The notes under the pieces: model-generated
The model's input: the letters and a program-made list of their open reading frames with translations, nothing else
What the model was told of the DNA's origin: nothing
Databases searched by the model: none
Shown: one piece after another, positions 1 to 64,000 of the stretch
How positions within the stretch are numbered: position 1 is the first letter of the stretch
Layout: each line of letters starts with the position of its first letter
Sequence record: PV245934.1
Length of the DNA: 64,000 nucleotides
Strand: one strand, 5' to 3'
From: Escherichia phage sutha
Program-made: the position numbers and the translations under genes

Positions 1-2
1 CT

Positions 3-41
3 GGTGCAGATTTCGATGAGTTAACTGGTCTTGCAGGTTAA
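3..41 (+). CDS. 3' end of upstream late structural gene (tail sheath gp18 expected by T4 synteny), partial
   Basis: Open frame from window edge ending GADFDELTGLAG then TAA at 39-41, directly upstream of gene 19; identity by synteny only. Confidence 0.4.
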   Translation, partial: GADFDELTGLAG

Positions 42-57
42 TACGGTGCATTCTAAA

Positions 58-75
58 GGCCTGTTTCGGCAGGCC
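58..75 (+). terminator. GC-rich stem-loop GGCCTG-tttcgg-CAGGCC after upstream gene
   Basis: Perfect 6-bp inverted repeat read directly; no strong T-run, so may be an RNA-stability hairpin rather than a terminator. Confidence 0.4.
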
Positions 76-76
76 A

Positions 77-84
77 TATAAATA
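77..84 (+). promoter_or_regulatory. T4-type late promoter TATAAATA
   Basis: Exact TATAAATA upstream of gene 19. Confidence 0.6.
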
Positions 85-135
85 CACTATATCCTTAATT
101 CTTTAATTCTATATGCCCTAGGTTAAACATAGGGA

Positions 136-143
136 TATAAATA
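136..143 (+). promoter_or_regulatory. T4-type late promoter TATAAATA (gene 19)
   Basis: Exact TATAAATA 15 bp upstream of gene 19 ATG. Confidence 0.7.
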
Positions 144-157
144 CTACAGAGGCTAAT

Positions 158-649
158 ATGTTTGTAGATGATGTAACACGAGCGTTTGAATCTGGTGATT
201 TTGCTCGACCTAACTTATTCCAAGTAGAAATTTCTTATCTTGGACAAAATTTTACGTTTCAATGTAAAGCCACTGCTTTACCAGCTGGTATTGTAGAAAA
301 AATTCCAGTCGGATTTATGAACCGTAAAATTAACGTAGCAGGCGATCGTACATTCGATGACTGGACTGTTACAGTAATGAACGATGAGGCACATGATGCT
401 CGCCAGAAGTTTGTTGATTGGCAAAGCATTGCTGCTGGGCAAGGGAACGAAATTACTGGTGGAAAACCAGCAGAGTATAAAAAGAGTGCTATTGTACGCC
501 AATATGCTCGTGACGCTAAAACTGTAACAAAAGAAATCGAAATTAAAGGCTTGTGGCCTACCAACGTGGGTGAACTTCAATTAGATTGGGATTCAAACAA
601 TGAAATCCAAACCTTTGAAGTAACTCTCGCTCTCGATTATTGGGAATAA
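158..649 (+). CDS. 19: tail tube protein gp19
   Basis: 163 aa; MFVDDVTRAFESGDFARPNLFQVEISYLG... matches T4 gp19 by recall; synteny 19-20-67-68-21-22-23. Confidence 0.95.
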   Translation: MFVDDVTRAFESGDFARPNLFQVEISYLGQNFTFQCKATALPAGIVEKIPVGFMNRKINVAGDRTFDDWTVTVMNDEAHDARQKFVDWQSIAAGQGNEITGGKPAEYKKSAIVRQYARDAKTVTKEIEIKGLWPTNVGELQLDWDSNNEIQTFEVTLALDYWE

Positions 650-681
650 AATGAATGGGGAGAAATCCCCATCCTGCTTAA

Positions 682-2306
<1,625 letters not shown>

Positions 2307-2307
<1 letters not shown>

Positions 2308-2555
2308 TGGAAGGTTTAATTGAAGCTATTAAATCAAACGACCTCGTAGCCGCTCGTAAATTATTTGCTGAAGCCATGGCTGCAAGAACGATTGATTTAA
2401 TTAAAGAAGAAAAAATCGCTATCGCTCGTAATTTCTTAATCGAAGGTGAAGAACCTGATGATGAGGATGATGAAGACGAGGATGATGACGAAGATAGCGA
2501 TGATAAAGACGACAAAAAAGACAAAGACTCTGACGAAGACGAGGATGATGAATAA
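2307..2555 (+). CDS. 67: prohead core protein gp67, acidic D/E-rich C-terminus
   Basis: 82 aa, TAATG overlap with gene 20 stop; acidic tail [13 protein letters not shown]; position matches T4 gene 67. Confidence 0.85.
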
Positions 2556-2980
2556 TGCTTCTGATCCCTGAAACTCATGAATTAGTTCTCGAGAATGTCG
2601 AAGCACTTATTCCTGAAGCACAGGGTCGCTTTGACGAATTGTCTTCTGCTTTAAATAAAGACGATATAAATACAATTGTCGAGAATATGCTTGATGATGA
2701 AACTGATTTAGCAATTGCATTAGCTTCTATTAATGAAGATATGCCGCTAAATGAATTCATCGTTAAACATGTTTCTGCTCGTGGTGAAATTACACGTACT
2801 AAAGACCGCAAGACGCGTGAACGTAATGCATTTCAAACCACCGGGCTGTCTAAAGCAAAACGTAGACAAATTGCTCGCAAAGCTACCAAAACGAAGATTG
2901 CCAATCCAGCAGGTCAATCTCGTGCTCAGCGTAAGCGTAAAAAAGCTCTTAAACGCCGTAAAGCATTAGGATTAAGCTAA
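2555..2980 (+). CDS. 68: prohead core protein gp68
   Basis: 141 aa, start overlaps gene 67 stop; size and position match T4 gp68. Confidence 0.85.
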
Positions 2981-3618
2981 TGAATGAACCCCAATTACTA
3001 ATTGAAACTTGGGGTCAACCTGGCGAAATTATTGATGGTGTGCCAATGCTTGAATCCCACGATGGAAAAGACTTAGGTTTAAAACCTGGTTTATACATCG
3101 AAGGAATATTCATGCAAGCGGAAGTCGTCAATAGAAATAAACGTCTTTATCCAAAACGCATATTAGAAAAAGCGGTAAAAGACTATATCAATGAGCAAGT
3201 TTTAACTAAACAAGCTCTCGGAGAATTAAATCATCCTCCACGCGCTAATGTTGACCCGATGCAAGCCGCTATCATTATAGAAGATATGTGGTGGAAAGGA
3301 AATGACGTATACGGACGAGCTCGTGTTATTGAAGGTGACCATGGTCCTGGAGATAAATTAGCAGCTAATATTCGTGCCGGATGGATTCCAGGAGTTTCTT
3401 CTCGTGGATTAGGTTCATTGACTGACACAAATAAAGGTTATCGTATCGTAAACGAAGGATTCAAATTAACTGTAGGTGTTGATGCAGTATGGGGTCCAAG
3501 TGCTCCAGATGCATGGGTAACTCCTAAGGAAATTACCGAATCACAGACGGCGGAAGCCGATACAAGTGCCGATGACGCCTATATGGCTCTCGCAGAGGCC
3601 ATGAAAAAAGCGTTATAA
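2980..3618 (+). CDS. 21: prohead core scaffold protein and protease gp21
   Basis: 212 aa, size and position match T4 gp21 prohead protease. Confidence 0.9.
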   Translation: MNEPQLLIETWGQPGEIIDGVPMLESHDGKDLGLKPGLYIEGIFMQAEVVNRNKRLYPKRILEKAVKDYINEQVLTKQALGELNHPPRANVDPMQAAIIIEDMWWKGNDVYGRARVIEGDHGPGDKLAANIRAGWIPGVSSRGLGSLTDTNKGYRIVNEGFKLTVGVDAVWGPSAPDAWVTPKEITESQTAEADTSADDAYMALAEAMKKAL

Positions 3619-3648
3619 ATATTATTATCTAAACAACAGGACTACAAA

Positions 3649-4458
3649 ATGCTTAAAGAACAACTGATTGCTGAAGCGCAAAAAATTGATGCTTCCGTTG
3701 CTCTTGATAGTATTTTCGAATCAGTTAATATTTCTCCGGAAGCAAAAGAAACTTTCGGCACTGTATTCGAAGCTACCGTCAAGCAGCACGCCGTTAAATT
3801 AGCTGAATCTCATATCGCTAAAATTGCTGAAAAAGCAGAAGAAGAAGTAGAAAAAAATAAAGAAGAAGCCGAAGAAAAAGCTGAGAAGAAAATCGCTGAG
3901 CAAGCTTCTAAATTCATCGACCATCTTGCGAAAGAATGGCTCGCTGAAAATAAATTAGCAGTTGATAAAGGCATCAAAGCCGAACTGTTTGAATCCATGC
4001 TTGGTGGATTAAAAGAGCTCTTTGTTGAACACAACGTTGTTGTTCCAGAAGAATCAGTTGATGTTGTAGCTGAAATGGAAGAAGAGCTGCAAGAACATAA
4101 AGAAGAATCAGCTCGTCTGTTCGAAGAACTCAATAAGCGTGACGCATATATCAATTATGTGCAGCGTGAAGTGGCATTGAGCGAAAGTACTAAAGATCTG
4201 ACTGAGTCTCAAAAAGAAAAAGTCTCTGCTCTGGTCGAAGGTATGGATTATTCAGATGAATTCTCAAATAAATTGAGTGCCATCGTAGAAATGGTGAAGA
4301 AGTCTAATAAAGATGAAAGCACTATTACTGAGGGTATAAATACTCCTGATACTGAAGCAGTCGGACTGAATTTCGTCACTGAAGCTGTAGAAGATAAAGC
4401 TGCACCTGGTGCAGAAGATATTGTAAGTGTATATGCGAAAGTCGCATCTCGTTTCTAA
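3649..4458 (+). CDS. 22: major prohead scaffolding core protein gp22
   Basis: 269 aa, E/K-rich coiled-coil-like sequence; T4 gp22 size and position. Confidence 0.9.
   Translation: MLKEQLIAEAQKIDASVALDSIFESVNISPEAKETFGTVFEATVKQHAVKLAESHIAKIAEKAEEEVEKNKEEAEEKAEKKIAEQASKFIDHLAKEWLAENKLAVDKGIKAELFESMLGGLKELFVEHNVVVPEESVDVVAEMEEELQEHKEESARLFEELNKRDAYINYVQREVALSESTKDLTESQKEKVSALVEGMDYSDEFSNKLSAIVEMVKKSNKDESTITEGINTPDTEAVGLNFVTEAVEDKAAPGAEDIVSVYAKVASRF
4335..4342 (+). promoter_or_regulatory. late promoter TATAAATA inside 3' end of gene 22 (P23)
   Basis: Exact TATAAATA ~135 bp upstream of gene 23 ATG, as known for the T4 gene 23 late promoter. Confidence 0.6.
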
Positions 4459-4476
4459 TTTTAAAGGTTAACACAA

Positions 4477-6042
4477 ATGACTATCAAAACTAAAGCTGAA
4501 CTTTTGAACAAATGGAAGCCATTACTGGAAGGTGAAGGTTTACCGGAAATTGCTAATAGCAAACAAGCGATTATCGCTAAAATCTTTGAAAACCAGGAAA
4601 AAGATTTCCAGACAGCTCCAGAGTACAAAGACGAAAAAATCGCTCAGGCGTTCGGTTCTTTCTTAACAGAAGCTGAAATCGGTGGTGACCACGGTTACAA
4701 TGCTACTAACATCGCTGCTGGTCAGACTTCTGGCGCAGTAACTCAGATTGGCCCAGCTGTTATGGGTATGGTACGTCGTGCTATTCCTAACCTGATTGCT
4801 TTCGATATTTGTGGCGTTCAGCCGATGAACAGCCCGACTGGCCAGGTATTCGCACTGCGTGCAGTATATGGTAAAGACCCAATCGCTGCCGATGCTAAAG
4901 AAGCATTCCACCCAATGTATGGTCCAGATGCAATGTTCTCTGGTCAGGGTGCTGCTAAGAAATTCCCAGCTCTGGCTGCTAGCACACAAACCGTTGTAGG
5001 TGATATCTATACTCACTTCTTCCAGGAAACTGGTACTGTGTATCTGCAAGCTTCCGCTGTAGTAACAATCGATGCTAGTGCTAACGATGCAACTAAACTG
5101 GATGCTGAAATTAAGAAACAAATGGAAGCTGGTGTACTGGTAGAAATCGCTGAAGGTATGGCTACTTCTATCGCTGAACTTCAGGAAGGTTTCAACGGTT
5201 CTACCGATAACCCATGGAATGAAATGGGCTTCCGTATCGATAAACAAGTTATCGAAGCTAAATCTCGTCAGCTGAAAGCTGCTTACTCTATCGAATTAGC
5301 ACAAGACCTCCGCGCTGTTCACGGTATGGATGCTGATGCTGAACTGTCTGGTATTCTGGCTACAGAAATCATGCTGGAAATCAACCGTGAAGTTGTTGAT
5401 TGGATTAACTACTCAGCTCAGGTTGGTAAATCTGGTATGACCCTGACTCCGGGTTCTAAAGCTGGTGTATTTGACTTCCAGGATCCGATTGATATTCGTG
5501 GTGCTCGCTGGGCGGGTGAATCCTTTAAAGCTCTGTTGTTCCAGATTGACAAAGAAGCAGTTGAAATTGCTCGTCAGACCGGCCGTGGTGAAGGTAACTT
5601 CATTATCGCTTCCCGTAACGTAGTTAACGTTCTGGCTTCAGTTGATACCGGCATTTCTTATGCTGCGCAGGGTCTGGCTACCGGCTTTAATACTGATACT
5701 ACCAAGTCAGTATTTGCTGGTGTTCTGGGTGGTAAATACCGTGTATATATCGACCAGTATGCTAAACAGGATTATTTCACTGTAGGTTATAAAGGTCCGA
5801 ACGAAATGGATGCTGGTATTTACTATGCTCCATATGTAGCTCTGACTCCGCTGCGTGGTTCCGATCCGAAGAACTTCCAACCAGTAATGGGATTCAAAAC
5901 TCGTTACGGTATCGGTATCAACCCATTTGCAGAATCCGCTGCTCAGGCTCCGGCTTCTCGCATCCAGAGCGGTATGCCTTCTATTCTGAATAGCCTTGGT
6001 AAAAACGCTTACTTCCGCCGTGTATATGTTAAAGGTATCTAA
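4477..6042 (+). CDS. 23: major capsid protein gp23
   Basis: 521 aa; MTIKTKAELLNKWKPLLEGEGLPEIANSKQAIIAKIFENQ... matches T4 gp23 by recall. Confidence 0.97.
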   Translation: MTIKTKAELLNKWKPLLEGEGLPEIANSKQAIIAKIFENQEKDFQTAPEYKDEKIAQAFGSFLTEAEIGGDHGYNATNIAAGQTSGAVTQIGPAVMGMVRRAIPNLIAFDICGVQPMNSPTGQVFALRAVYGKDPIAADAKEAFHPMYGPDAMFSGQGAAKKFPALAASTQTVVGDIYTHFFQETGTVYLQASAVVTIDASANDATKLDAEIKKQMEAGVLVEIAEGMATSIAELQEGFNGSTDNPWNEMGFRIDKQVIEAKSRQLKAAYSIELAQDLRAVHGMDADAELSGILATEIMLEINREVVDWINYSAQVGKSGMTLTPGSKAGVFDFQDPIDIRGARWAGESFKALLFQIDKEAVEIARQTGRGEGNFIIASRNVVNVLASVDTGISYAAQGLATGFNTDTTKSVFAGVLGGKYRVYIDQYAKQDYFTVGYKGPNEMDAGIYYAPYVALTPLRGSDPKNFQPVMGFKTRYGIGINPFAESAAQAPASRIQSGMPSILNSLGKNAYFRRVYVKGI

Positions 6043-6057
6043 TCTTTGACGATTTAA

Positions 6058-6073
6058 GGGACCTTCGGGTCCC
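6058..6073 (+). terminator. intrinsic terminator GGGACC-ttcg-GGTCCC with UUCG tetraloop
   Basis: Perfect hairpin followed by T-rich tract directly after gene 23 stop. Confidence 0.75.
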
Positions 6074-6090
6074 TTTAGTTGTTTTTATGG

Positions 6091-6098
6091 TATAAATA
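6091..6098 (+). promoter_or_regulatory. late promoter TATAAATA (gene 24)
   Basis: Exact TATAAATA 28 bp upstream of gene 24 ATG. Confidence 0.7.
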
Positions 6099-6125
6099 AA
6101 TCATATAAACCAAAAGGAAAGCGCA

Positions 6126-7409
6126 ATGGCTAAAATCAACGAACTTCTGCGCGAATCAACCACAACGAATAGCAACTCAATCGGTCGCCCAAATCTCGTT
6201 GCTTTGACTCGCGCTACCACTAAATTAATATATTCTGACATTGTAGCAACGCAAAGAACTAATCAACCTGTTGCTGCTTTTTATGGTATCAAATACCTTA
6301 ACCCAGATAACGAATTTACATTTAAAACTGGTGCTACTTACGCTGGCGAAGCTGGGTACGTAGACCGAGAACAAATCACAGAATTAACAGAAGAGTCTAA
6401 ATTAACTCTCAATAAAGGCGATTTATTCAAATATAATAATATCGTTTATAAAGTATTAGAAGATACACCATTTGCTACCATTGAAGAAAGCGATTTAGAA
6501 TTAGCTCTTCAGATTGCAATTGTTCTTTTAAAGGTTCGTTTATTTTCTGATGCTGCAGTAACAAGCAAATTTGAAAGCTCTGATAGTGAAATTGCGGATG
6601 CTAGATTCCAGATTAATAAATGGCAAACCGCAGTTAAATCTCGTAAACTTAAAACTGGCATCACAGTTGAATTAGCACAAGATTTAGAAGCAAATGGATT
6701 CGATGCTCCTAATTTCTTGGAAGATTTGCTTGCAACTGAAATGGCAGATGAAATCAATAAAGATATTCTGCAGTCTTTGATTACAGTATCAAAACGCTAT
6801 AAAGTTACAGGAATTACTGATACTGGATTCATTGATTTGAGTTATGCATCTGCACCTGAAGCTGGTCGTTCATTATACCGAATGGTGTGTGAAATGGTTT
6901 CGCATATCCAAAAAGAATCAACTTATACTGCAACGTTCTGTGTTGCTTCAGCTCGTGCTGCTGCGATTCTTGCTGCATCAGGTTGGTTAAAACATAAACC
7001 AGAAGATGATAAATATCTTTCACAAAATGCCTACGGGTTCTTAGCTAATGGTTTACCGCTTTATTGCGATACCAACAGCCCATTAGATTATGTAATCGTT
7101 GGTGTAGTAGAAAATATCGGTGAAAAAGAAATTGTTGGATCAATTTTCTATGCTCCGTATACAGAAGGTCTTGACTTAGATGACCCTGAACATGTAGGTG
7201 CATTTAAAGTTGTAGTTGATCCAGAAAGCTTACAACCATCTATCGGTTTATTGGTTAGATATGCTTTATCTGCAAATCCTTACACTGTAGCAAAAGATGA
7301 AAAAGAAGCAAGAATAATTGATGGTGGAGACATGGATAAAATGGCGGGTCGTTCAGATTTGTCTGTTTTATTAGGTGTTAAATTACCAAAAATTATCGTT
7401 GATGAATAA
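6126..7409 (+). CDS. 24: capsid vertex protein gp24
   Basis: 427 aa, gp23 paralogue pattern; T4 gp24 size and position. Confidence 0.95.
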   Translation: MAKINELLRESTTTNSNSIGRPNLVALTRATTKLIYSDIVATQRTNQPVAAFYGIKYLNPDNEFTFKTGATYAGEAGYVDREQITELTEESKLTLNKGDLFKYNNIVYKVLEDTPFATIEESDLELALQIAIVLLKVRLFSDAAVTSKFESSDSEIADARFQINKWQTAVKSRKLKTGITVELAQDLEANGFDAPNFLEDLLATEMADEINKDILQSLITVSKRYKVTGITDTGFIDLSYASAPEAGRSLYRMVCEMVSHIQKESTYTATFCVASARAAAILAASGWLKHKPEDDKYLSQNAYGFLANGLPLYCDTNSPLDYVIVGVVENIGEKEIVGSIFYAPYTEGLDLDDPEHVGAFKVVVDPESLQPSIGLLVRYALSANPYTVAKDEKEARIIDGGDMDKMAGRSDLSVLLGVKLPKIIVDE

Positions 7410-7415
7410 AACAAA

Positions 7416-7431
7416 GGGACCGAAAGGTCCC
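7416..7431. terminator. bidirectional terminator GGGACC-gaaa-GGTCCC between convergent gene 24 and rnlB
   Basis: Palindromic hairpin flanked by A-run on the left and T-run on the right. Confidence 0.7.
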
Positions 7432-7438
7432 TTTTTAT

Positions 7439-8443
7439 TTAACTTACCAGTTCAATCCAAGCCGGACGAAGTACATCTTGTACCATTTTAACTAATTCCT
7501 TTTTAATCAAAGAAGGATTATCCGCTTGAGTTAAAGTAATACCTTCACGAGAAGTTTCTTCCAAAATATCTTGAACAGTTAGTCCCATCACCTTTCCAAA
7601 ATCCTTTGGACCAATTTCGCCAATTTTAGAAATAACGTTATTTACTCGGTTCAGTGTAACGTAGCAAGCTAAAATTCCCAGCAATTTATTATCAGCTTCT
7701 GACAGCTCAACTTTAGCTTTAATAGGCTTATCAGACTTTTTCTTTTCGCTAAATTTAGAGTTCTTGCATTTAATAGCTACACGATTGCCATTAGGCATCC
7801 AAGAAGGATAACAAGGTTTCAATACATAACCTTCAGCGGTAAATACTTCACCTTTCGCTTCGGCATTCCAAACGCATTTATTTGCATCAACTAATCCAGC
7901 ATGGTCTACTGTAAAATTATAATCCTGGACGACAGAATCTAAATCATTTGGCAATTTAATAAGTTCTTCAAATTTACCACGACCCAAAAGTGGAGCCATT
8001 TTAAATTTGAATGTATTACAGAATGATTCCATCATATAATCATCGACATAAGTCACATCACCACTTTCTGTAGTAACAATAATGTCAAATACATAAAAAT
8101 CTTTATCGCCATAATCAACATTCTTCTGAATGCCAGGTCCAGCAAATTCGCCGAAGACTTGATAAGATACAACTGCTGAAGTTTCCATAATATCTTGTAC
8201 TGCTTTAATGGAATCAGCGTAATTCTTTAGAATAATTTCATACCCAAAGAAATCTTCAGCAGGAAGAATCGGTCCAGTACGTTTAGCACAAGTTGCTTTA
8301 TCGCGTTCAATAATCAGTGAGAAATTTGTGCCATGAATCTTTTCACGAGCTACCCATTCGCCGCCAGTCAATCCTAAACTGTAAAGTTTTTCAATGAATT
8401 TAGAATTGTAATGATTTTCAAGACTGCTATACTTTTTAAACAT
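7439..8443 (-). CDS. rnlB: RNA ligase 2 (Rnl2)
   Basis: 334 aa; [20 protein letters not shown]...KIHGTNFS with ligase lysine motif KxHGxN; matches T4 gp24.1 by recall. Confidence 0.93.
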
Positions 8444-8452
8444 AATTAATCC

Positions 8453-8731
8453 TCAAAATGTAATTTCTAACCAATCACCATCACGCTGATCACTATTGAC
8501 TTTAAAGCTAAATCCTTCTTTTCTCAGCCAATCACCAATTTCTTCAGTAATCAATTTATCGCGAGCAGTACAATAATAACTAAAATATGTTTTACCTTGT
8601 TCAGCTGCTTTATTAGCAAGTTCCGAAAAATCTTTAATAAAACACTCTAGTTTAAACTGTTTACTTTTAAGTGCTTTTTCGCGTAATTGATTAGCAAAAG
8701 ATTCATTTTCATAAAGATCATACTGTTCCAT
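8453..8731 (-). CDS. hypothetical protein (T4 24.2 position)
   Basis: 92 aa ORF co-directional downstream of the next ORF. Confidence 0.6.
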   Translation of the reverse strand: MEQYDLYENESFANQLREKALKSKQFKLECFIKDFSELANKAAEQGKTYFSYYCTARDKLITEEIGDWLRKEGFSFKVNSDQRDGDWLEITF

Positions 8732-8933
8732 TTTTCACCTTTTTATTAATATGTCTTTTTCTATAGACAACTTTTTCTCGAGTCTCAAATTTATTTTTAG
8801 CAGTCATAGCTCGAGCCCATAATACAGCCACTTCTTTCGCCTGTAAGTTCAATTCACGAGCAATTTCAATGAATGACTTTCCAGACTCATGAAGAGTAAA
8901 CACCACAACCTCAGTTCTCATAATCAATCTCAT
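8718..8933 (-). CDS. hypothetical small protein with HTH-like segment (T4 24.3 position)
   Basis: 71 aa; ESGKSFIEIARELNLQAKEV resembles a helix-turn-helix. Confidence 0.55.
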   Translation of the reverse strand: MRLIMRTEVVVFTLHESGKSFIEIARELNLQAKEVAVLWARAMTAKNKFETREKVVYRKRHINKKVKNGTV

Positions 8934-9002
8934 GTTATCGAGTTGGTGCCATTATATACATCATTTTCTGATTGTGTTTTGTGTGCTTTCAAAATGAAGA
9001 AA

Positions 9003-9016
9003 GGGGCCGAAGCCCC
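9003..9016. terminator. hairpin GGGGC-cgaa-GCCCC
   Basis: Perfect GC stem with tetraloop between hoc end and 24.3 start. Confidence 0.6.
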
Positions 9017-9021
9017 TAAGA

Positions 9022-10152
9022 TTATGGATAGGTATAGATGATACCAGTTTCTAAAGCAGTTTTATGAATGATGTATCCATTGCGCGATTCTTGAACATCA
9101 ACTTCTGGATAGTCTTTCATCATCTTCTGAAGAGTGTAACGATGCAAGTAGTACTTACTATCTGGGTCGTCAGTTTTCCAATCTTTACCTTCTTCAGTCA
9201 TTTTTTGGATTTCATCCATAACCCACCAACCACACCAGATGTAAGCTGAAGTGCGATGTGGAAGAGGATGAACATAAGGTAATTCACCTTCTGGTTCTGG
9301 AGCAACTTTATCAGTTACCTGAACTTGACCTTCTGCTGTGATAGTTTTGCTATCATAATCAGTGGCAGTAACAGTTGCAGTAACTTCAATAGTTTGACTT
9401 CCAATAGATGATGTATCAACAGTGTATACATTAGTTGACCCTTCTACTGGAGAAGAATCTTTCTTCCATGAATATTCGATTTGTGCTTCTTCCGGAGCAT
9501 CCGTAACGTTAGCCGTAAATGTAGCCGAAGCATCTTGCTGAACATTAATAGAAGGAGGAGTCAATGTAACCTGTGGATTCATTGTCTTCTTATTAACAGT
9601 CAGTGATACTTCATTAGAAGTAACTTCCTTTGCATCATAATCTGTCGCGGTTACTTGGGCTACGCATTTAATTCTTTTTACTCCACTTGTAGTTGGAGTA
9701 TAGCTAAATGTAGCGGAAGTTGCTTCACTAACAGGAGAATCATCTACATGCCACTGATACGTAGCAGATGCGCCTGATGGTTGAGAAGCTAAAGCAGCAG
9801 TAAATTCAACAGGAGTTCCAATCACTCCAGCAGCAGGACTATCAGGAGTTACAGCTAAGGTAGTTGTCTGTGTCTTATTTTGAACTGTGATAGTTGTACT
9901 AATTTCTGCTGTTTCAGCTTCGGTATCAGGAATAGTATTTGTTGCAACAACTTTAATTGTTTTTGTTCCAGCAGGTCCTTTTAACACATAATCAAAAGTT
10001 TCTGCCGATCCTACTTGAGGAGCATCGTCTACACTCCATGCATAGGTAATAGTTCCACCTCCAGTTTCACCACTGGGTGTAGCAGTAAACTGCTGAGTCT
10101 GATCTATAACTCCAGTAGGTGTTTTAGGAGTTATATCAACTGTAAAAGCCAT
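9022..10152 (-). CDS. hoc: head outer capsid protein Hoc, three Ig-like repeats
   Basis: 376 aa; three ~90-aa repeats each ending in ...TATDYD...; T4 Hoc size and position. Confidence 0.93.
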   Translation of the reverse strand: MAFTVDITPKTPTGVIDQTQQFTATPSGETGGGTITYAWSVDDAPQVGSAETFDYVLKGPAGTKTIKVVATNTIPDTEAETAEISTTITVQNKTQTTTLAVTPDSPAAGVIGTPVEFTAALASQPSGASATYQWHVDDSPVSEATSATFSYTPTTSGVKRIKCVAQVTATDYDAKEVTSNEVSLTVNKKTMNPQVTLTPPSINVQQDASATFTANVTDAPEEAQIEYSWKKDSSPVEGSTNVYTVDTSSIGSQTIEVTATVTATDYDSKTITAEGQVQVTDKVAPEPEGELPYVHPLPHRTSAYIWCGWWVMDEIQKMTEEGKDWKTDDPDSKYYLHRYTLQKMMKDYPEVDVQESRNGYIIHKTALETGIIYTYP

Positions 10153-10161
10153 AAGTTATCC

Positions 10162-10842
10162 TTATTTTAATGTTACGAAAGAAGAATTGCGTGTTTCACG
10201 AATTAGAACTGATCCGTCGCGATTAATGTAATAAATTAAGCTAAATAAAGTTTGATGTGCCGACGCGTGTTCAAAACTAGTTGGGTGAGATTTCCAATCC
10301 GGAGTTTCAGCAATCCATTGGTAAATCCACCAAGGAACAGTGCAGAATCCTGGATTTTTTCCAATCAGCTGAAGATTCGGACTAAAGTTTTCCGGAAGAG
10401 TAAATACAGACGGCTTTTCAGATTCAATAATCTCAGCTACAGCCTGCTCGAATTTTTCTTCAACAAAAGGAGTATCTTCAATTAAAACATCGGTATTTTC
10501 AGGAATTTTATCCGTTTCGACTACTTCAATTTTAATATCAGATTTAACCGGAGAATCAATCAGAAGTGCTGCTTCTGGATTGACTTCTTCATCGTCATAT
10601 TTTAATCCCTCTGCAGCATCAGCAGCATTAATTAAGTCTTTAATAGATAACCCATCAGTCTCTGGCATAGGTTCACTAGCGAGCTTCTGGAGGGCTTCTT
10701 CAATATCAATAACGATATTATCAAAAGATTTATTCTTTTTGACCTTTATACCAAACTGTTCAGCATATTCAGCTAATTTAGCCTTAGCTTCTTTATTATC
10801 ATCAAGAGCCTTCAGCTCTGCAATATAATCTTTATCTATCAT
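10162..10842 (-). CDS. inh: inhibitor of prohead protease gp21 (Inh)
   Basis: 226 aa, position between hoc and segE/uvsW as in T4. Confidence 0.8.
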   Translation of the reverse strand: MIDKDYIAELKALDDNKEAKAKLAEYAEQFGIKVKKNKSFDNIVIDIEEALQKLASEPMPETDGLSIKDLINAADAAEGLKYDDEEVNPEAALLIDSPVKSDIKIEVVETDKIPENTDVLIEDTPFVEEKFEQAVAEIIESEKPSVFTLPENFSPNLQLIGKNPGFCTVPWWIYQWIAETPDWKSHPTSFEHASAHQTLFSLIYYINRDGSVLIRETRNSSFVTLK

Positions 10843-10858
10843 AATATTTCCTCAGTAT

Positions 10859-10866
10859 AAATATAG
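10859..10866 (+). promoter_or_regulatory. late promoter TATAAATA upstream of segE-like ORF and uvsW
   Basis: Exact TATAAATA 26 bp upstream of the ATG at 10892. Confidence 0.6.
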
Positions 10867-10891
10867 ATATATTTATTACTCGGAAAATAGT

Positions 10892-11509
10892 ATGTACCAC
10901 TTTGTATATGAAACAACAAATCTAATAAACGGTAAAAAGTATATAGGAAAACACTCTACTGATGACTTGAATGATGGTTACCTTGGTTCCGGTAAGGCAA
11001 TTCAACAGGCTATAAAGAAATATGGTGAAAACAATTTCTCTAGAACAATACTAAAAGAGTTTAAAACTTCCGAAGAAGCGTACATGTATGAAGAAGAAAT
11101 TATAACTCCTGAACTAATAAAAAGCAAAAATTATTATAATATGAAACCTGGTGGAATTGGTGGAATTGTTATGACTGCAGAGGTTATAGCAAAGATGAAA
11201 GAATCTTCCGCTAAGAGATTTGAAAACTCACCGGGCACGGTATTAGGTACAACTTGTTACACCAATGGAACTAAAAATATTTTTATTAAACCTGGAGAAC
11301 TTGTTCCAGAAGGATTTGTAAAAGGAATGGTTCATCCTAATAGAAAGTCCAGAAAAGGATGTAAAGTCAAACCGACTACCACAGGAACTTTTTGGGTCAA
11401 TAACGGTGCAATAAATAAATTAATACATCCAGACGGTATTATTCCCGACGGATTTATTAAAGGTCGTCTCATGAAAAGAGACTCTAAAGGCAAATTTAGT
11501 AAGGCATAA
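10892..11509 (+). CDS. segE: free-standing GIY-YIG homing endonuclease (SegE-like)
   Basis: 205 aa; N-term YHFVYETTNLINGKKYIGKHS...YLGSG is a GIY-YIG domain; C-term repeated PEGFVKG/PDGFIKG modules; location hoc/inh-uvsW matches T4 segE. Confidence 0.85.
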   Translation: MYHFVYETTNLINGKKYIGKHSTDDLNDGYLGSGKAIQQAIKKYGENNFSRTILKEFKTSEEAYMYEEEIITPELIKSKNYYNMKPGGIGGIVMTAEVIAKMKESSAKRFENSPGTVLGTTCYTNGTKNIFIKPGELVPEGFVKGMVHPNRKSRKGCKVKPTTTGTFWVNNGAINKLIHPDGIIPDGFIKGRLMKRDSKGKFSKA

Positions 11510-11511
11510 TT

Positions 11512-13020
11512 ATGGATATTAAAGTACATTTTCACGACTTCAGTCATGTACGCATCGATTGTGAAGAGAGCACGTTCCACGAATTAAGAGATTTCTTTTC
11601 GTTTGAGGCCGATGGATATAGGTTTAATCCTCGCTTCAGATATGGCAACTGGGATGGACGAATCCGTCTTTTAGATTATAATCGTCTTCTTCCGTTTGGT
11701 TTAGTCGGGCAAATTAAAAAGTTCTGTGATAACTTTGGCTATAAAGCCTGGATTGACCCACAAATTAACGAAAAAGAAGAATTATCAAGAAAAGATTTTG
11801 ATGAATGGCTTTCTAAATTAGAAATCTATTCAGGAAATAAAAGAATTGAACCACATTGGTATCAAAAAGATGCAGTGTTCGAAGGATTAGTTAATCGTCG
11901 TAGAATTCTTAATCTTCCAACATCTGCAGGTAAATCTTTAATTCAAGCTTTGCTTGCACGTTATTATTTGGAAAATTATGAAGGTAAAATTCTTATCATT
12001 GTTCCAACAACTGCTCTGACAACTCAGATGGCTGATGACTTTGTTGACTATCGTTTATTCAGTCATGCAATGATAAAGAAAATCGGTGGTGGAGCATCAA
12101 AAGATGATAAATATAAAAATGATGCGCCAGTCGTTGTTGGTACATGGCAAACTGTAGTAAAACAGCCGAAAGAATGGTTCTCACAGTTTGGAATGATGAT
12201 GAATGATGAATGCCATCTTGCTACAGGAAAAAGTATTTCATCTATCATATCAGGTTTAAATAACTGTATGTTTAAATTTGGTTTGTCCGGTTCATTACGC
12301 GATGGCAAAGCCAATATCATGCAGTATGTTGGAATGTTCGGTGAAATATTTAAGCCAGTAACGACTTCTAAATTAATGGAAGATGGGCAAGTAACTGAGT
12401 TAAAAATTAATAGTATTTTTCTTCGCTATCCCGATGAGTTCACTACTAAATTAAAGGGAAAAACTTACCAAGAAGAAATAAAAATTATTACTGGGCTCAG
12501 TAAAAGAAATAAATGGATCGCTAAATTAGCTATTAAACTTGCACAAAAAGATGAAAACGCTTTTGTCATGTTTAAACACGTATCGCACGGTAAAGCTATT
12601 TTCGATTTAATTAAAAATGAATACGATAAAGTTTATTACGTATCAGGGGAAGTTGATACCGAAACACGCAACGTAATGAAAACCCTAGCTGAAAACGGTA
12701 AAGGAATAATTATAGTAGCTAGTTATGGTGTATTTTCTACTGGTATTTCAGTTAAAAATCTGCATCACGTTATTTTAGCACACGGTGTTAAATCTAAAAT
12801 TATTGTATTGCAAACAATAGGTCGCGTATTACGTAAGCATGGTTCTAAAACAATCGCAACGGTCTGGGACCTCATTGATGATTGCGGTGTTAAGCCAAAA
12901 TCTGCTAATACGAAAAAGAAATACGTTCATTTGAATTATCTTTTAAAACACGGCATTGATCGTATTCAGCGATACGCAGATGAAAAATTTAATTACGTAA
13001 TGAAAACAGTTAATTTATAA
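11512..13020 (+). CDS. uvsW: UvsW RNA-DNA and DNA-DNA helicase
   Basis: 502 aa; SF2 helicase motifs (Walker A PTSAGKS, DECH box MMMNDECH); T4 UvsW size. Confidence 0.93.
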   Translation: MDIKVHFHDFSHVRIDCEESTFHELRDFFSFEADGYRFNPRFRYGNWDGRIRLLDYNRLLPFGLVGQIKKFCDNFGYKAWIDPQINEKEELSRKDFDEWLSKLEIYSGNKRIEPHWYQKDAVFEGLVNRRRILNLPTSAGKSLIQALLARYYLENYEGKILIIVPTTALTTQMADDFVDYRLFSHAMIKKIGGGASKDDKYKNDAPVVVGTWQTVVKQPKEWFSQFGMMMNDECHLATGKSISSIISGLNNCMFKFGLSGSLRDGKANIMQYVGMFGEIFKPVTTSKLMEDGQVTELKINSIFLRYPDEFTTKLKGKTYQEEIKIITGLSKRNKWIAKLAIKLAQKDENAFVMFKHVSHGKAIFDLIKNEYDKVYYVSGEVDTETRNVMKTLAENGKGIIIVASYGVFSTGISVKNLHHVILAHGVKSKIIVLQTIGRVLRKHGSKTIATVWDLIDDCGVKPKSANTKKKYVHLNYLLKHGIDRIQRYADEKFNYVMKTVNL

Positions 13021-13033
13021 GGGCTTCGGCCCT

Positions 13034-13276
13034 TTGGAGAAAAAGATGTTACTAGAATTTAAACAATTTCTTTATGAAGCTTCTATTGATGAATTTATGG
13101 GTAAAATTGCCTCTTGTCAAACATTAGAAGGTCTAGAAGAACTTGAAGCTTATTACAAGAAAAGAGTTAAAGAAACTGAATTAAAAGATACTGATGACAT
13201 CTCTGTGAGAGATGCTTTGGCAGGAAAAAGAGCTGAATTAGAAGATTCAGACGATGAAGTAGAAGAAAGCTTTTAA
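13034..13276 (+). CDS. UvsW.1 small acidic protein
   Basis: 80 aa ORF directly after uvsW, as T4 uvsW.1. Confidence 0.75.
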   Translation: MEKKMLLEFKQFLYEASIDEFMGKIASCQTLEGLEELEAYYKKRVKETELKDTDDISVRDALAGKRAELEDSDDEVEESF

Positions 13277-13330
13277 ATTAAAAAGGCCCAACCAAAAAGG
13301 AAGGGCCAAAACTATAGACTAAAGGTCACA

Positions 13331-13498
13331 CTATAGCAAAAGTTGTGTTTCATTTAATTGTTCTTCCGAACTTTCTGAAACTGGTAGTTCTTTAATGTAA
13401 TTATAACAAGGCCCAGGATGTACAGGACCTTTGTCTGTTTCAACAACCAATGCAGAATCGATTGGAGTTTTACAGACAACACAAATCTTATCTGACAT
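13331..13498 (-). CDS. small Cys-containing protein (uvsY.-2 position)
   Basis: 55 aa ORF found by hand (MSDKICVVCKTPIDS...), below the 60-aa track cutoff. Confidence 0.5.
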   Translation of the reverse strand: MSDKICVVCKTPIDSALVVETDKGPVHPGPCYNYIKELPVSESSEEQLNETQLLL

Positions 13499-13526
13499 GA
13501 TTGTCTCCTCTAAATTATATATCTAT

Positions 13527-13751
13527 TTATATAACTCTCATATGCATATCAATGCCCATATCTTTAGAATAAAAATATTCATCAAGATATCCGGCAAATT
13601 TTCCTTTAACATAAAGTACATCTTCACCGCATGGATGGTCAGCCAGGATACGAATATCCTGACGCTTGAGATTATACTTTTTCATTAAGAATTGAATTTC
13701 CGTTTCAAATTCTTCTTCATAATTAAAAGCATCATCAATGCTATATCTCAT
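13527..13751 (-). CDS. hypothetical protein (uvsY.-1 position)
   Basis: 74 aa, start overlaps uvsY stop (ATGA). Confidence 0.65.
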   Translation of the reverse strand: MRYSIDDAFNYEEEFETEIQFLMKKYNLKRQDIRILADHPCGEDVLYVKGKFAGYLDEYFYSKDMGIDMHMRVI

Positions 13752-14164
13752 TATTTTCCAGCCTCAAATGCTCGCATGTCTTGAATATGCTTAATAGCAA
13801 ATCCGCGTGATTTAATAGCATCAAGAGCTCCGCTACAGAAATCTAATAAAATTCCCCAATATTGTAATGAAGTATCAACTTTTAAAACATCCTTATCAGC
13901 TGATAGAACTGTCTTCATTTCTGATTTCTCATAACGGTCCATACTAAATTCATCACCATCTCCTCGTCCCGAGTAGTAGTCTAATTTAGCTTTAAGAGCA
14001 ACTTTTTTCTGCGCTTCAATTCTAAGCATTTCCTTTTTAATACTTGAATGCTTATTAAGCCATTTACTATATAACATTACGTTATTAGCTGCTTCATACT
14101 GTAATTTAGTCGAATCTATAAACACATCTTTCTTCAATTCTTCTTGAAGATCTTCTAATCTCAT
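13751..14164 (-). CDS. uvsY: UvsY recombination mediator protein
   Basis: 137 aa; MRLEDLQEELKKDVFIDSTKLQYEAANNVMLYSKWLNKH matches T4 UvsY by recall. Confidence 0.95.
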   Translation of the reverse strand: MRLEDLQEELKKDVFIDSTKLQYEAANNVMLYSKWLNKHSSIKKEMLRIEAQKKVALKAKLDYYSGRGDGDEFSMDRYEKSEMKTVLSADKDVLKVDTSLQYWGILLDFCSGALDAIKSRGFAIKHIQDMRAFEAGK

Positions 14165-14204
14165 ATTGTTCTCTATTCAATTGTTATTGGATGGACTTAG
14201 ATTC

Positions 14205-14232
14205 ATTATACCACGTTTATACGTGAAGCATT
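14205..14232 (-). promoter_or_regulatory. MotA-dependent middle promoter of uvsY (MotA box AATGCTTCA + TATAAT), coincident with T4 ori(uvsY)
   Basis: On minus strand AATGCTTCA, 13-bp spacer, TATAAT, ~40 bp upstream of uvsY ATG. Confidence 0.6.
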
Positions 14233-14629
14233 ATACTCTGTTACTGGAAGCTAGTTGTAGTTTTATCTGCTCAATATCATCAGGGTTATCGATGACCGAA
14301 AAGCGTATTTCTACTATCAGAGTATAATCATCATAAACTGGTATTACATTAACTGCTAATTTATCAATACGTGGCTCGTAGTTTCTTACTGCGCTTTCAA
14401 TGTTACGCTCAACAGTATCAGCAGTAAGAGGAGTCATATTCTCAAAAAGCTGATCAGATAAATCACATCCAAATTCCGGGTCAAATGGTCTCGACCCTTT
14501 TCTGGTTGTAATAATTCCCAAAAGGCTATTTTTAATTGACCTTAATCCAAGAGATCTAGAAACATCTTTGTCCCAATCCATTTTCATTTCTGGGTCAATG
14601 TCAGAATAAAGCTTATTAATATTTGCCAT
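14231..14629 (-). CDS. 25: baseplate wedge protein gp25
   Basis: 132 aa; [28 protein letters not shown] matches T4 gp25 by recall. Confidence 0.93.
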   Translation of the reverse strand: MANINKLYSDIDPEMKMDWDKDVSRSLGLRSIKNSLLGIITTRKGSRPFDPEFGCDLSDQLFENMTPLTADTVERNIESAVRNYEPRIDKLAVNVIPVYDDYTLIVEIRFSVIDNPDDIEQIKLQLASSNRV

Positions 14630-15255
14630 TACAATAGCTCAAAGAATTCTTTGAGTCCTCTTATTACATGAGCGTGAGATTTTCCACACTCTGGACATTT
14701 AATTGGAACAGCCAAATAAACAGTAGGCTTTAAAAGCATATCTTTTATAGCTACAATATCTGACTCTGTGATGATAGAATATAAATCTTCCAACTCTTTT
14801 TCATTCAAGTCTTCAATTGGAATGCTTTCACCGTTAGCATGAATCGTTTCTATACATGATACTATCATGTGGGCTATATTTTTATCATCAAAAATTTTAG
14901 GGTAATGGAACTTAATTTTAATGTCACCCAGTGTATACCAGAGGTCTTCTGGTGCATCTATTTGTGTATGTAATAGATTTATATGGGTTGGTATTTCAGT
15001 TCCGCAGGTGCACTTCCAGGAGTTTTCGTGATTAACTTCTCCAAGAGAATGCGCCCATAAATGAATCAACAGTAGTTCTGATTCTTGGCGGTTTAAATCT
15101 TTTGCATTTGTGCATTCTTTGATTAGCTTTTTAACGTTCTCTTCTACTGAACCGTTCTTTTTAGCAGTAATAAGTTCTAGATATTCTTTAAGAGTAAATG
15201 CGCGACAGTTGATTATTTTAGAACCAACTCTCACATCAAATTTGTATTCATACAT
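14629..15255 (-). CDS. 26: baseplate hub protein gp26
   Basis: 208 aa, overlaps gene 25 start; T4 gp26 size and position. Confidence 0.88.
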
Positions 15256-15276
15256 ATTTAGCTCCTTTATTTATCA

Positions 15277-15288
15277 TATTTATAAATA
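15277..15288. promoter_or_regulatory. divergent overlapping late promoters (TATAAATA on both strands) for genes 26 and 51
   Basis: Plus TATAAATA at 15281-15288 and minus-strand TATAAATA (plus tatttata) at 15277-15284 in the 50-bp divergent intergenic region. Confidence 0.6.
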
Positions 15289-15305
15289 GAATAAAAGGAG
15301 CATCT

Positions 15306-16055
15306 ATGGCAAACATTATTCGTTGTAAATTACCAGATGGTGTTCATCGTTTTAAACCATTTACGGTAGAAGATTATCGAGATTTTTTGTTAGTTCGAAA
15401 CGATATAGAACATCGGTCACCACAAGAACAAAAAGAAATAATTGCTGATTTAATTGCTGATTATTTTGGAGACTATCCGAAGACTTGGCAACCATTTATA
15501 TTTTTGCAGGTATTTGTAGGGTCAATAGGTAAAACTAAAGTACCGGTTACATTTGTATGTCCAAAATGTAAAAAAGAAAAGACAGTTCCATTTGAAATAT
15601 ATCAAAAAGAATTAAAGGAACCTGTTTTTGATGTAGCTAATGTTAAAATTAAATTAAAGTTTCCTTCTGAGTTTTATGAAAATAAAGCAAAGATGATTAC
15701 TGAAAATATTCATTCCGTTCAAGTAGATGAAATGTGGTATGATTGGAATGAAATTAGCGAATCAAGTCAAATAGAACTTGTTGATGCCATCGAGATAGAA
15801 ACATTAGAAAAAATTCTCGATGCAATGAATCCTATTAATTTAACGCTACACATGTCCTGTTGTGACAAGTATGTAAAAAAATACACTGATATAGTAGATG
15901 TATTTAAGCTATTAGTTAACCCAGATGAAATATTTACTTTTTATCAAATTAATCACACACTCGTAAAAAGTAATTATAGCTTAAATTCAATAATGAAAAT
16001 GATTCCTGCCGAGCGCGGATTCGTATTAAAACTGATTGAGAAGGATAAACAATAA
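15306..16055 (+). CDS. 51: baseplate hub assembly catalyst gp51
   Basis: 249 aa, T4 gp51 size and position. Confidence 0.88.
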
Positions 16056-17230
16056 TGAGTATGTTGCAACGCCCCGGATATCCAAATCTCAGCGTTAAAT
16101 TATTTGATAGCTACGACGCTTGGAGTAATAATAGATTTGTTGAATTAGCTGCTACTATTACTACATTAACTATGCGGGATTCTCTTTATGGACGAAATGA
16201 AGGAATGCTGCAGTTTTATGATTCTAAAAATATCCACACAAAAATGGATGGAAATGAAATAATTCAGATTTCTGTAGCTAATGCAAACGATATTAATAAT
16301 GTTAAAACAAGAATTTATGGATGTAAGCATTTTTCCGTGTCAGTAGATTCAAAGGGTGATAACATCATTGCTATTGAATTGGGAACTATTCATTCTATAG
16401 AAAATCTTAAATTTGGCAGACCGTTTTTCCCTGATGCAGGTGAATCTATAAAGGAAATGCTTGGCGTCATTTATCAAGATCGCACATTATTAACTCCAGC
16501 AATAAATGCTATAAATGCTTATGTTCCTGATATTCCGTGGACTAGTACATTTGAAAACTATTTATCGTATGTTAGAGAAGTTGCTCTAGCTGTAGGAAGT
16601 GACAAATTTGTGTTTGTGTGGCAAGACATCATGGGAGTTAACATGATGGACTATGATATGATGATAAATCAAGAACCGTATCCAATGATTGTCGGTGAGC
16701 CATCTTTAATAGGTCAATTCATCCAAGAATTAAAATATCCATTAGCATATGATTTCGTTTGGTTGACTAAATCGAATCCTCACAAACGTGACCCAATGAA
16801 AAACGCTACTATCTATGCGCATTCATTTTTAGATTCTTCATTGCCAATGATTACTACAGGAAAGGGCGAAAACTCTATTGTAGTGTCAAGGTCAGGTGCT
16901 TATTCTGAAATGACTTATAGGAATGGATATGAAGAAGCTATTCGTCTTCAAACTATGGCACAATACGATGGCTATGCTAAATGTTCTACTGTCGGTAATT
17001 TTAACTTGACACCTGGCGTTAAAATTATTTTTAACGATAGTAAAAACCAATTTAAAACAGAATTTTACGTTGATGAAGTCATCCATGAATTATCAAATAA
17101 TAATTCAGTAACTCATCTATATATGTTCACTAATGCAACGAAACTGGAAACAATAGACCCAGTTAAGGTTAAAAATGAATTTAAATCTGATACTACCACT
17201 GAAGAAAGTAGTTCTTCCAATAAGCAATAA
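16055..17230 (+). CDS. 27: baseplate hub protein gp27
   Basis: 391 aa, T4 gp27 size and position. Confidence 0.92.
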
Positions 17231-17708
17231 AGAAGTTTCTATTCCTAAAATGGGTCTTAAACATTATAACATTTTAAAGGATGTTAAAGGTCCTGATGAA
17301 AATTTAAAACTTCTTATTGATTCTATTTGTCCGAATTTATCACCGGCAGAAGTTGATTTCGTTTCCATTCATTTATTGGAATTTAATGGAAAGATTAAAT
17401 CTCATAAAGAAATAGATGGTTATACTTATGACATTAATGATGTTTATGTATGCCAAAGATTAGAATTTCAATACCAAGGAAATACATTTTATTTTAGACC
17501 GCCTGGAAAATTTGAACAATTTTTAACTGTGAGCGATATGTTATCCAAATGCTTGCTTAAGGTCAATGATGAAGTTAAAGAAATTAATTTTCTTGAGATG
17601 CCAGCATTCGTTTTAAAATGGGCAAATGATATTTTTACAACTTTAGCAATTCCTGGCCCTAATGGTCCAATAACCGGAATTGGCAATATTATTGGATTAT
17701 TTGAATGA
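17175..17708 (+). CDS. 28: baseplate hub distal subunit gp28
   Basis: 177 aa, overlaps gene 27 3' end in another frame; T4 gp28 size. Confidence 0.8.
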
Positions 17709-19477
17709 AAAAGCCACAAGAAATGCAAACGATGCGTAGAAAAGTTATTTCAGATAATAAACCAACACAGGAAGCGGCTAAATCCGCTTCTAACACTTTA
17801 TCTGGACTTAACGATATATCTACGAAATTGGATGATGCTCAAGCTGCTTCTGAGTTAATTGCTCAAACTGTCGAAGAAAAATCGAATGAAATAATTGGAG
17901 CAATTGATAACGTAGAAAGCGCAGTGAGTGATACTACTGCCGGTTCTGAGTTAATTGCTGAAACCGTTGAAATTGGCAATAATATTAATAAAGAAATCGG
18001 TGAATCACTCGGGAGCAAATTAGATAAATTAACAAGTTTACTAGAGCAAAAAATTCAGACAGCTGGAATTCAACAAACAGGAACTAGTTTAGCCACGGTT
18101 GAAAGCGCTATTCCTGTTAAAGTTGTTGAGGACGATACAGCTGAATCTGTGGGTCCTTTATTACCGGCTCCTGAAGCAGTTAATAATGATCCTGATGCTG
18201 ATTTTTTCCCTACCCCTCAGCCAGTCGAACCTAAACAAGAATCTCCAGAAGAAAAACAGAAAAAAGACGCATTTAACTTAAAATTATCTCAAGCTTTAGA
18301 TAAATTAACAAAGACTGTTGATTTCGGATTTAAGAAATCTATTTCAATTACTGATAAAATATCAAGCATGCTATTTAAGTATACCGTCAGTGCTGCTATT
18401 GAAGCTGCTAAAATGACTGCAATGATATTGGCTATTGTTGTTGGAATAGATCTACTGATGGTTCACTTTAAATATTGGTCAGATAAATTTTCAAAAGCCT
18501 GGGATTTATATAGTACTGATTTTACTAAATTCTCTAGCGAAACCGGAACATGGGGTCCTTTATTACAGAGCATCTTTGATTCTATTGATAAAATTAAACA
18601 ACTTTGGGAAGCGGGAGATTGGGGTGGATTGACAACAGCTATCATAGAAGGACTTGGAAGTGTTCTTTTTAATTTAGGAGAGCTTATTCAATTAGGTATG
18701 GCTAAATTATCTGCAGCAATTCTTCGAGTCATTCCTGGTATGAAGGATACTGCTGATGAAGTAGAAGGAAGAGCATTGGAAAATTTCCAAAATTCTACTG
18801 GAGCATCTCTCAATAAAGAAGACCAGGAAAAAGTTGCAAATTATCAAGATAAACGAATGAACGGAGACCTTGGTCCGATAGCAAAAGGATTAGATAAAAT
18901 TGCTAATTGGAAAACTCGTGCATCTAACTGGATTCGTGGCGTTGATAATAAAGAAGCACTAACTACCGACGAAGAACGCGCAGCAGAAGAAGAAAAATTA
19001 AAGCAACTTTCACCAGAAGAAAGAAAAAATGCTTTAATGAAGGCTAATGAAGCTCGGGCCGCGATGATTCGTTTTGAAAAATATGCTGATTCAGCTGATA
19101 TGAGTAAAGACTCGACAGTTAAATCAGTTGAAGCTGCCTATGAAGACCTTAAAAAACGGATGGATGACCCGGATTTAAATAATTCACCGGCAGTTAAAAA
19201 AGAACTTGCTGCTAGATTTTCTAAAATTGATGCTACTTATCAAGAGCTCAAGAAAAATCAGCCTAATGCCAAACCTCAAACTTCTGCTAAATCGCCAGAA
19301 GCAAAACAAGTCCAGGTAATAGAAAAGAACAAAGCACAGCAAGCTCCTGTTCAACAAGCATCTCCTTCGATCAATAATACTAATAATGTTGTTAAGAAAA
19401 ATACTGTCGTTCATAATATGACACCCGTAACGAGCACGACTGCTCCTGGTGTATTTGATGCGACTGGAGTTAATTAA
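17705..19477 (+). CDS. 29: baseplate hub / tail length determinator gp29
   Basis: 590 aa, ATGA overlap with gene 28; T4 gp29 size. Confidence 0.92.
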   Translation: MKKPQEMQTMRRKVISDNKPTQEAAKSASNTLSGLNDISTKLDDAQAASELIAQTVEEKSNEIIGAIDNVESAVSDTTAGSELIAETVEIGNNINKEIGESLGSKLDKLTSLLEQKIQTAGIQQTGTSLATVESAIPVKVVEDDTAESVGPLLPAPEAVNNDPDADFFPTPQPVEPKQESPEEKQKKDAFNLKLSQALDKLTKTVDFGFKKSISITDKISSMLFKYTVSAAIEAAKMTAMILAIVVGIDLLMVHFKYWSDKFSKAWDLYSTDFTKFSSETGTWGPLLQSIFDSIDKIKQLWEAGDWGGLTTAIIEGLGSVLFNLGELIQLGMAKLSAAILRVIPGMKDTADEVEGRALENFQNSTGASLNKEDQEKVANYQDKRMNGDLGPIAKGLDKIANWKTRASNWIRGVDNKEALTTDEERAAEEEKLKQLSPEERKNALMKANEARAAMIRFEKYADSADMSKDSTVKSVEAAYEDLKKRMDDPDLNNSPAVKKELAARFSKIDATYQELKKNQPNAKPQTSAKSPEAKQVQVIEKNKAQQAPVQQASPSINNTNNVVKKNTVVHNMTPVTSTTAPGVFDATGVN

Positions 19478-19485
19478 GGAATAAT

Positions 19486-20580
19486 ATGGCAATTGTTAAA
19501 GAAATAACTGCTGATTTAATTAAAAAGTCCGGTGAGAAAATTTCAGCCGGACAGAGTACTAAATCAGAAGTAGCAACTAAAACATACACTGCCCAGTTTC
19601 CAACTGGGCGTGCTAGTGGTAATGACACTACAGGGGACTTCCAGGTAACAGATCTATATAAGAATGGATTATTATTTACTGCATACAATATGTCATCTAG
19701 GGATTCTGGAAGTCTTAGATCGATGAGATCTAACTACTCTTCTTCATCTTCGAGTATTTTAAGTACAGCTAGAAACACTATTAGTAGTACAGTATCAAAA
19801 CTATCAAATGGATTAATATCAAACAATAATTCAGGAACAATAAGTAAAGCTCCTGTCGCAAATATTCTTTTACCGAGATCTAAATCTGATGTTGATACAT
19901 CATCACATAGATTTAATGATGTTCAAGAAAGTCTTATCAGTAGAGGCGGAGGTACTGCTACTGGCGTGCTAAGTAATATTGCTTCAACTGCAGTATTTGG
20001 GGCACTGGAAAGTATAACGCAAGGTATAATGGCTGATAATAATGAACAGATTTATACGACAGCCAGAAGTATGTATGGCGGTGCTGAGAATAGAACTAAA
20101 GTGTTTACATGGGATTTGACTCCACGTTCAACAGAAGATTTGATGGCTATTATCAATATCTATCAATATTTTAACTATTTTTCTTATGGTGAAACGGGCA
20201 AATCTCAATATGCTGCTGAAATAAAGGGGTATTTAGATGATTGGTATCGTTCTACATTAATTGAACCTTTATCTCCGGAAGACGCGGCTAAAAATAAAAC
20301 ACTATTTGAGAAAATGACATCGAGTTTAACTAACGTTCTAGTAGTTTCAAACCCGACAATTTGGATGGTGAAAAACTTTGGTGCAACATCTAAGTTTGAT
20401 GGAAAAACGGAAATATTTGGCCCATGTCAAATACAGAGCATCAGATTTGATAAAACACCTAATGGTAACTTTAATGGATTAGCTATTGCTCCAAACCTCC
20501 CTAGTACATTTACTCTTGAGATTACTATGAGAGAAATTATCACGTTAAACCGTGCTTCTTTATATGCGGGGACTTTTTAA
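19486..20580 (+). CDS. 48: baseplate tail tube cap gp48
   Basis: 364 aa, T4 gp48 size and position. Confidence 0.9.
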   Translation: MAIVKEITADLIKKSGEKISAGQSTKSEVATKTYTAQFPTGRASGNDTTGDFQVTDLYKNGLLFTAYNMSSRDSGSLRSMRSNYSSSSSSILSTARNTISSTVSKLSNGLISNNNSGTISKAPVANILLPRSKSDVDTSSHRFNDVQESLISRGGGTATGVLSNIASTAVFGALESITQGIMADNNEQIYTTARSMYGGAENRTKVFTWDLTPRSTEDLMAIINIYQYFNYFSYGETGKSQYAAEIKGYLDDWYRSTLIEPLSPEDAAKNKTLFEKMTSSLTNVLVVSNPTIWMVKNFGATSKFDGKTEIFGPCQIQSIRFDKTPNGNFNGLAIAPNLPSTFTLEITMREIITLNRASLYAGTF

Positions 20581-21500
20581 TGTATTCTTTAGAGGAATTT
20601 AATAATCAAGCAATAAACGCAGATTTCCAACGTAATAATATGTTTAGCTGCGTTTTTGCGACAACTCCATCAACTAAAAGCTCTTCGTTGATAAGTTCAA
20701 TTAGCAACTTTTCTTATAATAACTTGGGTCTAAATTCAGATTGGTTAGGATTGACTCAAGGCGATATTAATCAGGGAATTACCACGCTAATTACTGCTGG
20801 CACACAAAAACTGATAAGAAAATCAGGGGTTAGTAAATATCTTATTGGTGCCATGAGTCAACGTACAGTTCAAAGTTTATTGGGCTCATTTACAGTTGGT
20901 ACATATTTAATTGACTTCTTTAACATGGCATATAACTCATCTGGATTGATGATATATTCTGTAAAAATGCCAGAGAATAGATTATCCTATGAAACTGACT
21001 GGAACTATAATTCTCCTAATATTCGTATAACTGGGAGAGAATTAGACCCTTTGGTTATTTCATTTAGAATGGATTCAGAAGCTTGTAACTATCGTGCAAT
21101 GCAAGACTGGGTTAACGCTGTTCAAGACCCAGTAACTGGATTGCGTGCTTTGCCACAAGATGTCGAGGCAGATATTCAGGTTAATCTTCATGCTCGTAAT
21201 GGATTACCTCATACTGCGGTGATGTTCACTGGATGCATTCCAGTGTCAGTGAGCGCTCCTGAGTTATCATATGATGGAGATAACCAAATAACTACATTTG
21301 ATGTTACTTTTGCGTATAGAGTCATGCAGGCTGGGTCGGTTGATAGACAAGCTGCGCTTGAGTGGCTTGAATCTGCTGCTATAAACGGTATTCAAAGCGT
21401 TCTCGGAAATAGTGGAGGTGTTACTGGATTATCTAATTCGCTTTCACGACTTAGTAGATTAGGGGGAACTGCTGGAAGCATTTCCAACATTATACTATGA
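20580..21500 (+). CDS. 54: baseplate tail tube initiator gp54
   Basis: 306 aa, TAATG overlap with gene 48, position as T4 gene 54. Confidence 0.88.
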   Translation: MYSLEEFNNQAINADFQRNNMFSCVFATTPSTKSSSLISSISNFSYNNLGLNSDWLGLTQGDINQGITTLITAGTQKLIRKSGVSKYLIGAMSQRTVQSLLGSFTVGTYLIDFFNMAYNSSGLMIYSVKMPENRLSYETDWNYNSPNIRITGRELDPLVISFRMDSEACNYRAMQDWVNAVQDPVTGLRALPQDVEADIQVNLHARNGLPHTAVMFTGCIPVSVSAPELSYDGDNQITTFDVTFAYRVMQAGSVDRQAALEWLESAAINGIQSVLGNSGGVTGLSNSLSRLSRLGGTAGSISNIIL

Positions 21501-21548
21501 CGGGAATTGTCAACTCGCAAAGTAAAATATTAGGAGCAATATAACAAT

Positions 21549-21566
21549 GGGGACCTTTCGGTCCCC
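21549..21566. terminator. bidirectional terminator GGGGACC-tttc-GGTCCCC
   Basis: Perfect 7-bp stem followed by T-run, between convergent gene 54 and the minus-strand ORF. Confidence 0.7.
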
Positions 21567-21573
21567 ATATTTT

Positions 21574-21864
21574 TTATTTACGGAATGAAATAAAAGCAGC
21601 AACTGAAGCAACTAAACTGTCTTCAATATAAACTTCAATTTTTACCGGAGCTTCTGACTCAAATTTACCTGTTACTACACCTTGGAAAATACTTTCAGTC
21701 TGTTCTGGCTTTGAAAAATTTTCAGAAGGAAAAATTCCGAACTTTTTATCTGTTCCAAAAATTTTGATAAATTCGTCGTAAACCGCTTCATTAAAAGCGT
21801 TATCAGCAGGAATAACGCCTTCAACTACGAGTTCTTGACCTAAAAAGCGCAAAGAAGATTTCAT
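21574..21864 (-). CDS. hypothetical early protein downstream of alt
   Basis: 96 aa ORF with early promoter and GAGGA Shine-Dalgarno upstream. Confidence 0.7.
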   Translation of the reverse strand: MKSSLRFLGQELVVEGVIPADNAFNEAVYDEFIKIFGTDKKFGIFPSENFSKPEQTESIFQGVVTGKFESEAPVKIEVYIEDSLVASVAAFISFRK

Positions 21865-21895
21865 TTTATGTTCCTCATGTTATGTCAGTAAATCT

Positions 21896-21925
21896 ACTAT
21901 AACACAACACGAGGGACTTGTAAAC
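21896..21925 (-). promoter_or_regulatory. T4-type early promoter (GTTTAC -35 with downstream A/T-rich -10)
   Basis: Minus strand GTTTAC-AAGTCCCTCGTGTTGTGT-TATAGT; part of a 54-bp block repeated at 35725-35778. Confidence 0.65.
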
Positions 21926-22041
21926 TACATTTTGAACTTTTTAGACATTCCGTTGACGTTAACCAAAGAAGCCAAGATTTGAGAAACTTCGTTTTCCTCT
22001 TCTTTTGATTCTTCTACAAGGAATTGGTTAAATCCAGTCAT
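21925..22041 (-). CDS. small hypothetical protein, 38 aa
   Basis: Hand-found ORF MTGFNQFLVEESKEEENEV... with ATGA overlap onto the alt stop; below track cutoff. Confidence 0.35.
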   Translation of the reverse strand: MTGFNQFLVEESKEEENEVSQILASLVNVNGMSKKFKM

Positions 22042-24131
22042 TGAACGAACTTGTAAGGAATGTTTGCAATATCTATGCAAGATGCAATAATTCCAAGAGA
22101 TGATTCTACTTTTTGTTTAACATTTGATGAAACAAATGATGCAAAGTCAACTCTGTCTTCTATTTCAATATCACCTGTCATTGCAACTACTTCACCAGTT
22201 TCCATTAAACGGTCACCGTCATAAATTACTGATTCGGTGAGTTCTTCTGTAGTCATAACTTCAGCTTGAATGAGTTTTGTATTATTAGATATTATTCCGT
22301 CATTATTAGAAGCATCAGTTATTTTATTAACTTTGACCATCAATCCGCGTGGTAGAATAACTTCAGCTTCTGATGCTATTCCGAGACTTCCTGGATATAC
22401 AACATTAACTTTATGAGCTCCATCAATTGCCCATCCTATTTGAACTTTAACGTATTCAGGATTTTCTTTATACGCTCTTATTTCGCTTGGATTAATAGTT
22501 ATTCCTTCTTCATTTTTATCAACTGTTAATTCATTACGAGCTTCTGGTTCTAAAAGACCAATACCAGCATGTGTAATTCCAAAACGTCCAAAAATGATAG
22601 GAGTTAAAGAAGTAGATACAAAATTTCTGAAATAGAACACTTTATTTTTAACTAGTGCTTCGTATATAGGAGCAGTCATGCTTTGAGCACGATAAACTGT
22701 AATGCCTTCTGGTATACGGTCACCATTTTCAAAGGCTGAATCTAAATTATTTATCGCAGATTCAATTTCTTTTTCACTCATTACCTCATATCGTTCTGGA
22801 TTGTAGCGGCCTAAAAGAAGATTATTGATGTCGGTATAACCTGAGCCACAGTATTCTCTGATGCCGCGCTTTTGTGATGGAGTATATTTAGAACCATCAC
22901 GGGCAATAGTAATATCAATCATTGGACCTGCACCAATTCCAGAAAAACTATAAATCATTCGTTTGAGGAATACAGTTTTTGCTGCGTTCCAGCAATTTTT
23001 AGTTATTTCTTCCCAGACTTCATCTGGCTGTCCTTTGCGGGTTTTATTATGTGTATCAAGCCATTTATCTTTATATTCTTCAAAGAATTGATTAACAGCT
23101 GCTGCGTATTTCTCTAAACATTTTATTGAAGTAGTTGGTTCATTTTTGATCGCATTAAGAATTACATCTTTAATTTTTTCAGAAACTTCATCAACCTCAC
23201 TTTTTGAAACGAATTTATAGTAATAGCGAAGTTCATTTACAGTTCCTTCGGCAATAATTTTTGCTGCCTTAGTTTTAGAAGCTAATGAATTAATTCCAAG
23301 CTTCATTTCTTCTGCTTCGGGAATTAAAGGAGCGGTAGCAGGTTTATTGAAATTAGCTGCGGTAGATTCATATTTCTGGAATAATTCACTTTCAAATCTA
23401 GAAGATTCCAATGACTGACTTTGTGCAATTGCTCTACGGGAAATTTTAACTTTAACGATTACAGCTTGGTCAGAACGTTTATCATTTTCTTGCGCAATAG
23501 ATGCAGCAATTGCCTCATTTTTAGTTACTTGAGCTCCGGTATCTTTATTGATATAAACATCACCGACCTTCGATTCAACTTTAGTAAAGAGCTCGGTGCT
23601 AATTTCCGGAACTCCTGGAATGTCTTCTAGTGATACATTTTTGCGATGTATAAGAATATATGCATACTTTTTATCATAATCCCAGAGTTCCTTAAGAAGG
23701 ACGTATCTGCCACCTGAACGACTACGGATAAGTCTATCAGCAATAAGTTGAATTTGACGAGCTTGACCAGCAGTTTTAGACTTAAGAATACGGAGCATAC
23801 AGGCATCAATTTTATACTGACGCATCGTTTGCATTGCAACAGTAAAAACTGAATTGATGTAATTAATTGGGCTTGGACCGAGACCTTTTAATTTAGCAAT
23901 TGAACCTTTAGCAGTTAATGTAAAAGGAACAATATGCATCATTTTATCGCCCATCTTTAAATCACGGTTAGTATCACCTCCAGATGTATAGGTACATAAA
24001 CGAAAGCCTGGTTGTTCAATCGCATCATCAACATGAACTGAAAAAATTTGCGGTATTTTCTTCTTTGGATTCAAGTTTGTAATCGGAAGAGTAGTATCTT
24101 CGTCAAATAATTCTGTAATAAGTTCCATCAT
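22038..24131 (-). CDS. alt: Alt ADP-ribosyltransferase, virion-packaged
   Basis: 697 aa; MELITELFDEDTTLPITNL... as T4 Alt; ART-like segments YRAQSMT and FVSTSL; true start may be the second Met. Confidence 0.9.
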   Translation of the reverse strand: MMELITELFDEDTTLPITNLNPKKKIPQIFSVHVDDAIEQPGFRLCTYTSGGDTNRDLKMGDKMMHIVPFTLTAKGSIAKLKGLGPSPINYINSVFTVAMQTMRQYKIDACMLRILKSKTAGQARQIQLIADRLIRSRSGGRYVLLKELWDYDKKYAYILIHRKNVSLEDIPGVPEISTELFTKVESKVGDVYINKDTGAQVTKNEAIAASIAQENDKRSDQAVIVKVKISRRAIAQSQSLESSRFESELFQKYESTAANFNKPATAPLIPEAEEMKLGINSLASKTKAAKIIAEGTVNELRYYYKFVSKSEVDEVSEKIKDVILNAIKNEPTTSIKCLEKYAAAVNQFFEEYKDKWLDTHNKTRKGQPDEVWEEITKNCWNAAKTVFLKRMIYSFSGIGAGPMIDITIARDGSKYTPSQKRGIREYCGSGYTDINNLLLGRYNPERYEVMSEKEIESAINNLDSAFENGDRIPEGITVYRAQSMTAPIYEALVKNKVFYFRNFVSTSLTPIIFGRFGITHAGIGLLEPEARNELTVDKNEEGITINPSEIRAYKENPEYVKVQIGWAIDGAHKVNVVYPGSLGIASEAEVILPRGLMVKVNKITDASNNDGIISNNTKLIQAEVMTTEELTESVIYDGDRLMETGEVVAMTGDIEIEDRVDFASFVSSNVKQKVESSLGIIASCIDIANIPYKFVQ

Positions 24132-24159
24132 ATCCTCTCTAGTGTTTATTTCTATTTAC

Positions 24160-24167
24160 TATTTATA
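24160..24167 (-). promoter_or_regulatory. late promoter TATAAATA for alt (minus strand)
   Basis: Plus tatttata is minus TATAAATA, ~30 bp upstream of alt ATG. Confidence 0.6.
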
Positions 24168-24171
24168 AATT

Positions 24172-24189
24172 AAAGGCCCGAAGGCCTTT
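24172..24189. terminator. hairpin AAAGGCC-cgaa-GGCCTTT
   Basis: Perfect palindrome with flanking A/T runs. Confidence 0.6.
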
Positions 24190-24376
24190 AATAATCTAGT
24201 GGTAAGAGAGTACGATATATTTCAAACTTCGGACCTTTTTCATAGGCATCAAATGTTTCTGTGAATTTATTATAAGCATATGCATCTATAAATTCAATCA
24301 TAATTTGTGATACAGAAGTAGAAACATCTCCACCTTCTTTTTGAGCAACGACAATTGTTTCTAAGTAAGCTTTCAT
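24188..24376 (-). CDS. hypothetical small protein
   Basis: 62 aa, start overlaps gene 30 stop (ATGA). Confidence 0.6.
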   Translation of the reverse strand: MKAYLETIVVAQKEGGDVSTSVSQIMIEFIDAYAYNKFTETFDAYEKGPKFEIYRTLLPLDY

Positions 24377-25836
24377 AGACCAGTTACCTCATGAAAATCA
24401 CCAAATACATCCTCGAATGTATTAGCTTTAGTTTTATCTTCACGTAAACGAATCGCAATCGGAAGAAATAATTTAACGTAATCAGTGCGGCCATCAGATT
24501 TTAGCCAACCGTTGCATTCGCACTCTAGAATTTTTCCAATATAATAATTTTGGTTTTCCATAATGCGAGTACGGTCAAGTTCATGTGATTTTACACCGGC
24601 TTTATCTTTTAAGCCTGAACCAGCATTTACTTTAATTTTTCCACACTCTGATTCAAGAATAAATCCACCTGCTTTAGTAGGGTCTTTACGGTGAGGATAA
24701 ATTCCTACAATTTTTAAATCAACATCAATTACTTCTTTAAATTTATAGAGATTTTTTGAACGAGCATTTTCCCACAATCCATCGGTATTTTTGAGAATAA
24801 TACCTTCAAGACCTTGGTCAATATACTTTTTATAAATTACCTTAGCTTCATCTAGGTTATTTACTACCTGGTTTTCAATTAAAATTACTTTATCATATCC
24901 TGATGTCATTTGTTCTAGTTTAGAAAAACGTACATCATATTTTAAACGAAACGCCGGAAGACCGTATATTTCTACCAACGGGACATAATCCCAGACCTGA
25001 AACTTCATACATTGAGCTTCTTTTTCGGAAATGGTTCCTTTTAAGGATTTATTGGCGATTCCATTAGAAGCAGTACGAGATTCCGCTACTTCGGCGAATT
25101 CTTTAGCTTTACTAATTTCAGGATAAGCATCAAAAAGAAAATCTAGGCCTTCTGGTTCCTTTTTAATTTGCTCATGGTATACCAATTCGCCATCAATTAA
25201 CACACCTTCTGGATGAATCTGGCGGGCTTCAGCAGTCATTTTGATTAATTCTTCCTTAAGAAGATCTAATCCTAGATATTCATTACCAGCTCGTGATAAA
25301 AGACGAACATCATCTAATTCATCACCTCGGACTTCAGCAAAACACCGAGCTCCATCTGCTTTTAACTGTGCAAAGGCTGGAAACTTAATATTCTTACTAA
25401 TGCCTTTTTCATCATAAGAACTTGCCAGCATTTGAGGTTGTTCAGGAATTAAACCTGGCCAAACTTTATTTGCAATAGATACTGAAGCACCGCATTCAAG
25501 GTCTCGCATCATCACTCGACGCAAAACTTCAACATCATCCTTTTTACCATCGGTGATATATCCAGTCAATTCCTCAATTGCAGCATTTCCGGTCAATTTC
25601 CGAGTAGCTAACGTGAATTCAATGAAGTCAAGCATATCGGTAATGGTCAGCATTCCAAAACTCTGGGTAGCAATACCAGGTTTAGGCCATTTCTTGATAT
25701 AATACTGTAACCCACGAGAATAAGTCAGACGATATACCCGTTTAAGCAATTCATTATCTTTATTCTTTTCAAGAATTGCTTGCTTCTGCTTAGTTGATCC
25801 AATAGATGCTATTTCATTCAGAATTTTAAGAATCAT
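24373..25836 (-). CDS. 30: ATP-dependent DNA ligase gp30
   Basis: 487 aa; MILKILNEIASIGSTKQKQAILEKNKDNELLKRVYRLTYSRGLQYYIKKWPKPG... nearly identical to T4 DNA ligase by recall; ligase KxDG motif (FAQLKADGARCF). Confidence 0.98.
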   Translation of the reverse strand: MILKILNEIASIGSTKQKQAILEKNKDNELLKRVYRLTYSRGLQYYIKKWPKPGIATQSFGMLTITDMLDFIEFTLATRKLTGNAAIEELTGYITDGKKDDVEVLRRVMMRDLECGASVSIANKVWPGLIPEQPQMLASSYDEKGISKNIKFPAFAQLKADGARCFAEVRGDELDDVRLLSRAGNEYLGLDLLKEELIKMTAEARQIHPEGVLIDGELVYHEQIKKEPEGLDFLFDAYPEISKAKEFAEVAESRTASNGIANKSLKGTISEKEAQCMKFQVWDYVPLVEIYGLPAFRLKYDVRFSKLEQMTSGYDKVILIENQVVNNLDEAKVIYKKYIDQGLEGIILKNTDGLWENARSKNLYKFKEVIDVDLKIVGIYPHRKDPTKAGGFILESECGKIKVNAGSGLKDKAGVKSHELDRTRIMENQNYYIGKILECECNGWLKSDGRTDYVKLFLPIAIRLREDKTKANTFEDVFGDFHEVTGL

Positions 25837-26102
25837 TGCTCATCCTTCAAAGTTTGGTTTACAGCTCTATTATAAATCAATTCATCATTAAGCTCAGGCA
25901 AAGACTTATGATATGTAGTTCTAACTTTATTTCCTTGCATCCAGTGCTTGACGTAAATGAAACCTTGCTCTACACATTTTTTAAAAATTCGTTCGTCTTT
26001 TTGAGCTCGGAATTCTGGATTGCATCTAAAAAATTGATTTACGTGACCGTAATCACGTGTAGTATTACCTTCATTTTCATAAATAGTGTGAACGACAAAC
26101 AT
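25833..26102 (-). CDS. hypothetical protein (30.1 position)
   Basis: 89 aa, start overlaps the next ORF's stop and stop overlaps gene 30 start. Confidence 0.65.
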   Translation of the reverse strand: MFVVHTIYENEGNTTRDYGHVNQFFRCNPEFRAQKDERIFKKCVEQGFIYVKHWMQGNKVRTTYHKSLPELNDELIYNRAVNQTLKDEQ

Positions 26103-26965
26103 TAGAATGCTCCTTGGAAAATATTATCACCACTAGTAAATCTATTAAAATACCCTGCATCACCAGGCTTAGTATAACTCCACGTATGGAATGGATTCAT
26201 ATGATACGGGTGTGTATAATATGGATTATATGGATGTGTATAATATGGATTATACGGATTAAATCCAGGAGTTCTCCAGGTAGTGTTCCAACGAAAAGAA
26301 TCGTTTTTAACCATCTTCTCAATTACATCTTTTATAGCTTTTTCACTATCAAAACTTTTTTTATTTTCCTTCGGCGAAAAAAGCTTATTTTCTACATCAT
26401 TCCATGTATAAACTCGCTGAGCGGTTTTTGGAATATTGTCACGCTCTCCTCGCGCCATCCAATAAACAGGAACATTTAATATTTCACTCGCATGGTCGCA
26501 GTGGTGAGCGAGATCGTCAATATAACAAATTACGTTATATTTCTCTTTTGCCTTTTTGAATAACTCTTCTTTTGAAGAATCATGACCACACATCATTACT
26601 TCTGAGAAGGCACCAGGAAAAAGAGCATTTAAATTAAATTGACGATTCAACAGAGCGTCAATAGAATCACCCAATGCTGTAACAGCTACAAAATTATAAT
26701 CTTCTTTTAATTTGTTAATTACACACAGGGCATCTTTATACGGAGACAAGTAACGAATAAAATCTGAACGATTGTATTTTTCAATTAACTTGACGCCAAG
26801 TTCTTCATCACAATTAAAGAGTTTACCCGGAGAAATAAATTTCTCATCTTGGATCATTTTTAAAATATGTTCTAACGGAAGATTATATTTCTGAGCAAAA
26901 TAAGGAAGGCCTGATTGCCAGCTTAAACATACTCCATCAATATCAGTCAAAATAGTAGGCTTCAT
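26102..26965 (-). CDS. HAD-superfamily-like hydrolase with C-terminal PYNPYYTH tandem repeat (30.2 position)
   Basis: 287 aa; N-term MKPTILTDIDGVCL has HAD motif I DxDGV; C-term NPYNPYYTHPYNPYYTHPYHMNPFHTW encoded by a tandem 24-bp repeat at 26211-26257. Confidence 0.7.
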   Translation of the reverse strand: MKPTILTDIDGVCLSWQSGLPYFAQKYNLPLEHILKMIQDEKFISPGKLFNCDEELGVKLIEKYNRSDFIRYLSPYKDALCVINKLKEDYNFVAVTALGDSIDALLNRQFNLNALFPGAFSEVMMCGHDSSKEELFKKAKEKYNVICYIDDLAHHCDHASEILNVPVYWMARGERDNIPKTAQRVYTWNDVENKLFSPKENKKSFDSEKAIKDVIEKMVKNDSFRWNTTWRTPGFNPYNPYYTHPYNPYYTHPYHMNPFHTWSYTKPGDAGYFNRFTSGDNIFQGAF

Positions 26966-27426
26966 AGAGAGTCTCTTAATAGATTTAACATATCAATAAA
27001 TTCAGCTTCGGTTAGTATTGTATCATCTTTTGTTAGACCACTAGCCATGCTGTGCTTCAAAACTTTTCCTTTCGAGGCTTGTAATGCATCGCGAAAGCCC
27101 TTGTTTTGGAACGCTGCTTCAAAATATGCATTTGTGTATAATTCTTTCCACGCCGGAGAGTATCTTGAAAACGGAACTCCAAGCCAGAAGAGGGTCCCAC
27201 GGTCCTGAGCTCTAGCATAAGACCTTCCAGCTTGTTGGGCGGCAAGCCCGGATAACCCAAATATACGACGTTGCTGTTCAACATTTTTCACCTTACATCC
27301 TTGGAGGAATCCTTCGAGACCTCCAAATTGGATACCATCCATAACAAAAGGCCATTGGGCGAAATTACTTAATGCACATGATGGCCATCTAAAATTGCTT
27401 CTTATCTCTAACTCAGACATTTTCAA
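26962..27426 (-). CDS. NADAR / YbiA-like (DUF1768) protein (30.3 position)
   Basis: 154 aa; LSNFAQWPFVMDGIQFGGLEGFLQGCKV aligns with E. coli YbiA FSNFAAWPIKVDGKTWPTSEHYFQAQKF as recalled. Confidence 0.65.
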   Translation of the reverse strand: MKMSELEIRSNFRWPSCALSNFAQWPFVMDGIQFGGLEGFLQGCKVKNVEQQRRIFGLSGLAAQQAGRSYARAQDRGTLFWLGVPFSRYSPAWKELYTNAYFEAAFQNKGFRDALQASKGKVLKHSMASGLTKDDTILTEAEFIDMLNLLRDSL

Positions 27427-27619
27427 TACTTATAATTTCAACATCAGCCCAATGACCATAGCAAGGAAGACGAAATTCAACTGGCCAGTTAGGGTCCTTT
27501 TCTAATATAATAGACTGAACTTGTGGCTCTTCATGTTCATCGGTATACGGACCTTTATACGTTACTTTATATGTAACCTTAATGTACTGAATTCCAAAAA
27601 TCTTATTAATTATATTCAT
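27413..27619 (-). CDS. hypothetical small early protein
   Basis: 68 aa, overlapping start/stop with neighbours. Confidence 0.55.
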   Translation of the reverse strand: MNIINKIFGIQYIKVTYKVTYKGPYTDEHEEPQVQSIILEKDPNWPVEFRLPCYGHWADVEIISIENV

Positions 27620-27813
27620 ATTAATTCCTTTAATCCATAGATAGGAGATAATTCATCACCCATACGAAGGTCTTCATTTCCATCTACCCAGGAAACAATA
27701 TAAGCCTCTTTTATTTGAATACCACTCCATTTAAATGGAGGTAGAACCTTAGAAATTAATCCAGGTATACCAACTCCCTTTAATTCAACAGTTTGACCCA
27801 AAAAGAATTTCAT
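27616..27813 (-). CDS. hypothetical small early protein
   Basis: 65 aa, ATGA-type coupling with neighbours. Confidence 0.55.
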   Translation of the reverse strand: MKFFLGQTVELKGVGIPGLISKVLPPFKWSGIQIKEAYIVSWVDGNEDLRMGDELSPIYGLKELI

Positions 27814-28100
27814 TAGAACCTCATCTGAAAACCATGCGATTTAACATTACCGCCGCCAATATCAGAAATGTTAATTTCACGCGCAATTGAAGGGTCAATG
27901 TCAATTTCACGATTAAGTTTAGTGATAGCTAAAGTATCGCGGCCATTTACAGTACGGAACTCTAAAGGGCAGACTACATTAACATAGTTTTTAATCGATT
28001 CACTAGTAGGCTGCAAATGAGCAGGAAGGTCTTTAGGTGCCTTAGAAAAAACCACTTCACAGAAATTTTTGCGGGTATCAAAATAAGTAGTCATAAACAT
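27813..28100 (-). CDS. hypothetical early protein
   Basis: 95 aa ORF. Confidence 0.6.
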   Translation of the reverse strand: MFMTTYFDTRKNFCEVVFSKAPKDLPAHLQPTSESIKNYVNVVCPLEFRTVNGRDTLAITKLNREIDIDPSIAREINISDIGGGNVKSHGFQMRF

Positions 28101-28117
28101 AGTAATTTCCTCAGTAA

Positions 28118-28131
28118 GGGGCCGAAGCCCC
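28118..28131. terminator. hairpin GGGGC-cgaa-GCCCC
   Basis: Perfect GC stem with tetraloop followed by T-rich tract. Confidence 0.6.
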
Positions 28132-28141
28132 TCATTTTATT

Positions 28142-28507
28142 TTAAATATCAAATTCGTTAAGAACTACATCAAAGATTGCTTCAAGATGCTCAGGTTTAG
28201 CTCTGTTACTCAGAATATGACGAATCCAAGTTTTAACCAGAAGCTTGCGATTAACGCCATTCCAGCAAGGATGAGTCCCTAAATCGCGTTGACGAAAATC
28301 ATCATCTAATGCGATTTTAAAAGAAGAACCTTCTTTCGTGATTGAAACCGTAATGCCATTTTCAAATCGCATATAAACGTAGTTAGGAGTCATATACTGT
28401 TCAATTTCGCATACTGATCCATTTTGATGTTTCCAAAGGCAGATAGTATCAATAGAACCTGCAATACCGTTAGAAACATATTTACGTTCAAAGTTGATGT
28501 AATTCAT
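28142..28507 (-). CDS. hypothetical early protein
   Basis: 121 aa ORF. Confidence 0.6.
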   Translation of the reverse strand: MNYINFERKYVSNGIAGSIDTICLWKHQNGSVCEIEQYMTPNYVYMRFENGITVSITKEGSSFKIALDDDFRQRDLGTHPCWNGVNRKLLVKTWIRHILSNRAKPEHLEAIFDVVLNEFDI

Positions 28508-28575
28508 TTTTATTCTCCGAGATGTTTAATTGCGGTACAGGTATATAATATCATATCCTGTACCAAAGTAAACAA

Positions 28576-28908
28576 TTATTTTACTACTTTCCAGTGCTGC
28601 ATGTCAAGTTTACCAACTTTTTTCATCTTCTCAATTAAGCGTTCGGCACGTTGGCGAGCTGTAACATAATGCCATTCACCCAATTCATTTTGTTCAATTT
28701 TTCCAACGATTACTGTATTCAATTCATAAATCCAACCAGTAAAGAAATTATGAACTTGGATTGTAAAGGTGAAATCTGTTCCCATACCTTCTGTTGTTTC
28801 TACTTCAATAATATCACCTTCAACTGCCATTAAGAACCACATAGTTTCATCATATTTACCATTGAAGCATTTAGTTTTAACTGTGGCGTTCAGATTAATC
28901 GTTTTCAT
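28576..28908 (-). CDS. hypothetical early protein
   Basis: 110 aa ORF preceded by an early promoter. Confidence 0.6.
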   Translation of the reverse strand: MKTINLNATVKTKCFNGKYDETMWFLMAVEGDIIEVETTEGMGTDFTFTIQVHNFFTGWIYELNTVIVGKIEQNELGEWHYVTARQRAERLIEKMKKVGKLDMQHWKVVK

Positions 28909-28930
28909 TTTATTCTCCTTTGTTTGTGTA

Positions 28931-28965
28931 AGATAATACTATCACAAAGGAACTATACTGTAAAC
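28931..28965 (-). promoter_or_regulatory. early promoter (GTTTAC -35)
   Basis: Minus GTTTAC-AGTATAGTTCCTTTGTGA-TAGTATTAT upstream of the 110-aa ORF. Confidence 0.5.
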
Positions 28966-28995
28966 AACTTTATGCAATCTTTGGAAAATAAAAAA

Positions 28996-29013
28996 GGACT
29001 CCCGAAGGAGTCC
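28996..29013. terminator. hairpin GGACTCC-cgaa-GGAGTCC
   Basis: Perfect 7-bp stem with tetraloop and flanking A/T runs. Confidence 0.65.
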
Positions 29014-29018
29014 TCAAC

Positions 29019-29237
29019 TTATGCTTTCTGCTTACCAAAACGAGAAGCATCATCTCGAAGAACCGCACGTGCTCGGCGCATGATCTTCTCAACAGTTTGA
29101 TTGATACGAGAGTTCGACCCACGCTTGTAACCAGCGCGTTTAGAATCACCAACTTTCTTTTCAACTGCTTTCTTTGCTTTAACTTGTTTTGCCATTATAA
29201 ATTCTCTTTTAAATGAAAATGCAGGACTTATTGGCAT
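29019..29237 (-). CDS. small basic protein (30.9 position); start may be the internal Met at 29195
   Basis: K/R-rich 58-72 aa ORF MAKQVKAKKAVEKKVGDSKRAGYKRG... Confidence 0.55.
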   Translation of the reverse strand: MPISPAFSFKREFIMAKQVKAKKAVEKKVGDSKRAGYKRGSNSRINQTVEKIMRRARAVLRDDASRFGKQKA

Positions 29238-29389
29238 TGCCTGCGCAAGCCCTCAAGGGGAACATAGGTTTTGAGTATTTACCGACAGGATAACCATAAA
29301 CCTCGTCAACATTCAAGAGGTACACCGTAAAACAAAGTTCGACGGCTCCTCGATTTTAGCTCACACTAAGGCAGTGAATCTCCAATAAA

Positions 29390-29638
29390 TTACTTCAGTG
29401 TTACCACAAAGTGACGAACTGCTTTTCGTGCGGCAGAAGCCAGAGGCTTAGCATATTTAAGTTCATCTTTTTCCTGAAGCTCAGCAGCTAATGCAGTTTG
29501 AGCAGGATTCAGATGTTTGAAATAACGCAGGATTTCAAGAGCTTCGGCTTCAACATCAATAGATGCGCCATAGTTTTCGTGACCATTATTCCATGCGTTT
29601 CGTTGCAGTTCAAGAGCGTGTTGTAATTGTTTAATCAT
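29390..29638 (-). CDS. rIII: RIII lysis-inhibition accessory protein
   Basis: 82 aa; MIKQLQHALELQRNAWNNGHENYGASIDVEAEALEILRYF matches T4 rIII by recall. Confidence 0.92.
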   Translation of the reverse strand: MIKQLQHALELQRNAWNNGHENYGASIDVEAEALEILRYFKHLNPAQTALAAELQEKDELKYAKPLASAARKAVRHFVVTLK

Positions 29639-29785
29639 TTAAAAATTCTCGTTAGAGATTAAAACTCGGTAGTCACGTTCTTCTGAATTTCATCTTCTTT
29701 CGACAGATCTCTCAGTTGTAGACTACCACATAGAATTGTTCGGTTAACTTATTATTCCGATACCCAATTCATATTATTATTTATA

Positions 29786-30121
29786 TCACTTATAAAGACA
29801 CGGAATAGCTTTATAGTGACAGGTAACAAATTTTTGTTTAATTTCTTTTGGCTGCTTAAGACCTAGAGCTACAAAAGGATGCGGAACGTTTCGAATTTGA
29901 CCAACTGGAAGAGAAGTCAAATCACCAACTTCGCAGAAACCTTCAGGAACATCAGGACCAACAGAGTGAACTACACACAGTTCAGGAACTTCACCTTGAA
30001 CACGTTTACCGATAATAAGTCCTGATTCTGTAACTTCTTCATCACCGGCTTGTGCAGGTTCAGAAACTAAAATAACATATTCACCGACAGCACGAATTGG
30101 TAGCTGTTGTACTTCAGACAT
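29786..30121 (-). CDS. 31: co-chaperonin gp31 (GroES-like)
   Basis: 111 aa; [38 protein letters not shown] matches T4 gp31 by recall. Confidence 0.95.
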
Positions 30122-30177
30122 CGTTTTTCCTTTTTGTTAACAGATGAATTAATAATAACAAATAATTCTTAAAGCAT

Positions 30178-30486
30178 TTATTTACCAATAAATTGAAGCA
30201 AATGCTCAACTTTCATGCCATTAACTGAAATCAATTTGTCAATAGAAAAACCTCGCCATGCACCAAGCTCAACATCAAATACTGGAATCATATCAGTAGA
30301 TTCTTTCCGAGTAGATTCAGTCAATTTACCGGTTTGCATAGTTGGCATAAAGTCAGCATCACGAGTGCCTTTCATAGTACGAATAGTACCATCAGACTTT
30401 TCAAAAACCACGTTTGAAATACCCATGGACAATTTAGTTTTCAAAATTTCACGAATTGCTACTTTCTGTTCAGTTGTCAATTTCAT
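30178..30486 (-). CDS. hypothetical protein (31.1 position)
   Basis: 102 aa ORF. Confidence 0.65.
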   Translation of the reverse strand: MKLTTEQKVAIREILKTKLSMGISNVVFEKSDGTIRTMKGTRDADFMPTMQTGKLTESTRKESTDMIPVFDVELGAWRGFSIDKLISVNGMKVEHLLQFIGK

Positions 30487-30723
30487 TTATTTACCTATTA
30501 CAGTTTTAATATGGGTTGTTCCACGTTCTTTAAGAGTGGAAAGCAACTTTTGGCATTTTTCTAAATCAGATTTCCAACTATACGGTCTATCAATACAAAC
30601 CCATTCTGACTTATAATACTGCTTCCATTTAGAGAAAAAATACTTCTTATACTCTACAGCAAATGAAATGTTCTCGTTAGAATAAGAACTAATTGCTGTG
30701 AGCTGTACCAAACGAAATTTCAT
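30487..30723 (-). CDS. hypothetical protein (31.2 position)
   Basis: 78 aa ORF, start overlaps cd stop. Confidence 0.6.
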   Translation of the reverse strand: MKFRLVQLTAISSYSNENISFAVEYKKYFFSKWKQYYKSEWVCIDRPYSWKSDLEKCQKLLSTLKERGTTHIKTVIGK

Positions 30724-31304
30724 TATTCACCACAGAATTCGTTGATATTTTCCCAATTTAACTTATTCAAGTTTTTCTTAGGAACATTAAACACTTCAAT
30801 ACCTGCATTTCGCAGAATATCATCCCAGCCAGGCTTATTTTTATCGTATGTTTCGCAATAAACCAGCTTTTTAATTCCAGATTGAGCTATGGCTTTTGCA
30901 CAATCCGGACAAGGAGAAAGTGTTACATACATAGTAGCACCTTCAATTGAAGAACCATTTCGTGCAGCAAACAAAATCGCATTTAGTTCAGCATGAATTT
31001 CATTTTTAGACGACCACTCAGAGTGAGCGCTACGGTGTTCTTTCGCCAAGACAAAACGATCAGTTGAACCAAACGATACGCATTCAGGCTTATGACCTTG
31101 AATGATAGTATGTTTAGGCTTATTCAGCAACCAGCCTTGTTCAGCAGCATAATCACAGCAATTCACACCGCCTGCAGGTGAACCATTATATCCGGTAGAA
31201 ATAATACGTCCATTCTTTTCAATTACTGCTCCTACCTTCCAGGAGCAACATTTTGATTCTTGTGATACTAAATATGCAATTTGAAGTACTGTACTCGCTT
31301 TCAT
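30723..31304 (-). CDS. cd: dCMP deaminase
   Basis: 193 aa; zinc-dependent deaminase motifs HAELNAI and PCPDC; T4 Cd size. Confidence 0.93.
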   Translation of the reverse strand: MKASTVLQIAYLVSQESKCCSWKVGAVIEKNGRIISTGYNGSPAGGVNCCDYAAEQGWLLNKPKHTIIQGHKPECVSFGSTDRFVLAKEHRSAHSEWSSKNEIHAELNAILFAARNGSSIEGATMYVTLSPCPDCAKAIAQSGIKKLVYCETYDKNKPGWDDILRNAGIEVFNVPKKNLNKLNWENINEFCGE

Positions 31305-31639
31305 TTCATAATCACCAGATAAGCAGATTTAGCAGTTTCAACACGATAAATTTCGTGACGAAGTTTAGTTATACTTTTAATAACAGAACTAATTATATTC
31401 TGCCCATCTTTAAAGCGGTTTTTCTTATCAATAAAAATTGCACCAGCCATCTTTTTGTGAAGCTCAACCGGATACTTCGTCACAATAATAGCATCATACA
31501 CAGAAGGATGAATACTATTCACTAGAGTATCATTCATTAAAGTTATTCTAATGAACTGTGCTGTTTCAGAGTCAAGCGCTCTATGATCGCCAGTATCATT
31601 TTCAAGACAATTATCAATTATATCAGTTAAATTCATCAT
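31301..31639 (-). CDS. hypothetical protein (cd.1 position)
   Basis: 112 aa, ATGA overlap with cd. Confidence 0.6.
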   Translation of the reverse strand: MMNLTDIIDNCLENDTGDHRALDSETAQFIRITLMNDTLVNSIHPSVYDAIIVTKYPVELHKKMAGAIFIDKKNRFKDGQNIISSVIKSITKLRHEIYRVETAKSAYLVIMK

Positions 31640-31872
31640 AGTACGCCATACACCCTTTGTGCTTCAACTAATCCATCAAAATCCAGTTTAAGATGTGTTA
31701 TTTGGTCACCATCACCTGGATTCACAATTACTAATACTGAACGAGGAGTTTCGGTAATAACACGAACCGATGTTTCAGGAAATCGTTCAGAAACCTTATT
31801 TACCAATTCCTGAGCAAATAGTTTAACTTTTTCTTGGAATTCTCTAGTAGTAATTGGTTTTTCACTTAGCAT
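31636..31872 (-). CDS. hypothetical protein (cd.2 position)
   Basis: 78 aa ORF. Confidence 0.6.
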   Translation of the reverse strand: MLSEKPITTREFQEKVKLFAQELVNKVSERFPETSVRVITETPRSVLVIVNPGDGDQITHLKLDFDGLVEAQRVYGVL

Positions 31873-32393
31873 GTTGATCCCAGCTCCTTACTTTCAACGT
31901 TTTTAACTAATTTGACAGAAACTAATTCGGCATCTTGGGTAATCATTACCGGGCCTTCTTCATACTCTTCAAGATATTCTAGAGCTTTCTTTTTAGCTTC
32001 TTCCTTCGTATCAGTTTGAGCATAGATATAAAACATACAACCAGTAATACCTACTACTTTCCACTTAATTTCTTTATCAGTTTTAATTTCAAATTTACTG
32101 ATAGAGTCATCTTTTTGAACTTCTTCGAAAAAAGAATATTCTAACATATAAGCAATTGAAAATAACGGGCTAACTTTATAAGATTCGCCCATTACATCAA
32201 CAGCTTTATACCAGCAATCGTCAATTTCGCGTTTAATGCTAATAACATTTTTCGCAGGATCTATTTTTACTTTAAATGAATTTTCCCCAATAAACTGAGC
32301 AATTCGTTTATTAGCCCCGCAAGTTTCATTAAAAATATCTTTATATCCAGCTTTAAAGCGATAAACCTTATCTTCTTCAAACCATTTGCTCAT
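31866..32393 (-). CDS. hypothetical protein (cd.3 position)
   Basis: 175 aa ORF with early promoter upstream. Confidence 0.65.
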   Translation of the reverse strand: MSKWFEEDKVYRFKAGYKDIFNETCGANKRIAQFIGENSFKVKIDPAKNVISIKREIDDCWYKAVDVMGESYKVSPLFSIAYMLEYSFFEEVQKDDSISKFEIKTDKEIKWKVVGITGCMFYIYAQTDTKEEAKKKALEYLEEYEEGPVMITQDAELVSVKLVKNVESKELGSTC

Positions 32394-32422
32394 TTCAATT
32401 TCCTCATTTGTTTTGGTAGAGC

Positions 32423-32452
32423 TATAATATCACAACTCTACCGTAAAGTAAA
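32423..32452 (-). promoter_or_regulatory. early promoter (GTTTAC -35, TATTAT -10)
   Basis: Minus GTTTAC-18 bp-TATTAT upstream of the 175-aa ORF. Confidence 0.55.
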
Positions 32453-32455
32453 CTG

Positions 32456-32737
32456 TTAAATTGCCTTGAATTCTGATGTCTGTGATTCAAAACGAATATC
32501 GCCTTTGATGACTAGCTCAGCATCAAGACCGAATACGACAATGATATGCGCAGAACCTGGATACAGCGTAATGGCAATAGAATCCACCTGGTCTGGAAGC
32601 AAAGTATTCAATACATGAGTCACTTGAGCATGAATTCGAAGCTCAGCTGCATTATCAAACTTTTCAAACATATTATTAGCGATAATTTGGCTAAACACTA
32701 CTTCTACGATTTTAGAATAAGTCGGAAACATATTCAC
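32456..32737 (-). CDS. hypothetical protein (cd.4 position)
   Basis: 93 aa ORF. Confidence 0.6.
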   Translation of the reverse strand: MNMFPTYSKIVEVVFSQIIANNMFEKFDNAAELRIHAQVTHVLNTLLPDQVDSIAITLYPGSAHIIVVFGLDAELVIKGDIRFESQTSEFKAI

Positions 32738-32926
32738 CTCACATAATTTTCTTCAAGCCAATTAATAACATCCAACGCATTATCAAAAGTTGAACCATCT
32801 ACTTTGTCTTCTGTTTCATAATCAAGAACATCTAAGCCTACTCTTCCATCAACAATAGGCCATAAACAAAATAGATATTTCTTTTCTTTTTCAATTTTAT
32901 CACAAAGTCGATAAATCTTTTCTATG

Positions 32927-32934
<8 letters not shown>
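32734..32934 (-). CDS. hypothetical protein (cd.5 position)
   Basis: 66 aa ORF. Confidence 0.55.
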
Positions 32935-34349
<1,415 letters not shown>

Positions 34350-34352
34350 TTA

Positions 34353-34583
34353 TTATTTCTCAACCAATGATTGAATATAATCATGCAAGTCTTTAGATGC
34401 TTTACCCCACTTATTTTGGTATTCATTTTTAAGATTAGCCCGAGATTGAGCTAATAAAACATCATTAGTTGGAGGTAAAGATTCTAACCGTTGAATCTGG
34501 CGTCCATAAATCATTGCAGCCATCTCGGATTCATAAATCAATCCTTTGAGATGTTCAAATTGATGCCATGAAATCATTTGCAT
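34353..34583 (-). CDS. hypothetical protein
   Basis: 76 aa ORF. Confidence 0.55.
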   Translation of the reverse strand: MQMISWHQFEHLKGLIYESEMAAMIYGRQIQRLESLPPTNDVLLAQSRANLKNEYQNKWGKASKDLHDYIQSLVEK

Positions 34584-34873
34584 TTATCCTCTTTTAACTC
34601 TTGACGATAATAACATATCATAGTTTTCTGATCATGTACATATCGTTTTACATCATTAAGCCAAATGCGAAATTCCTGGGAATCTTCAAATGGCATACCG
34701 ACCCAAGCTTTACCATCAATAACTTTAACTTGCCAAGATAGTTTAGCTTCATCATATGACTTTATTTGTACAGGCCAATTAGGATGAACTGTTTCTTTCT
34801 TTACTTCTAGAGGCTTTGTCGAACAACCAACTAGAAGACCAATAGATAATATTACTGCTGATAGTTTAATCAT
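34574..34873 (-). CDS. outer-membrane lipoprotein, candidate o-spanin
   Basis: 99 aa; signal peptide plus lipobox MIKLSAVILSIGLLVGC; ATGA overlap with upstream i-spanin-like ORF. Confidence 0.65.
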   Translation of the reverse strand: MIKLSAVILSIGLLVGCSTKPLEVKKETVHPNWPVQIKSYDEAKLSWQVKVIDGKAWVGMPFEDSQEFRIWLNDVKRYVHDQKTMICYYRQELKEDKCK

Positions 34874-35223
34874 TTAGAAAGGTCCTGGATGTCTTCTGCG
34901 AACTTGTTGAAGGAGTTGTTGATTTGTTTTTCAACCAATCCTGGCTTATGAGCCACCACATCCGCCTTCTTTGCGTCTTTGCGCAGTTTTTCATTTTCAC
35001 GCTCAATAGCAGCAATTGCCTCACGATTTTTATTATTCATCGCATCAATATAATTATACTGAATTCGCAAATTATTTAATGCTAAAGCGTTTTCATTGGC
35101 CGTTTTTGTAATTTCTACAACAGACGTTTCTAATCTTTCAATTTTATTTTTTAAAATTAAAGAAGTTCCGCCCAATGCAATTACAATTAATAGCAAGCCT
35201 GCTGTCGTATTACTTAATTGCAT
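34870..35223 (-). CDS. N-terminal transmembrane coiled-coil protein, candidate i-spanin
   Basis: 117 aa; TM helix AGLLLIVIALGGTSLIL then coiled-coil-like region. Confidence 0.6.
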   Translation of the reverse strand: MQLSNTTAGLLLIVIALGGTSLILKNKIERLETSVVEITKTANENALALNNLRIQYNYIDAMNNKNREAIAAIERENEKLRKDAKKADVVAHKPGLVEKQINNSFNKFAEDIQDLSK

Positions 35224-35717
35224 AAAGTTTTAATAACCTCTATAATATCGTCTTGAGAAAGACCGTTAATTAAAATATGATGTTCAGCCGGAGATTTAGA
35301 AATTTTAAAGCATGCCTCAACATCTTCTGCCATATCTGATGCGCTACGATTTGGATTACTAATTCCAAGACGATGTTTTCCCGTCAAAGGATTAACGATG
35401 ATATAGCATTTACAGTTGTTAATATGAACATTAGGTTGAGTCTGATTAATGAACACATCACAATCATATTTCGCAAGCTGATTTTCTAAAAAGACTTTCA
35501 TCTCCTCAACTGCATCAGGAAGCATATCACGGGCTTGCTCAAGACGACGATTTCGATATTCTTTAATGGTCGTTTTCCGCTTGACTTGCTTAGCTAAATC
35601 TTTCTTAAGATCGGTGATATATCCAACTCGACGATTTCCTTTAAATACAGAAATCCCATCTGTAGTATCACCGTATGCTTCAACGACCATTTCAGTAGTA
35701 ATAAGCTGTAAATCCAT
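35214..35717 (-). CDS. alc: Alc transcription terminator / inhibitor of host transcription
   Basis: 167-168 aa at the T4 alc position between spanin genes and rnlA; early promoter upstream. Confidence 0.75.
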   Translation of the reverse strand: MDLQLITTEMVVEAYGDTTDGISVFKGNRRVGYITDLKKDLAKQVKRKTTIKEYRNRRLEQARDMLPDAVEEMKVFLENQLAKYDCDVFINQTQPNVHINNCKCYIIVNPLTGKHRLGISNPNRSASDMAEDVEACFKISKSPAEHHILINGLSQDDIIEVIKTLCN

Positions 35718-35748
35718 CATAAAGTCCTCATGTTATGTCAGTAAGACT

Positions 35749-35778
35749 ACTGTAACACAACACGAGGGACTTGTAAAC
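35749..35778 (-). promoter_or_regulatory. early promoter (GTTTAC -35) within conserved 54-bp block
   Basis: Minus GTTTAC-AAGTCCCTCGTGTTGTGT-TACAGT; near-identical to block at 21872-21925. Confidence 0.65.
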
Positions 35779-35781
35779 AGC

Positions 35782-37369
<1,588 letters not shown>

Positions 37370-37377
37370 AATAAAAT

Positions 37378-37391
37378 GGGCCTTGCGGCCC
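37378..37391. terminator. hairpin GGGCC-ttgc-GGCCC
   Basis: Perfect stem between nrdB stop and denA start. Confidence 0.5.
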
Positions 37392-37396
37392 ACTCC

Positions 37397-38566
37397 TTAA
37401 AAATATTTTTTAAAACTCATCATAACTTTATCATCAACATCATTATCAATCTGTGCTACAAGGTAAGATGACAGTTCTACTTCTTGTGGCGCGGATTGAA
37501 CATTATCAGAATTAAGATATTCACGAATCCAAGGATACGGATGTTTAACCGGAGCATCAGTAATTGGGCATGGAAGACCACACTGTTTCATACGAGATAC
37601 AGTTAAGTAATCAATAAAGCTCCACATGCTATTTGTATTTAATCCAGGAACATCGCCATCTTTAAATAAATGAACTGCCCAGTCTTTTTCTTGACGGTTA
37701 ACTTCCATGAAAATATCAACTGCTTCTTGTTCACACTCTTGGGCGATTTTAACCCATTCATCACCATCAGTGCCAAGTTGAAGTTGACGAATAATATATT
37801 GGGTGCCTTTAAGGTGAAGCTGCTCATCACGTGCAATGAACTTCATAATCTTGGCATTACCTTCCATAATTTCCATGTTCTTATGGAAGTTAAAGGTACA
37901 TGCGAAAGATACATAAAAACGAATAGCTTCCAATGCGTTGATTACATGAAGGCAAAGATAAAGAGATTTCATTAGTGCCCGTTTAGTATATTCAACAACT
38001 TTGCCTAGCTCTTCTTTACGAAATCCTTCTGATAAAATTCCTTCATAATCTTCAACCGCATTCTGATATTCACGAGTCTTAACTAGAACATCATCATAAT
38101 AGCGACCAATAGATTCAGCACGTTTCATGATAGCTTTATCTAATACAATCTCATCAAATACCTTTGATGGATCAGTATAAAGATTTCGCATAATATGAGT
38201 ATATGAACGGCTGTGAATAGTTTCGCTAAAAGTCCATGTAGCAACCCATGTATCAAGACTTGGGTCTGAAATTAACGACATAAGTACAGCAGACGGCGCA
38301 CGACCCTGAATGCTATCCAAAAGTGATTGATACTTCAGGTTATTAGTAAAAATATCTTGCTGATATTGAGGAAGCTTGTTAAATTGTGCAGCATCCATCA
38401 TTAAGTTTACTTCTTCAGGACGCCAGAAAAATGATAACTGCTTTTCGGTTAAATCTTCAAAAACTTTATGGCGTTGAATATCATAACGCGCAATACCAAG
38501 ACCTGAACCGAAGAACATAGGTTCTTTTAAAACATCAACTGGATTTGTATTAAAAACTGTGCTCAT
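37397..38566 (-). CDS. nrdB: ribonucleotide reductase small subunit NrdB, uninterrupted (no intron)
   Basis: 389 aa continuous ORF MSTVFNTNPVDVLKEPMFFGSGLG...KKYF with di-iron radical signature; T4 nrdB is split by an intron, this copy is not. Confidence 0.95.
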   Translation of the reverse strand: MSTVFNTNPVDVLKEPMFFGSGLGIARYDIQRHKVFEDLTEKQLSFFWRPEEVNLMMDAAQFNKLPQYQQDIFTNNLKYQSLLDSIQGRAPSAVLMSLISDPSLDTWVATWTFSETIHSRSYTHIMRNLYTDPSKVFDEIVLDKAIMKRAESIGRYYDDVLVKTREYQNAVEDYEGILSEGFRKEELGKVVEYTKRALMKSLYLCLHVINALEAIRFYVSFACTFNFHKNMEIMEGNAKIMKFIARDEQLHLKGTQYIIRQLQLGTDGDEWVKIAQECEQEAVDIFMEVNRQEKDWAVHLFKDGDVPGLNTNSMWSFIDYLTVSRMKQCGLPCPITDAPVKHPYPWIREYLNSDNVQSAPQEVELSSYLVAQIDNDVDDKVMMSFKKYF

Positions 38567-38617
38567 AAATTTTCCGCTTAGTTAATAGATAGTGACTCGT
38601 CCGTGAGTCAAATTATA

Positions 38618-40882
38618 TCATAATTTACAGGATGAACAATCTTCAGCTTTTGGAGTTTCTATTTCATAATCATCAGTACCAGAACCATCGCGGGTATTAT
38701 GATAATAGAAATTTTTTCCGCCAAAATACCAAAAATACAAAAGGTCATCAATCATTATTGACATTGGAACCTTTCCTTTTGGAAAAATCTGCGGGTCATA
38801 ATATGTATTTGCTGAAGCTGATTGACATACCCATTTAAGCATAATAGCTACCTGCGTAAGATAAGGTTTATTACCTTTCTTAGCTAATTTCCACGTATAA
38901 TCATAGAGGTCTATGTTATGCTCAATATTGGGCACGACTTGATTAAAGGAACCCTCTTTTGATTCTTTAACAGAGACTGGTCCACGTGGAGGCTCGATAC
39001 CGTTTGTACTGTTAGAAACTTGGGAAGATGACTCACATGGCATAAGTGCTGATAATGTGCTATTACGGATGCCAAAGAGCTTAAGGTCTTCCCGCAGCGA
39101 CGACCAGTCACAAACGTATTTTGGAGCTGCGATTTGGTCAATCTTTTTATTGTACCAGTCGATAGGTAATTCGCCTCGAGACCAACGAGTGTCTGAATAA
39201 TATTCGCAAGGTCCTTTTTCTTTGGCGAGCTTAATGGATGCTTTAATGAGTCCATACTGCAATCTCTCAAATAGTTCATGTGTTAAATCGTTAGCATCTT
39301 CATAAGAAGCAAAGTTACTTGCCAGCCAAGCTGCATAGTTAGTAACACCTACGCCAAGGTTTCGACGCTTTTTAGCTTTTTCTGCTTCAGGAACTGGATA
39401 TCCTTGGTAATCCAAAAGATTATCAAGAGCGCGAACTTGAACTTCTGCTAATTCATTAATTTTATCTTGGTCTTGCCAATCGAAGTTATCCAACACGAAT
39501 GCAGATAACGTACACAATCCAATTTCAGCATCAGGACTATTCACATCATTTGTTGGAATAGCAATTTCACAGCACAAGTTACTCTGACGAATAGGTGCCT
39601 TTTCACGAATAAATGGAGTATAGTTATTCGTATTATCAATGAACTGCACATAAATCCTTGCTGTTCCTGAGCGTTCAGTCATTAGCAATTCAAACAGTTC
39701 ACGTGCTTTAATACGCTTTTTACGAATATTAGGGTCTTTTTCTGCGGCTTCATATAATTCACGGAAACGGTCTTGGTCTTTAAAATAAGAATAATAAAGC
39801 TCGCCACTCATTTCATGCGGACTGAACAAAGTAATGTAGTCGTTCTTTCCAAAACGTTCCATCATCAAATCATTCAGCTGAACGCCATAATCCATATGAC
39901 GGATACGGTTTTCTTCTACGCCTTTGTTATTTTTCAAAACGAGAAGATTTTCAACTTCCAAATGCCAAATAGGATAATAAGCAGTAGCAGCGCCGCCACG
40001 AATTCCACCCTGTGAGCATGATTTAACAGCAGTCTGAAAATGTTTCCAAAAAGGAATAACACCAGTATGGCGTACTTCACCTGTACCAATCTTAGAACCT
40101 TCGGCACGAATCATACCAACGTTAATACCAATTCCAGCGCGTTTGGAGATATATTCAACAATTGAAGCGGAAACCTTATTGATAGACTTCAGCGAATCAC
40201 CTGCCTCAATAACAACACATGAACTAAACTGTCGAGTCGGAGTACGACAACCAGCCATAATAGGAGTTGGTAATGAAATTTGTCGAGTAGATACTGCTTC
40301 ATAAAAACGAATAACATGTTTTAATCTATCAACAGGTTCATCTTGATGTAATGCCATTCCAATAGTCATAAATGCAAACTGTGGAGTTTCATAAATTTGA
40401 CCAGTGGTTTTATCTTTAACGAGATATTTTTCTTTTAATTGCATCGCCCCGGAATAAGTAAATTCCATATCCCGCTCGTGCTTAATTTTTGATTCTAAAA
40501 ATGTAATTTCTTCTGCTGAATATTTTGACAGCAGTTCAGGGTCATATTTACCTTCATTTACACAGTAAGAAATATGGTCAATAAATGAACGTGGTTCATA
40601 TTGCCCATAAACATGCTTACGAAGAGCAAACATTAAACAGCGAGCGGCTACATATTGATAATCAGGCTCTTCAACTGAAATAGAATTCGCAGCAGCCTTA
40701 ATTACAATGGTTTGAATGTCATCAGTGGTCATTCCATCACGGAGATATGATTTAATATTTTCATATAATTCATAAGGATCTACAGATGTTCCTTCGGCTG
40801 CCCAAGATAAAACTTTAATAATTTTTTGTGGATCAAAGCTCTGAGAAACACCACTACTTTTGATAACATTAATTAATTGCAT
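38618..40882 (-). CDS. nrdA: ribonucleotide reductase large subunit NrdA
   Basis: 754 aa from MQLINVIKSSGVSQSFDPQKII... matching T4 NrdA by recall; track ORF has a 32-codon in-frame extension; AGAGGA Shine-Dalgarno before ATG at 40882. Confidence 0.95.
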   Translation of the reverse strand: MQLINVIKSSGVSQSFDPQKIIKVLSWAAEGTSVDPYELYENIKSYLRDGMTTDDIQTIVIKAAANSISVEEPDYQYVAARCLMFALRKHVYGQYEPRSFIDHISYCVNEGKYDPELLSKYSAEEITFLESKIKHERDMEFTYSGAMQLKEKYLVKDKTTGQIYETPQFAFMTIGMALHQDEPVDRLKHVIRFYEAVSTRQISLPTPIMAGCRTPTRQFSSCVVIEAGDSLKSINKVSASIVEYISKRAGIGINVGMIRAEGSKIGTGEVRHTGVIPFWKHFQTAVKSCSQGGIRGGAATAYYPIWHLEVENLLVLKNNKGVEENRIRHMDYGVQLNDLMMERFGKNDYITLFSPHEMSGELYYSYFKDQDRFRELYEAAEKDPNIRKKRIKARELFELLMTERSGTARIYVQFIDNTNNYTPFIREKAPIRQSNLCCEIAIPTNDVNSPDAEIGLCTLSAFVLDNFDWQDQDKINELAEVQVRALDNLLDYQGYPVPEAEKAKKRRNLGVGVTNYAAWLASNFASYEDANDLTHELFERLQYGLIKASIKLAKEKGPCEYYSDTRWSRGELPIDWYNKKIDQIAAPKYVCDWSSLREDLKLFGIRNSTLSALMPCESSSQVSNSTNGIEPPRGPVSVKESKEGSFNQVVPNIEHNIDLYDYTWKLAKKGNKPYLTQVAIMLKWVCQSASANTYYDPQIFPKGKVPMSIMIDDLLYFWYFGGKNFYYHNTRDGSGTDDYEIETPKAEDCSSCKL

Positions 40883-40907
40883 AAGTCCTCTGTAGTAAGT
40901 TACTCCA

Positions 40908-40915
40908 TATAAATA
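40908..40915 (+). promoter_or_regulatory. late promoter TATAAATA for antisense homing endonuclease gene
   Basis: Exact TATAAATA 22 bp upstream of ATG at 40938, then AGGAG Shine-Dalgarno. Confidence 0.6.
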
Positions 40916-40937
40916 TAATTTTATATAGGAGAATATA

Positions 40938-41669
40938 ATGAAATCTGGAATATATGCTATTATAAACACTAAAACCAATAAGCACTATATAGGAAGTGCA
41001 ATTAATTTTGAAGAACGATGGAAACGACACTTCAAAGATTTAGATAATGGAAATCATCATTCAATAAAGCTGCAACGTTCTTATAATAAGCATGGGAAAG
41101 ATGCTTTCGTATGTAAAATCATAGAAGAACTTCCATACGAAAAATCTATCATTATTGAACGTGAAAATTATTGGATACATGAATATGACTCAAAGGAAAA
41201 TGGGTATAATATAGCAGACGCATCGTTTGGGGATACCTTATCTCATCACCCAAGAAAGCAAGAAATCCTTAATAAAATTTCAAATGCAATTAAAAATAAT
41301 AATTCAAAATTATCACCAGAAGAACTTAAGCAAAAACATGGTAGACCTAAAGATATTAAAGGTAAAACTATAGAAGAACACTATGGGTTAGATCGTGCTA
41401 TAGAAATAAGCAAAAAGTTCCAAGAAAGAAACGCTGCACTTAATATGAAAGGCATCAATAATCCATATTATGGACAGACACATACCAATGAAGTTAGAAA
41501 ACGAATTTCTGACTCACAAAGAGGTAAAAAGAAACCCCATCTAAGAGTAAGTATAGATGGGGTAGAATATCCAACAATAGCAGAAGCTGTGCGTCAAACC
41601 GGAATAAGCAGAAAACTTATATCTAAAAGATGTGCTCTAGATTGTTGGGAATCATATTTATACTGCTAA
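40938..41669 (+). CDS. free-standing GIY-YIG homing endonuclease, I-TevI-like catalytic domain with NUMOD/HTH C-terminus
   Basis: 243 aa; first ~100 aa ([21 protein letters not shown]...RWKRHFKDL...[12 protein letters not shown]...IIERENYWI...[13 protein letters not shown]) closely parallel I-TevI; C-term [22 protein letters not shown] and [22 protein letters not shown]; antisense to flanking nrdA/td. Confidence 0.85.
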
Positions 41670-41903
41670 AGTTCTACATTCGTCATATTGTTTTTCCGTT
41701 AAAACAGTAATATCATAATAACAATCTGAAGAAGTTTTAACTGTAGAAATTTTATTATCAAAATACTCACGAGTCATTTTATGAGTATAATATTTTTTGC
41801 CATAAATGACAATAGGCTGTTCTGGTCCTGGAACTTCTAACTCGCTTGGATTAGGAAGTGTAAAAAGAACTACACCAGAAGTATCTTTAAATCGTAAAAT
41901 CAT
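41658..41903 (-). CDS. hypothetical protein between td and nrdA
   Basis: 81 aa ORF, convergently overlaps the endonuclease 3' end by 12 bp. Confidence 0.6.
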
Positions 41904-41926
41904 ATATCCTCACAATTAATAATTAA

Positions 41927-42238
41927 TTACACCGCCATTTTTCCTTTAATAGAAGGGTGTGATTCGTAACCTTTAAGAACGAAATCTTTAGGCCTGAGTT
42001 TAAGAATGTATTCCAATTGTTCTTTAGTAGAAAGATAGCGGAATTTATAAGGCAATCCGCCTATTACCAGTTCACAAAGCTCTTTAGGTTCACGACGCAA
42101 AATTTCTTTACATTGTTCTACGTGATTCATATAGATATGAGTATTACCGCCAGAAAATATCAAATCTCCTGGAATAAGATTACACATCTTAGCTACAATA
42201 TGAACTAACGCAGCATATGATGCAATGTTGAACGGTAG
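41927..42238 (-). CDS. td: thymidylate synthase exon 2
   Basis: Encodes LPFNIASYAALVHIVAKMCNLIPGDLIFSGGNTHIYMNHVEQ...KGKMAV, matching the C-terminal 103 aa of T4 TS; preceded by intron 3' end ...CATAATG. Confidence 0.93.
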   Translation of the reverse strand, partial: LPFNIASYAALVHIVAKMCNLIPGDLIFSGGNTHIYMNHVEQCKEILRREPKELCELVIGGLPYKFRYLSTKEQLEYILKLRPKDFVLKGYESHPSIKGKMAV

Positions 42239-43254
42239 CATTATGTTCAGATAAGGTCGTTAATCTTATCCCGGAATTATATCCAGCTGCATGTCACCAT
42301 GCAGAGCAGACTATATCTCCAACTTGTTAAAGCAAGTTGTCTATCGTTTCGAGTCACTTGACCCTACTCCCTAAAGGGATAGTCGTTAGGCATTTATGTA
42401 GAACCAATTCCACTTATCAGATTTTACACGGTAAGTAACTAATCCTGATGAAATTTCAAAATGTCTAGCCGCATCGGCTGCACATTCAAAAATAATCCCA
42501 TCGCATGAAATCTTTTTGATGTTAGCTGGCTTTTTGCCTTTCATCTTTTCAGATAGTTTAGTTTTAGTTTTTTCTGAATGTTTGTGATTAAAGAACGGGT
42601 TATTTTCACCTGAACGTTTTCGGCACTTTCCACAAGTATCGGCCGAAGATGGTATGCGAACACCGCATTTACAAAACTTGTGGTTTTCTGGATTCCATCG
42701 GCCATTTTTACTTCCGTGTTTACCATAAAGAGCTTTCCGACCATCAGGACCAAGCTTAAGCATCTTAGCTTTAACAGTTTCAGCTCGTTTCTTAGCAATT
42801 TCTTCTTTTAATGGATGATTTGAAAGCACATCGCCAAAAGACGCATCAGCAATATTATATCCATTAATTTTAGAATTTAGCTCTTTAATCCAAAAATTTT
42901 CTCGTTCAATAATCAAATCTTTCTCATATGGAATTTCTTCCAGTACAGAGCATTCAAAAACATTACCATGTTTATTAAAAGACCTTTGAAATTTTATAGA
43001 AGAGTGAACACCGTTTTCAAGGTCTTTAAAATGTCTCTTCCATCTTTTCTCAAAATCTTTAGCACTTCCAACATACACTTTACCGTTTAAAGTGTTTTTA
43101 ATCTGATAAATTCCGCTTTTCATAAACACCTCTTTTTATATAGAAGTATTTATTAAAGGGTAGTCCTACAATTTAGCACGGGATTGTCTACTAGAGAGGT
43201 TCCCCGTTTAGATAGATTACAAGTATAAGTCACCTTATACTCAGGCCTAAATTA
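42239..43254 (-). mobile_element. group I self-splicing intron of td carrying I-TevI
   Basis: 1016 bp between exon 1 end (...VDVFLG, GGT then TAA in intron) and exon 2 start (CTACCG); 5' intron sequence TAATTGAGGCCTGAGTATAAGGTGACTTATACTTG as recalled for T4. Confidence 0.9.
42386..43123 (-). CDS. intron-encoded GIY-YIG homing endonuclease I-TevI
   Basis: 245 aa from [35 protein letters not shown]...; zinc finger CKCGVRIPSSADTCGKC; C-term HTH ...VTYRVKSDKWNWFYINA; matches I-TevI by recall. Confidence 0.93.
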   Translation of the reverse strand: MKSGIYQIKNTLNGKVYVGSAKDFEKRWKRHFKDLENGVHSSIKFQRSFNKHGNVFECSVLEEIPYEKDLIIERENFWIKELNSKINGYNIADASFGDVLSNHPLKEEIAKKRAETVKAKMLKLGPDGRKALYGKHGSKNGRWNPENHKFCKCGVRIPSSADTCGKCRKRSGENNPFFNHKHSEKTKTKLSEKMKGKKPANIKKISCDGIIFECAADAARHFEISSGLVTYRVKSDKWNWFYINA

Positions 43255-43802
43255 ACCTAAGAAAACATCGACACTGCGTTGGTACCATTGTAAATCCAAA
43301 TATCCATTACGCACATTAAACTGATAAAACATATGACAAGGTGGTAATGCCATTTGCTTAAGTTCTGCCGGATTCCATGCTGAAACAATTTGACGTCTAT
43401 CATTTGGCAGTTTTTTAATACGTTCAACAACTTCTATAATTTGATCTACACCACCAAAATCGCGCCACTGTTTTCCATAAATTGGACCAAGTTCACCGCT
43501 ATGGTATCCTAAATCTTTTGCTTGATTTTCGTAATTTTCATCCCAGACTGTTTTGCCTTGAATTAATGAATCATGTTGAATTAATCGCAAATCATTGACA
43601 TTTGTGCTTCCCGATAAAAACCATATTAGCTCAGCAATACAGGCTTTCCACGCTAATTTTTTAGTTGTTACCGCAGGAAAACCTTTAGTTAAATCCCAGC
43701 GTAATTTAGTACCAAACAAAGCAATTGTTCCTGTGCCTGTTCGGTCATCGGTTTCGTAACCATTTTCCAGGATATCTTTAATTAAAAATTGGTATTGTTT
43801 CA

Positions 43803-43803
<1 letters not shown>
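43255..43803 (-). CDS. td: thymidylate synthase exon 1
   Basis: 183 codons from ATG at 43803 (MKQYQFLIKDILENGYETDDRTGTGTIALFG...[30 protein letters not shown]); the track ORF begins at an upstream TTG. Confidence 0.93.
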
Positions 43804-44835
<1,032 letters not shown>

Positions 44836-44845
44836 ATTATTTTCC

Positions 44846-45088
44846 TTAAACAGACTTTTTCACAATTTTCCAATCAGCTTTAAACTGTTCAACGTCAGAA
44901 TGGTAAATCCAGAATCCTGCGCTTTCTCCATCCTCATAAAGAGGGCATCCATCACATTCATCTTCCCATCCCATATCACGTAAAAGATGTTCAGCTTTTT
45001 CAACAAGTTCAGAATCTTTACCGATGATATTAAAATACCATTTACCTCTAACTTCTGAATCTTTGATGCTCTGGCGTTGTAATCTCAT
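44846..45088 (-). CDS. hypothetical protein (frd.2 position)
   Basis: 80 aa ORF. Confidence 0.6.
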   Translation of the reverse strand: MRLQRQSIKDSEVRGKWYFNIIGKDSELVEKAEHLLRDMGWEDECDGCPLYEDGESAGFWIYHSDVEQFKADWKIVKKSV

Positions 45089-45197
45089 TTTATTCTCCTT
45101 AGCAAGCTTTAATCAAAAGGTATAAACAAACTAACATAACTGCTGCCATAATATAAGGTGCGAACATTTTCTTTTCTCCATTAGTTTTGATAGGGTA

Positions 45198-45227
45198 ATA
45201 GTATCACACTACTACCCTGCTGTAAAC
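45198..45227 (-). promoter_or_regulatory. early promoter (GTTTAC -35)
   Basis: Minus GTTTAC-AGCAGGGTAGTAGTGTGA-TACTAT upstream of the 80-aa ORF. Confidence 0.5.
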
Positions 45228-45613
45228 TACTTTTTGAAAGTTTTTCGCAAAAGTTCAATGATTTCATCTACATTGTTTTCGTCTACAATGCAGTGAATTT
45301 TTGTTACGCCAGAAACTGGATCTTCAACTCCAGCTTCATCTTCTTCAAGAGTCGGTTCTTTATACTCGCGAAAACAGTAAAATTCATCTTCACAAATTTC
45401 TGCAAGTCTATCACAAAGGTAAAAATGCTTTCCATTCGCGCATTTAATATGTTTTACCTCTTTAAATCCATCAGCAAAGAAAACTTCTTTAACTTCAAAC
45501 CATCCGCCATTTTCTTGGATAATTTTAACTATTGATGCATTGGATCGTGGGCTATGACTAATAAATGCGTCAATAAGGCTTGGAATAAGTTCATACTTTT
45601 CGCCGATATACAT
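45227..45613 (-). CDS. hypothetical protein (frd.3 position)
   Basis: 128 aa ORF. Confidence 0.6.
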   Translation of the reverse strand: MYIGEKYELIPSLIDAFISHSPRSNASIVKIIQENGGWFEVKEVFFADGFKEVKHIKCANGKHFYLCDRLAEICEDEFYCFREYKEPTLEEDEAGVEDPVSGVTKIHCIVDENNVDEIIELLRKTFKK

Positions 45614-45655
45614 TACGTTTTCCTCATTTTAATGTGGCTTGATGCCCCTTGATAA

Positions 45656-45886
45656 TTACTGTTCAATCAATCCCATGTAAAATTCTGCGTCTTCAGAATC
45701 CATACCATCGCAGTATTCATTAGCCATAAATCGTTCAAGAACTTCTAAAGGACCTTCAATAACAATAGAAAAATTGCAATAATTGGGATCATCATGAATA
45801 CTTGTGATACTAAGTTCAGGATAACGATTACGAATAATTTCTTCAATATATTCAAAATCAACGGTGTCAATATCAACTTTAGCCAT
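45656..45886 (-). CDS. hypothetical small acidic protein
   Basis: 76 aa from [17 protein letters not shown]... with AGAGGA Shine-Dalgarno; the longer track ORF would include its own promoter. Confidence 0.55.
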
Positions 45887-45929
45887 ATTATTTTCCTCTT
45901 TAATCATCAGCAGTATTGCCGATAGTTGT

Positions 45930-45959
45930 ATAGTACCATGGAAGGACAAGGATGTAAAC
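45930..45959 (-). promoter_or_regulatory. early promoter (GTTTAC -35) within repeated cassette
   Basis: Minus GGTTTAC-18 bp-TACTAT; cassette shared with 62249-62338. Confidence 0.6.
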
Positions 45960-45990
45960 CGTTTTGTGAAAAAAATTTTGAAATAAAAAA

Positions 45991-46008
45991 GGGACCTCTA
46001 GGGTCCCC
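45991..46008. terminator. terminator GGGGACCC-ta-GGGTCCC after gene 32
   Basis: Near-perfect palindrome flanked by A-run and T-run, directly downstream of gene 32 stop. Confidence 0.7.
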
Positions 46009-46030
46009 AATTAATTAGTAATATAATCTA

Positions 46031-46939
46031 TTAAAGGTCATTCAAAAGGTCATCCAAGTCCGTGTCATCAGCACTAGATGAACTGCCGGAGCTTGAGCTC
46101 ATAAAATCATCTTCAGTTTTTGTATTGAAGTCATCAACATTGAATGCATCCAAATCATCAGCAACTTTATCGGCTTTCTTAGCAGCAGTTGCAGCGGCAC
46201 CACCCATCACAGCAGTTCCCATAACTTGACTGAACTTAGTGCTCAGTTCTTCAAACGATTTGAACTTATCTTTAGAAGTCATTTCAGAAAGGTCAACCAT
46301 TTGTTCGAACAGTTCTTTCTGGAAAGATTCATCATCAATGTTTGGAATCGCAGATTGATTCAGGAATTTAGATTCATCGTAGTTACTAAAACCAGAAACT
46401 TGTTTAACTTTCAGTACAAAGTTAGCACCTTCCCACGGACAAGTTACATCAACTGGAGTTTCACCCATTTCAACATCAACCGCAATCATTGCATTGATTT
46501 TGTCCCAAATCTTTTTACCAAAACGGTATTTGAATACTTTACCTTCGTTTTCTGGAGCTTGTGGGTCTTTAACAACCAGGATATTAGCCCAATAAGAAGT
46601 TTTACGTTTCAGTTGAGAATATTCGGTTTTGTTTGTATTGTACAGGTCATTTTTACTAATGTACTGACACACCGGACAAGAGTCATAATCGCCGTGTGTA
46701 GATGAACAAGTTTCAATATACCATTTGCCATTTTTCTTGAACCCATGGTTAACAAGAATTGCAAACGGAAGTGCGTCATCTGTTTTTGCCGGCAGGAAAC
46801 GAATTACTGCTTGACCGTTACCCGCATTGTCGAGTTTCAGTTTCCACTCGCCTTTATCTTCAGAAGAAAAACCACCTTTATTGCCATTCAGTTTAGCCAT
46901 TTGTGCAGCGAGTTCAGCAGTAGATTTACGTTTAAACAT
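46031..46939 (-). CDS. 32: single-stranded DNA-binding protein gp32
   Basis: 302 aa; [22 protein letters not shown]...; zinc site [15 protein letters not shown]; acidic C-terminus [16 protein letters not shown]; matches T4 gp32 by recall. Confidence 0.97.
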
Positions 46940-47002
46940 TTTTATTTCCTTTTTAATTTAATTAACAGTTGGTGCTATGACGATGTATGACCTCATAGCT
47001 GG
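46940..47002 (-). promoter_or_regulatory. gene 32 translational operator: A/U-rich leader plus pseudoknot-forming GCUAUGA...UCAUAGC element
   Basis: Minus-strand 5' [66 protein letters not shown] read directly; matches my recollection of the T4 gene 32 autoregulatory operator. Confidence 0.65.
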
Positions 47003-47022
47003 TCAGTGAGATAATTATAATC

Positions 47023-47030
47023 TATTTATA
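47023..47030 (-). promoter_or_regulatory. late promoter TATAAATA upstream of gene 32
   Basis: Plus tatttata is minus TATAAATA, ~85 bp upstream of gene 32 ATG. Confidence 0.55.
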
Positions 47031-47038
47031 ATAAGCAA

Positions 47039-47692
47039 TTAATACTTACAAGATTTCACAGTTTCAATGAAAACACTTTTAGCTTTCTGTGAATCAATAT
47101 TTAAAATTTTTCTATAAGCCTTTAACTTTATAGAATAATTATTCCAGACTAAATTATCAGTTTGTTCATCATGTTTATCAATTATATTTAAAAACGAATC
47201 AAGCAAGATAAACGTTTCAAACGAAATTATGTTCGATTGCAGAAGTTTAAAAATATAACTTGATTGAACTTTTGGATTATACTCAAAGATTTCTTTAAAA
47301 GCAGAAACTTCAACTTTCTTACTAAAATAATAAATGTTGCGAATATCTTCTTCAAACTTAAATTTAATTTGCTTTAAGCGTCCGATATATTCACGATAAA
47401 ACACAAGTGCATCAGCGTCCGATATCTCACCAATCCATGCGTCTTGGTTAGCAACTAAGTTGCTTATGAATATCAAGGTGAGTTCCTTCAATTTATATTT
47501 CTCTGCTAGTTTTTCAAAGAAATATTTATCTCGGCGTTTTTGATACGCATTATCCGAAACACGCATGCACCAGTTATATTTGATTACGTCATACCGACCA
47601 CCAAAATGGTTTTTGCACATCAAGTATAGTTTATATACCGATTTTCCGTTAATATAACGTTCTCCATCAGCAGGCATGCGGAGTTTAATCAT
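47039..47692 (-). CDS. 59: helicase loader gp59
   Basis: 217 aa; MIKLRMPADGERYINGKSVYKLYLMCKNHFGG...; T4 gp59 size and position. Confidence 0.93.
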   Translation of the reverse strand: MIKLRMPADGERYINGKSVYKLYLMCKNHFGGRYDVIKYNWCMRVSDNAYQKRRDKYFFEKLAEKYKLKELTLIFISNLVANQDAWIGEISDADALVFYREYIGRLKQIKFKFEEDIRNIYYFSKKVEVSAFKEIFEYNPKVQSSYIFKLLQSNIISFETFILLDSFLNIIDKHDEQTDNLVWNNYSIKLKAYRKILNIDSQKAKSVFIETVKSCKY

Positions 47693-48027
47693 AGTAGAAA
47701 ATCTAATGTATTAGTTTTTTCACAACGAACAACAGAAGGACGTAAAAGATTTTCGTCAATGGCTTCTGACTGAATTTTTTCAATTATACCTGAAGGAATA
47801 AATTTAGCAAATTGAGTTTCAGGAATAGAGTTTTCTTCCAAGAATGCTGTCGTAGCTTCAAGATAACTCATTCCAAACTCTTCTACCATTTTTTCAATAA
47901 TAAATCCGTTTTCTTGACGATCAAGAAGCTTTGCAATTTCATCCTTTTCTTTCTTAATTGAAAGTTCTTTTTCTGAAAGACCGGTCTCATCGACCGGACG
48001 AATATCATTTAGAGAAAACTGTGTCAT
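47689..48027 (-). CDS. 33: late transcription co-activator gp33
   Basis: 112 aa from MTQFSLNDIRPVDETGLSEKEL...; ATGA overlap with gene 59. Confidence 0.88.
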   Translation of the reverse strand: MTQFSLNDIRPVDETGLSEKELSIKKEKDEIAKLLDRQENGFIIEKMVEEFGMSYLEATTAFLEENSIPETQFAKFIPSGIIEKIQSEAIDENLLRPSVVRCEKTNTLDFLL

Positions 48028-48274
48028 AAAGTTCAACTACCTCTTCAGTTTCAGCTTCAAACACATCACGGTTATCTTTATGATACAAAGCTAACAGACG
48101 ATTAAACATCTTGCCATCAACACCAAGTTCATCTTTGGCACGAATTCGAATATCTTTAATCAATTCATTATAACCGGAAATTTTCAGTTTATGATCAGAT
48201 GCTTCTTTAATAAATTTAGCCAAGTCTTCGCCATGGATAGCTTCATCAAATTCAACCATTTCTTTTTTAGCCAT
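48005..48274 (-). CDS. dsbA: double-stranded DNA-binding protein DsbA
   Basis: 89 aa, overlaps gene 33 start, position as T4 dsbA. Confidence 0.8.
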   Translation of the reverse strand: MAKKEMVEFDEAIHGEDLAKFIKEASDHKLKISGYNELIKDIRIRAKDELGVDGKMFNRLLALYHKDNRDVFEAETEEVVELYDTVFSK

Positions 48275-48282
48275 TATTCACC

Positions 48283-49200
48283 TCAAAATTCATTAATGTT
48301 ATTAGTTAATTTAGAAAGACCCGCTTTTACAAAATATGAATAAATTTTGCCACGCGGTGGTAATTTATATGAATTATAGTAATTCACAATGTTTGAAGCA
48401 ATATTATCAGGAATATAATCAAAATCAATTAGAACTAAATTTTCTTTATATCGATTATATTCAGATTCAGTGAGAAGCACCTTAGCTTGCTCACGGTCAT
48501 TAGCAATAGCTTCAACGATTGAAGTTTTCATTGAAGGAGTTCGTTCACCTTCAACTCTAGTAAACCAAAAGTCAGATCGTACTTTAACTGAAGCAACGTT
48601 ATCCTTTTTGTCACCTTTAAGGATTTTAGTCATACAGTCAATTTCAGCAGAACCGCTTTTAATTTTAACCCATTTCTTGTGCATCGGTGACCATTGCTTA
48701 ACATTTGGGTATTTGTGAAGTTGAGTAAAGTCACCATCCGACGAAATGATTAAAATCTTATGTCCTTCTAAAGAGAACTTTTTAACCAAAACAGCAATAT
48801 GGTCATCTGCTTCATACTTATCAATATCCATAACGATGTATGGCATATAAGCTTTCAATTCATCTATAACTTTATGACTGGATTCAAAATAACCTTCCCA
48901 GTCCCAAGTAGATTCTTCTCGTGCTTTTCCACGGTTTTTCTTATAATAATAAGCAAAATCACGACGCCAGTATCCAGATTTCGCGTTATCAATACACAAT
49001 ACAATTTTAGTGTATCCAAGAGTTTTTGCTTTTTTGACATTAAACTTAATTGAGTTCAATATCAAATGACGAACCATTGATAAATTAATTTTTTCTTTAT
49101 CTGGGAAGTTTACCAAAGCAGTTGAAAGCGCAATTTGACTAAAGTCAATTAAGCAGATTCCTTCTTTGTAATCTTCATCCAGCATCATTTCTAAATCCAT
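48283..49200 (-). CDS. rnh: RNase H (5'-3' exonuclease, FEN family)
   Basis: 305 aa from MDLEMMLDEDYKEGICLIDFSQIALS... matching T4 RNase H by recall. Confidence 0.93.
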   Translation of the reverse strand: MDLEMMLDEDYKEGICLIDFSQIALSTALVNFPDKEKINLSMVRHLILNSIKFNVKKAKTLGYTKIVLCIDNAKSGYWRRDFAYYYKKNRGKAREESTWDWEGYFESSHKVIDELKAYMPYIVMDIDKYEADDHIAVLVKKFSLEGHKILIISSDGDFTQLHKYPNVKQWSPMHKKWVKIKSGSAEIDCMTKILKGDKKDNVASVKVRSDFWFTRVEGERTPSMKTSIVEAIANDREQAKVLLTESEYNRYKENLVLIDFDYIPDNIASNIVNYYNSYKLPPRGKIYSYFVKAGLSKLTNNINEF

Positions 49201-49262
49201 ATGAACCTCGTTCAATTAGTGAGATTTCTATTATATACCATCCGAATCTTAAAGTAAACAAG

Positions 49263-49270
49263 TATAAATA
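49263..49270 (+). promoter_or_regulatory. late promoter TATAAATA (gene 34)
   Basis: Exact TATAAATA 35 bp upstream of gene 34 ATG. Confidence 0.7.
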
Positions 49271-49304
49271 CTTATTATTGAAAACACAATAGGAGCCCGG
49301 GAGA

Positions 49305-52300
49305 ATGGCCGAGATTAAAAGAAAGTTCAGAGCAGAAGACGGTCTGGACGCAGGTGGCGATAAAATAATCAACGTAGCTTTAGCTGATCGTACCGTAGGA
49401 ACTGACGGTGTTAACGTTGATTACCTAATTCAAGAAAACACAGTTCAACAATACGATCCAACTCGTGGATATTTAAAAGATTTTGTAATCATTTATGATA
49501 ACCGCTTTTGGGCTGCTATAAATGATATTCCAAAACCGGCAGGAGCTTTTAATAGTGGACGCTGGAGAGCATTACGTACAGATGCTAACTGGATTACAGT
49601 CTCATCTGGTTCATATCAATTAAAATCTGGTGAAGCTATTTCGGTTAACACTGCAGCTGGTAATGATATTACATTTACTTTGCCATCTACCCCAATTGAT
49701 GGTGATACTATCGTTCTCCAAGACATTGGAGGAAAACCTGGGGTTAACCAAGTTTTAATTGCAGCTTCAGTACAAAGTATTGTAAACTTTAGAGGTGAAC
49801 AAGTACGTTCAGTACTAATGACTCATCCAAAGTCGCAGTTAGTTTTAATTTTTAGTAATCGTCTGTGGCAAATGTATGTAGCTGATTATAGTAGAGAAGC
49901 TGTAGTTGTAACACCAGCGAATACTTATCAAGCGCAATCCAACGATTTTATCGTACGTAGATTTACTTCTGCTGCACCAATTAATGTTAAACTTCCAAGA
50001 TTTGCTAATCATGGCGATATTATTAATTTCGTCGATTTAGATAAACTAAATCCGCTTTATCATACAATTGTTACTACATACGATGAAACGACTTCAATAC
50101 AAGAAGTTGGAACTCATTCCATTGAAGGCCGTACAACGATTGACGGTTTCTTGATGTTTGATGATAATGAGAAATTGTGGAGATTGTTTGACGGGGATAG
50201 TAAAGCGCGTTTACGCATTATAACGACTAATTCTAATATTCGTCCAAATGAAGAAGTTATGGTATTTGGTGCGAATAACGGAACAGCTCAGACAATTGAA
50301 CTTCAGCTTCCGACTGATATTTCTGTTGGTGATACTGTCAAAATTTCCATGAATTACATGCGAAAAGGACAAACAGTTAAAATCAAAGCTGCCGGTGAAG
50401 ATAAAATTGCTTCTTCAGTTCAATTGCTGCAATTCCCAAAACGTTCAGAATATCCGCCTGAAGCTGAATGGGTAACTGTTCAAGAATTAGTTTTTAACGG
50501 TGAAACTAATTATGTTCCAGTTTTACAACTTGCTTATATAGAAGATTCTGACGGAAAATACTGGGTTGTACAACAAAACGTTCCAACCGTAGAAAGAGTT
50601 GATTCTTTGAATGATTCTACTAGAGCAAGATTAGGCGTGATTGCTTTAGCTACACAAGCGCAAGCTAATGTCGATTTAGAAAATTCTCCACAAAAAGAAT
50701 TAGCAATTACTCCAGAAACATTAGCTAACCGTACTGCTACAGAAACTCGTAGAGGTATCGCAAGAATAGCAACTACTGCTCAAGTGAATCAGAACACTAC
50801 ATTCTCTTTTGCTGACGATATTATCATCACTCCTAAAAAGCTGAATGAAAGAACTGCTACAGAAACTCGCAGAGGTGTTGCTGAAATTGCGACACAGCAA
50901 GAAACTAATGCAGGTACTGATGATACTACAATCATCACTCCTAAAAAGCTTCAAGCTCGTCAAGGTTCTGAATCATTATCTGGTATCGTAACCTTTGTAT
51001 CTACCGCAGGAGCTACTCCAGCTTCTAGCCGTGAATTAAATGGTACAAATGTTTACAATAAAAACACTAATAATTTAGTCGTTTCGCCTAAAGCTCTGGA
51101 TCAGTATAAAGCTACTCCAACACAGCAAGGTGCAGTAATTTTAGCAGTTGAAAGTGAAGTAATTGCTGGACAAAGCCAAGAAGGATGGGCAAATGCGGTT
51201 GTAACACCAGAAACGTTACATAAAAAGACATCAACTGATGGAAGAATTGGTTTAATTGAAATTGCTACGCAAAGTGAAGTTAATACAGGAACTGATTATA
51301 CTCGTGCAGTCACTCCTAAAACTTTAAATGACCGTATAGCAACTGAAAGTTTAAGTGGTATAGCTGAAATTGCTGCACAAGTTGAATTCGACGCAGGCGT
51401 CGACGATACTCGTATCTCTACACCATTAAAAATTAAAACTAGATTTAATAGTACTGATCGTACTTCTGTTGTTGCTCTATCTGGATTAGTTGAATCAGGA
51501 ACTCTCTGGGACCATTATACCCTTAATATTCTTGAAGCAAATGAGACACAGCGTGGTACACTTCGTGTGGCTACACAAGTTGAAGCTGCTGCAGGAACAT
51601 TAGATAATGTTTTAATAACTCCTAAAAAGCTTTTAGGTACTAAATCTACTGAAGCACAGGAAGGTGTTATTAAAGTTGCAACTCAGTCTGAAACTGTGAC
51701 TGGAACGTCAGCAAATACTGCTGTATCTCCAAAAAATTTAAAATGGATTGTGCAGAGTGAACCTACTTGGGCAGCTACTACTGCGATAAGAGGCTTTGTT
51801 AAAACTTCATCTGGTTCAATTACATTCGTTGGTAATGATACAGTTGGTTCAACGCAGTCGTTAGAATTATACGAGAAAAATAGCTATGCAGTATCACCGT
51901 ATGAATTAAACCGTGTATTAGCAAATTATTTGCCATTAAAAGCAAAAGCTGCTGACGCAAATTTATTAGATGGCCTAGATTCATCTCAGTTCATTCGTAG
52001 GGACATTGCACAGACGGTTAATGGTTCACTAACCTTAACCCAACAAACGAATCTGAGTGCCCCTCTTGTATCATCTAGTACTGCTACGTTTGGTGGTTCA
52101 GTTTCGGTAAATAGTACATTAACTATTTCTAATACTGGAACGGCAACTCGTCTGATTTTTGAAAAAGGACCTCAAACTGGAACTAACCCAGCACAGACAA
52201 TGAGCATCCGTGTATGGGGTAACCAGTATGGTGGCGGTTCAGATACAACACGTTCTACCGTATTTGAAGTTGGTGATGAAACGTCTAATCACTTTTATTC

Positions 52301-53174
52301 TCAACGCAATAAAGCCGGGAATATAACGTTTAGTATCAATGGTACTGTAATGCCAATAAATGTTAATGCTTCAGGTTCTTTGAACGCGAACGGCGTTGCA
52401 ACATTTGGTAGTTCAGTTACTGCTAATGGTGAATTCATCAGCAAGTCTGCAAATGCTTTCAGAGCAATAAATGGAAATTACGGATTCTTTATTCGTAATG
52501 CTGGTAATGACACCTATTTTATGCTCACTGCAGCCGGTGATCAGAGCGGTGGATATAATGGATTACGTCCATTATCAATTAATAATCAATCCGGTCAGGT
52601 TACAATTGGTGAAAGCTTAATTATTGCTAAAGGTGTTACTATAAATTCAGGTGGTTTAACTGTTAACTCGAGAATTCGTTCTCAGGGTACTAAAACCGCT
52701 GATTTATACACCCGTGCACCGACATCTGATACTGTAGGATTCTGGTCAATTGACATTAATGATTCGGCCACTTATAACCAGTTCCCAGGTTATTTTAAAA
52801 TGGTTGAAAAAACTAATGAAGTGACTGGACTTCCATACTTAGAACGTGGCGAAGAAGTTAAATCTCCTGGTACTTTGACTCAGTTTGGTAACACACTTGA
52901 TTCTCTTTACCAAGATTGGATTACTTATCCAACAACTCCAGAAGCACGTACAACCCGTTGGACGCGTACATGGCAGAAAACTAAAAATTCTTGGTCGAGT
53001 TTTGTTCAGGTATTTGATGGAGGTAACCCTCCTCAGCCGTCTGATATCGGTGCTTTGCCATCTGATAATGCTACAATGGGGAATCTTACTATTCGTGATT
53101 TCTTACGAATTGGTAATGTTCGCATTATTCCTGACCCAGTGAATAAATCTGTTAAATTTGAATGGATTGAATAA
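49305..53174 (+). CDS. 34: long tail fibre proximal subunit gp34
   Basis: 1289 aa; internal repeats of ...TETRRG(I/V)A(R/E)IAT...ITPKKL...; same length as T4 gp34. Confidence 0.95.
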   Translation: MAEIKRKFRAEDGLDAGGDKIINVALADRTVGTDGVNVDYLIQENTVQQYDPTRGYLKDFVIIYDNRFWAAINDIPKPAGAFNSGRWRALRTDANWITVSSGSYQLKSGEAISVNTAAGNDITFTLPSTPIDGDTIVLQDIGGKPGVNQVLIAASVQSIVNFRGEQVRSVLMTHPKSQLVLIFSNRLWQMYVADYSREAVVVTPANTYQAQSNDFIVRRFTSAAPINVKLPRFANHGDIINFVDLDKLNPLYHTIVTTYDETTSIQEVGTHSIEGRTTIDGFLMFDDNEKLWRLFDGDSKARLRIITTNSNIRPNEEVMVFGANNGTAQTIELQLPTDISVGDTVKISMNYMRKGQTVKIKAAGEDKIASSVQLLQFPKRSEYPPEAEWVTVQELVFNGETNYVPVLQLAYIEDSDGKYWVVQQNVPTVERVDSLNDSTRARLGVIALATQAQANVDLENSPQKELAITPETLANRTATETRRGIARIATTAQVNQNTTFSFADDIIITPKKLNERTATETRRGVAEIATQQETNAGTDDTTIITPKKLQARQGSESLSGIVTFVSTAGATPASSRELNGTNVYNKNTNNLVVSPKALDQYKATPTQQGAVILAVESEVIAGQSQEGWANAVVTPETLHKKTSTDGRIGLIEIATQSEVNTGTDYTRAVTPKTLNDRIATESLSGIAEIAAQVEFDAGVDDTRISTPLKIKTRFNSTDRTSVVALSGLVESGTLWDHYTLNILEANETQRGTLRVATQVEAAAGTLDNVLITPKKLLGTKSTEAQEGVIKVATQSETVTGTSANTAVSPKNLKWIVQSEPTWAATTAIRGFVKTSSGSITFVGNDTVGSTQSLELYEKNSYAVSPYELNRVLANYLPLKAKAADANLLDGLDSSQFIRRDIAQTVNGSLTLTQQTNLSAPLVSSSTATFGGSVSVNSTLTISNTGTATRLIFEKGPQTGTNPAQTMSIRVWGNQYGGGSDTTRSTVFEVGDETSNHFYSQRNKAGNITFSINGTVMPINVNASGSLNANGVATFGSSVTANGEFISKSANAFRAINGNYGFFIRNAGNDTYFMLTAAGDQSGGYNGLRPLSINNQSGQVTIGESLIIAKGVTINSGGLTVNSRIRSQGTKTADLYTRAPTSDTVGFWSIDINDSATYNQFPGYFKMVEKTNEVTGLPYLERGEEVKSPGTLTQFGNTLDSLYQDWITYPTTPEARTTRWTRTWQKTKNSWSSFVQVFDGGNPPQPSDIGALPSDNATMGNLTIRDFLRIGNVRIIPDPVNKSVKFEWIE

Positions 53175-53182
53175 GAGGTATT

Positions 53183-54298
53183 ATGGAAAAATTTATGGCA
53201 GAGTTTGGACAAGGATATGTCCAAACGCCATTTTTATCGGAAAGTAATTCAGTAAGATACAAAATAAGTATAGCGGGTTCTTGCCCGCTTTCTACTGCAG
53301 GACCATACGTTAAATTTCAAGATAATCCGGTTGGAAGTCAAACATTTAGCGCAGGTCTTCATCTAAGAGTTTTTGACCCTTCTACAGGAGCATTAGTTGA
53401 TAGTAAGTCATATGCTTTTTCGACTTCAAATGATACTACATCAGCTACTTTTGTTAGTTTCATGAATTCTTTGACGAATAATAGACTTGTTGCTATATTA
53501 ACTAGTGGAAAAGTTAATTTTCCTCCTGAAGTAGTATCTTGGCTAAGAACCACAGGAACGTCTGCTTTTCCATCTGATTCTGTATTGTCAAGATTCGACG
53601 TGTCATATGCTGCTTTTTACACTTCTTCTAAAAGAGCTATTGCATTAGAGCATGTTAAATTAAGTAATAGAAAAAGCACAGATGACTATCAAACTATTTT
53701 AGATGTTGTATTTGACAGTTTAGAAGATGTTGGAGCTACCGGATTTCCAAGAAGAACGTATGAAAGCATCGAGCAATTTATGTCAGCGGTTGGCGGAACT
53801 AATAACGAAATTGCGCGTTTGCCAACTTCAGCTGCTATAAGTAAACTCTCTGATTATAATTTAATTCCTGGCGATGTTCTTTATCTCAAAGCACAGTTAT
53901 ATGCTGATGCCGATTTACTTGCGCTTGGAACTACAAATATATCTATCCGTTTTTATAACGCATCGAATGGATATATTTCTTCAACACAAGCTGAGTTTAC
54001 CGGACAAGCTGGGTCTTGGGAATTAAAGGAAGATTATGTAGTTGTTCCAGAAAACGCTGTGGGATTTACGATATATGCACAAAGAACTGCGCAAGCTGGT
54101 CAAGGTGGCATGAGAAATTTAAGCTTTTCTGAAGTGTCAAGAAATGGAGGTATTTCGAAACCTGCTGAATTTGGCGTCAATGGCATTCGTGTTAATTATA
54201 TCTGTGAATCTGCTTCACCTCCGGATATAATGGTACTTCCTACGCAAGCATCGTCTAAAACTGGTAAAGTGTTTGGGCAAGAATTTAGAGAAGTATAA
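53183..54298 (+). CDS. 35: long tail fibre hinge protein gp35
   Basis: 371 aa, position between genes 34 and 36. Confidence 0.9.
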   Translation: MEKFMAEFGQGYVQTPFLSESNSVRYKISIAGSCPLSTAGPYVKFQDNPVGSQTFSAGLHLRVFDPSTGALVDSKSYAFSTSNDTTSATFVSFMNSLTNNRLVAILTSGKVNFPPEVVSWLRTTGTSAFPSDSVLSRFDVSYAAFYTSSKRAIALEHVKLSNRKSTDDYQTILDVVFDSLEDVGATGFPRRTYESIEQFMSAVGGTNNEIARLPTSAAISKLSDYNLIPGDVLYLKAQLYADADLLALGTTNISIRFYNASNGYISSTQAEFTGQAGSWELKEDYVVVPENAVGFTIYAQRTAQAGQGGMRNLSFSEVSRNGGISKPAEFGVNGIRVNYICESASPPDIMVLPTQASSKTGKVFGQEFREV

Positions 54299-54303
54299 AT
54301 TGA

Positions 54304-54321
54304 GGGAGCCTTCGGGCTCCC
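54304..54321 (+). terminator. terminator GGGAGCC-ttcg-GGCTCCC
   Basis: Perfect 7-bp stem, UUCG loop, T-run; after gene 35. Confidence 0.7.
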
Positions 54322-54329
54322 TTTTTCTT

Positions 54330-54337
54330 TATAAATA
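54330..54337 (+). promoter_or_regulatory. late promoter TATAAATA (gene 36)
   Basis: Exact TATAAATA 24 bp upstream of gene 36 ATG. Confidence 0.7.
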
Positions 54338-54360
54338 CTATTAAAATAAAGGGGCATACA

Positions 54361-55023
54361 ATGGCTGATTTAAAAGTAGGTTCAACAACTGGAGGCTCTG
54401 TCATTTGGCATCAAGGAAATTTTCCATTGAATCCAGCCGGTGACGATGTACTCTATAAATCATTTAAAATATATTCAGAATATAATAAACCACAAGCTGC
54501 AGATAACGATTTCGTTTCTAAAGCTAATGGTGGTACTTATGCCGCGACTGTTCGATTTAATGGAGGAGTACATGTTCCTACTATAGGTAGTAGTCAACAG
54601 TGCGGCGTTTATCCAGGCAACGGTGATGCAGCTACTTTTGCTATGGCAAATATTGACATCGTTTCATGGAATGGTATTGGTTTTAAATCATCACAAGGTT
54701 CAGCAGACCGAACTGTTGTAATTAATGCACGTAATGGTGATATTAGTACAAAAGGCGTCGTGACAGCAGTAGGTCAAATAAGAAGTAATGCAGTTTCTCC
54801 TGTATCAGCAAATGACCTTACTAGAAAGGACTATGTTGATGGAGCAATAAATACTGTTACGGCAAATGCGAACTCTAGAGTGTTACGATCTGGTGACACT
54901 ATGACGGGTAACTTAACCGCACCAAACTTTTTCTCGCAGAATCCTGCATCTCAACCTTCACACGTTCCACGATTTGACCAAATCGTAATTAAGGATTCTG
55001 TTCAAGATTTCGGCTATTATTAA
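54361..55023 (+). CDS. 36: long tail fibre distal connector gp36
   Basis: 220 aa, position and size as T4 gp36. Confidence 0.9.
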
Positions 55024-55031
55024 GAGGACTT

Positions 55032-58000
55032 ATGGCTACTTTAAAACAAATACAATTTAAAAGAAGCAAAACTGCAGGTGCACGTCCTGCTGCTTCAGTA
55101 TTAGCCGAAGGTGAATTGGCTATAAACTTAAAAGATAGAACAATTTTTACTAAAGATGATTCAGGAAATATCATTGATTTAAGCATTTCCGCTGGCGGTA
55201 ATATCAGTGGAAATATCACTCAAACTGGCGATTATTTACAAAATGGAACATATAATCTTAATGGAAACCAGTTTGTTTATGCAGGAAAATATATTGAATT
55301 TTTACCTAAAACTGCTGGCAATGGTGCTTGGGCAAATCAACACAAAAATAAAGCTCCTATCTTTACCGATTTGAGTTCAACGACTTCTACTTCAGAATAC
55401 CATCCGCTAATTAAACAACGCTATAAAGATGGAACTTTTTCTGTTGGTACGTTAGTAAACGAAGGTAGTTTTAAAATTCAATATATCAATGAATCTGGTG
55501 ATTCAAAATATTGGACTTTTAATCGTAACGGTAGTTTTATTGTAGATAATGGCAGTATTGAAGTCCGTGCAGGTAATATTTCTGCATCAGGCAATATTAA
55601 CTCGGCAACTGGATTTGTTTCTGCACCGCGCGTCAATACAAAAAATATTAACCTGAGTTCTAAAACCTTTATACCGAATAATGACACGGGTTATGACATT
55701 GTTTCTTTACCTACTTGGATTTATAATCCACCAGCAGATGGTTCTGACCGTGATACAAACGGATTGAACTACATGCGTAAAATGCGGGCTTCAAATACTT
55801 CTAGCATTTTCCATGAAGTAGTTGACTGTCGTTCGGGAAAACCACAAGAAATTTCTTGGTGGACCGGCGTAGGACCTTCATCTTTCCAGTGGGCGTTTGA
55901 TACCTCTGGACGTATTACCGCAGGTAAATCTATTTCAGTAGGTCTTCCTGATAGTGGTACAAATGGTCGTTATCCTTTAGATTCTGCAATTTCTATTGGT
56001 ATTGCGATTGGCGATAACGATACCGGTATTAAATGGGTCCGCGATGGCGTTTATGACCTGATGGCTAACGGTATTTCATCCGCTACCATTTTGAATAATG
56101 GTATTAATAGTACTAAAAAATTGATGGTTGGTTATAGCCGTGATTCCGGCTCTACTTGGGATTTCCCAAATAACAACCAAGCAATGTTTACTGCGCGTAC
56201 CGATATTGATGGTAATAATAACGGCGATGGTCAGACTCATATTGGTTATAGCAGCAATTCTAAAATGTATCACTATTTCCGTGGCACGGGTCGTATGGCT
56301 GTCGGAATGGCTGAAGGTTTAATTGTTGAGCCGGGTATTTTAGATATTAAAACTGGGTCCAATAGAGTTGCTATTAGAGCAGATGGCACATTTGACTCAA
56401 CCCAACGTATTTCAATGCGTACTGGATTATTTTTATCAGGTGATGATAATACCAATGCTTTGTCATTTAAAGCGCCTACAGGTGTTGACGGGACAAAAAC
56501 CATTAACTGGGATGCAGGCACTCGTAATGGTCAGAATAAAAATACTGTAACCATTAAAGCGTGGGGTAACTCATTTAACTCAACTCCAGGTAATAGAGAA
56601 ACTGTATTCGAAGTTTCAGATTCACAAGGTTATTATTTCTACGCTCAACGCACTAATCCTGCGTCAGGTCAAACAGTAGGTCCGGTTAACTTTAAATTTA
56701 ACGGAACTGTCGAAACAGGCCATATCATAGGCCTTGGAAATATAAGTGCCTCCGGTACAGGTTCTTTCGGTGGCAATGTTACCATGTCTAAAGGTTTGTT
56801 TGTCCAAGGTGGTTCTTCTATTACTGGACAAGTTAAAATCGGCGGAACTGCTGATGCATTAAGAATTTGGAATGCTGAATATGGTGCTATTTTCCGTCGC
56901 TCGGAAAGTAATCTTTATATTATCCCGACTCCTAAAGGTGCTGGTGAAAGTGGTGGAATAAGTAATCTCCGCCCATTAAGTATTAGTCTTAATAATGGTA
57001 TGGTACAAATGCGCCATTCTGTTACATTAGGTGATGATGGGTTAGGCGGCAATATGGTTACTGTTGATAATGATAGTAAACTTGTCGTGGTAACTTCTAA
57101 TACCAGATTAAGCCCTAATTTCCGCATGCAAATAGGCCACTCGTCTTATATTGATGTTGAATGCACTAACTCTGTTCGCCCGGCAGGTGCTGGTTCGTTT
57201 GCTTCACAGAATAACGAAAATATTCGTGCACCGTTCTATATGAATATCGACCGTGGTGATAATAGTACTTATATTCCAATTTTGAAGCAACGTTACGTTC
57301 AAGGAGATAGTACTTATTCTATTGGTACCTTGATTTCTCAGGGAGACTTCCGCGTCCATTATCACCAGGGAACTAGCACCAATGGCGTAGATTTGGGTTG
57401 GGAATTCCGTCGCACAGGCGATTTCCGCGCGGCAGGTAAAATTATTGCCGGCGCTGCCACTCTTGGCACTGATGGTAATATTACTGGTGGTTCTGGTAAT
57501 TTTGCTAACTTAAACAGTACAATTGAATCACTTAAAACTGATATTGTTTCAAGTTATCCTATTGGAGCTCCAATTCCATGGCCTACAGATACTCCTCCTA
57601 ACGGTTACGCTATTATGGAAGGTCAGACCTTTGATAAGTCTGCATATCCAAAGCTAGCTGTTGCATATCCTAGCGGTGTTATTCCAGATATGCGCGGGCA
57701 AACTATCAAAGGTAAACCAAGTGGTCGTGCTGTTTTGAGCACAGAAGAAGATGGTGTTAAGGCTCATAGCCATAGCGCATCTGCTTCAAGTACTGACTTA
57801 GGCACTAAAACCACATCAAGCTTTGACTATGGTACGAAGAACACTAATAGTACTGGTGCTCACACTCACTCTGTAAGTGGTACAACAAGTGCTGCTGGTA
57901 ACCACGCTCATCACTTAGGTCTACTATTAGTTAACGGCGGTGCTGCTTTGTACGGTTATACAACCATTGGTAACAGTCTACCTAGAACACTTGACTGGCT

Positions 58001-58232
58001 TGACAGAAGAGACAATAAGTTCCCTAACACTAACACAACTGGTAACCATACACACACATGGTCTGGTACTACAAGCGGTGCTGGTGACCATTCCCACTCT
58101 GTAGGTATTGGTGCTCATACCCACACGGTAGCGATTGGTTCGCATGGTCATACTATCACTGTAAATAGTACAGGTAATACAGAAAACACGGTTAAAAACA
58201 TTGCTTTTAACTATATCGTTCGTTTAGCATAA
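55032..58232 (+). CDS. 37: long tail fibre distal subunit gp37 (receptor-binding)
   Basis: 1066 aa; C-terminal His-x-His repeats ([41 protein letters not shown]) and end [11 protein letters not shown] as in T4-type gp37. Confidence 0.93.
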
Positions 58233-58237
58233 GGAGA

Positions 58238-58251
58238 GGGGCTTCGGCCCC
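58238..58251 (+). terminator. hairpin GGGGC-ttcg-GCCCC
   Basis: Perfect stem with UUCG loop between genes 37 and 38. Confidence 0.55.
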
Positions 58252-58259
58252 TTCTAAAT

Positions 58260-58811
58260 ATGAAAATCTATCATTATTATTTTGACACAAAAGAATTTTA
58301 CAAAGAAGAAAATTACAAACCGATTAAAGGTCTTGGTCTTCCTGCTCATTCAACAATTAAAAAACCTTTAGAACCTAAAGAAGGATACGCGGTTGTATTT
58401 GATGAACGTATTCAGGATTGGATTTATGAAGAAGACCATCGCGGCAAACGAGCATGGACTTTTAATAAAGAAGAAATTTTTATAAATGACATTGGAAGCC
58501 CAGTTGGTATAACTTTTGATGAACCCGGCGAATTTGACATATGGACTGATGATGGTTGGAAAGAAGATGAAACATATAAACGGGTTTTAATTCGTAATAG
58601 AAAAATTGAAGAATTATATAAAGAATTCCAAGTATTGAGTAATATGATCGAAGCTTCAGCTGCAAATAAAAAGGAAAAATTCTATCATCAAAACCTTAAA
58701 CGGTTCTTTGCTCTTTTAGAAAAGCATGAGCATTTAGGTGGTGAATTCCCTGCATGGCCTGAAAAAGAACGGAAGCCTTGGTATAAGCGTTTATTCAAGC
58801 ATTACGTATAA
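58260..58811 (+). CDS. 38: tail fibre assembly chaperone gp38 (T4 type)
   Basis: 183 aa; T4-type short gp38 rather than the longer T2-type adhesin gp38. Confidence 0.85.
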   Translation: MKIYHYYFDTKEFYKEENYKPIKGLGLPAHSTIKKPLEPKEGYAVVFDERIQDWIYEEDHRGKRAWTFNKEEIFINDIGSPVGITFDEPGEFDIWTDDGWKEDETYKRVLIRNRKIEELYKEFQVLSNMIEASAANKKEKFYHQNLKRFFALLEKHEHLGGEFPAWPEKERKPWYKRLFKHYV

Positions 58812-58832
58812 ATATCTTAAAAAGGAGGGTCT

Positions 58833-59489
58833 ATGTCAGCACCTAGAATATCATTTTCGCCCTCTGATATTCTGTTGGGTGTTCTAGATCGCTTGTTCAA
58901 AGATAACGCTACCGGGAATGTTCTTGCTTCCCGGGTAGCTGTCGTAATTCTTTTATTTATGATGGCGATTGTTTGGTATAGGGGAGATAGTTTCTTTGAG
59001 TACTATAAGCAATCAAAGTATGAAACATACAGTGAAATTATTGAAAAGGAAAGAAATGCACGCTTTGAATCTGTCGCCCTGGAACAACTCCAGATAGTTC
59101 ATATATCATCTGAGGCAGACTTTAGTGCGGTGTATTCTTTCCGCCCTAAAAACTTAAACTATTTTGTTGATATTATAGCATATGAAGGAAGATTACCTTC
59201 AACAATAAGTGAAAAATCACTTGGAGGATATCCTGTTGATAAAACTATGGATGAATATACAGTTCATTTAAATGGACGTCATTATTATTCCAACTCAAAA
59301 TTTGCTTTTTTGCCAACTAAAAAGCCTACTCCCGAAATAAACTACATGTACAGTTGTCCATATTTTAATTTGGATAACATCTATGCTGGAACAATAACCA
59401 TGTACTGGTATAGAAATGATCATATAAGTAATGACCGCCTTGAATCAATATGTTCTCAGGCGGCCAGAATATTAGGAAGGGCTAAATAA
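58833..59489 (+). CDS. t: holin T
   Basis: 218 aa; ...PRISFSPSDILLGVLDRLFKDNATGNVLASRVAVVILLFMMAIVWYRGD... single TM and large periplasmic domain; matches T4 holin by recall. Confidence 0.95.
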   Translation: MSAPRISFSPSDILLGVLDRLFKDNATGNVLASRVAVVILLFMMAIVWYRGDSFFEYYKQSKYETYSEIIEKERNARFESVALEQLQIVHISSEADFSAVYSFRPKNLNYFVDIIAYEGRLPSTISEKSLGGYPVDKTMDEYTVHLNGRHYYSNSKFAFLPTKKPTPEINYMYSCPYFNLDNIYAGTITMYWYRNDHISNDRLESICSQAARILGRAK

Positions 59490-59762
59490 TTATTTGTTCG
59501 TATACATCTCTAGATATCGATATACACCCTCAAAACCCTCGTTGAATTCGTCGATGAGGGTTTTCTTATCTTCTTGAGTTAATTCAGAAACAATTTTACG
59601 GAATGAATTCTGATTCAACTTTCTACCTTCATGCGTTACTCCAATCTCATTCAGAAATGCAATAAAATTAGCGCGATTCTCAACAATATCTTCTCGGGAA
59701 AATTTAATCAAAATAGACGCAACAGTAATAATTTCACGAACTGTATCAATATTTTTATTCAT
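59490..59762 (-). CDS. asiA: anti-sigma-70 factor AsiA
   Basis: 90 aa; MNKNIDTVREIITVASILIKFSREDIVENRANFIAFLNEIG... matches T4 AsiA by recall. Confidence 0.93.
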   Translation of the reverse strand: MNKNIDTVREIITVASILIKFSREDIVENRANFIAFLNEIGVTHEGRKLNQNSFRKIVSELTQEDKKTLIDEFNEGFEGVYRYLEMYTNK

Positions 59763-59790
59763 TAACTATACCACTCAATTAGTTGACTTT

Positions 59791-59823
59791 ATTATAATAT
59801 CATCAGACACTTGATTTGTAAAC
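59791..59823 (-). promoter_or_regulatory. early promoter for asiA (GTTTAC -35, TATTATAAT -10 region)
   Basis: Minus GTTTAC-AAATCAAGTGTCTGATGA-TATTATAAT ~30 bp upstream of asiA ATG. Confidence 0.6.
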
Positions 59824-59923
59824 TGGTCTGTGTTATTTTCTTCAAAAATTTTTTCTACGAATTCTTTGAACGACTCACGTTCCTGAGCTACATTATGCTC
59901 GATTACCTTTTCAAGATTATGAC

Positions 59924-60202
59924 TCATTCGAAATAATCTTCAATTTCGTAATCATGGACGTAAATCATTATAGTTTTTAATACGTCATCAATACTTTTTC
60001 CTGGAGCTGGAATTACGTAAAAATATCCCGCCTTTGAGTTATCTTTATAAGTTCCAACCAAGAAATCATTATTTTCAAGATGTAGTTCTTCAACTAATTC
60101 ATTAACAATTGAGTGGTATAAATTTGGTAGAAACTTATATAGCTTTTCTAGAATATCAATTTTGATTGTATATTGAACTACAGATTGAGAATCAATAATC
60201 AT
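59924..60202 (-). CDS. arn: anti-restriction nuclease Arn
   Basis: 92 aa ORF at the T4 arn position, acidic. Confidence 0.75.
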   Translation of the reverse strand: MIIDSQSVVQYTIKIDILEKLYKFLPNLYHSIVNELVEELHLENNDFLVGTYKDNSKAGYFYVIPAPGKSIDDVLKTIMIYVHDYEIEDYFE

Positions 60203-60285
60203 AGACCTTCCCCTTATGTTTCTGTTTGCGATTAGATTCTTTAAACGCTTTCTTTTTATCTTTATGGACAGAAGCTTTATTAAAA

Positions 60286-60504
60286 TTATGTTTTGCGACT
60301 AAATTGTTCATAGTGCTGAATTACCTCTCTTAAGCATTTGCATGTGAATGAAAACTTTTTAGCTACACCACATTCAAATATATGTTCTCTTAAATCGCGT
60401 GTATCGGTATATCCCATCTCAACAATAAAATGCCGTATTAGATTTTTATCTTTATCATTGAGAGAATTAAAATAATCAGATTTTGAATTAATTTCCCTGG
60501 CCAA
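60286..60504 (-). CDS. hypothetical protein (arn.x position), Cys-containing
   Basis: 72 aa ORF. Confidence 0.55.
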   Translation of the reverse strand: MAREINSKSDYFNSLNDKDKNLIRHFIVEMGYTDTRDLREHIFECGVAKKFSFTCKCLREVIQHYEQFSRKT

Positions 60505-60784
60505 ATTGAATCACCTTCAGTTGACGTTTTAACTCTTTTATCATTTCTTCGTTCATCGCAATATAAAGATCGCGTAAAGCAGGTTTTAGCGTTCCATTTA
60601 CTGGAGAACTAAATGGACATACATAATCTTTTCCTACAAGCTTTTTGGTGAATTCCATATCACAGAACTTAAATCCCGGCTCATTGGTATAAATTCCCCA
60701 ATTAGTTGACATCATTTTATTAGCATATTCCAGTGCCTGGATTTGATTCATAATTCCATCAATTTGAAACTTTTTAATATTCAT
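60488..60784 (-). CDS. hypothetical protein (arn.x position)
   Basis: 98 aa ORF. Confidence 0.6.
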   Translation of the reverse strand: MNIKKFQIDGIMNQIQALEYANKMMSTNWGIYTNEPGFKFCDMEFTKKLVGKDYVCPFSSPVNGTLKPALRDLYIAMNEEMIKELKRQLKVIQFGQGN

Positions 60785-61244
60785 TAGTAAAGGTCCTCAG
60801 AGTAAAGTTCTTTTTCACTACCACCACGTTCAATACGTACTTGTCCAGCGTAAGTTGCAATAATCATTGCTTCTTCACGTGTCCAATAATTACTATATTG
60901 GTCAATAAACCCTTGGTCATCATCACAAACTTGCTGAGTAACTAATTGAGGTTTAACTACATCTAAAACTTCTGCCATATCTTTAGAATAATGACGAGCA
61001 CCTGGAATAATAAGAGTTCGTCCATCTTTTAATTTAAAACGGTTGGCTGCGCAAACAATTCGTCGTTGATACTTTTGATTTTCATCCCAATATGCAGTCT
61101 GCCAACAGATTTCAGGAACTTCATCTAAACATTTTGTTCTGTATATTCACCACCGTAAGAAGCTAATTTAGCAGCCAGACTTTCCGGAGTCTCACGAGAT
61201 AAAGCTTTATCTAACAGAGCTAAACGTTCTTTAAAAGTTTTCAT
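60784..61244 (-). pseudogene. hypothetical gene disrupted by an apparent 1-nt frameshift in a T4/A4 homopolymer at 61132-61135
   Basis: Hand translation: ATG at 61244 gives 39 codons ending at TAG (61125-61127); the +1 frame stays open from 61149 to 60784 with no ATG before MAEVL...; one extra A in GAACAAAATG joins them into ~153 aa. Confidence 0.5.
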
Positions 61245-61570
61245 TTAAACCATCCTTTAATACGCTGCCACAAAGTTTTCTGTTGAGCTTTGTTGACGCC
61301 AATTGAGCGAATAACTGGTTGAGATTCCTGGAATTCTTTATAATCAGCAAGGTAAATTTCGTAAGCTGCATCTGTAAATGAACTTATTGCTGCCATAAAA
61401 TTATTGCGAATACCTACTGGAGCATCTTTACTTTCACGAATAATCATGTATTTACCAGTCTTAATCTTTACAATAGTTCCAAGATAAGCTCCATGGTACC
61501 AAATATCCCAACCCTCTTGAGTAGGTTCTGCGCAACGACGAAGTTCATTAACAATTTCTAACTTGTTCAT
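61241..61570 (-). CDS. hypothetical protein
   Basis: 109 aa ORF, start adjacent to motA stop. Confidence 0.6.
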   Translation of the reverse strand: MNKLEIVNELRRCAEPTQEGWDIWYHGAYLGTIVKIKTGKYMIIRESKDAPVGIRNNFMAAISSFTDAAYEIYLADYKEFQESQPVIRSIGVNKAQQKTLWQRIKGWFK

Positions 61571-61580
61571 TATTTATTCC

Positions 61581-62216
61581 TCACAGTTCAGATGCTACAG
61601 TGATTACAGCTTCAATGTTTTCTGCCGAGCGTTTAATGTCAAGATACACATTACCGTTTTTAGCGATTTTACATGACATTCCGATATCAGTAAATTTCTG
61701 AATATGATGTTCCATCATTTTGTATCCAAAAATTCGCATATTTCCATTGTTGTTAATTTCAAAATTACGAATTCCGTGAGTGCGTTTTTCTAAAATAGCG
61801 AGATAGTTACTGCGATAAGTTTCAACCTTTTTAAGAACAAATCCATTTTCATCTAAAAGTTTTAACATGAAGTCTTTATCTTCTTCCATATCAGAAGTAA
61901 TCTCACGAGCTTTACGAGTTGCTCGTTTTTTCAGCAGTTCAGGAGCATTTTCCTGTGCGTATAAAGTTGCTGCATTTGAAATAATATCCTGAGCTTCACC
62001 AGTAATGATTAATCCATCACCAGATTTCTCCACCAGGCCTTTTTTAATCAATACCCCAATATTACTATTAACTACTGCGTTACCTAAATCTGGATGCACC
62101 TCACGAACTTCTGCAGCTGTAATGAAATCTTTCTTAGCAATAGTAATTAAAATCGCAGCAGTTTTTTCATTCAGAACACCGTTAGAAGCTTTGATGATGT
62201 AAGTTACTTTAGACAT
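61581..62216 (-). CDS. motA: middle-mode transcription activator MotA
   Basis: 211 aa; MSKVTYIIKASNGVLNEKTAAILITIAKKDFITAAEVREVHPDLGNAV... matches T4 MotA by recall. Confidence 0.95.
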   Translation of the reverse strand: MSKVTYIIKASNGVLNEKTAAILITIAKKDFITAAEVREVHPDLGNAVVNSNIGVLIKKGLVEKSGDGLIITGEAQDIISNAATLYAQENAPELLKKRATRKAREITSDMEEDKDFMLKLLDENGFVLKKVETYRSNYLAILEKRTHGIRNFEINNNGNMRIFGYKMMEHHIQKFTDIGMSCKIAKNGNVYLDIKRSAENIEAVITVASEL

Positions 62217-62257
62217 TTTCTAATCTCCGTAATTCTGTATCAGTAGTTGATAGTTGT

Positions 62258-62287
62258 ATAGTACCACAGTATGCTTTGGTTGTAAAC
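62258..62287 (-). promoter_or_regulatory. early promoter for motA within repeated cassette
   Basis: Minus GTTTAC-18 bp-TACTAT; cassette shared with 45921-46008. Confidence 0.6.
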
Positions 62288-62318
62288 CGTTTTGTGAAAA
62301 AATTTTTGAAATAAAAAA

Positions 62319-62338
62319 GGGAGAGCCGAGGCTCTCCC
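62319..62338. terminator. terminator GGGAGAGCC-ga-GGCTCTCCC
   Basis: Perfect 9-bp stem with flanking A-run and T-run. Confidence 0.7.
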
Positions 62339-62343
62339 TAAAA

Positions 62344-62493
62344 TTACTGCATGAATGTGATAACTATCATGATAACACGTTGAATTCCGAACGCAAGAAG
62401 ACCTCCTGCTACGGCTGGAACAACGCCTAAACCCGCCAGTAAAATGCTACCAGATACTAATGCAGCGCTTGTAATACCTATGAATGGACTCAT
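62344..62493 (-). CDS. small hydrophobic membrane protein (52.1 position)
   Basis: 49 aa hand-found ORF MSPFIGITSAALVSGSILLAGLGVVPAVAGGLLAFGIQRVIMIVITFMQ; ATG overlaps gene 52 stop. Confidence 0.55.
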   Translation of the reverse strand: MSPFIGITSAALVSGSILLAGLGVVPAVAGGLLAFGIQRVIMIVITFMQ

Positions 62494-63818
62494 TTGATTT
62501 CCTCTAAATCTTTGGTGTATTCAGTAACTACATCAGTAGTTTTCCAATATTCGTTTTCTTCTTTTTTAGCTTTAGCTTCTTCAGCAAGTTTCTTCGCTTC
62601 ATCGGAAGTCATATGAAAAATATTCATTCCAACTAGTTTATCAACATAAGAAGAATACATATCGATTTTCGAAAGTTCTTCGGTCAGTTCTTTACGAGTT
62701 TTACCTTGTACAACAATTTCACCTGAAATTACTTTCTTAATGAAATGTGCCTTGGCAAAGGCTAAACGAAAAGCTGATTCAGTTTCTTTAATTTTGTTAT
62801 CAATTCGTTTTTGAACATAAGTTTTACGAACTTCAACAAAGTCTTTAATTAAATCAACTACGTTATCGTAAACTTGTAGTTTTCCTTTCTCATTAATAAC
62901 GGTAATATTCTGAGAACGACGCTCAATCAACCCGAAGTCTTTCATAATTTTTGCATGACGTTCTTCTTCATTATCGCTCAAAGAATATTCTTTGCGGAAT
63001 TTAGCTTTGAATCCAAAACCATGCTCACCGCAAGCATCATCCCATGTAATGAAGCCTTTATCTTCAAGCGGGTCTAAGATTTTACTCACATAAGTTTCAC
63101 GATCATACTTATACGGAATCTCAGTGATATGCATTTGAGTTCGTGAAGTAAACTTATATGTTCCACGAATTTCATATTGCCCATCAATTTCAACGACTTC
63201 ACCACGAAATTCTGGGAATTCTACCTTCGGTTTAGTTACTTTCTTTCCTTGAAGAGCTTGCAGTACAGCTTTCTTAACAGAAGAAACACTATGAGGAAGA
63301 ATGTAAGTTGCATAACCAGTTGCAATACCGGAAACGCCATTAAGAAGAACAGTAGGAATAACAGGCAAATAGAAAGCAGGCGGAATGTGTTCTTTATCTT
63401 GATGTACCGGAGCATATTCAGTATCTTTATATACGTTATAGAAATTTTTACTTACACGAGCAAAAATATAACGACTTGCTGCTGCTTTTTGGACAGTACG
63501 AGAACCAAAGTTTCCTTGACCATCTAACAGAGGAAAGTTATTATTCCAAGTGTTAGCCATCAAAGCACCTGCGTCTTGCGCAGAGTTTTCACCATGATGA
63601 TATCCAAGGTCCGCTACACCACCTGCAATAGAAGCGAGTTTGTGAAACTTATCTTTATTTCCTCGTGCCAAATCAAGAGCTCGAGCAATAACAAATCGTT
63701 GAACTGGCTTAAATCCATCAATCATATTTGGAATAGCACGATTTTCAACCGTGTACATAGCATAAGCCAATGCTTCATTATCAATGATACTTTTTAAATC
63801 GCGATTATTCAGTTGCAT
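62490..63818 (-). CDS. 52: DNA topoisomerase II medium subunit gp52
   Basis: 442 aa; MQLNNRDLKSIIDNEALAYAMYTVENRAIPNMIDGFKPVQRFV... GyrA-like active-site region; matches T4 gp52 by recall. Confidence 0.95.
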   Translation of the reverse strand: MQLNNRDLKSIIDNEALAYAMYTVENRAIPNMIDGFKPVQRFVIARALDLARGNKDKFHKLASIAGGVADLGYHHGENSAQDAGALMANTWNNNFPLLDGQGNFGSRTVQKAAASRYIFARVSKNFYNVYKDTEYAPVHQDKEHIPPAFYLPVIPTVLLNGVSGIATGYATYILPHSVSSVKKAVLQALQGKKVTKPKVEFPEFRGEVVEIDGQYEIRGTYKFTSRTQMHITEIPYKYDRETYVSKILDPLEDKGFITWDDACGEHGFGFKAKFRKEYSLSDNEEERHAKIMKDFGLIERRSQNITVINEKGKLQVYDNVVDLIKDFVEVRKTYVQKRIDNKIKETESAFRLAFAKAHFIKKVISGEIVVQGKTRKELTEELSKIDMYSSYVDKLVGMNIFHMTSDEAKKLAEEAKAKKEENEYWKTTDVVTEYTKDLEEIK

Positions 63819-63822
63819 AAAT

Positions 63823-63963
63823 TTACCATACTAGTGAATGTAGTGCCATAATAACATCAGAAATGAAAAGCACGACTTGAATTAATCCGAACATTATTCC
63901 GTAATATAATGCTACCAATAAAGTAGCAAGGGCTAATGAATAGCCCAAGATTTTCTTAATCAT
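63823..63963 (-). CDS. small hydrophobic membrane protein upstream of gene 52 (possibly ac)
   Basis: 46 aa hand-found ORF MIKKILGYSLALATLLVALYYGIMFGLIQVVLFISDVIMALHSLVW. Confidence 0.45.
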   Translation of the reverse strand: MIKKILGYSLALATLLVALYYGIMFGLIQVVLFISDVIMALHSLVW

Positions 63964-64000
63964 TAGTAGATAACAACACAAATGTTAAATATGCACACAT

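Follow-up and report, generated by a model that had tools for sequence, protein, structure and literature searches.

The closest described counterpart of the locus considered here is the 30.4-30.9 gene cluster of phage T4 (NP_049818-NP_049823), which lies between genes 30.3 and rIII. All six genes are non-essential in T4 growing on E. coli K-12, where each gene tolerates transposon insertions at 6/6 to 28/29 sites (21/21 for 30.4 and 19/20 for 30.5). Only 30.5 among them has a published partner: T4 gp30.5 binds the host polyphosphate kinase (Ppk) by co-immunoprecipitation and activates the bacterial immune sensor bNACHT11 (Robbins et al., bioRxiv 10.1101/2024.12.17.629029). The early transcript of T4 30.7, sampled 2 min post-infection, is cut at a GGAG by the RegB endoribonuclease and serves as a standard substrate of that enzyme (PMC9409239), and for 30.4, 30.6, 30.8 and 30.9 our search of the literature returned only genome annotations. 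The adjacent gene 30.3 encodes AdfN, which counters DarTG1 (PMC11257639; the HIDEN-SEQ preprint). Two other described systems are relevant: the PeSL cassettes, whose consensus in PST and T4 is a stem-loop followed by TTTACW-N17-TAYWAT (PMC4122927), and the leader pseudoknot of gene 32, the T4 precedent for translational autoregulation.

With respect to the window analysed here, a stretch of 64,000 nucleotides from Escherichia phage sutha (PV245934.1), sequence comparison identifies the island between 30.3 and rIII as the T4 cluster 30.4-30.9, an ordinary finding that is already on record. The window proteins are 94-99% identical in amino acids to T4 gp30.4-30.9, with the same order and equal lengths (68, 65, 95, 121, 110 and 58 aa). 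An earlier note on this DNA had described six small co-directional ORFs between a NADAR-like gene and rIII; the ORF listing does contain six of 58-121 aa, all on the minus strand (as are the features located below), but what that note took for unknowns are annotated T4 genes. As posed, the observation matters little, the existence, order and regulatory signals of these genes having long been on record; its value is that of a pointer to conserved early proteins of the best-studied phage, two of which (30.7 and 30.8) are without an informative fold relative. On one flank, 30.3 (adfN; 26962..27420) encodes a NADAR DNA ADP-ribosylglycohydrolase (Pfam PF08010, E=1.8e-69; 149/152 residues identical to T4) and on the other, rIII (29390..29638) encodes the lysis-inhibition accessory protein (82/82 identical to T4 RIII; PHROG 1457). 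The overlapping stops and starts that had been attributed to the whole island do link 30.4, 30.5 and 30.6, as the ORF listing and the sequence show, with overlaps of 8 nt for 30.3/30.4, 4 nt (ATGA) for 30.4/30.5 and 1 nt (TAATG) for 30.5/30.6; 30.7, 30.8 and 30.9, in contrast, stand apart, the gaps measuring 41, 68 and 110 nt and containing the hairpins and promoters.

Near-identity, equal length and the same place between 30.3 and rIII mark 30.4, 30.5, 30.6 and 30.9 as orthologues of their T4 namesakes; they belong to no Pfam family and match PHROGs 2042, 1690, 2153 and 1427, respectively (E-values 8e-34 to 1e-50). Gene 30.4 (27413..27619) encodes a small beta-rich protein of 68 aa (64/68 identical to T4 gp30.4; E=8e-34 for its PHROG) that is present in 710 phage records, all T4-like, with a dN/dS of 0.18-0.37. 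Its neighbour 30.5 (27616..27813; 65 aa) is identical to T4 gp30.5 at 64/65 positions, the sole difference being an I instead of a V at the C-terminal residue; the motif V..L...IPG...Y.V.W.DG is kept across 14 diverse homologues and dN/dS is 0.14-0.33. For 30.6 (27813..28100; 95 aa, 93/95 identical to T4; E=1e-50 for its PHROG), dN/dS against T4 and SA20RB is <=0.04. Profile searches of the PDB gave no match for 30.4 and no relatives for 30.6.

The two longest genes are both members of Pfam families. The 121-aa product of 30.7 (28142..28507) falls in PF06919 (173.7 bits, cut-off 27, E=1.3e-51; residues 1-120 align with profile positions 1-118 of 118), and AF2 predicts a seven-strand meander sheet followed by two helices, at moderate confidence (pLDDT 78.7, with a range of 48 to 79 over five models). 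The 110-aa product of 30.8 (28576..28908) matches PF06019 over its full length (197.9 bits, cut-off 25, E=5.6e-59), a family carried by 60/60 matches in its profile search, and is modelled as a compact beta-rich domain with a C-terminal helix (pLDDT 95). Fold searches with these two models returned no informative neighbours, and for 30.8 none among solved structures; as far as the predicted structures go, neither protein has a confident housekeeping homologue, which is the result that the earlier note had said would speak against its own reading. When all six proteins were scanned against Pfam, NCBIfam and PADLOC, only PF06919 and PF06019, the families of 30.7 and 30.8 themselves, came up; no PADLOC model matched at E<=1, these models describing defence and not anti-defence proteins. 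Similarly, single-sequence and profile searches of the PDB with all six yielded nothing below E=0.03, the best matches (LEO1, CD8 and aminopeptidase N) being short chance matches. The statement that none of the ORFs shows an obvious enzyme motif is borne out by these searches.

The last ORF, 30.9 (29019..29195; 58 aa, 57/58 identical to T4), is indeed the K/R-rich basic protein that had been described: its translation has 11 K and 8 R (19 K/R) against 5 D/E, and the homologue alignment contains the invariant motif SKRAxYKR..N.R. An alternative ORF call (29019-29237) gives 72 aa, and its upstream ATG had been taken as the end of the island; judging by conservation, however, the true start is the ATG at 29195, which yields the 58 aa annotated in T4, because the beginning MAKQ.../MSKAK... 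is conserved across related phages and the in-frame stretch upstream of it is not. The 72-aa reading was rejected on this ground, as were the 97-aa and 92-aa database variants, whose upstream parts are unconserved or which are frameshift or chimeric calls. An exhaustive HMMER search of 1.84 billion representative proteins found 4 clusters for 30.9, all of them close relatives, and no distant homologues; one Pseudomonas phage homologue has a lysine/alanine/proline-rich tail. In Klebsiella Jiaodavirus phages 30.9 is 86-93% identical, compared with 32-50% for the neighbouring genes. Its synonymous divergence from these phages is also unusually low (dS 0.35-0.43), whereas that of the neighbours is saturated.

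Since all six ORFs evolve under purifying selection, their pattern of substitution identifies them as real genes. Where the comparison is informative, dN/dS lies at 0.04-0.4; single values peak at 0.52-0.54, against very remote homologues whose dS is saturated, and the one value close to 1, that of 30.5 against L002, comes from a pair with almost no divergence. Homologues of each ORF are found in 710-1041 phage records, all six being restricted to T4-like phages except that the 30.8 family extends to a few other myoviruses, and the lengths and the start/stop arrangement are kept from T4 to JS98. The gene content nevertheless varies: 30.4 and 30.6 escape tblastn detection at several of the syntenic loci, and natural in-frame deletions join the N-terminus of 30.7 or 30.8 to the C-terminus of 30.3.

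The regulatory layout is also that of T4, with a terminator after 30.9, early promoters before 30.8 and 30.7, GGAG sites and a UUCG hairpin after 30.7, and it confirms the internal early promoters and terminator hairpins of the earlier note. The intrinsic terminator of 30.9 (GGACUCC-UUCG-GGAGUCC plus a U tract; 28996-29013) is followed by the putative T4-type early promoter of 30.8 (TTTACA-N17-TAGTAT; -35 at 28964-28959, -10 at 28941-28936), together a candidate PeSL-type cassette (28936..29013) whose elements are annotated in SA20RB too. A match to the RNA family Atu_C8 (28980-29063; E=0.0011), which stays under the gathering score, was set aside, as it overlaps this terminator and is probably just that hairpin. 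The second putative T4-type early promoter, before 30.7 (TTTACT-N16-TATTAT; 28534..28573, -35 at 28572-28567, -10 at 28550-28545), is overlapped by a GGTACAGG...CCTGTACC hairpin (28534-28564) whose SA20RB equivalent is annotated as a terminator; homology to T4 suggests that the site functions as a promoter. Generic promoter matches in the region (9, against 9.7 expected in shuffles) are not raised, so both assignments rest on position and T4 homology and not on statistics. Between 30.7 and 30.6, 5 nt before the Shine-Dalgarno of 30.6, there is a GGGGCUUCGGCCCC hairpin with a UUCG tetraloop (28118..28131); on the coding strand it lacks a U tract, the scan lists it on the plus strand only, and the same site is an annotated terminator in SA20RB. 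It could be an mRNA-stabilising or processing element. Finally, GGAG lies 8-10 nt before the ATG in the Shine-Dalgarno of both 30.7 (28515..28518), the RegB site, and 30.8 (28915..28918; AAAGGAGAAUAAAAUG), a candidate site at which the RegB GGAG rule predicts cleavage.

Considering these features, the island probably consists of six genuine but dispensable accessory genes of a plastic Tequatrovirus region, whose products are small non-enzymatic binders of host components. We favour this model because of the 30.5-Ppk interaction and the activation of bNACHT11, the absence of any catalytic family or motif in the six proteins and the compact fold of 30.8 without solved relatives; for the five proteins other than 30.5 the binding mechanism is extrapolated from their smallness, the absence of motifs and the genomic setting. 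Gene 30.9 would be transcribed by read-through from rIII, ending at its own intrinsic terminator, and the two early promoters would drive 30.8 and 30.7-30.4, the position of these promoters suggesting early timing for 30.4-30.6 and 30.8. Early shut-off would come from RegB, which would cleave 30.7, as in T4, and presumably 30.8 at the GGAG of their ribosome-binding sites. As in T4, gp30.5 would bind the E. coli polyphosphate kinase and be recognised by bNACHT11, while gp30.4, 30.6, 30.7 and 30.8 may each bind one host protein and thereby retune metabolism or blunt the host response, perhaps to the benefit of the phage only on particular hosts or under particular conditions. As for gp30.9, its composition suggests that it binds nucleic acid, with RNA or the ribosome as the likeliest target, because it is extremely basic and has the invariant SKRAGYKR motif.

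Alternatively, each of the small proteins could be a dedicated inhibitor of one bacterial immune system, like AdfN, a reading that we consider possible but unlikely. The product of the neighbouring 30.3 is an established anti-DarTG1 enzyme, the six genes have the non-essentiality on K-12 and the patchy distribution typical of anti-defence genes, and other T4 ORFs of unknown function without domains or structural neighbours have proved to be inhibitors (nrdC.1 of Septu, tk.4 of DarTG2). However, 30.5, the sole characterised member of the island, sets off a defence system and has a metabolic kinase as its binding partner. Moreover, none of 30.4-30.9 figures in the main text on the T4 transposon screens among the genes conditionally essential against RexAB, RnlAB, CBASS, DarTG1 or DarTG2, in minimal medium or on the clinical isolates discussed there, and the PADLOC models are unmatched, although that library describes defence rather than anti-defence proteins. 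The suggestion in the earlier note of a reservoir of host-takeover and anti-defence functions is thus plausible for a plastic region beside AdfN, but none of the six has been shown to be an inhibitor; AdfN is the product of the flanking 30.3, and 30.5 is an activator of bNACHT11.

The non-coding spacer between rIII and 30.9, the leader of 30.9 (29196..29389; 194 nt), is longer than is usual in a T4-type genome, where packing is tight. Comparison of 30 loci divides it into module B, a hairpin or possible H-type pseudoknot (29263-29307), a motif CCCCUUGAGGGCUUG (29246-29260) and a start-proximal hairpin (29221-29244) followed by a possible anti-SD/SD pairing (UUUUC...GAGAA), this hairpin being conserved in structure and variable in sequence ahead of the 30.9 start. 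A covariance model of module B places one copy in each genome, in all cases immediately 3' of rIII. Its stem P1, which joins 29301-29307 to 29284-29289, is 86% paired, with compensatory change in 4/6 pairs and a score reached by 0/500 shuffles; P2, formed by the loop with a downstream segment and here consisting of GGUU with AACC, covaries in relatives (3/5000 permutations). A putative multi-stem RNA of ~135 nt is also present in the spacer of JS98, KP179 and many other relatives. Rfam searches of the leader at E<=10 gave only chance-level matches (MIR4221, 16 bits; DUF2815 RNA, 14.5 bits with a gathering score of 41), and those of the JS98 and KP179 loci at E<=0.1 gave none. Among the candidates that we rejected are a preQ1-I-like riboswitch, suggested by the stem, loop pairing and A-rich tail of module B but without support in Rfam; a small leader ORF (MLTRFMVILS...), which has stops or a missing start codon in relatives and whose bases covary as a helix; and a T4 late promoter in the conserved GTTAAATA, where relatives carry GTAAAACA or GTAAAAAG.

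The structured leader of 30.9 is the only element of the region for which we found no description and, if real, it would be a new cis-regulatory RNA in T4 post-transcriptional control. That the spacer represents an undescribed family of structured RNA modules with gp30.9 as their RNA-binding partner or autoregulator seems distinctly doubtful; were it so, spacer RNA and gp30.9 would constitute either a second translational operator system of the gene 32 type or a small phage ribonucleoprotein. We hold it improbable that 30.9 and its leader are an autoregulated RNA-protein unit, like gp32 on its leader pseudoknot, with the other five ORFs as unrelated cargo. All Tevenvirinae loci examined have, between rIII and 30.9, a conserved single-copy hairpin with compensatory changes, but the order of the modules varies among phages, module B often lying directly after rIII and 200-300 nt from 30.9, and it is present in L010, where no 30.9 was detected, so that it may belong to rIII or act alone. 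The loop-to-downstream pairing covaries, but is only 4 bp long in the window and in T4. The start-proximal hairpin with its possible anti-SD pairing, the extreme basicity and unusually conserved synonymous sites of 30.9, and the gene 32 precedent all favour such a unit, whereas the folding energy of the whole spacer is unexceptional (MFE z-score = -1.08). That some of the six are chance ORFs or decaying pseudogenes of a hyperplastic region has in its favour their shortness, their lack of known domains, the loss of several of them in relatives and their non-essentiality, but is already contradicted by purifying selection on all six, by the lengths and start/stop arrangement shared from T4 to JS98, by motifs conserved across homologues of 30-50% identity, by the confident 30.8 model and by the activity of 30.5 in vivo, which leave this reading a negligible chance.

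Like the gene 32 leader, the rIII-30.9 spacer has an H-type pseudoknot, here a candidate, and behind it an A/U-rich stretch with UUAAA, well upstream of the start codon, but there is no sequence similarity, the position of module B relative to 30.9 is variable, and P2 is weak in T4-type phages. With AdfN (gp30.3), AdfM/tk.4, nrdC.1 and Acb1 the six genes share their neighbourhood and gene class, being small, non-essential on K-12 and conditionally useful; AdfN, AdfM and Acb1, however, are enzymes with recognisable folds, whereas the six of the window are without an enzymatic fold or a demonstrated defence target.

The 30.9/30.8 junction resembles in part the PeSL cassettes of T4-like hyperplastic regions (PMC2839356, PMC4122927), a stem-loop standing directly before a putative promoter: there is a 9-bp stem with a U tract, the -35 and the spacing fit, and the -10 agrees at 5/6 positions, with a G where the consensus has Y. 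As in the described cassettes, the flanked ORFs are of unknown function, and which genes are present differs from one relative to the next. The 30.8/30.7 junction agrees only in part, its spacer being N16 and its hairpin overlapping rather than preceding the promoter, and the natural deletions found here join coding sequences (30.7 or 30.8 to 30.3) and not PeSLs. Closest of all is the T4 cluster 30.4-30.9 itself, which agrees with the window in order, strand, lengths, overlaps, spacers, terminator and promoters, and differs by a few substitutions and by a rIII-30.9 spacer of 244 nt (194 nt in the window) that holds an extra hairpin-containing insert of ~44 nt. The window allele of gp30.5 is a single residue away from the T4 allele, for which Ppk binding and bNACHT11 activation were demonstrated. 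The two characterised neighbours, AdfN, which reverses DNA ADP-ribosylation, and 30.5, which binds Ppk and is sensed by bNACHT11, indicate the typical role of such genes.

The six small minus-strand ORFs between 30.3 and rIII, which the earlier note had presented as unknowns, are already known genes, and on sequence comparison we regard their identity as T4 30.4-30.9 as settled. A megablast search with 27300-29400 matched 784 phage records, 450 of them covering at least 80% of the query, and the best matches (97-99% identical) come nearly all from T4-like phages of Escherichia, Shigella or Yersinia. The gene order is that of the T4 reference annotation: ligase 30 – 30.1 – 30.2 – 30.3 – 30.4 – 30.5 – 30.6 – 30.7 – 30.8 – 30.9 – rIII – 31. 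In pairwise alignments with T4, 64/68 residues are identical for 30.4 (27413-27619, 68 aa), 64/65 for 30.5 (27616-27813, 65 aa), 93/95 for 30.6 (27813-28100, 95 aa), 117/121 for 30.7 (28142-28507, 121 aa) and 109/110 for 30.8 (28576-28908, 110 aa); 30.9 (58 aa from an internal ATG at 29195 in the ORF 29019-29237) has 57/58. Thus six co-directional ORFs of 58-121 aa are indeed present, all equal in length to T4 gp30.4-30.9 with 30.9 counted from 29195. The overlapping stops and starts attributed to the whole island are found in 30.4, 30.5 and 30.6, which are translationally coupled (overlaps with their neighbours of 8, 4 and 1 nt), but not in 30.7, 30.8 and 30.9, which are set apart by spacers of 41, 68 and 110 nt. 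The right-hand limit previously placed at 29237 is an upstream ATG that we reject as the 30.9 start: the in-frame stretch following it is wholly changed among relatives while the MAKQ/MSKAK start is kept, and the 58-aa form is therefore gene 30.9.

As had been noted from the sequence, none of the six carries an enzyme motif. Only the self-named Pfam families PF06919 (30.7) and PF06019 (30.8) were matched, NCBIfam and PADLOC gave no match for any of the proteins, neither single-sequence nor profile searches found a sequence-related PDB chain, and all six PHROG families are labelled "unknown function". The conserved pattern of 30.5, V..L...IPG...Y.V.W.DG, may point to a small beta-barrel. The last product, 30.9, is basic as described (19 K/R versus 5 D/E), with an invariant core SKRAxYKR..N.R, and among 1.84 billion representative proteins its only matches form four clusters of close relatives.

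Searches of the literature by gene name, accession and locus tag returned nothing on 30.4, 30.6, 30.8 or 30.9. Among the phage proteins, several in number, that activate the NLR-like sensor bNACHT11 is T4 30.5, and T4 escapes this sensor once 30.5 and two other activators are deleted; in cells without bNACHT11 these deletions left titre and plaque morphology unchanged. E. coli polyphosphate kinase co-purifies with tagged 30.5, as confirmed by reciprocal co-IP, and metabolic reprogramming has been proposed (Robbins et al., bioRxiv 10.1101/2024.12.17.629029). T4 30.1-30.9 are all non-essential on K-12, with HIDEN-SEQ insertions in 30.4-30.9 at 21/21, 19/20, 22/22, 28/29, 25/25 and 6/6 sites, respectively, and none of these six is among the conditionally essential genes that the text of that study names (Humolli et al., bioRxiv 10.1101/2025.11.20.689424). 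The flanking 30.3 is, according to published work, AdfN, a NADAR DNA ADP-ribosylglycohydrolase necessary and sufficient against DarTG1. Most likely the six products would act as small non-enzymatic binders of host components, made in the first minutes of infection until RegB, the T4 endoribonuclease that cuts GGAG, shuts off their production; of the six, only T4 30.5 has been shown to act in this way, and we infer it for the other five. Of the host-takeover and anti-defence functions suggested earlier, the former is plausible and the latter unproven: an anti-defence role for any of 30.4 or 30.6-30.9 is possible, yet no result supports it.

That some of the six might be chance ORFs or pseudogenes is excluded by matches to 710-1041 phage records for each (tblastn), by Nei-Gojobori dN/dS of 0.04-0.4 for every ORF in informative comparisons with progressively more distant homologues (the top single values, 0.52-0.54, come from very distant homologues, where dS is saturated) and by conserved motifs that persist down to 30-50% identity; by these sequence criteria all six are genes. 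Against Klebsiella-phage-type relatives the dS of 30.9 is only 0.35-0.43, versus saturation (dS > 1.3) for 30.5, 30.7 and 30.8 of the same genome pairs, which points either to nucleotide-level constraint or to a 30.9 block that was recently exchanged (laterally) between phages.

All six are restricted to Straboviridae of enterobacteria and relatives among the tblastn phage records; the 30.8 family alone extends to phi92-like, Aeromonas and KB57-like phages. The 37 viral contigs retrieved by way of 30.8 preserve the order rIII – 30.9 – 30.8 – 30.7 – (30.6) – 30.5 – (30.4) – (30.3) – 30.2 – ligase; detection of 30.4, 30.6 and 30.3 often fails, and many contigs have extra DNA between 30.8 and 30.7. 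In two database proteins from phage and metagenome records, P0011 and P0024, an N-terminus from 30.7 or 30.8 is joined in frame to the C-terminal half of 30.3/AdfN; judging from their sequences, these are natural deletions removing 30.4-30.6 or 30.4-30.7 (compare 26962-28908 of the window). The 30.7 junction lies at ...RDLGT, within a short shared RD(L/R)GT motif. In Pseudomonas phage PspYZU05 the 30.9 homologue (L005 2456-2734) is 92 aa long with a K/A/P-rich C-terminal tail and directly follows gene 31; in the interval from gene 31 to 30.2, rIII, 30.8 and 30.7 are undetected. Conservation within the block is lowest for 30.2 (26102-26965), which has 287 aa versus 278 aa in T4, only 90% identity and a duplicated NPYNPYYTHPY repeat at its C-terminus.

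In 16 T4-type phages, the region upstream of gene 30 reportedly contains RegB sites, a terminator and two early promoters, as mapped by Truncaite et al. (Virology, 2006). On the minus strand here, 30.9 is followed by a textbook intrinsic terminator (28996-29013, GGACUCC-UUCG-GGAGUCC plus U6) and then by a T4-type early promoter (28964-28936, TTTACA-N17-TAGTAT) 28 nt upstream of the 30.8 start. A second promoter (28572-28545, TTTACT-N16-TATTAT), after 30.8, overlaps the GGTACAGG/CCTGTACC hairpin. A generic scan showed no promoter enrichment over shuffles (9 found, 9.7 expected), so that the promoter calls rest on position, the T4-type GTTTAC -35 and identical elements annotated in phage SA20RB. 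The hairpin after 30.7 (28118-28131, GGGGCUUCGGCCCC) lacks a U tract. The -10 before 30.8, TAGTAT, differs at one position from the PeSL consensus, a stem-loop followed by TTTACW-N17-TAYWAT (PMC4122927). GGAG occurs in the Shine-Dalgarno sequences of both 30.7 (28515-28518) and 30.8 (28915-28918); the T4 30.7 early transcript at 2 min post-infection is a standard RegB substrate, cut at GGAG (PMC9409239).

As posed, the six-ORF finding is of low interest, and the one item deserving follow-up is the structured leader of 30.9. The rIII-30.9 spacer (29196-29389), at 194 nt here against 244 nt in T4 and some 350 nt in both JS98 and KP179, seems long for T4-type genomes; across the 30 loci compared it is made of conserved modules in varying order. 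One of these, module B (29263-29307, minus strand), has a 6-bp bulged stem (P1, GACgAGG/CCUGUC) with a loop of 11 nt; the A-rich linker GGUAAAUACUCAA leads to a segment able to pair with the loop (P2). By covariance-model search, each genome among the Tevenvirinae loci examined has a single copy of it, in every case a short way 3' of rIII; the 64-kb window contains no second credible one. P1 is 86% paired, with compensatory changes in 4/6 pairs and a covariation score of 0.287 versus 0.092 in shuffles (0/500 reach it); slid controls collapse. P2 covaries among relatives (GUAGU/ACUAC, GUUGGUU/AACCAAC, GUGAG/CUCAC), its run length being reached by only 3/5000 partner permutations, and is reduced to GGUU/AACC in the window and T4. 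Module B is accordingly described here as a candidate H-type pseudoknot. A hairpin of variable sequence always lies directly upstream of the 30.9 start in the loci compared, where anti-SD/SD pairing is possible.

The spacer motif GU(A/U)CCC(C)UU(G/C)GAGG(G/A)CUUG (29246-29260, minus strand) is kept in all relatives at varying positions: in the window and T4 it adjoins the 30.9-proximal hairpin on its 5' side, and in several other phages it comes directly after the rIII stop. A GC-richer, multi-stem RNA-like module of ~135 nt is found in KP179 (L003 2202-2336), JS98 (L004 2219-2353) and 12 other loci, at differing places relative to module B, and is missing from the window and T4; RNAalifold gives it 40 pairs with compensatory change in 13, and its conservation reaches about 90% or higher across phage genera with flanking proteins 65-76% identical. 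An insert of ~44 nt with the inverted repeat GATTAATGATTTGCGAATCATTATAG, present in T4 (L001 8700-8745), JS98 and others, is missing from the window (~29330) and SA20RB. Rfam had no match for module B, the start-proximal hairpin or the ~135-nt module (none at E<=0.1 for the last), and the MFE of the spacer as a whole does not stand out (z = -1.08). We regard the structured 30.9 leader as a real, unexplained feature; speculatively, it might be tied to gp30.9 itself, on the model of the gene 32 leader pseudoknot.

Follow-up and report, generated by a model that had tools for sequence, protein, structure and literature searches.

In phage T4 a group I intron carrying the I-TevIII ORF interrupts the gene nrdB, and the homing endonuclease gene mobE lies between nrdB and its neighbour nrdA. 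T-even phages vary in whether they have the nrdB intron and mobE, which has been textbook matter since 1987–2009 and furnished the original evidence for intron mobility. The corresponding locus of Escherichia phage sutha raises the question of whether both elements are really missing from it and, if so, whether the phage would be a donor or a target of such elements when it meets its relatives in the same cell. We addressed this question in a stretch of 64,000 nucleotides of the sequence record PV245934.1, referred to below as the window.

nrdA, nrdB and their products

The operon is transcribed from the minus strand, on which all features described here lie unless stated otherwise, in the order td (split, with the I-TevI ORF in its intron), a DUF5496 ORF, nrdA, a 51-bp spacer, nrdB and denA. 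The large-subunit gene nrdA (38618..40882) is uninterrupted and encodes a protein of 754 aa. Its true start is the ATG at 40882, which gives a T4-like N-terminus (MQLINVIK...); the TTG at 40978 found in the ORF list represents an upstream extension only. The Pfam domains ATP-cone, Ribonuc_red_lgN and Ribonuc_red_lgC (profile positions 1–523 of 523) cover the whole product. In Escherichia phage RPN226, a 96.5%-identical relative, nrdA (5128–8296) consists of two CDS with an HNH endonuclease gene between them, whereas the gene of the window is continuous; the split gene of RPN226 recalls the case of Aeh1, described in the literature, in which mobE resides inside nrdA.

The gene nrdB (37397..38566) encodes the small subunit of class Ia ribonucleotide reductase. 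The initial annotation described it as one uninterrupted ORF of 389 codons, and this number is exact: according to both the ORF list and the translation, nrdB is a single ATG-initiated ORF of 389 aa plus the stop codon, and the next ORF upstream on the minus strand ends at 38618. The product matches the Pfam family Ribonuc_red_sm (PF00268) over residues 33–332 with 128.7 bits (cut-off, 33.6) and is collinear with the structures of Escherichia coli R2 across residues 3–385 (E=3e-128). Residues D84, E115, H118, Y122, E213, E248 and H251 align with D84, E115, H118, Y122, E204, E238 and H241 of the E. coli protein (1piy_A), that is, with all di-iron ligands and the radical Tyr122. Family membership, the conserved ligands and tyrosine, and the adjacent nrdA all identify the gene as one for a class Ia R2. 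Since the di-iron ligands and the radical tyrosine are all retained, the predicted protein should be a functional di-iron/tyrosyl-radical class Ia R2. The phage protein and E. coli NrdB (PDB 1piy, 1rib) are collinear over 383 residues and have the iron ligands, Tyr122 and the C-terminal tail in common, whereas the former displays a variable loop longer by 9 residues (∼165–197) and an additional residue following the FAC motif. An antisense ORF of 101 aa on the plus strand inside nrdB (37670–37975) was set aside as a presumed chance ORF; it spans the intron insertion site and hence is broken in T4.

The empty intron and mobE sites

A T4 record bears out the description of this region in the initial annotation: it gives nrdB as two pieces, with an ORF labelled 'homing endonuclease' situated between nrdA and nrdB. 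Other T4 records name these features, as 'I-TevIII: defective homing endonuclease' and as 'mobE: MobE homing endonuclease'. The T4 copy of I-TevIII is a defective form with a deletion, and it is phage RB3 that has the active enzyme. Operon, gene order and strand are the same in T4 and the window, and the nrdB exons are 88% identical, with the 3' half of nrdB and the nrdB–denA junction being nearly identical. Pairwise alignment with T4 produced exactly two large gaps in the window, one equivalent to the 598-bp nrdB intron and the other to the 699-bp mobE ORF. The T4 insertion occurs after nrdB nt 664; the window is continuous there (...TATCTTTCGCAT|GTACCTTTAAC...) and its exon junction is in frame (...TATGTATCTTTCGCAT|GTACCTTTAACTTCC...; TTCGCAT|GTACC). 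The T4 alignment places the empty insertion site at 37900|37899, nrdB nt 667/668, inside the codon for Cys223 of ...YVSFAC|TFNF.... Alignment against the T4 exons, which had been proposed as a check, thus found the junction intact, and realignment disclosed no intron-like insertion. In the T4/RB3 type a group I intron is inserted behind base 1 of the codon for the Cys of YVSFAC; this intron is lacking from the window nrdB, as are the 1091-bp nrdB intron of RB3 and its ORF. The insertion site lies ten codons beyond the E204-equivalent ligand of NrdB, a position that fits the known preference of homing elements for conserved, functionally critical sequence.

The claimed absence of the nrdB intron and mobE, for which the alignment gaps provide one line of evidence, agrees with BLAST searches of the whole 64-kb window, in which no homologue of the T4 intron, the RB3 intron, MobE or the RB3 I-TevIII was found; the sole match to these queries is a stretch of 102 nt with 72.5% identity, located inside the td intron. 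Rfam at gathering thresholds yielded zero matches in the whole window and missed even the td intron, so that a search of this kind cannot be used to exclude an intron. With the threshold relaxed to E≤1, a scan of positions 37300–43900 gave no Intron_gpI signal in 37397–38617. The absence of an intron rests on this relaxed scan together with the collinearity of the gene with T2 and with E. coli R2. As the question is one of gene structure, chance is not at issue.

The spacer between nrdA and nrdB (38567..38617) represents the empty site where T4 has mobE. The distance of 51 bp given by the initial annotation is exact as judged from the ORF coordinates and the sequence, and the claim that no ORF intervenes is borne out by the ORF list, the T4 alignment and BLAST. 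Phage T2 also has a continuous nrdB (91% identical to that of the window at the nucleotide level) separated from nrdA by 51 bp, and the two spacers are identical at 49 of 51 positions. A pattern scan detected a hairpin in the spacer (TGACTC-ACGGAC-GAGTCA, 38593..38610) that was considered as a terminator and rejected: it is probably not one, having a weak 6-bp stem and a U-poor tail, and the fold energy of the spacer is no better than that of shuffled sequences (z = -1.04). This agrees with the published finding that mobE-less phages have no terminator in the nrdA–nrdB spacer (PMC2790892). A GC-rich hairpin followed by a T-run (GGGCC-GCAA-GGCCC, ∼37378–37391) was read by eye just 3' of the nrdB stop codon, although the pattern scan did not list it; the sequence is identical in T4. 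Directly after the nrdA stop codon the sequence reads TATAAT (38612..38617), which, going by the hexamer itself, might be a candidate −10 element of a separate nrdB middle promoter. A scan for sigma-70 promoters called 9 sites against 7.0 ± 3.1 expected and passed over this hexamer because it has no −35 element, as is the case in middle promoters.

The locus is of the empty T2 type: nrdB is continuous, the spacer is short and T2-like, and the allele at the MobE nick site (see below) is that of mobE-less phages. Two elements of T4 are simply missing, namely the group I intron in nrdB that contains the I-TevIII ORF and mobE, a free-standing gene for an HNH endonuclease. The conserved 51-bp spacer carries the ribosome-binding region of nrdB, and probably also the −10 element of its middle promoter, and the nrdB mRNA does not have to be spliced. 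The same picture might in principle result from an assembly or annotation artefact, in which the intron or mobE had been collapsed out of the sequence. No evidence in support of this was found at the nrdA–nrdB locus of the window, and the junctions are exact, in frame and reproduced in hundreds of independent records, including those of T2, RB14, PST and TB004; an artefact is thus barely conceivable.

Predicted homing targets in nrdB

Having established that both sites are empty, we looked for the target sequences of the two endonucleases in nrdB, as had been proposed in the initial annotation. MobE-dependent nicks have been mapped to nt 122–126 of T2 nrdB, and the proposed target comprises the polymorphic nt 114–131 together with the conserved block encoding FFWRPEE (PMC2790892). 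The equivalent bipartite target in the window is located at 38411..38453, with the nick region at 38441–38445. Its nt 114–131 are the same as in T2, the FFWRPEE block is kept, and codon 42 is AAG, as reported for mobE-less phages (PMC2790892). The polymorphisms across nrdB nt ∼95–135 are likewise of the T2 and not of the T4 type, T4 departing from the window and T2 at many positions of the MobE target. The window differs from T2 by a synonymous change at nt 132, just 3' of the polymorphic region. The activity of MobE has never been reconstituted in vitro (PMC2790892).

I-TevIII cuts at positions −14/−16 relative to the intron insertion site. The equivalent of its homing site, −31 to +31, occupies 37869..37930 of the window, and the published cuts would fall at ∼37914–37916. 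Within this region the window is identical at 60 of 62 positions to the T4-deltaIn substrate, which is cleaved, the two exceptions being −5, where it has C instead of T, and −2, where it has A instead of G. The change at −2 is common to T2 and the window, so that the window and T2 have a single difference here, at −5. The search therefore uncovered a T2-like MobE allele and an I-TevIII site close to that of T4-deltaIn. Phage RB3 possesses an intact I-TevIII, an HNH enzyme that cuts both strands as a dimer, and the window contains the cognate intron-less target.

The suggestion that this phage could be either a donor or a target in homing during co-infection is a reasonable one, and the sequence allows it to be specified by element. 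With both sites empty, the MobE nick region T2-like and the I-TevIII site close to that of T4-deltaIn, the phage would be expected to act as a recipient of mobE and of the nrdB intron. For the td intron the predicted role is that of a donor, given that the I-TevI of the phage is full-length and intact. During mixed infection with a phage carrying mobE (T4, T6) or an active I-TevIII (RB3 type), nrdB would be nicked or cut; repair from the donor genome would then copy in mobE and/or the intron, along with flanking markers.

Single base pairs can matter to homing endonucleases, and some caution is warranted since, in the window, −5 and −2 are not as in the tested substrate and nt 132 is not as in T2. 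It might be argued on these grounds that the sites are empty because drift has made nrdB resistant to cutting by MobE and/or I-TevIII, in which case the phage would be neither donor nor target. The two substitutions close to the insertion site and the synonymous change beside the polymorphic MobE region are compatible with this possibility. However, the sequence of nt 114–131 and of the FFWRPEE block is that of the T2 allele which has been nicked experimentally, the I-TevIII cut positions are unchanged along with the bases around them, one of the two substitutions is shared with T2, and phage homing endonucleases have been described as sequence-tolerant. An immune allele of this kind is accordingly very unlikely, and we retain the prediction of a recipient at both nrdB sites.

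Distribution and history of the locus

The 7.5-kb segment 35000–42500 of the window matched 887 phage records. The best match, to Shigella phage TB004 (Tequatrovirus), extends over the full length in one piece with 98.3% identity, and on the basis of such matches the phage is assigned to the T4-like phages of the genus Tequatrovirus. In order to estimate how common the empty state is, the two junctions were counted separately and an evenly spaced sample of the matches was inspected. A 191-bp query across the nrdA/spacer/nrdB junction was found uninterrupted in 373 of the 515 phage records that it matched, and a 140-bp query across the exon junction in 497 of 601. The T4 intron was present at ≥80% coverage in 118 records only, and mobE-like sequence in ∼140. 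In the evenly spaced sample, nrdB and the spacer formed a single block of 1221–1230 bp in 24 of 34 rows at ≥88% identity.

Most of the top matches to the 7.5-kb segment (PST, JK08, ACG-C40, fFiEco06 and others) reach the end of the query inside the td intron, and in most of them nrdB is continuous, mobE is absent and the single missing stretch has approximately the size of an inverted GIY-YIG ORF (∼730 bp; see below). The combination of a td intron with a continuous nrdB and no mobE is therefore itself common. Thus, the unusualness implied by the initial annotation did not hold: an intron-less, mobE-less nrdA–nrdB region is the majority state among the sequenced relatives and the classical arrangement of T2, and it is T4, rather than the phage studied here, that is the outlier at this locus. 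T4 has indeed been called an oddity for its endonuclease load. Pedersen-Lane and Belfort 1987, as cited in a passage of PMC1865063, reported the nrdB intron to be missing from T2 and T6, and phages with and without mobE have been compared explicitly (PMC2790892).

The other mobile elements recognised in the initial annotation, namely the td intron with I-TevI and an additional endonuclease between nrdA and td, were both recovered. A group I intron interrupts the td gene (41927–43815); the I-TevI ORF within this intron (43123–42389) is full-length, with 88.6% amino acid identity to the T4 protein, and the region is collinear with T4 over 1487 bp. The only group I intron match obtained with Rfam at E≤1 was to 42287–42517 in td, covering the 3' part of the intron, with 36.2 bits, below the cut-off of 50. 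The td intron with I-TevI is thus held in common with T4, whereas the window is without the 598-bp nrdB intron, the 699-bp mobE and a 108-aa ORF that T4 has next to nrdA. The T2 record differs in the opposite direction, its td being uninterrupted and its nrdA having no GIY-YIG ORF nearby, whereas in the window td contains the intron with I-TevI and a GIY-YIG ORF is present in inverted orientation.

This latter ORF, identified with Pfam, is a free-standing endonuclease gene on the plus strand (40938–41669; 243 aa), the product of which contains GIY-YIG and NUMOD3 domains and a sub-threshold I-TevI DNA-binding domain and shows 46% identity to I-TevI along its entire length. The ORF is oriented opposite to all of its neighbours and is positioned between the DUF5496 ORF and nrdA, where T4 has the 108-aa ORF; it overlaps the DUF5496 ORF at the 3' end of the latter. 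Only 26 phage records contain this rare ORF, of which 8 belong to Escherichia and Shigella Tequatrovirus phages (98–100% identity) and 18 to Klebsiella phages (90–92%). In the one Klebsiella phage examined, PKO111 (Jiaodavirus), the ORF is likewise inverted and lies between nrdA and an intron-less td. Such a distribution points to transfer between genera and to a target that may be td-directed. The DUF5496 ORF (41658–41903; 81 aa) is 98.7% identical to an 87-aa ORF of T4 over 75 residues and has a different C-terminus; the divergence starts near the overlap with the GIY-YIG ORF, as if the insertion had replaced its 3' end.

Sliding-window comparison revealed a hypervariable cassette within nrdB (37967..38097; nt ∼470–600, residues ∼160–200), located between the MobE and intron sites. 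Its identity to T2, T4 and RPN226 is 32–60%, whereas the flanks are 95–100% identical. At least four peptide alleles exist among close relatives; T2 has another allele than the window, and the NrdB of the two phages are 392 aa and 389 aa long, respectively. The cassette is also the only gapped and poorly aligned stretch, a loop, in the alignment with E. coli R2. Candidate causes are a recombination hotspot, diversifying selection and an endonuclease scar. A second peculiarity was encountered in TB004. At nrdB nt ∼95–135, corresponding to 38432–38472 of the window, this phage carries the allele of the T4/mobE type (RVFEELIE, codon 42 AAA) and yet has no mobE. The AAA at codon 42 is an exception to the published rule of AAG in mobE-less phages (PMC2790892).

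Very probably, the nrdA–nrdB locus of the window represents the aerobic ribonucleotide reductase operon of T-even phages in its uninvaded, T2-type form, in a phage predicted to be a recipient there and a donor of the td intron, and we infer that the lineage was never invaded. Alternatively, an ancestor may have had the nrdB intron and/or mobE, and an empty relative, through homologous recombination during co-infection, may have precisely restored the sites. Cyclical gain and loss of homing endonucleases has been proposed in the literature, which also suggests that the eroded T4 intron is being lost. The locus is a mosaic, as evident from the cassette set between nearly identical flanks, and TB004, a 98%-identical phage in which a T4-like MobE-target allele occurs without mobE, indicates that such exchanges happen in this lineage. 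On the other hand, the first 450 nt of nrdB, like the spacer, resemble T2 with 95–100% identity, and neither contains a co-conversion tract of the T4 type. Moreover, most records of the collection show the empty state, and nothing separates nrdA from nrdB in the one Klebsiella Jiaodavirus locus examined either, both of which fit an ancestral state. We consequently regard secondary loss as unlikely and favour the uninvaded T2-type locus.

The nrdA–nrdB arrangement is, in conclusion, real and already known, being the long-known T2 type, and its significance beyond correct annotation is small. More unusual in the vicinity are the rare inverted GIY-YIG ORF, the hypervariable cassette of nrdB and the MobE-site allele of TB004. 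The opposite alleles at the MobE site ('naive' in the window, 'protected' in TB004) and the cassette could possibly be footprints of an ongoing arms race between endonucleases and their targets in natural Tequatrovirus populations, in which resistance alleles spread without the endonuclease gene, an idea that we put forward only tentatively and with some doubt. If it is true, the phage described here would be a natural sensitive control with which to measure that race. In mixed infections the phage would probably receive mobE and the nrdB intron and pass on the td intron, which is of use for predicting marker exclusion and recombination among T4-like phages that are employed together, as in cocktails.

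Follow-up and report, generated by a model that had tools for sequence, protein, structure and literature searches.

I-BmoI, encoded in the thyA intron of Bacillus mojavensis, is a relative of I-TevI that lacks a zinc finger and contains NUMOD3-type elements. It is an isoschizomer of I-TevI that acts on thymidylate synthase genes (PMC12774661). Free-standing endonuclease genes close to introns have also been described: MobE/I-TevIII is located near a gene bearing a group I intron (PMC2790892), and in the account of Zeng et al. (2009) given in PMC2993671, F-CphI lies beside the intron-bearing psbA gene. In T4, the published table contains no seg gene, nor any other T4 homing endonuclease, between nrdA and td (PMC2988022). 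An 'other GIY-YIG' gene has been counted in phages RB16, 133, and Acc42 (PMC2993671), and one 'I-TevI-like' endonuclease has been mentioned in phages 133 and Ac42 (PMC4177764). Beyond such catalogue mentions of Acinetobacter 'I-TevI-like' genes, we found no literature on the location, target or activity of the gene described below. It is already publicly annotated as a homing endonuclease and, as far as the literature found, appears to be experimentally unstudied; its GenBank labels are 'homing endonuclease', 'GIY-YIG nuclease family protein', 'endonuclease I-TevI' or, wrongly, 'intron-associated endonuclease 1'.

The DNA analysed (the window) is a 64,000-nt stretch of Escherichia phage sutha (PV245934.1). 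It contains an endonuclease coding sequence of 243 codons plus stop on the plus strand (40938-41669), and all substantial neighbors (nrdB, nrdA, nrdA.2, td exon 2, I-TevI, td exon 1, and frd) are located on the minus strand. The start codons of the endonuclease and of nrdA (ATG at 40882-40880, minus strand) are divergent and 56 nt apart. A first-pass annotation of this DNA had reported a 243-residue plus-strand reading frame amid minus-strand genes, 56 bp from the divergent nrdA start, and its coordinates were confirmed; the start that it gave, 40908, is the first base of the motif TATAAATA and not of the reading frame. We consider it about 80% probable that the gene encodes an active free-standing GIY-YIG homing endonuclease, a paralogue of I-TevI without the zinc finger, and that a 787-bp cassette, which also supplies the late promoter and ribosome-binding site of the gene, is the unit that homes into the nrdA-td interval.

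The limits of the cassette (40891-41677) were defined by alignment with W143 and T4, both of which lack the gene: homology to these sequences stops after ...CATAAGTCCTC (40890) and restarts at ATTCGTCATATTG (41678). Reference T4 contains nrdA.1 and nrdA.2 at this locus and no endonuclease gene, in agreement with the initial impression that T4 has no gene at the corresponding position. The cassette replaces nrdA.1, which encodes a DUF4326 protein, together with the 3' end of nrdA.2, and no nrdA.1 homologue was found elsewhere in the window. Its left end directly adjoins the nrdA Shine-Dalgarno sequence (GAGGAC, minus strand), which together with the nrdA start codon is kept exactly at the junction (40880-40890, minus strand); CATAAGTCCTC is identical with or without the gene in both Tequatrovirus and Jiaodavirus, and the left junction is the same in all carriers. 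The right end is located inside the last codons of nrdA.2 (41658-41903, minus strand; Pfam DUF5496, 4e-53, profile positions 1-76 of 87), and the C-terminus of nrdA.2 is therefore rewritten: it reads ...YDECRTLAV in the window (81 aa) versus ...YDELFQRGPSMPGSE in T4 (87 aa). The final 12 nt of nrdA.2 overlap the 3' end of the endonuclease gene.

The endonuclease begins with a GIY-YIG nuclease domain (residues 1-96, 40938-41225; this and the following segments are on the plus strand), which matches PF01541 at 1.1e-15 (58.1 bits, cut-off 22.6) and the structures 1mk0 and 1ln0 at 4e-40. This profile match had been predicted, as had the likeness of the first ~100 residues to I-TevI, and residues 1-96 are indeed 69% identical to the I-TevI encoded in the window. 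The catalytic residues Y6, Y17, R27, H31, H40, E76, and N91 are invariant in an alignment of 23 family sequences, and the inactivating change in the catalytic core that would have counted against the prediction is not present. In an AlphaFold model (mean pLDDT 78.5), the predicted nuclease domain superposes on 1mk0/1ln0 with a TM score of 0.92-0.94 and an rmsd of 1.5-1.9 Å. The linker (residues 97-127, 41226-41318) is homologous to that of I-TevI (ADASFGD..HP motif; 48% identity), and residues A93, A95, F97, G98, D99, and P105 are invariant in the same 23 sequences. The middle segment (residues 128-170, 41319-41447), which is located at the zinc-finger position of I-TevI, is only 12% identical, contains no cysteines and is predicted to be helical (modelled helices 127-134, 145-149, and 151-167); these ~40 residues alone differ in kind from I-TevI. 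The cysteines of the protein are at 59, 232, 236, and 243, with none between residues 60 and 231, and a Pfam search of the protein gave no match to I-TevI_ZnF (PF22635), so the absence of the zinc finger noted at first reading holds.

The NUMOD3 segment (residues 171-199, 41448-41534) could be aligned to 1i3j; the Pfam match (2e-6, 28 bits, cut-off 20.4) falls in two stretches, of which the best covers residues 171-191, and a helix is predicted at 184-194. Its counterpart in I-TevI is the stretch preceding the helix-turn-helix. The C-terminal residues 200-243 (41535-41666) form a predicted strand-strand-helix-turn-helix DNA-binding subdomain with modelled strands at 204-206 and 209-211 and helices at 214-221 and 225-233. 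Residues 201-238 match I-TevI_DNA-bd (PF20987) at 2.3e-4 and 21.4 bits, which is below the cut-off of 27, and the C-terminal part matches the I-TevI DNA-binding domain structure 1i3j with E = 2.8e-7 (Foldseek 1e-3). The first-pass annotation had described a different C-terminal half with NUMOD-like repeats and a terminal helix-turn-helix; both elements are present, but both are homologous to I-TevI. Judged from its sequence, the endonuclease is a full-length I-TevI paralogue without the zinc finger.

Upstream of the gene, a T4 late-promoter motif, TATAAATA, was read at 40908-40915 (plus strand), 30 nt upstream of the ATG, and a Shine-Dalgarno sequence, AGGAG, at 40927-40931 (plus strand), 6 nt before the ATG; both expression signals previously assigned to the gene, a late promoter and a ribosome-binding site, were thus located as motifs. 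The octamer is present in 20 copies in the AT-rich window, versus 9.3 expected by chance, and a lone copy is weak evidence of a promoter. It is, however, found 28-35 nt upstream of the ATG in 9/9 compared copies from several lineages, including Acinetobacter-phage copies with a protein identity of only 47-51%, and from this conservation we infer with good support that the endonuclease gene is expressed late, despite the abundance of the octamer in the window. GGAG precedes the start in 7/9 compared copies; the L021 copy has AAGGAA and that of AbTZA1 has no GGAG. Over the 47 bp that precede the ATG, the window and the Klebsiella phages share 98% identity. Promoter-like motifs directed towards nrdA are also present in the cassette.

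The cassette is present in 8 of 534 flank-matching phage records (mostly Tequatrovirus). All eight are Tequatrovirus T4-type coliphages: TB004, RPN226, ECO07P5, CJY920, N2, LH2, and Ozark, the last with two records. A protein at least 80% identical is encoded in 26 GenBank phage records, none is between 60 and 80% identical, and the next matches are from an Acinetobacter phage (51%) and I-TevI (about 46%). Klebsiella phages of the genus Jiaodavirus account for 18 of the 26 close copies, and these are likewise located between nrdA and td; a search with the KpV477 locus found the gene in 18 of 154 matching records, the others having an nrdA.1 homologue and a small ORF. A third instance of presence and absence is provided by two near-isogenic Acinetobacter phages from a different phage subfamily, AbTZA1 with the gene and Bhz15 without it, whose flanks are about 100% identical. 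The AbTZA1 homologue (51% identical) stands in place of the nrdA.1 homologue and of the final part of the small ORF that follows. Replacement of nrdA.1 is therefore seen in three lineages (Tequatrovirus, Jiaodavirus, and the AbTZA1/Bhz15 pair), from which nrdA.1 can be judged dispensable and repeatedly lost to the cassette.

The gene is less diverged than the DNA around it. Comparison of the window with Jiaodavirus gives 90-92% identity for the endonuclease coding sequence but about 70% for nrdA and td. Within Tequatrovirus, carriers have 0-13 changes relative to the window in the 732 nt of the gene (98.2-100% identical), and the adjacent 991 nt of nrdA differ by 2.1-4.4% (95.6-97.9% identical); ECO07P5 has 0 differences from the window in the gene and 4.4% in the flank. 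None of the ten copies compared is disrupted (243 codons each), and a dN/dS of about 0.11 indicates purifying selection. As is general for homing genes, presence is sporadic with sharp boundaries at a fixed site, and the element is less diverged than its flanks. Taken together, the distribution, sharp boundaries, identity above that of the flanks, and selection correspond to the standard signature expected of a horizontally spreading homing endonuclease gene.

The neighboring td gene is split by an intron, as indicated by its interrupted reading frame and a group I intron match at 42287-42517 (minus strand; 36 bits, E = 2.6e-7) that is below the gathering score; no Rfam family reached its gathering threshold between 40500 and 44000. 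The intron encodes an I-TevI orthologue with the zinc finger (42386-43123, minus strand; Pfam GIY-YIG, I-TevI_ZnF, and I-TevI_DNA-bd), of which the free-standing endonuclease is a paralogue. The only match to a group I intron falls within td and not within the cassette. The endonuclease gene is therefore outside any intron and is free-standing, which places it in the 'F-' and not the 'I-' class. Eight Tequatrovirus carriers, consisting of the window and seven GenBank phages, were compared with respect to td. The intron with I-TevI is present in four (the window, RPN226, LH2, and TB004), an intron of about 250 nt without an ORF in two (N2 and CJY920), and an intronless td in two (ECO07P5 and Ozark). 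Obligate co-transfer of the gene with the td intron and I-TevI is excluded by these full, ORF-less or absent introns; the three states of td among carriers imply that gene and intron assort independently, although a distance of only about 570 bp separates them. The pair of related nucleases flanking td, which the first-pass annotation had presented as a feature of the locus, is thus found in 4/8 of the Tequatrovirus carriers compared and is not a fixed arrangement.

The sequence that the endonuclease would recognize was sought by comparing carriers with non-carriers. No nucleotide is fixed between the 8 carriers and 7 non-carriers over 991 nt of the nrdA 5' region, nrdA.2, and td exon 2, and no fixed carrier/non-carrier difference was found over 1.2 kb of Jiaodavirus nrdA; in Jiaodavirus td, fixed differences are confined to the last 7 nt, at the junction. 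Given flanks without fixed differences, immunity of carriers is most simply explained by loss of the target site. Free-standing T4 endonucleases such as SegF and SegG can cut sites still present in their own genome, which makes the absence of fixed flank differences less than decisive. In each of the three lineages the left junction falls at the nrdA start, and nrdA.1 is the one sequence that all of them have lost. Across two subfamilies, the empty alleles are most conserved in the block TGYCATGGYGATATAATAGCT, located 57-77 nt upstream of the nrdA ATG with 18/20 positions invariant. We regard the region with this block, either the 3' portion of nrdA.1 or the point at which it meets the nrdA start, as the candidate target at roughly even odds, with td as the alternative. 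A 9-mer, TATAATAGC (minus strand), is common to the endonuclease 5' coding region and the promoter-like block of nrdA.1, but it was set aside because a rough estimate gives several exact 9-mer matches expected by chance in such AT-rich DNA. Carriers Nispero, PKO111, and KLB2 have ~110 nt of foreign sequence in the 3' region of td; this was considered as a co-conversion tract and rejected, since ~43 nt of resident sequence separates it from the cassette and it may reflect shared ancestry.

Linkage to td is a property of the wider family. Metagenomic relatives with 78%, 75%, and 56% identity are antisense between nrdA and td, as are the Acinetobacter phage genes (47-51% identity) and the more distant relative P0036. 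Two further relatives, P0042 and P0020, are located directly downstream of td in the same orientation, with nrdA not adjacent and with other neighbors, and td is therefore the one constant neighbor of the whole I-TevI-like family. A crude neighbor-joining tree of residues 1-127, suggestive only since it has no bootstrap support and a weak outgroup, nests the intron-encoded zinc-finger clade among free-standing td-linked lineages. These observations bear on the possibility that the enzyme targets td, as do I-TevI and I-BmoI, and may act in trans on intronless td alleles, also mobilizing the td intron, ORF-less forms included; such 'collaborative' or trans homing has been described for mobE with I-TevIII and for F-CphI with the psbA intron. 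Every family member whose context was examined is inside or beside td, those between nrdA and td being convergent with td, and homologous sites in thymidylate synthase genes are cleaved by both I-TevI and I-BmoI even though the DNA-binding domains of the two enzymes have diverged (PMC12774661). The nesting of the intron clade in the tree and the ORF-less td introns of N2 and CJY920, only about 570 bp from the gene, are in keeping with such a target. An intronless td combined with the common td 3' end occurs in 0/8 Tequatrovirus carriers versus 3/7 non-carriers, both small samples. The family-wide linkage, which is to td and not to nrdA.1 (P0042 and P0020), also counts against a target at nrdA.1 or the nrdA junction.

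Several observations nevertheless make a td target unlikely. The I-TevI homing-site region of td showed no pattern distinguishing carriers from non-carriers, and the homing-site sequences of intronless-td carriers are not set apart: ECO07P5 versus BF15 and KpV477 versus JD18 differ at two synonymous positions each. With the homing site kept in intronless-td carriers, a target at the td junction would mean self-cleavage. Identity to I-TevI is only 27% in the C-terminal helix-turn-helix, whose predicted second helix reads SRKLISKRC versus SSGLVTYRV in I-TevI. Finally, it is nrdA.1 that is specifically replaced in three lineages, with a precise left junction at the nrdA start. A broader evolutionary proposal, equally doubtful, is that the lineage represents a free-standing sister or ancestral form of I-TevI, and that the td-linked family sat beside td before one branch entered the td intron; the free-standing enzyme may, on this proposal, still cut td and mobilize td introns in trans. 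If true, the locus would offer a natural series for the 'free-standing endonuclease invades an intron' model, consisting of the free-standing gene alone, the gene with an ORF-less intron, and the gene with an intron containing I-TevI.

Domestication, in which the phage retains the protein as a nuclease or DNA-binding factor for its own advantage (exclusion of competitors' markers, regulation, or expression signals for nrdA), would likewise agree with the purifying selection and with the long residence of the gene at a single locus. Consistent with domestication are the dN/dS of 0.11 with ORFs intact in all copies, the fact that members of the lineage in two phage subfamilies, with protein identities as low as 47-56%, occupy the same locus, the promoter-like motifs of the cassette directed towards nrdA, and the precedent that I-TevI doubles as a transcriptional repressor (PMC12774661). 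We nonetheless regard domestication as improbable: the gene is patchily spread (8/534 and 18/154 matching records), closely related phages live without it, and its identity is far above that of the flanks both within and between genera, a combination that points to a spreading element and not to a fixed useful gene.

Recent domain shuffling, which the first-pass annotation had proposed as the joining of an I-TevI nuclease module to an unrelated DNA-binding module, would fit the missing zinc finger and the uneven identity, which is 69% for the nuclease domain but drops to 12% for the middle segment and 27-31% further on (31% in the NUMOD3 helix, 27% in the helix-turn-helix). It is improbable, however, because the protein is collinear with the window's I-TevI over its whole length (108/242 identical, 45%, with 3 gap positions in 242 columns; E = 3e-70), the linker is still 48% identical, homology to the I-TevI DNA-binding domain is significant in the C-terminal region (1i3j, 2.8e-7; Foldseek, 1e-3), and the whole clade, down to about 50% identity, has the same architecture, which means that any rearrangement would be old and limited to the zinc-finger position. 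The endonuclease looks like an old paralogue with a diverged DNA-binding half and not like a recent module swap.

The reading that we prefer, a mobile cassette encoding an active homing endonuclease, suggests the following sequence of events. Late in a mixed infection, the enzyme would be made from the TATAAATA promoter. The NUMOD3 helix and helix-turn-helix in its C-terminal part would recognize an extended sequence between nrdA and td in the DNA of a co-infecting phage without the gene, and the nuclease domain, tethered to them, would make its cut close by. T4-type recombination-dependent repair would use the carrier genome as template, so that nrdA.1 gives way to a copy of the cassette. Carriers would themselves be protected, since the cassette would have eliminated or interrupted the site.

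With respect to mobile elements in general, this is an ordinary selfish gene, and current understanding is unchanged. It adds a position-specific free-standing family to the T4 homing-endonuclease system, whose members are the closest relatives of I-TevI in the searches made. Because near-identical natural phage pairs with and without the gene are available in three host groups, crosses would be straightforward, and the constant linkage to td combined with varied td introns could inform the origin of intron/endonuclease partnerships. The nuclease domain and linker of I-TevI are used in engineered genome editors, and a natural linker without a zinc finger could have a different spacing rule.

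Among known systems, the gene resembles I-TevI of the T4 td intron (PDB 1mk0, 1ln0, and 1i3j) in its nuclease domain, linker, NUMOD3 helix, helix-turn-helix, late-promoter motif, and td linkage. It differs from I-TevI in being free-standing and antisense instead of intronic and in having a cysteine-less helical segment in place of the zinc finger. With T4 SegA-G it shares the character of a free-standing GIY-YIG gene located intergenically in a T4-like genome, and by analogy marker exclusion and co-conversion would be expected. A tblastn search of the T4 genome with the protein (E <= 1e-5), however, matched one place, I-TevI at 46% identity, and none of the seven seg genes, and on this sequence comparison the endonuclease appears to fall outside the Seg group. 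The likeness to I-BmoI, which is by description and not by direct comparison, is qualified by the fact that I-BmoI is intron-encoded and the window gene free-standing. As in N2 and CJY920, the partners of MobE/I-TevIII and F-CphI are sometimes introns without an ORF of their own, but these systems involve HNH and EndoVII-type enzymes with demonstrated targets, whereas trans homing by the window gene is hypothetical and drawn by analogy.

Further counterparts are the 'I-TevI-like' genes of Acinetobacter T4-like phages (133, Ac42, Kimel, and AbTZA1), which have been catalogued (PMC4177764; 'other GIY-YIG' column, PMC2993671). These genes differ from that of the window in their protein identity of 45-51%, in the extra NUMOD3 repeats of some, and in belonging to phages of the subfamily Twarogvirinae. 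At the two loci examined, AbTZA1 and Meroveus, the gene is nevertheless located between nrdA and td, antisense and with TATAAATA upstream, as in the window; the aligned Acinetobacter proteins also lack the zinc finger, and the AbTZA1 gene likewise takes the place of an nrdA.1 homologue.

A second copy of TATAAATA, the T4 late-promoter motif, lies on the minus strand within the final codons of the endonuclease gene (window 41655-41662) and faces back across the gene, toward nrdA. The motif is present at the 3' end of the gene in seven of the nine copies compared, the two in which it was not found being the Acinetobacter copies. The metagenomic relative L021 is among the seven; there the motif is not within the endonuclease ORF but overlaps the stop codon of td. 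No minus-strand TATAAATA was found in the nrdA-td interval of the non-carriers T4, W143, and JD18. From this position and orientation the motif could direct a late antisense transcript or late expression of nrdA.

Two further sequence features lie early in the endonuclease gene. On the minus strand, across codons 8-16 (window 40959-40985), GTGCTT is followed 15 nt on by TATAAT, a pair that looks similar to a T4 middle-type promoter and is directed toward nrdA. The cassette displaced nrdA.1, inside which a highly conserved GATATAATAGCT block is located 57 nt upstream of nrdA. A promoter lost in this way may have been replaced by one carried on the cassette. The likeness of the GTGCTT/TATAAT pair to a middle promoter may instead reflect chance together with coding constraint. 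The same 5' coding region includes a weak terminator-like hairpin (window 40982-40999, both strands) with a 5-bp stem, an 8-nt loop, and a T-rich tail; terminators within 5' coding regions have been reported for T4 mobE and segF (PMC2988022).

The Klebsiella phages KP179 and PKO111 contain an extra segment of ~290 bp with a small minus-strand ORF, situated between nrdA and the endonuclease cassette (positions 2750-3050 of the Klebsiella phage locus L004) and carrying no annotation in their records. The left end of the cassette (CTGTAGTAAGTTAC...) is otherwise unchanged in these two phages.

On the td side, introns of ~250 nt without the I-TevI ORF are present in N2 (L008 4641-4888), CJY920 (L007 about 4626-4874), and 236Ecol005PP (L012 4156-4403). 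The C-terminal region of td is variable (td 3' half in loci L009 and L010; columns about 44-150 from the td stop in L025-L027) and exists as several very different alleles. Five phages with the endonuclease gene, LH2, Ozark, Nispero, PKO111, and KLB2, have td C-terminal alleles that differ from those of their own genus and that at the protein level are similar to those of other carrier lineages (L018-L021). Every td 3' end from a non-carrier in the comparison lacked these unusual alleles. Linkage to the endonuclease gene and shared ancestry cannot be separated at these numbers.

Just downstream of nrdB, a 144-aa minus-strand ORF (window 36959-37393, GTG start as listed) gives a weak GIY-YIG match in Pfam (5.4e-6); it looks more like T4 endonuclease II (denA) than a homing endonuclease. 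Within the adjoining nrdB to nrdA region (window 37397-40882), nrdB is one continuous ORF of 389 aa, and the window therefore has no nrdB intron. The nrdB-nrdA gap is only ~50 bp and thus leaves the window without a mobE- or hef-type gene there, whereas T4, N2, and KMB39 each have one at this position. The window nrdA is unsplit. In RPN226 (L001 1094-1804), 236Ecol005PP (L012 1094-1804), and one metagenomic contig (L021 1729-2439), nrdA consists of two ORFs with an HNH or NUMOD-type endonuclease gene between them. This organization is similar to that of Aeromonas phage Aeh1, for which a split nrdA has been described.

Follow-up and report, generated by a model that had tools for sequence, protein, structure and literature searches.

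A probable TuIa-type group I intron with an I-TevI ortholog interrupts the td gene of a T4-like phage

The td gene of Escherichia phage sutha lies on the minus strand of the 64,000-nucleotide stretch of DNA analyzed here (PV245934.1, hereafter the window) and is divided by a 1016-nt insert. td exon 1 (43803..43255, 549 nt) ends in GTC GAT GTT TTC TTA GGT, encoding VDVFLG (in its longer form QRSVDVFLG, from CAA CGC AGT ...). td exon 2 (42238..41927, 312 nt including the stop codon) begins with CTA CCG TTC AAC ATT GCA TCA, encoding LPFNIAS. The insert between them (43254..42239) abuts exon 1 with TAA TTT AGG CCT GAG TAT AAG G and contains an open reading frame (43123..42386) that encodes an I-TevI-like endonuclease. 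The td exons, the insert, and the endonuclease ORF are all on the minus strand.

A preliminary description of this DNA placed a td group I intron of 1016 bp at 42239-43254, with an exon 1 that ends in VDVFLG and an exon 2 that starts with LPFNIAS. The window bears out these coordinates, this length, and both exon ends, as well as the 3′ end given for the intron (...ACATAATG, or ...GAACATAATG, at 42239); the strand had been left unstated. The quoted 5′ end, TAATTGAGG, is wrong by one base. It is the T4 sequence; the window has TAATTTAGG (TAATTTAGGCCTGAGTATAAGG), with T at intron nt 6.

Joining the two exons (549 + 312 nt) yields a 286-aa thymidylate synthase. This product covers positions 1-266 of the 266 in Pfam Thymidylat_synt (Pfam accession PF00303, E 2e-95), and the joined exons are collinear with td in phages, such as P922 and Nami, where the gene is uninterrupted. 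An exon junction out of the thymidylate synthase frame had been named in the preliminary description as grounds for dismissing the intron, and the junction keeps the frame.

We compared the insert with 50,697 phage records by megablast and identified 198 full-length matches, 39 of them at 99% identity or above. The BLAST E value is 0 for all 198, so the insert represents no chance pattern. Identity is 99.8% to Mosigvirus SQ17, 99.6% to TuIa (AY262157, a td entry from 2003), and 90.5-90.7% to T4 and its close relatives. The near identity to T4 expected of a member of the T4 allele was not found (90.5% at the nucleotide level, 88.6% at the amino acid level for the ORF). Judged by these identities, the intron belongs to the TuIa-type allele and not to that of T4. 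Taken together with the structural evidence below, we consider it highly probable that the insert is a group I (subgroup IA2-type) intron of the TuIa type, predicted to self-splice, in the td gene of a T4-like (Tequatrovirus-like) phage.

We scanned the whole 64-kb window with Rfam at gathering thresholds and obtained no match (the RF00028 cutoff is 50 bits). At a permissive E-value threshold, RF00028 matches 42287-42517 on the minus strand (36.2 bits, E 3.7e-7). The half of this alignment that covers P3′-P8-P7′-P9 is correct, and its 5′ half threads wrongly through the ORF. The window lacks a gathering-score match because the 754-nt ORF loop in P6a exceeds what the model can bridge. For this reason, we rejected the missing match as evidence against an intron. 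The natural ORF-less intron of phage CE1 scores 73.8 bits against the same 50-bit cutoff and spans the full model (1-253), and the 320-nt intron of Pinarejo scores 63.7 bits. In the Rfam check suggested in the preliminary description, the window itself stays below the gathering score, and the passing score is that of the near-identical ORF-less relative CE1.

We then described the RNA by an explicit helix model in window coordinates that comprises P1-P6, P6a, P7 (as a pseudoknot), P7.1, P7.2, P8, P9, P9.1, P9.2, and P10. In the window, 78 of the 79 pairs are canonical, the exception being C61.U65 at the top of P5. Every pair in P3, P4, P6, P6a, P7, and P8 is canonical, as are three of the four pairs in P5. 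The Rfam registers for P1, P3, and P6 on CE1 were replaced with hand-set ones because they contained non-canonical pairs; the hand-set registers are canonical throughout and keep the U.G pair at the splice site. We also considered a P6 formed by UAGG and CCUA (nt 87-90 with 865-868). This candidate was rejected in favor of P6 at 78-79/864-865 and P6a at 85-90/853-858, registers that are preferred because they covary in phiP4-3, Aes508, and Joad.

P1 (43241..43260) pairs the last six nucleotides of exon 1, UUAGGU, with the guide GCCUGA at intron nt 9-14. It opens with U(-1).G9 at the 5′ splice site and continues with G-C, G-C, A-U, U.G, and U-A; neither the splice-site U.G nor the neighboring G-C varies among the ten introns that we aligned. 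P2 (43223..43240) is a 7-bp hairpin capped by a GUGA tetraloop and is identified by the helix model, covariation, and folding. The 5′ strand of P3, followed by P4, P5, and the 5′ strands of P6 and P6a, occupies 43165..43216 and is identified by Rfam on CE1, the helix model, and covariation. The 3′ ribozyme domain (42250..42402) is identified by RF00028, the helix table, and covariation, and contains the 3′ strands of P6a and P6, P7, P7.1, P7.2, P3′, P8, P7′, P9, P9.1, and P9.2. P7 forms a pseudoknot with P3. The terminal guanosine (omega-G, intron nt 1016) lies at 42239 and is a G in all ten introns.

Helices P7.1 and P7.2 between P7 and P3′, along with P9.1 and P9.2, define subgroup IA. Here, P7.1 (3 bp), P7.2 (5 bp), P9.1, and P9.2 are all present and covary, as in subgroup IA2, to which the T4 phage introns belong. 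The insert combines several hallmarks of a group I intron, namely core helices P3-P8 with the P3/P7 pseudoknot, the P1 U.G pair, omega-G, and an excision that restores the reading frame.

Covariation was assessed in ten ORF-deleted cores (the window, T4, TuIa, SQ17, CE1, Pinarejo, Proteus ABTNLPp2, Aes508, phiP4-3, and Joad). Across this set, 93.4% of cells are paired. Double-sided changes occur in 38 of the 79 pairs, versus 7-16 in controls with partners slid by 1-3 columns, and the covariation score is 0.342 versus 0.05-0.09; ORF loops were excised by hand and the structure was taken from one member of the alignment, and the observed structure is therefore favored in this slide control. None of 500 shuffles matched any of the observed covariation measures. 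Folding the window's core by minimum energy, with the ORF deleted, brings back 67 of 70 nested pairs. It is thus possible to draw a complete group I structure from P1 to P10, with the Rfam score of CE1, covariation, and energy folding in agreement. The preliminary description had held that failure to fold such a structure would count against the intron.

The ORF encodes 245 aa plus a stop codon (intron nt 132-869) and loops out of P6a. The 3′ strands of P6a and P6 are formed by its final ~17 nt (within TGG TTC TAC ATA AAT GCC TAA, WFYINA*), in keeping with a published observation that the I-TevI ORF extends at its end into the structured core (PMC2988022). The protein contains GIY-YIG (Pfam accession PF01541, 1.4e-16), I-TevI_ZnF (Pfam accession PF22635, 1.8e-17), NUMOD3 (Pfam accession PF07460), and I-TevI_DNA-bd (Pfam accession PF20987, 1.9e-31) domains. 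It also matches the solved I-TevI catalytic domain (1mk0/1ln0, E ~3e-57) and DNA-binding domain (1i3j, E 5e-66), with E values overall between 1e-57 and 1e-66. Residues G4 I5 Y6, Y17 V18 G19, R27, H31, H40, E75, and N90 are kept, as are all four zinc ligands (C151/C153/C164/C167). A GIY-YIG domain, a Cys4 linker, a DNA-binding domain, a location in the P6a loop, and a CNNNG motif in the exon are thus found together, as in I-TevI-type systems. In the tests applied, no trait that defines a group I intron or an I-TevI-type endonuclease came out against the assignment. These matches confirm the 245-codon ORF with GIY-YIG domain, zinc finger, and C-terminal HTH that had been read from the sequence alone.

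Relative to T4 I-TevI, the protein is 88.6% identical, with 28 changes in 245 residues. Codon differences comprise 48 synonymous and 28 non-synonymous cases, and dN/dS is 0.13 at a dS of 0.51, which argues that the ORF is under purifying selection. Amino acid changes are densest in the linker and zinc finger (dN 0.10-0.12, versus 0.04 in the nuclease domain). By these comparisons, the ORF is an intact I-TevI ortholog under purifying selection and not T4 I-TevI itself. The earlier label of 'intact I-TevI' holds for the integrity of the frame and fails for the identity of the enzyme. Since the 28 changes are clustered in the linker, the zinc finger, and the domain that binds DNA, the TuIa-type enzyme may differ measurably from T4 I-TevI in its target or spacing preference. 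It is conceivable, if rather unlikely, that this preference is tuned to Mosigvirus-type td and that the window preserves a jump between genera into a td gene of Tequatrovirus type, with a minimal co-conversion tract of 49-59 bp. If true, the altered specificity would be a natural case of co-evolution between an endonuclease and its target.

Two candidate regulatory elements lie upstream of the endonuclease gene. The first is a 12-bp hairpin (43153..43122), formed between AUAAAUACUUCU and AGAGGUGUUUAU, that sequesters the GAGG Shine-Dalgarno sequence together with the opening bases of the AUG. Its fold energy is -16.2 kcal/mol (z -4.4), and the T4 sequence folds alike. All three differences from T4 within the hairpin keep the stem, with nt 118 and 119 in the loop and nt 128 changing U-A to U.G. 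In T4, the hairpin limits translation to late transcripts, and TuIa variants within it have been noted (PMC2988022). The second element is an operator-like sequence, TTGTAGGACTACCCTTTAAT (43152..43171, intron nt 84-103), that resembles the homing site at the exon junction. The two sites agree at 14-15 of 20 positions, a level reached by 55 of 2000 shuffles, which places the resemblance modestly above chance and makes it weak evidence when taken alone. One base of this site differs from T4 (nt 94). The T4 region is an I-TevI operator that overlaps the late promoter of the endonuclease gene (PMC2988022). By analogy, translation of the gene in the window may be held back by the 12-bp hairpin at its ribosome-binding site, and its transcription by the operator that mimics the homing site.

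The exons are a mosaic. The comparison with SQ17 yields differences at 2 of 1016 nt in the intron and at 180 of 861 nt in the exons (109/549 in exon 1 and 71/312 in exon 2). A tract at -1..-42 of exon 1 (43255..43296) is identical to TuIa-type donor exons and continues at +1..+17 of exon 2 (42222..42238). Over the full -42..+17, identity is 59/59 to TuIa, 57/59 to SQ17, and 45/59 to the intronless Tequatrovirus phages P922 and Nami. Outside of the tract this relation is reversed, with 95.5% identity to P922 and Nami versus 77.8% to SQ17. SQ17 was used for the background divergence because TuIa exon 2 is unreliable beyond about +160, probably reflecting an indel in the partial record. The co-converted span covers at least -37..+12 and at most -42..+17. 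It includes a CAACG (CNNNG) motif at -27..-23 of the reconstituted homing site (43277..43281), in keeping with the spacing and motif requirements of I-TevI, which cuts 23/25 nt upstream of the insertion site (PMC2988022). A donor segment that consists of the intron and short flanks centered on the site is the outcome predicted for repair after I-TevI cleavage (PMC2988022). This mosaic suggests homing co-conversion from a TuIa/Mosigvirus-type donor into a Tequatrovirus-type td, with the direction drawn from only a few reference genomes.

Mosaic exons might also have arisen through ordinary homologous recombination between T-even phages that share a host cell, independent of any endonuclease-initiated homing. 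T4-like genomes are heavily mosaic, and the Pinarejo and G28 intron cores combine T4-type and TuIa-type bases. In the records searched, no td exons of another phage match at more than 94.8%, and no match to the 6-kb region exceeds 93.9%, which makes such recombination plausible. We nevertheless regard it as improbable, since the donor-type segment is exactly the intron with 42 and 17 nt of exon, has the insertion site at its center, and takes in the cleavage site at -23/-25; ordinary recombination would not account for an exchange of precisely the intron and the interval from cleavage to insertion. Flanks identical at 59 of 59 positions would be expected at a frequency of ~4e-7 under a background identity of 77.8%. 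In another reading, the endonuclease is an inactive passenger, decaying or domesticated, within an intron that still splices and is now inherited only vertically. Natural ORF loss has a precedent in the deleted introns of CE1 (262 nt), Pinarejo (320 nt), and G28 (445 nt). Against this reading, which we hold to be very improbable, the window ORF is full length with four domains and intact catalytic and zinc residues, its dN/dS relative to T4 points to purifying selection, and near-identical copies occur across genera within exons that are ~20% divergent and carry a short co-conversion tract.

A more radical alternative would dispense with the intron and have td split, or pseudogenized, by a free-standing GIY-YIG gene, with the two halves translated separately. 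Many GenBank records are annotated in this manner, with two td coding sequences ('thymidylate synthase x2') plus a 'homing endonuclease' and no intron feature, and Rfam reports nothing in the window at gathering score. This alternative is scarcely credible given that a complete and covarying group I core flanks the ORF, that the 5′ splice-site U.G and terminal G are present, and that precise joining restores a conserved full-length enzyme; moreover, the annotation of the homologous element in T4 is that of a joined coding sequence.

The element would operate as follows. The RNA is predicted to fold into the P1-P9.2 core, in which an external guanosine would attack after the P1 U.G pair. G1016 would then dock and the exons would be ligated, restoring the VDVFLG|LPFNIAS frame. 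The gene in the P6a loop likely supplies a GIY-YIG nuclease joined by a Cys4 zinc-finger linker to a DNA-binding domain with a minor-groove helix as well as a helix-turn-helix. This enzyme would bind an intronless td at the exon junction and cut at CAACG 23/25 nt upstream, and repair of the break would copy the intron and adjacent exon bases from the donor. The present copy probably arrived by such homing from a TuIa/Mosigvirus-type donor into a Tequatrovirus-type td.

A second GIY-YIG ORF (40938..41669, plus strand) is free-standing and neighbors td. Its product shares 45% identity with the intron enzyme along the entire length and has no zinc finger. The preliminary description called this gene a novel endonuclease, which does not hold because copies that are 100% identical exist in phages ECO07P5 and RPN226 (Klebsiella phages carry copies at ~92%). 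By homology, it is a known free-standing homing endonuclease gene.

The intron carries little weight as a discovery, and its main use is as an annotation anchor. For annotation, the strand and reading frame are settled and td can be entered as one joined coding sequence in place of two genes. The locus also illustrates how group I introns that carry an ORF escape automated Rfam scans. The mosaic flank would be a clean case in nature of homing between phage lineages followed by co-conversion of a short tract. An intron that is 99.8% identical across genera inside exons that are ~20% different is in line with the published view that old introns were transferred recently.

The closest known relatives are the TuIa-type introns of ~39 sequenced T-even-like phages (for example, SQ17, VEc20, and AV109-118). 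These introns occupy the same site, have the same 1016 nt, and are 99.6-99.8% identical to the window over the whole intron, including the endonuclease ORF. The 2-4 point differences fall at nt 13/14 in P1 (with pairing kept), nt 54, and nt 221. The td exons distinguish the window from these carriers, since they come from another lineage (95.5% identity to intronless Tequatrovirus, ~78% to SQ17).

Splicing and homing of group I introns have their model system in the T4 td intron with I-TevI. The window intron shares its gene, site, and length (M12742; PDB 1mk0, 1i3j). The T4 length had been given as 1016 in the preliminary description, and the M12742 intron is exactly 1016 nt. The proposed alignment of the two is gap-free, without indels, and contains 97 substitutions that separate the window from the T4 allele. 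Helices, the ribosome-binding-site hairpin, the operator-like site, the position of the ORF in P6a, domain order, and CAACG at -27..-23 are shared. Over the ribozyme plus leader, 7 of 278 nt are substituted, with the 5′ leader and core accounting for 5/131 and the 3′ core for 2/147; the ORF has substitutions at 90 of 738 nt. All seven non-ORF differences are structurally neutral. In addition to the three in the hairpin, they comprise nt 6, a position in the P1 loop that gains a P10 pair to exon +3, nt 94 within L6a and the operator, nt 883 in the P7.1 loop, and nt 986, which changes G.U to A-U in P9.2. The exon flanks differ from T4 at -4, -16, -19..-21, +9, and +12.

More distant td introns occur in Aeromonas phage Aes508, Proteus phage phiP4-3, and Erwinia phage Joad. 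These have homologous cores in which P3-P9.2 align and covary, and they encode a GIY-YIG ORF in the same P6a loop. They differ from the window intron in the sizes of P7.1, P7.2, and P8 and are inserted 21 nt upstream, right after the ...QR codon, so their P1 pairs with a different exon sequence. We take this insertion site to be that of the Bacillus mojavensis thyA intron and I-BmoI.

The td introns of CE1, GRNsp7, Pinarejo, and G28 share the core and insertion site of the window intron and have lost the endonuclease gene wholly or in part (248-262 nt remain in GRNsp7 and CE1, 320 in Pinarejo, and 445 in G28). The Pinarejo and G28 cores mix bases of the two alleles. The CE1 intron corresponds to nt 1-93 and 848-1016 of the window's intron, with 261 of 262 positions identical and a sole mismatch at nt 928. 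On these comparisons, the locus is a td-intron/I-TevI system in every respect tested, and its specific allele is already in public databases.

Mobile elements in this region have a much broader distribution among phages than the backbone has. Across 40800..46800 of the window, the best 6-kb match in the phage collection is Shigella phage TB004 (93.9%), and no match to the td exons in that collection exceeds 94.8% identity. In contrast, the td intron (43254..42239, minus strand) and the neighbouring endonuclease gene have matches of 99.8-100%. The phage itself has no close representative in the collection.

The neighbouring gene (40938..41669, plus strand) encodes a free-standing GIY-YIG endonuclease of 243 aa. 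It lies between nrdA and an nrdA.2-like ORF, at a position occupied by nrdA.1 in T4, and runs in the opposite direction to both td and nrdA. Its product is 45% identical to the intron-encoded I-TevI ortholog and contains a GIY-YIG domain, NUMOD3 and a weak match to the I-TevI DNA-binding domain; no zinc finger is present among the domain matches of this protein. The preliminary description considered this endonuclease novel, but it was already known: phages ECO07P5 and RPN226 encode 100% identical copies, Ozark and TB004 encode 99.5% identical copies, and Klebsiella phages PKO111 and KP179 encode ~92% copies. A 68-aa ORF (43803..44009, minus strand) between frd (44006..44590) and td is absent from T4, in which frd directly overlaps td. 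A 207-nt hypothetical gene is annotated in the same place in CE1, P922 and Nami.

An Rfam scan of the window (1..64000) at gathering thresholds reported no RNA families. Such a scan overlooks group I introns that carry an ORF, so any further T4-type introns that the window might contain (nrdB, nrdD) would likewise have gone unreported. The td intron contains an operator-like sequence (43152..43171, minus strand) with the codons GGA CTA CCC TTT AAT; if translated, these would give GLPFN, which is also the peptide at the exon junction (G|LPFN). Intron nucleotide 94 is A in the window and G in T4; with this A, the operator-like sequence resembles the homing site at one base more than that of T4 does.

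Four phage loci carry natural td intron derivatives that retain the ribozyme core but in which the endonuclease gene is wholly or partly deleted: CE1 (L005 701-962), Pinarejo (L006 701-1020), G28 (L007 701-1145) and GRNsp7 (L015). The CE1 intron cleanly lacks the segment corresponding to nucleotides 94-847 of the window intron. These introns look like stages of homing-endonuclease decay.

Homologous td introns with a GIY-YIG ORF also occur at a second insertion site, in Aeromonas phage Aes508 (L010 1458-2508), Proteus phage phiP4-3 (L011 1157-2211) and Erwinia phage Joad (L012 544-1632). The cores of these introns covary with the window intron core. Their site adjoins the I-TevI cleavage position in the I-TevI target and precedes the T4/TuIa site by 21 nt, right after the ...QR codon – probably also the offset of the Bacillus thyA/I-BmoI intron.

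Follow-up and report, generated by a model that had tools for sequence, protein, structure and literature searches.

Two intergenic sites in Escherichia phage sutha (sequence record PV245934.1) carry almost the same sequence, one downstream of gene 32 and one upstream of motA, which raises the question of what the shared sequence is and how it came to be so alike at two separate loci. The stretch of DNA analysed, referred to here as the window, is 64,000 nucleotides long, and its two sites are named A and B. An earlier note on this DNA had read each as a terminator, an early promoter and then a gene start on the minus strand, and had suggested that such cassettes may be exchanged by recombination. 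The two sites are very probably composite terminator/early-promoter cassettes of the T4 group, termed promoter-early stem-loops (PeSLs), that owe their identity to selection together with ectopic recombination.

Position and anatomy of the cassettes

The window was colinear with positions 100475-165383 of T4 (100.5-165.4 kb) at 84-98% identity per aligned segment, and segD, segG and I-TevIII were absent relative to T4. More than 500 Tequatrovirus or T4-like records matched the window, which by its sequence is assigned to a T4 relative, Tequatrovirus. The genes flanking the two sites are:

46031-46939, minus strand, gene 32, single-stranded DNA-binding protein (stop codon 46031-46033; start inferred from T4 colinearity)
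45656-45886, minus strand, frd.3, 76 aa, first gene behind the cassette A promoter (T4 Frd.3 match)
62344-62493, minus strand, motA.1, 49 aa, predicted membrane/periplasmic protein (translation matches T4 MotA.1; stop 62344-62346)
61581-62216, minus strand, motA, 211 aa, activator of middle transcription, behind cassette B (T4 MotA match)

The final 60 residues of the gene 32 product are identical to T4 gp32, and relatives annotate gene 32 at this locus. MotA shares 205 of 211 residues with T4 MotA, and the frd.3 product, which matches phrog_1764 (function unknown), shares about 62 of 75 with T4 Frd.3. Copy A lies within the intergenic gap from the frd.3 ATG (45886) to the gene 32 stop (46031), and copy B within that from the motA ATG (62216) to the motA.1 stop (62344). 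The translations and the T4 annotation agreed with the neighbours that the earlier note had named, gene 32 and motA, and gave frd.3 and motA.1 as the other two; since all four genes lie on the minus strand, its orientation and gene names were correct.

A repeat search within the 64-kb window revealed a 74-nt direct repeat of 86% identity between 45921-45994 and 62249-62322, and pairwise alignment of copies A and B gave 64 of 74 identical positions, far more than expected by chance. The alignment consists of a first segment that is identical at 18 of 18 positions (GATAGTTGTATAGTACCA), a middle segment of 15 nt with 6 matches, and a last segment of 41 nt with one mismatch (GTAAACCGTTTTGTGAAAAAA[A/T]TTTTGAAATAAAAAAGGGA) whose final GGGA forms the base of a GC-rich hairpin. 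Both the repeat and the 15-bp divergent core between identical blocks, as described previously, were borne out by these searches. When up to 3 mismatches were permitted, each conserved block occurred exactly twice in the window; the matches expected in shuffled sequence were 0.02 and 0.01, and two matches were obtained in 0 of 100 shuffles. The hairpin stems of the two copies lie outside the repeat and are unlike each other except for the GGG...CCC base.

The elements of cassette A, in the direction of transcription, are:

45990-46008, minus strand, terminator hairpin GGGGACC-CTAGA-GGTCCC(T) (terminator scan)
45960-45989, minus strand, U-tract TTTTTATTT followed by UP-like element CAAAATTTTTTTCACAAAACG (alignment, UP consensus)
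45930-45959, minus strand, early promoter core, G+TTTACA at -36 to -30 (promoter scans)
45958-45953, minus strand, -35 hexamer TTTACA (promoter scans)
45952-45936, minus strand, 17-nt spacer tccttgtccttccatgg (promoter scans)
45935-45930, minus strand, -10 hexamer TACTAT with TG ahead (promoter scans)
45887-45929, minus strand, discriminator/start region ACAACTATC and frd.3 5'UTR with Shine-Dalgarno sequence AAAGAGGA (sequence reading)

Those of cassette B are:

62318-62339, minus strand, terminator hairpin AGGGAGAGC-CUCG-GCUCUCCCU, as RNA (terminator scan)
62288-62317, minus strand, U-tract followed by UP-like element CAAAAATTTTTTCACAAAACG (alignment, UP consensus)
62258-62287, minus strand, early promoter core, G+TTTACA (promoter scans)
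62286-62281, minus strand, -35 hexamer TTTACA (promoter scans)
62280-62264, minus strand, 17-nt spacer accaaagcatactgtgg (promoter scans)
62263-62258, minus strand, -10 hexamer TACTAT with TG ahead (promoter scans)
62217-62257, minus strand, start region ACAACTATC and motA 5'UTR AACTACTGATACAGAATTACGGAGATTAGAAA with GGAG Shine-Dalgarno sequence (sequence reading)

For hairpin A the terminator scan counted 7 pairs (5 GC) and for hairpin B (AGGGAGAGC-CTCG-GCTCTCCCT as DNA, 62339-62318) 9 pairs (6 GC), with TTTTTATTTC next in each case. RNA folding of hairpin A gave -11.9 kcal/mol with z = -0.85 in a 56-nt context, which is unremarkable against shuffles, and that of hairpin B gave -18.6 kcal/mol with z = -4.7, an equal fold being reached in 0 of 200 shuffles. 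Both GC-rich hairpins directly precede UUUUUUAUUU on the transcribed strand, the arrangement of an intrinsic terminator. A terminator is annotated at the hairpin A site in Lutter and at the hairpin B site in G4498 and fPS-65; annotations of both terminator and promoter were found at the gene 32/frd.3 locus in Lutter, fPS-90 and ASO78A and at the motA.1/motA locus in fPS-65. The terminator scan found no matching plus-strand terminator at either site, and a bidirectional terminator was rejected because neither hairpin is followed by a T-run on that strand. An Rfam scan of the entire window at gathering thresholds gave 0 hits, placing the hairpins and UTRs outside any curated RNA family.

In both copies some 31 nt separate the hairpin 3' end from the -35 hexamer downstream of it, and the AT-rich stretch lying upstream of that hexamer reads TTTTTTATTTCAAAA(A/T)TTTTTTCACAAAACG. 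The tabulated anatomy gives the U-tract as TTTTTTATTT in both copies, followed by CAAAATTTTTTTCACAAAACG in A or CAAAAATTTTTTCACAAAACG in B, and the U-tract/UP block as a whole differs by one base between them. Compared with the E. coli UP consensus nnAAAWWTWTTTTnnAAAAnnn, the block of cassette A matched 13-14 of the 15 specified positions and that of cassette B 14 of 15 at the best offset. All the sequence features of T4 early (Pe) promoters are present, namely GTTTAC at -36 to -31, an A-rich stretch at -40 to -44 and TGn, the extended -10 reading TGgTACTAT in both copies. The Pe class, whose members are active without phage factors, has T, A and T at -12, -11 and -7 in the -10 region, and both copies have these bases. 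This class of T4 early promoters is reportedly described by Wilkens and Ruger and by Miller et al. 2003. The minus-strand order of terminator, early promoter and gene start was recovered by an independent consensus scan, which gave at both sites, and on the minus strand only, a hairpin and T-run followed by TTTACA-17-TACTAT with TG, and by the downstream ATGs of frd.3 and motA. Transcription is predicted to begin at A 45923 in cassette A, from the standard 7-nt distance to the -10 hexamer, and at A 62251 in cassette B, from the same usual distance; the strength of A and B is likewise a prediction. By this anatomy the divergent core falls in the promoter spacer, in its stretch that is not contacted by RNA polymerase; the identical blocks comprise the U-tract, UP element, -35, TGn/-10 and start.

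Each cassette would then act as a boundary between minus-strand transcription units. At A the rho-independent terminator would end gene 32 mRNAs and at B the transcripts of the upstream unit running from gene 52 to motA.1, and in each its U-tract would lead directly into the A/T-rich UP element. From the UP/-35/TGn/-10 sigma-70 promoter, host RNA polymerase, either unmodified or Alt-modified, would then resume immediate-early transcription, entering frd.3 at A and motA at B. The identical blocks would represent the contacts of this polymerase (UP, -35, TG/-10, discriminator and start) together with the U-tract, and the divergent 14-15 nt would be spacer. Published work has established promoter and terminator activity for T4 or RB49 relatives.

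The promoter subfamily in T4 and its relatives

A consensus scan of the complete T4 genome gave 39 GTTTAC-N17-TAnnnT sites. The 741 pairs of these promoters had a mean of 31.0 flank matches with a standard deviation of 6.4, and the T4 frd.3/motA pair, with 61 of 68 flank positions identical, ranked first at about 4.7 standard deviations above the mean. The similarity therefore exceeds the promoter consensus alone, the limit against which the earlier note had proposed to check its claim, as this highest-ranking T4 pair is orthologous to A and B. The T4 genome scan revealed the architecture AAAATTTTTTCACAAAAC-G-TTTACA-N17-TACTAT-ACAACTATC at about 7 dispersed loci, and partial members of the subfamily also occur in T4. 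The T4 loci are:

27080, imm.1
53943, nrdC.9
55384, nrdC.10 (hairpin too)
70696, e.8
146875, frd.3
163673, motA
167086, denB

On sequence grounds the A/B pair belongs to this subfamily of about 7 dispersed early promoters. Queries of 201 nt taken from the loci matched approximately 5-7 places per Tequatrovirus genome, with totals of 2468 places in 541 records and 3471 places in 612 records. Scanning IMG/VR with the exact 21-mer TTTTTTCACAAAACGGTTTAC gave 5 loci only, too few for population statements, and the pattern GTTTACA-N17-TACTATACAAC gave 33 loci, of which about 8 were unrelated chance or other-phage matches.

Other early-promoter-like sites are present in the window. Eight have a minus-strand -35 at 21924, 28572, 28964, 32452, 35777, 45226, 49258 and 59822 and share the GTTTAC, 17-nt spacing and A-rich -40 region of A and B, but have other sequences. 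A third composite of hairpin and promoter is found at 29015-28936, where the sequence upstream of the -35 is different.

Spacer alleles and the origin of the near-identity

At least three spacer alleles were found at the frd.3 promoter among phages, with nearly constant flanks. The spacer tccttgtccttccatgg is present in the window, T2 and IMG/VR locus L013 and is identical at 16 of 17 positions to the T4 e.8 spacer; agcataaagctttatgg, present in T4, ime09 and BYEP02, is identical at 17 of 17 to the T4 nrdC.10 spacer; accaaagcatactgtgg, which is the motA spacer, occurs at frd.3 in bov9_1, PinkRuby and R5505; and tccctgttcttctatgg in L027 is e.8/imm.1-like. [quoted passage not shown] The spacer of cassette B is constant in T4 and in the copies that were read directly (IMG/VR L004, L006 and L007, bov9_1 and G4498). 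Since bov9_1, also read directly at frd.3, carries the motA spacer there, its two cassettes, at frd.3 and at motA, show no difference over the approximately 80 nt that run from the U-tract to ACAACTATC.

The alleles are incongruent with the similarity of their flanks. The window and T4 differ at 10 of 14 positions of the frd.3 spacer. T4 and L003 of IMG/VR also differ at 10 of 14 spacer positions, with 0 differences in the 130 nt downstream, and T4 and BYEP02 have the same spacer and differ at 7 downstream positions. A synthetic chimera of the window frd.3 flanks and the motA spacer matched 43 natural records over its full length at 95-99% identity. Of approximately 480 records, about 304 matched the e.8-like allele, about 79 the nrdC.10-type and about 43 the motA-type at 95% identity or more over 201 nt, frequencies that are approximate as they were taken from BLAST identity bands of the 201-nt queries. 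This measure was adopted because counts from 61-nt allele-specific megablast queries, of which only exact top matches were used, were confounded by alignment of these queries to the paralogous donor loci as well. A comparable alternation of spacers was observed at the imm.1 locus. Segments beyond the spacer are also common to several loci: the initial part of the motA 5'UTR is present at the T4 imm.1, e.8 and denB promoters, and in L014 of IMG/VR, from a distant phage, a gene-32-like hairpin is found at the nrdC.10 locus.

Insertions and deletions occur at both cassettes. In IMG/VR L006 and phage G4498 an ORF of 75 aa (phrog_10955, function unknown) is interposed between cassette B and motA, with a second early promoter after it; repeat copies of the promoter 3' end and 5'UTR (23 nt exact) flank the insert, and a split match of this kind was obtained for about one-fifth of the sampled records. 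At cassette A, EO1 and CrRp10 have a deletion of about 100 bp that took away the last gene 32 codons as well as the terminator, UP element and -35, and the remnant in CrRp10 has a motA-type spacer.

The exchange by recombination proposed in the earlier note is supported by the replacement of the frd.3 spacer by paralogue spacers and by the presence or absence of the 75-aa ORF beside the motA copy. Replacements that are clustered, paralogue matches that are exact and disagreement with the flanks together bear the signature of ectopic gene conversion and, after it, ordinary recombination between phages. The sequences show movement of promoter-internal segments and adjacent small ORFs; as the hairpins of A and B are non-homologous, the whole terminator and promoter would not be one mobile unit. 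The near-identity would have two causes, the first being selection for near-optimal polymerase contacts. The second, the probable recombination mechanism, would be ectopic homologous recombination (gene conversion) among the approximately 7 paralogous early promoters, in which the identical blocks would act as homology arms and conversion would carry spacers, as well as neighbouring modules (5'UTRs or small ORFs), from locus to locus and from one co-infecting phage to another.

One alternative is pure convergence, by which independent strong early promoters would have approached the optimal polymerase-binding sequence with no recombination. The exact coincidence of the identical blocks with the polymerase-contact elements, the divergence of the uncontacted spacer and the long consensus known for T4 early promoters (PMC2988021) are what convergence would give. 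However, the other early promoters of the window and T4 have the consensus without these sequences, as the first rank of the frd.3/motA pair also indicates, and whole 17-nt spacers, which are under no known contact constraint, are exactly common to paralogous loci. Spacers have also been swapped at an orthologous locus with otherwise identical flanks, and common 5'UTR, Shine-Dalgarno and ATG segments reach past any promoter constraint. Convergence is thus largely refuted by the spacer-allele data, and is considered improbable.

Slightly less probable still is a discrete mobile element or recombinase target, by which the cassette would be moved whole by a dedicated enzyme, a site-specific recombinase or nuclease with specificity for the GGGG...CCCC stem-loop, in place of general homologous recombination. 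Some hairpins do recur across loci, as at nrdC.10 in L014, and passages of the paper by Arbiol et al. (PMC2839356) consider that a helper protein may act on this conserved stem-loop, and report the detection of PeSL mini-circles. The stems of A and B are nevertheless unlike, the similarity stops within the stem base and a few nucleotides past the start site, and the exchange tracts are promoter-internal and bounded by identical blocks, as homology-driven conversion predicts; moreover, T4 recombination requires short homology only (Singer et al. 1982, as cited in passages of PMC2839356). Neither terminal inverted repeats nor target-site duplications were found at A or B by pairwise alignment and locus comparison, and with the hairpins non-homologous the mobile-element reading was rejected. 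A recent segmental duplication, in which a single copying event was followed by mutation of the divergent core, would account for the 86% identity over 74 nt, but is the least probable of the alternatives and is contradicted by the distribution of the differences, which are clustered in one 15-nt block, unlike random mutation, with 58 of the 59 remaining positions identical, by the family of about 7 loci with positions conserved across hundreds of genomes, and by the unrelated flanks, hairpin stems included.

Selection combined with ectopic conversion is accordingly the reading retained here. A more tentative extension, which we regard as possible but rather doubtful, is that the dispersed Tequatrovirus early promoters form a concerted-evolution family in which short conversion tracts move the 14-17-nt spacers and likewise 5'UTR modules. 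The invariant UP/-35 and TGn/-10/start blocks may set the limits of these tracts, and discrete promoter alleles may segregate in the phage population. If the spacers affect promoter strength or the response to Alt/ModA-modified polymerase, such exchange would allow cheap retuning of single immediate-early genes.

A point against the retained reading is that purifying selection on polymerase contacts, if strong, could partly explain the identity of the flanking blocks without recombination.

Relation to described promoters, terminators and modules

The feature shared by A and B is the published PeSL concept and is already known in kind, and most probably these very sites have already been recorded as T4 early promoters and as the terminator of gene 32. 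Passages of Arbiol 2010 (PMC2839356) describe PeSLs as conserved sequences of about 100 bp, recombination between which shuffles ORFs and forms mini-circles; in RB49 and phi1 the promoters and terminators were followed by reporter assays and the mini-circles by inverse PCR. Comeau, Arbiol and Krisch 2014 extended the concept to the T4/PST pair, for which passages of PMC4122927 give the promoter TTTACW-N17-TAYWAT, an AT-rich upstream region, a stem-loop directly upstream of the promoter, and a Shine-Dalgarno sequence and ATG at the 3' end.

Each sequence-level property of a PeSL was tested for and found in both A and B. The promoters are TTTACA-17-TACTAT with TG, the hairpins at 46008-45990 and 62339-62318 lie upstream of them, and the cassettes are intergenic and end 3' at a Shine-Dalgarno sequence and start codon. 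Multiple copies are seen in the T4 loci and in the places matched per Tequatrovirus genome, and indels or replacements in the 75-aa ORF indel at B, the spacer replacement at A and the deletions in EO1 and CrRp10. The likeness to the PeSLs of the published passages thus extends from the terminator stem-loop, sigma-70-type early promoter, AT-rich upstream region, multiple copies, length of about 100 bp and intergenic position to the indels and replacements between close relatives and the proposed modular shuffling by recombination. Two differences from these passages are that A and B adjoin the core genes 32 and motA rather than a dense hyperplastic ORFan cluster, and that mostly spacer replacement between paralogues, with one ORF indel, was observed here, whereas the papers describe ORF insertions, deletions and mini-circles. 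Spacer-allele swapping inside promoters is absent from the passages of the PeSL papers and is only a modest addition made here.

Compared with the T4 early promoters of the Pe class, A and B have the same GTTTAC, 17-nt spacer, TGn, TAnnnT, A-rich -40 to -44 and UP-like region and the same extra conserved positions near the start, and they are orthologous to the T4 promoters at 146875 (frd.3) and 163673 (motA). There is no difference in kind, A and B being an especially uniform subfamily, and at frd.3 T4 has a different spacer allele from the window. A review of the T4 early promoters (Hinton 2010, PMC2988021) calls them 'uber' promoters of the UP/-35/TGn/-10 kind with further regions of consensus, and also treats the parts played by ADP-ribosylation of the alpha subunit by Alt and ModA; the early-promoter consensus is described in PMC1524935 as well.

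The two cassettes are a worked example of the known principle that T4-type early regions are punctuated by 'stop-then-restart' cassettes insulating transcription units. Being repeated, the cassettes provide portable homology for recombination, so that small genes and promoter segments can be swapped with regulation intact. For annotation, such repeats should be read as regulatory punctuation and not as mobile elements or assembly artefacts. The frd.3 spacer polymorphism is a small, testable addition that offers natural isogenic promoter variants, and these could reveal the contribution of the spacer to the strength of T4 early promoters and to their Alt/ModA responsiveness.

The lambdoid morons, which are insertions of promoter, ORF and terminator, resemble the cassettes in being transcription modules complete in themselves, whose addition between genes can leave the neighbours undisturbed. 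They differ in that morons arise by non-homologous insertion and have deviant GC content, whereas the linkers at A and B are homologous repeats native to the phage (PMC1524935).

A limited literature search gave nothing usable on genome-wide T4 maps of transcription start sites and terminators or on the omega-interposon account of the gene 32 terminator. In 5 of 6 T4-like genomes a terminator is conserved downstream of gene 32 (Nolan et al. 2006, PMC1524935), and the rho-independent terminator of T4 gene 32, with the motif GGGACCC, serves in vectors and engineered transposon systems (PMC4211546). Hairpin A (GGGGACCCTAGAGGTCCC) corresponds to this terminator, containing GGGACCC and lying, with its T-run, directly after gene 32. 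The two differ by one base at the junction of the 3' stem and U-tract, where the window has GGTCCC then TTTTTT and T4 has GGTCCCC then TTTTTT.

Inverted repeats and palindromes in T4 early promoters

The early promoters of T4, taken as the 39 genomic sites matching GTTTAC-N17-TAnnnT, were searched for perfect inverted repeats with one arm in the -35/-10 spacer and the other within the first ~20 bases of the transcript. Repeats of at least 6 nt, the longest being 14 nt, were present in 16 of the 39 promoters compared to 7.5% of mismatched-pair controls, and repeats of at least 7 nt in 8 of the 39 compared to 1.3% of controls. Because the repeat joins the spacer to the early transcribed bases, the predicted stem-loop straddles the -10 hexamer, similar to the RB49 subclasses of the promoter-early stem-loop (PeSL) whose stem-loop and -10 box overlap (PMC2839356). 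Promoters of this type were found in both T4 and the window:

T4 65799, 57990, 73939 and 20612: examples with a spacer/transcript-start inverted repeat
Window, minus strand, -35 at 45226, 32452, 28964 and 28572: promoters with a spacer/transcript-start inverted repeat

In the T4 scan, no inverted repeat straddling the -10 was observed in the subfamily containing cassettes A and B, the terminator hairpin and early promoter units upstream of frd.3 and motA, respectively. The T4-type spacer, agcataaagctttatgg, is located at two promoters:

T4 146851-146867: spacer of the frd.3 promoter
T4 55360-55376: spacer of the nrdC.10 promoter

Inspection of this spacer by eye revealed a perfect 14-nt palindrome, CATAAAGCTTTATG, with a HindIII site at its centre, which from its sequence represents a potential stem-loop between the -35 and -10. 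A scan of the whole 64 kb against Rfam at the gathering threshold matched zero families.

Other promoter repeats and composites in the window

The window contained a second pair of early-promoter repeats and a third terminator-plus-early-promoter composite:

21872-21925 and 35725-35778, minus strand: 54-nt repeat pair, 94% identity
29015-28936, minus strand: hairpin and T-run followed by a promoter

The two members of the pair have a common -35, spacer, -10 and 5'UTR as far as the SD, with unrelated sequence upstream. T4 has the orthologous promoters in front of alt.-3 (at 123093) and alc (at 136336). The hairpin of the composite is GAGGACTCC-TTCG-GGAGTCCTT, followed by the T-run and a promoter of the form TTTACA-17-TAGTAT with a TG; the stretch from the U-tract to the -35 is not the sequence of copies A and B. 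The T4 orthologue of this composite lies at 130310, between 30.9 and 30.8.

Rearrangements at the cassettes and differences from T4

Cassette A is altered by a deletion of ~100 bp in Escherichia phage EO1 (OQ223305) and Citrobacter phage CrRp10 (NC_054899):

Equivalent of window ~45938/45955 to 46058: deletion in EO1 and CrRp10

The deletion removes the -35, UP element, terminator and final codons of gene 32, and the gp32 ORF therefore reads on, giving an annotated length of 392 aa in CrRp10 and apparently a gp32-Frd.3 fusion. The 391 positions of the PHROG profile phrog_1764 include Frd.3 at 317-391, suggesting recurrent fusions of this kind, although they may alternatively be assembly errors rather than real fusions. 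Escherichia phage BYEP02 (OR757454) carries a 78-bp tandem duplication at the 3' end of gene 32, the duplicated unit running from the final gene 32 codons halfway into the terminator hairpin. Directly downstream, cassette A is intact with a T4-type spacer.

At cassette B, many Tequatroviruses vary in the presence or absence of a 75-aa ORF (phrog_10955) separating motA from the motA.1 terminator/promoter cassette. The ORF is absent from both the window and T4, and occurs at:

IMG/VR locus L006, 1366-1593: 75-aa ORF
Phage G4498 locus, 283-510: 75-aa ORF

Compared with T4, two homing-endonuclease genes, segD and segG, are missing from the window, as is the nrdB intron together with I-TevIII:

Window 6053-6111, 37899-37902 and 47002-47038: positions at which the window was compared with T4

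The distal tail-fibre region, at window ~55.2-58.1 kb, is highly divergent from that of T4.
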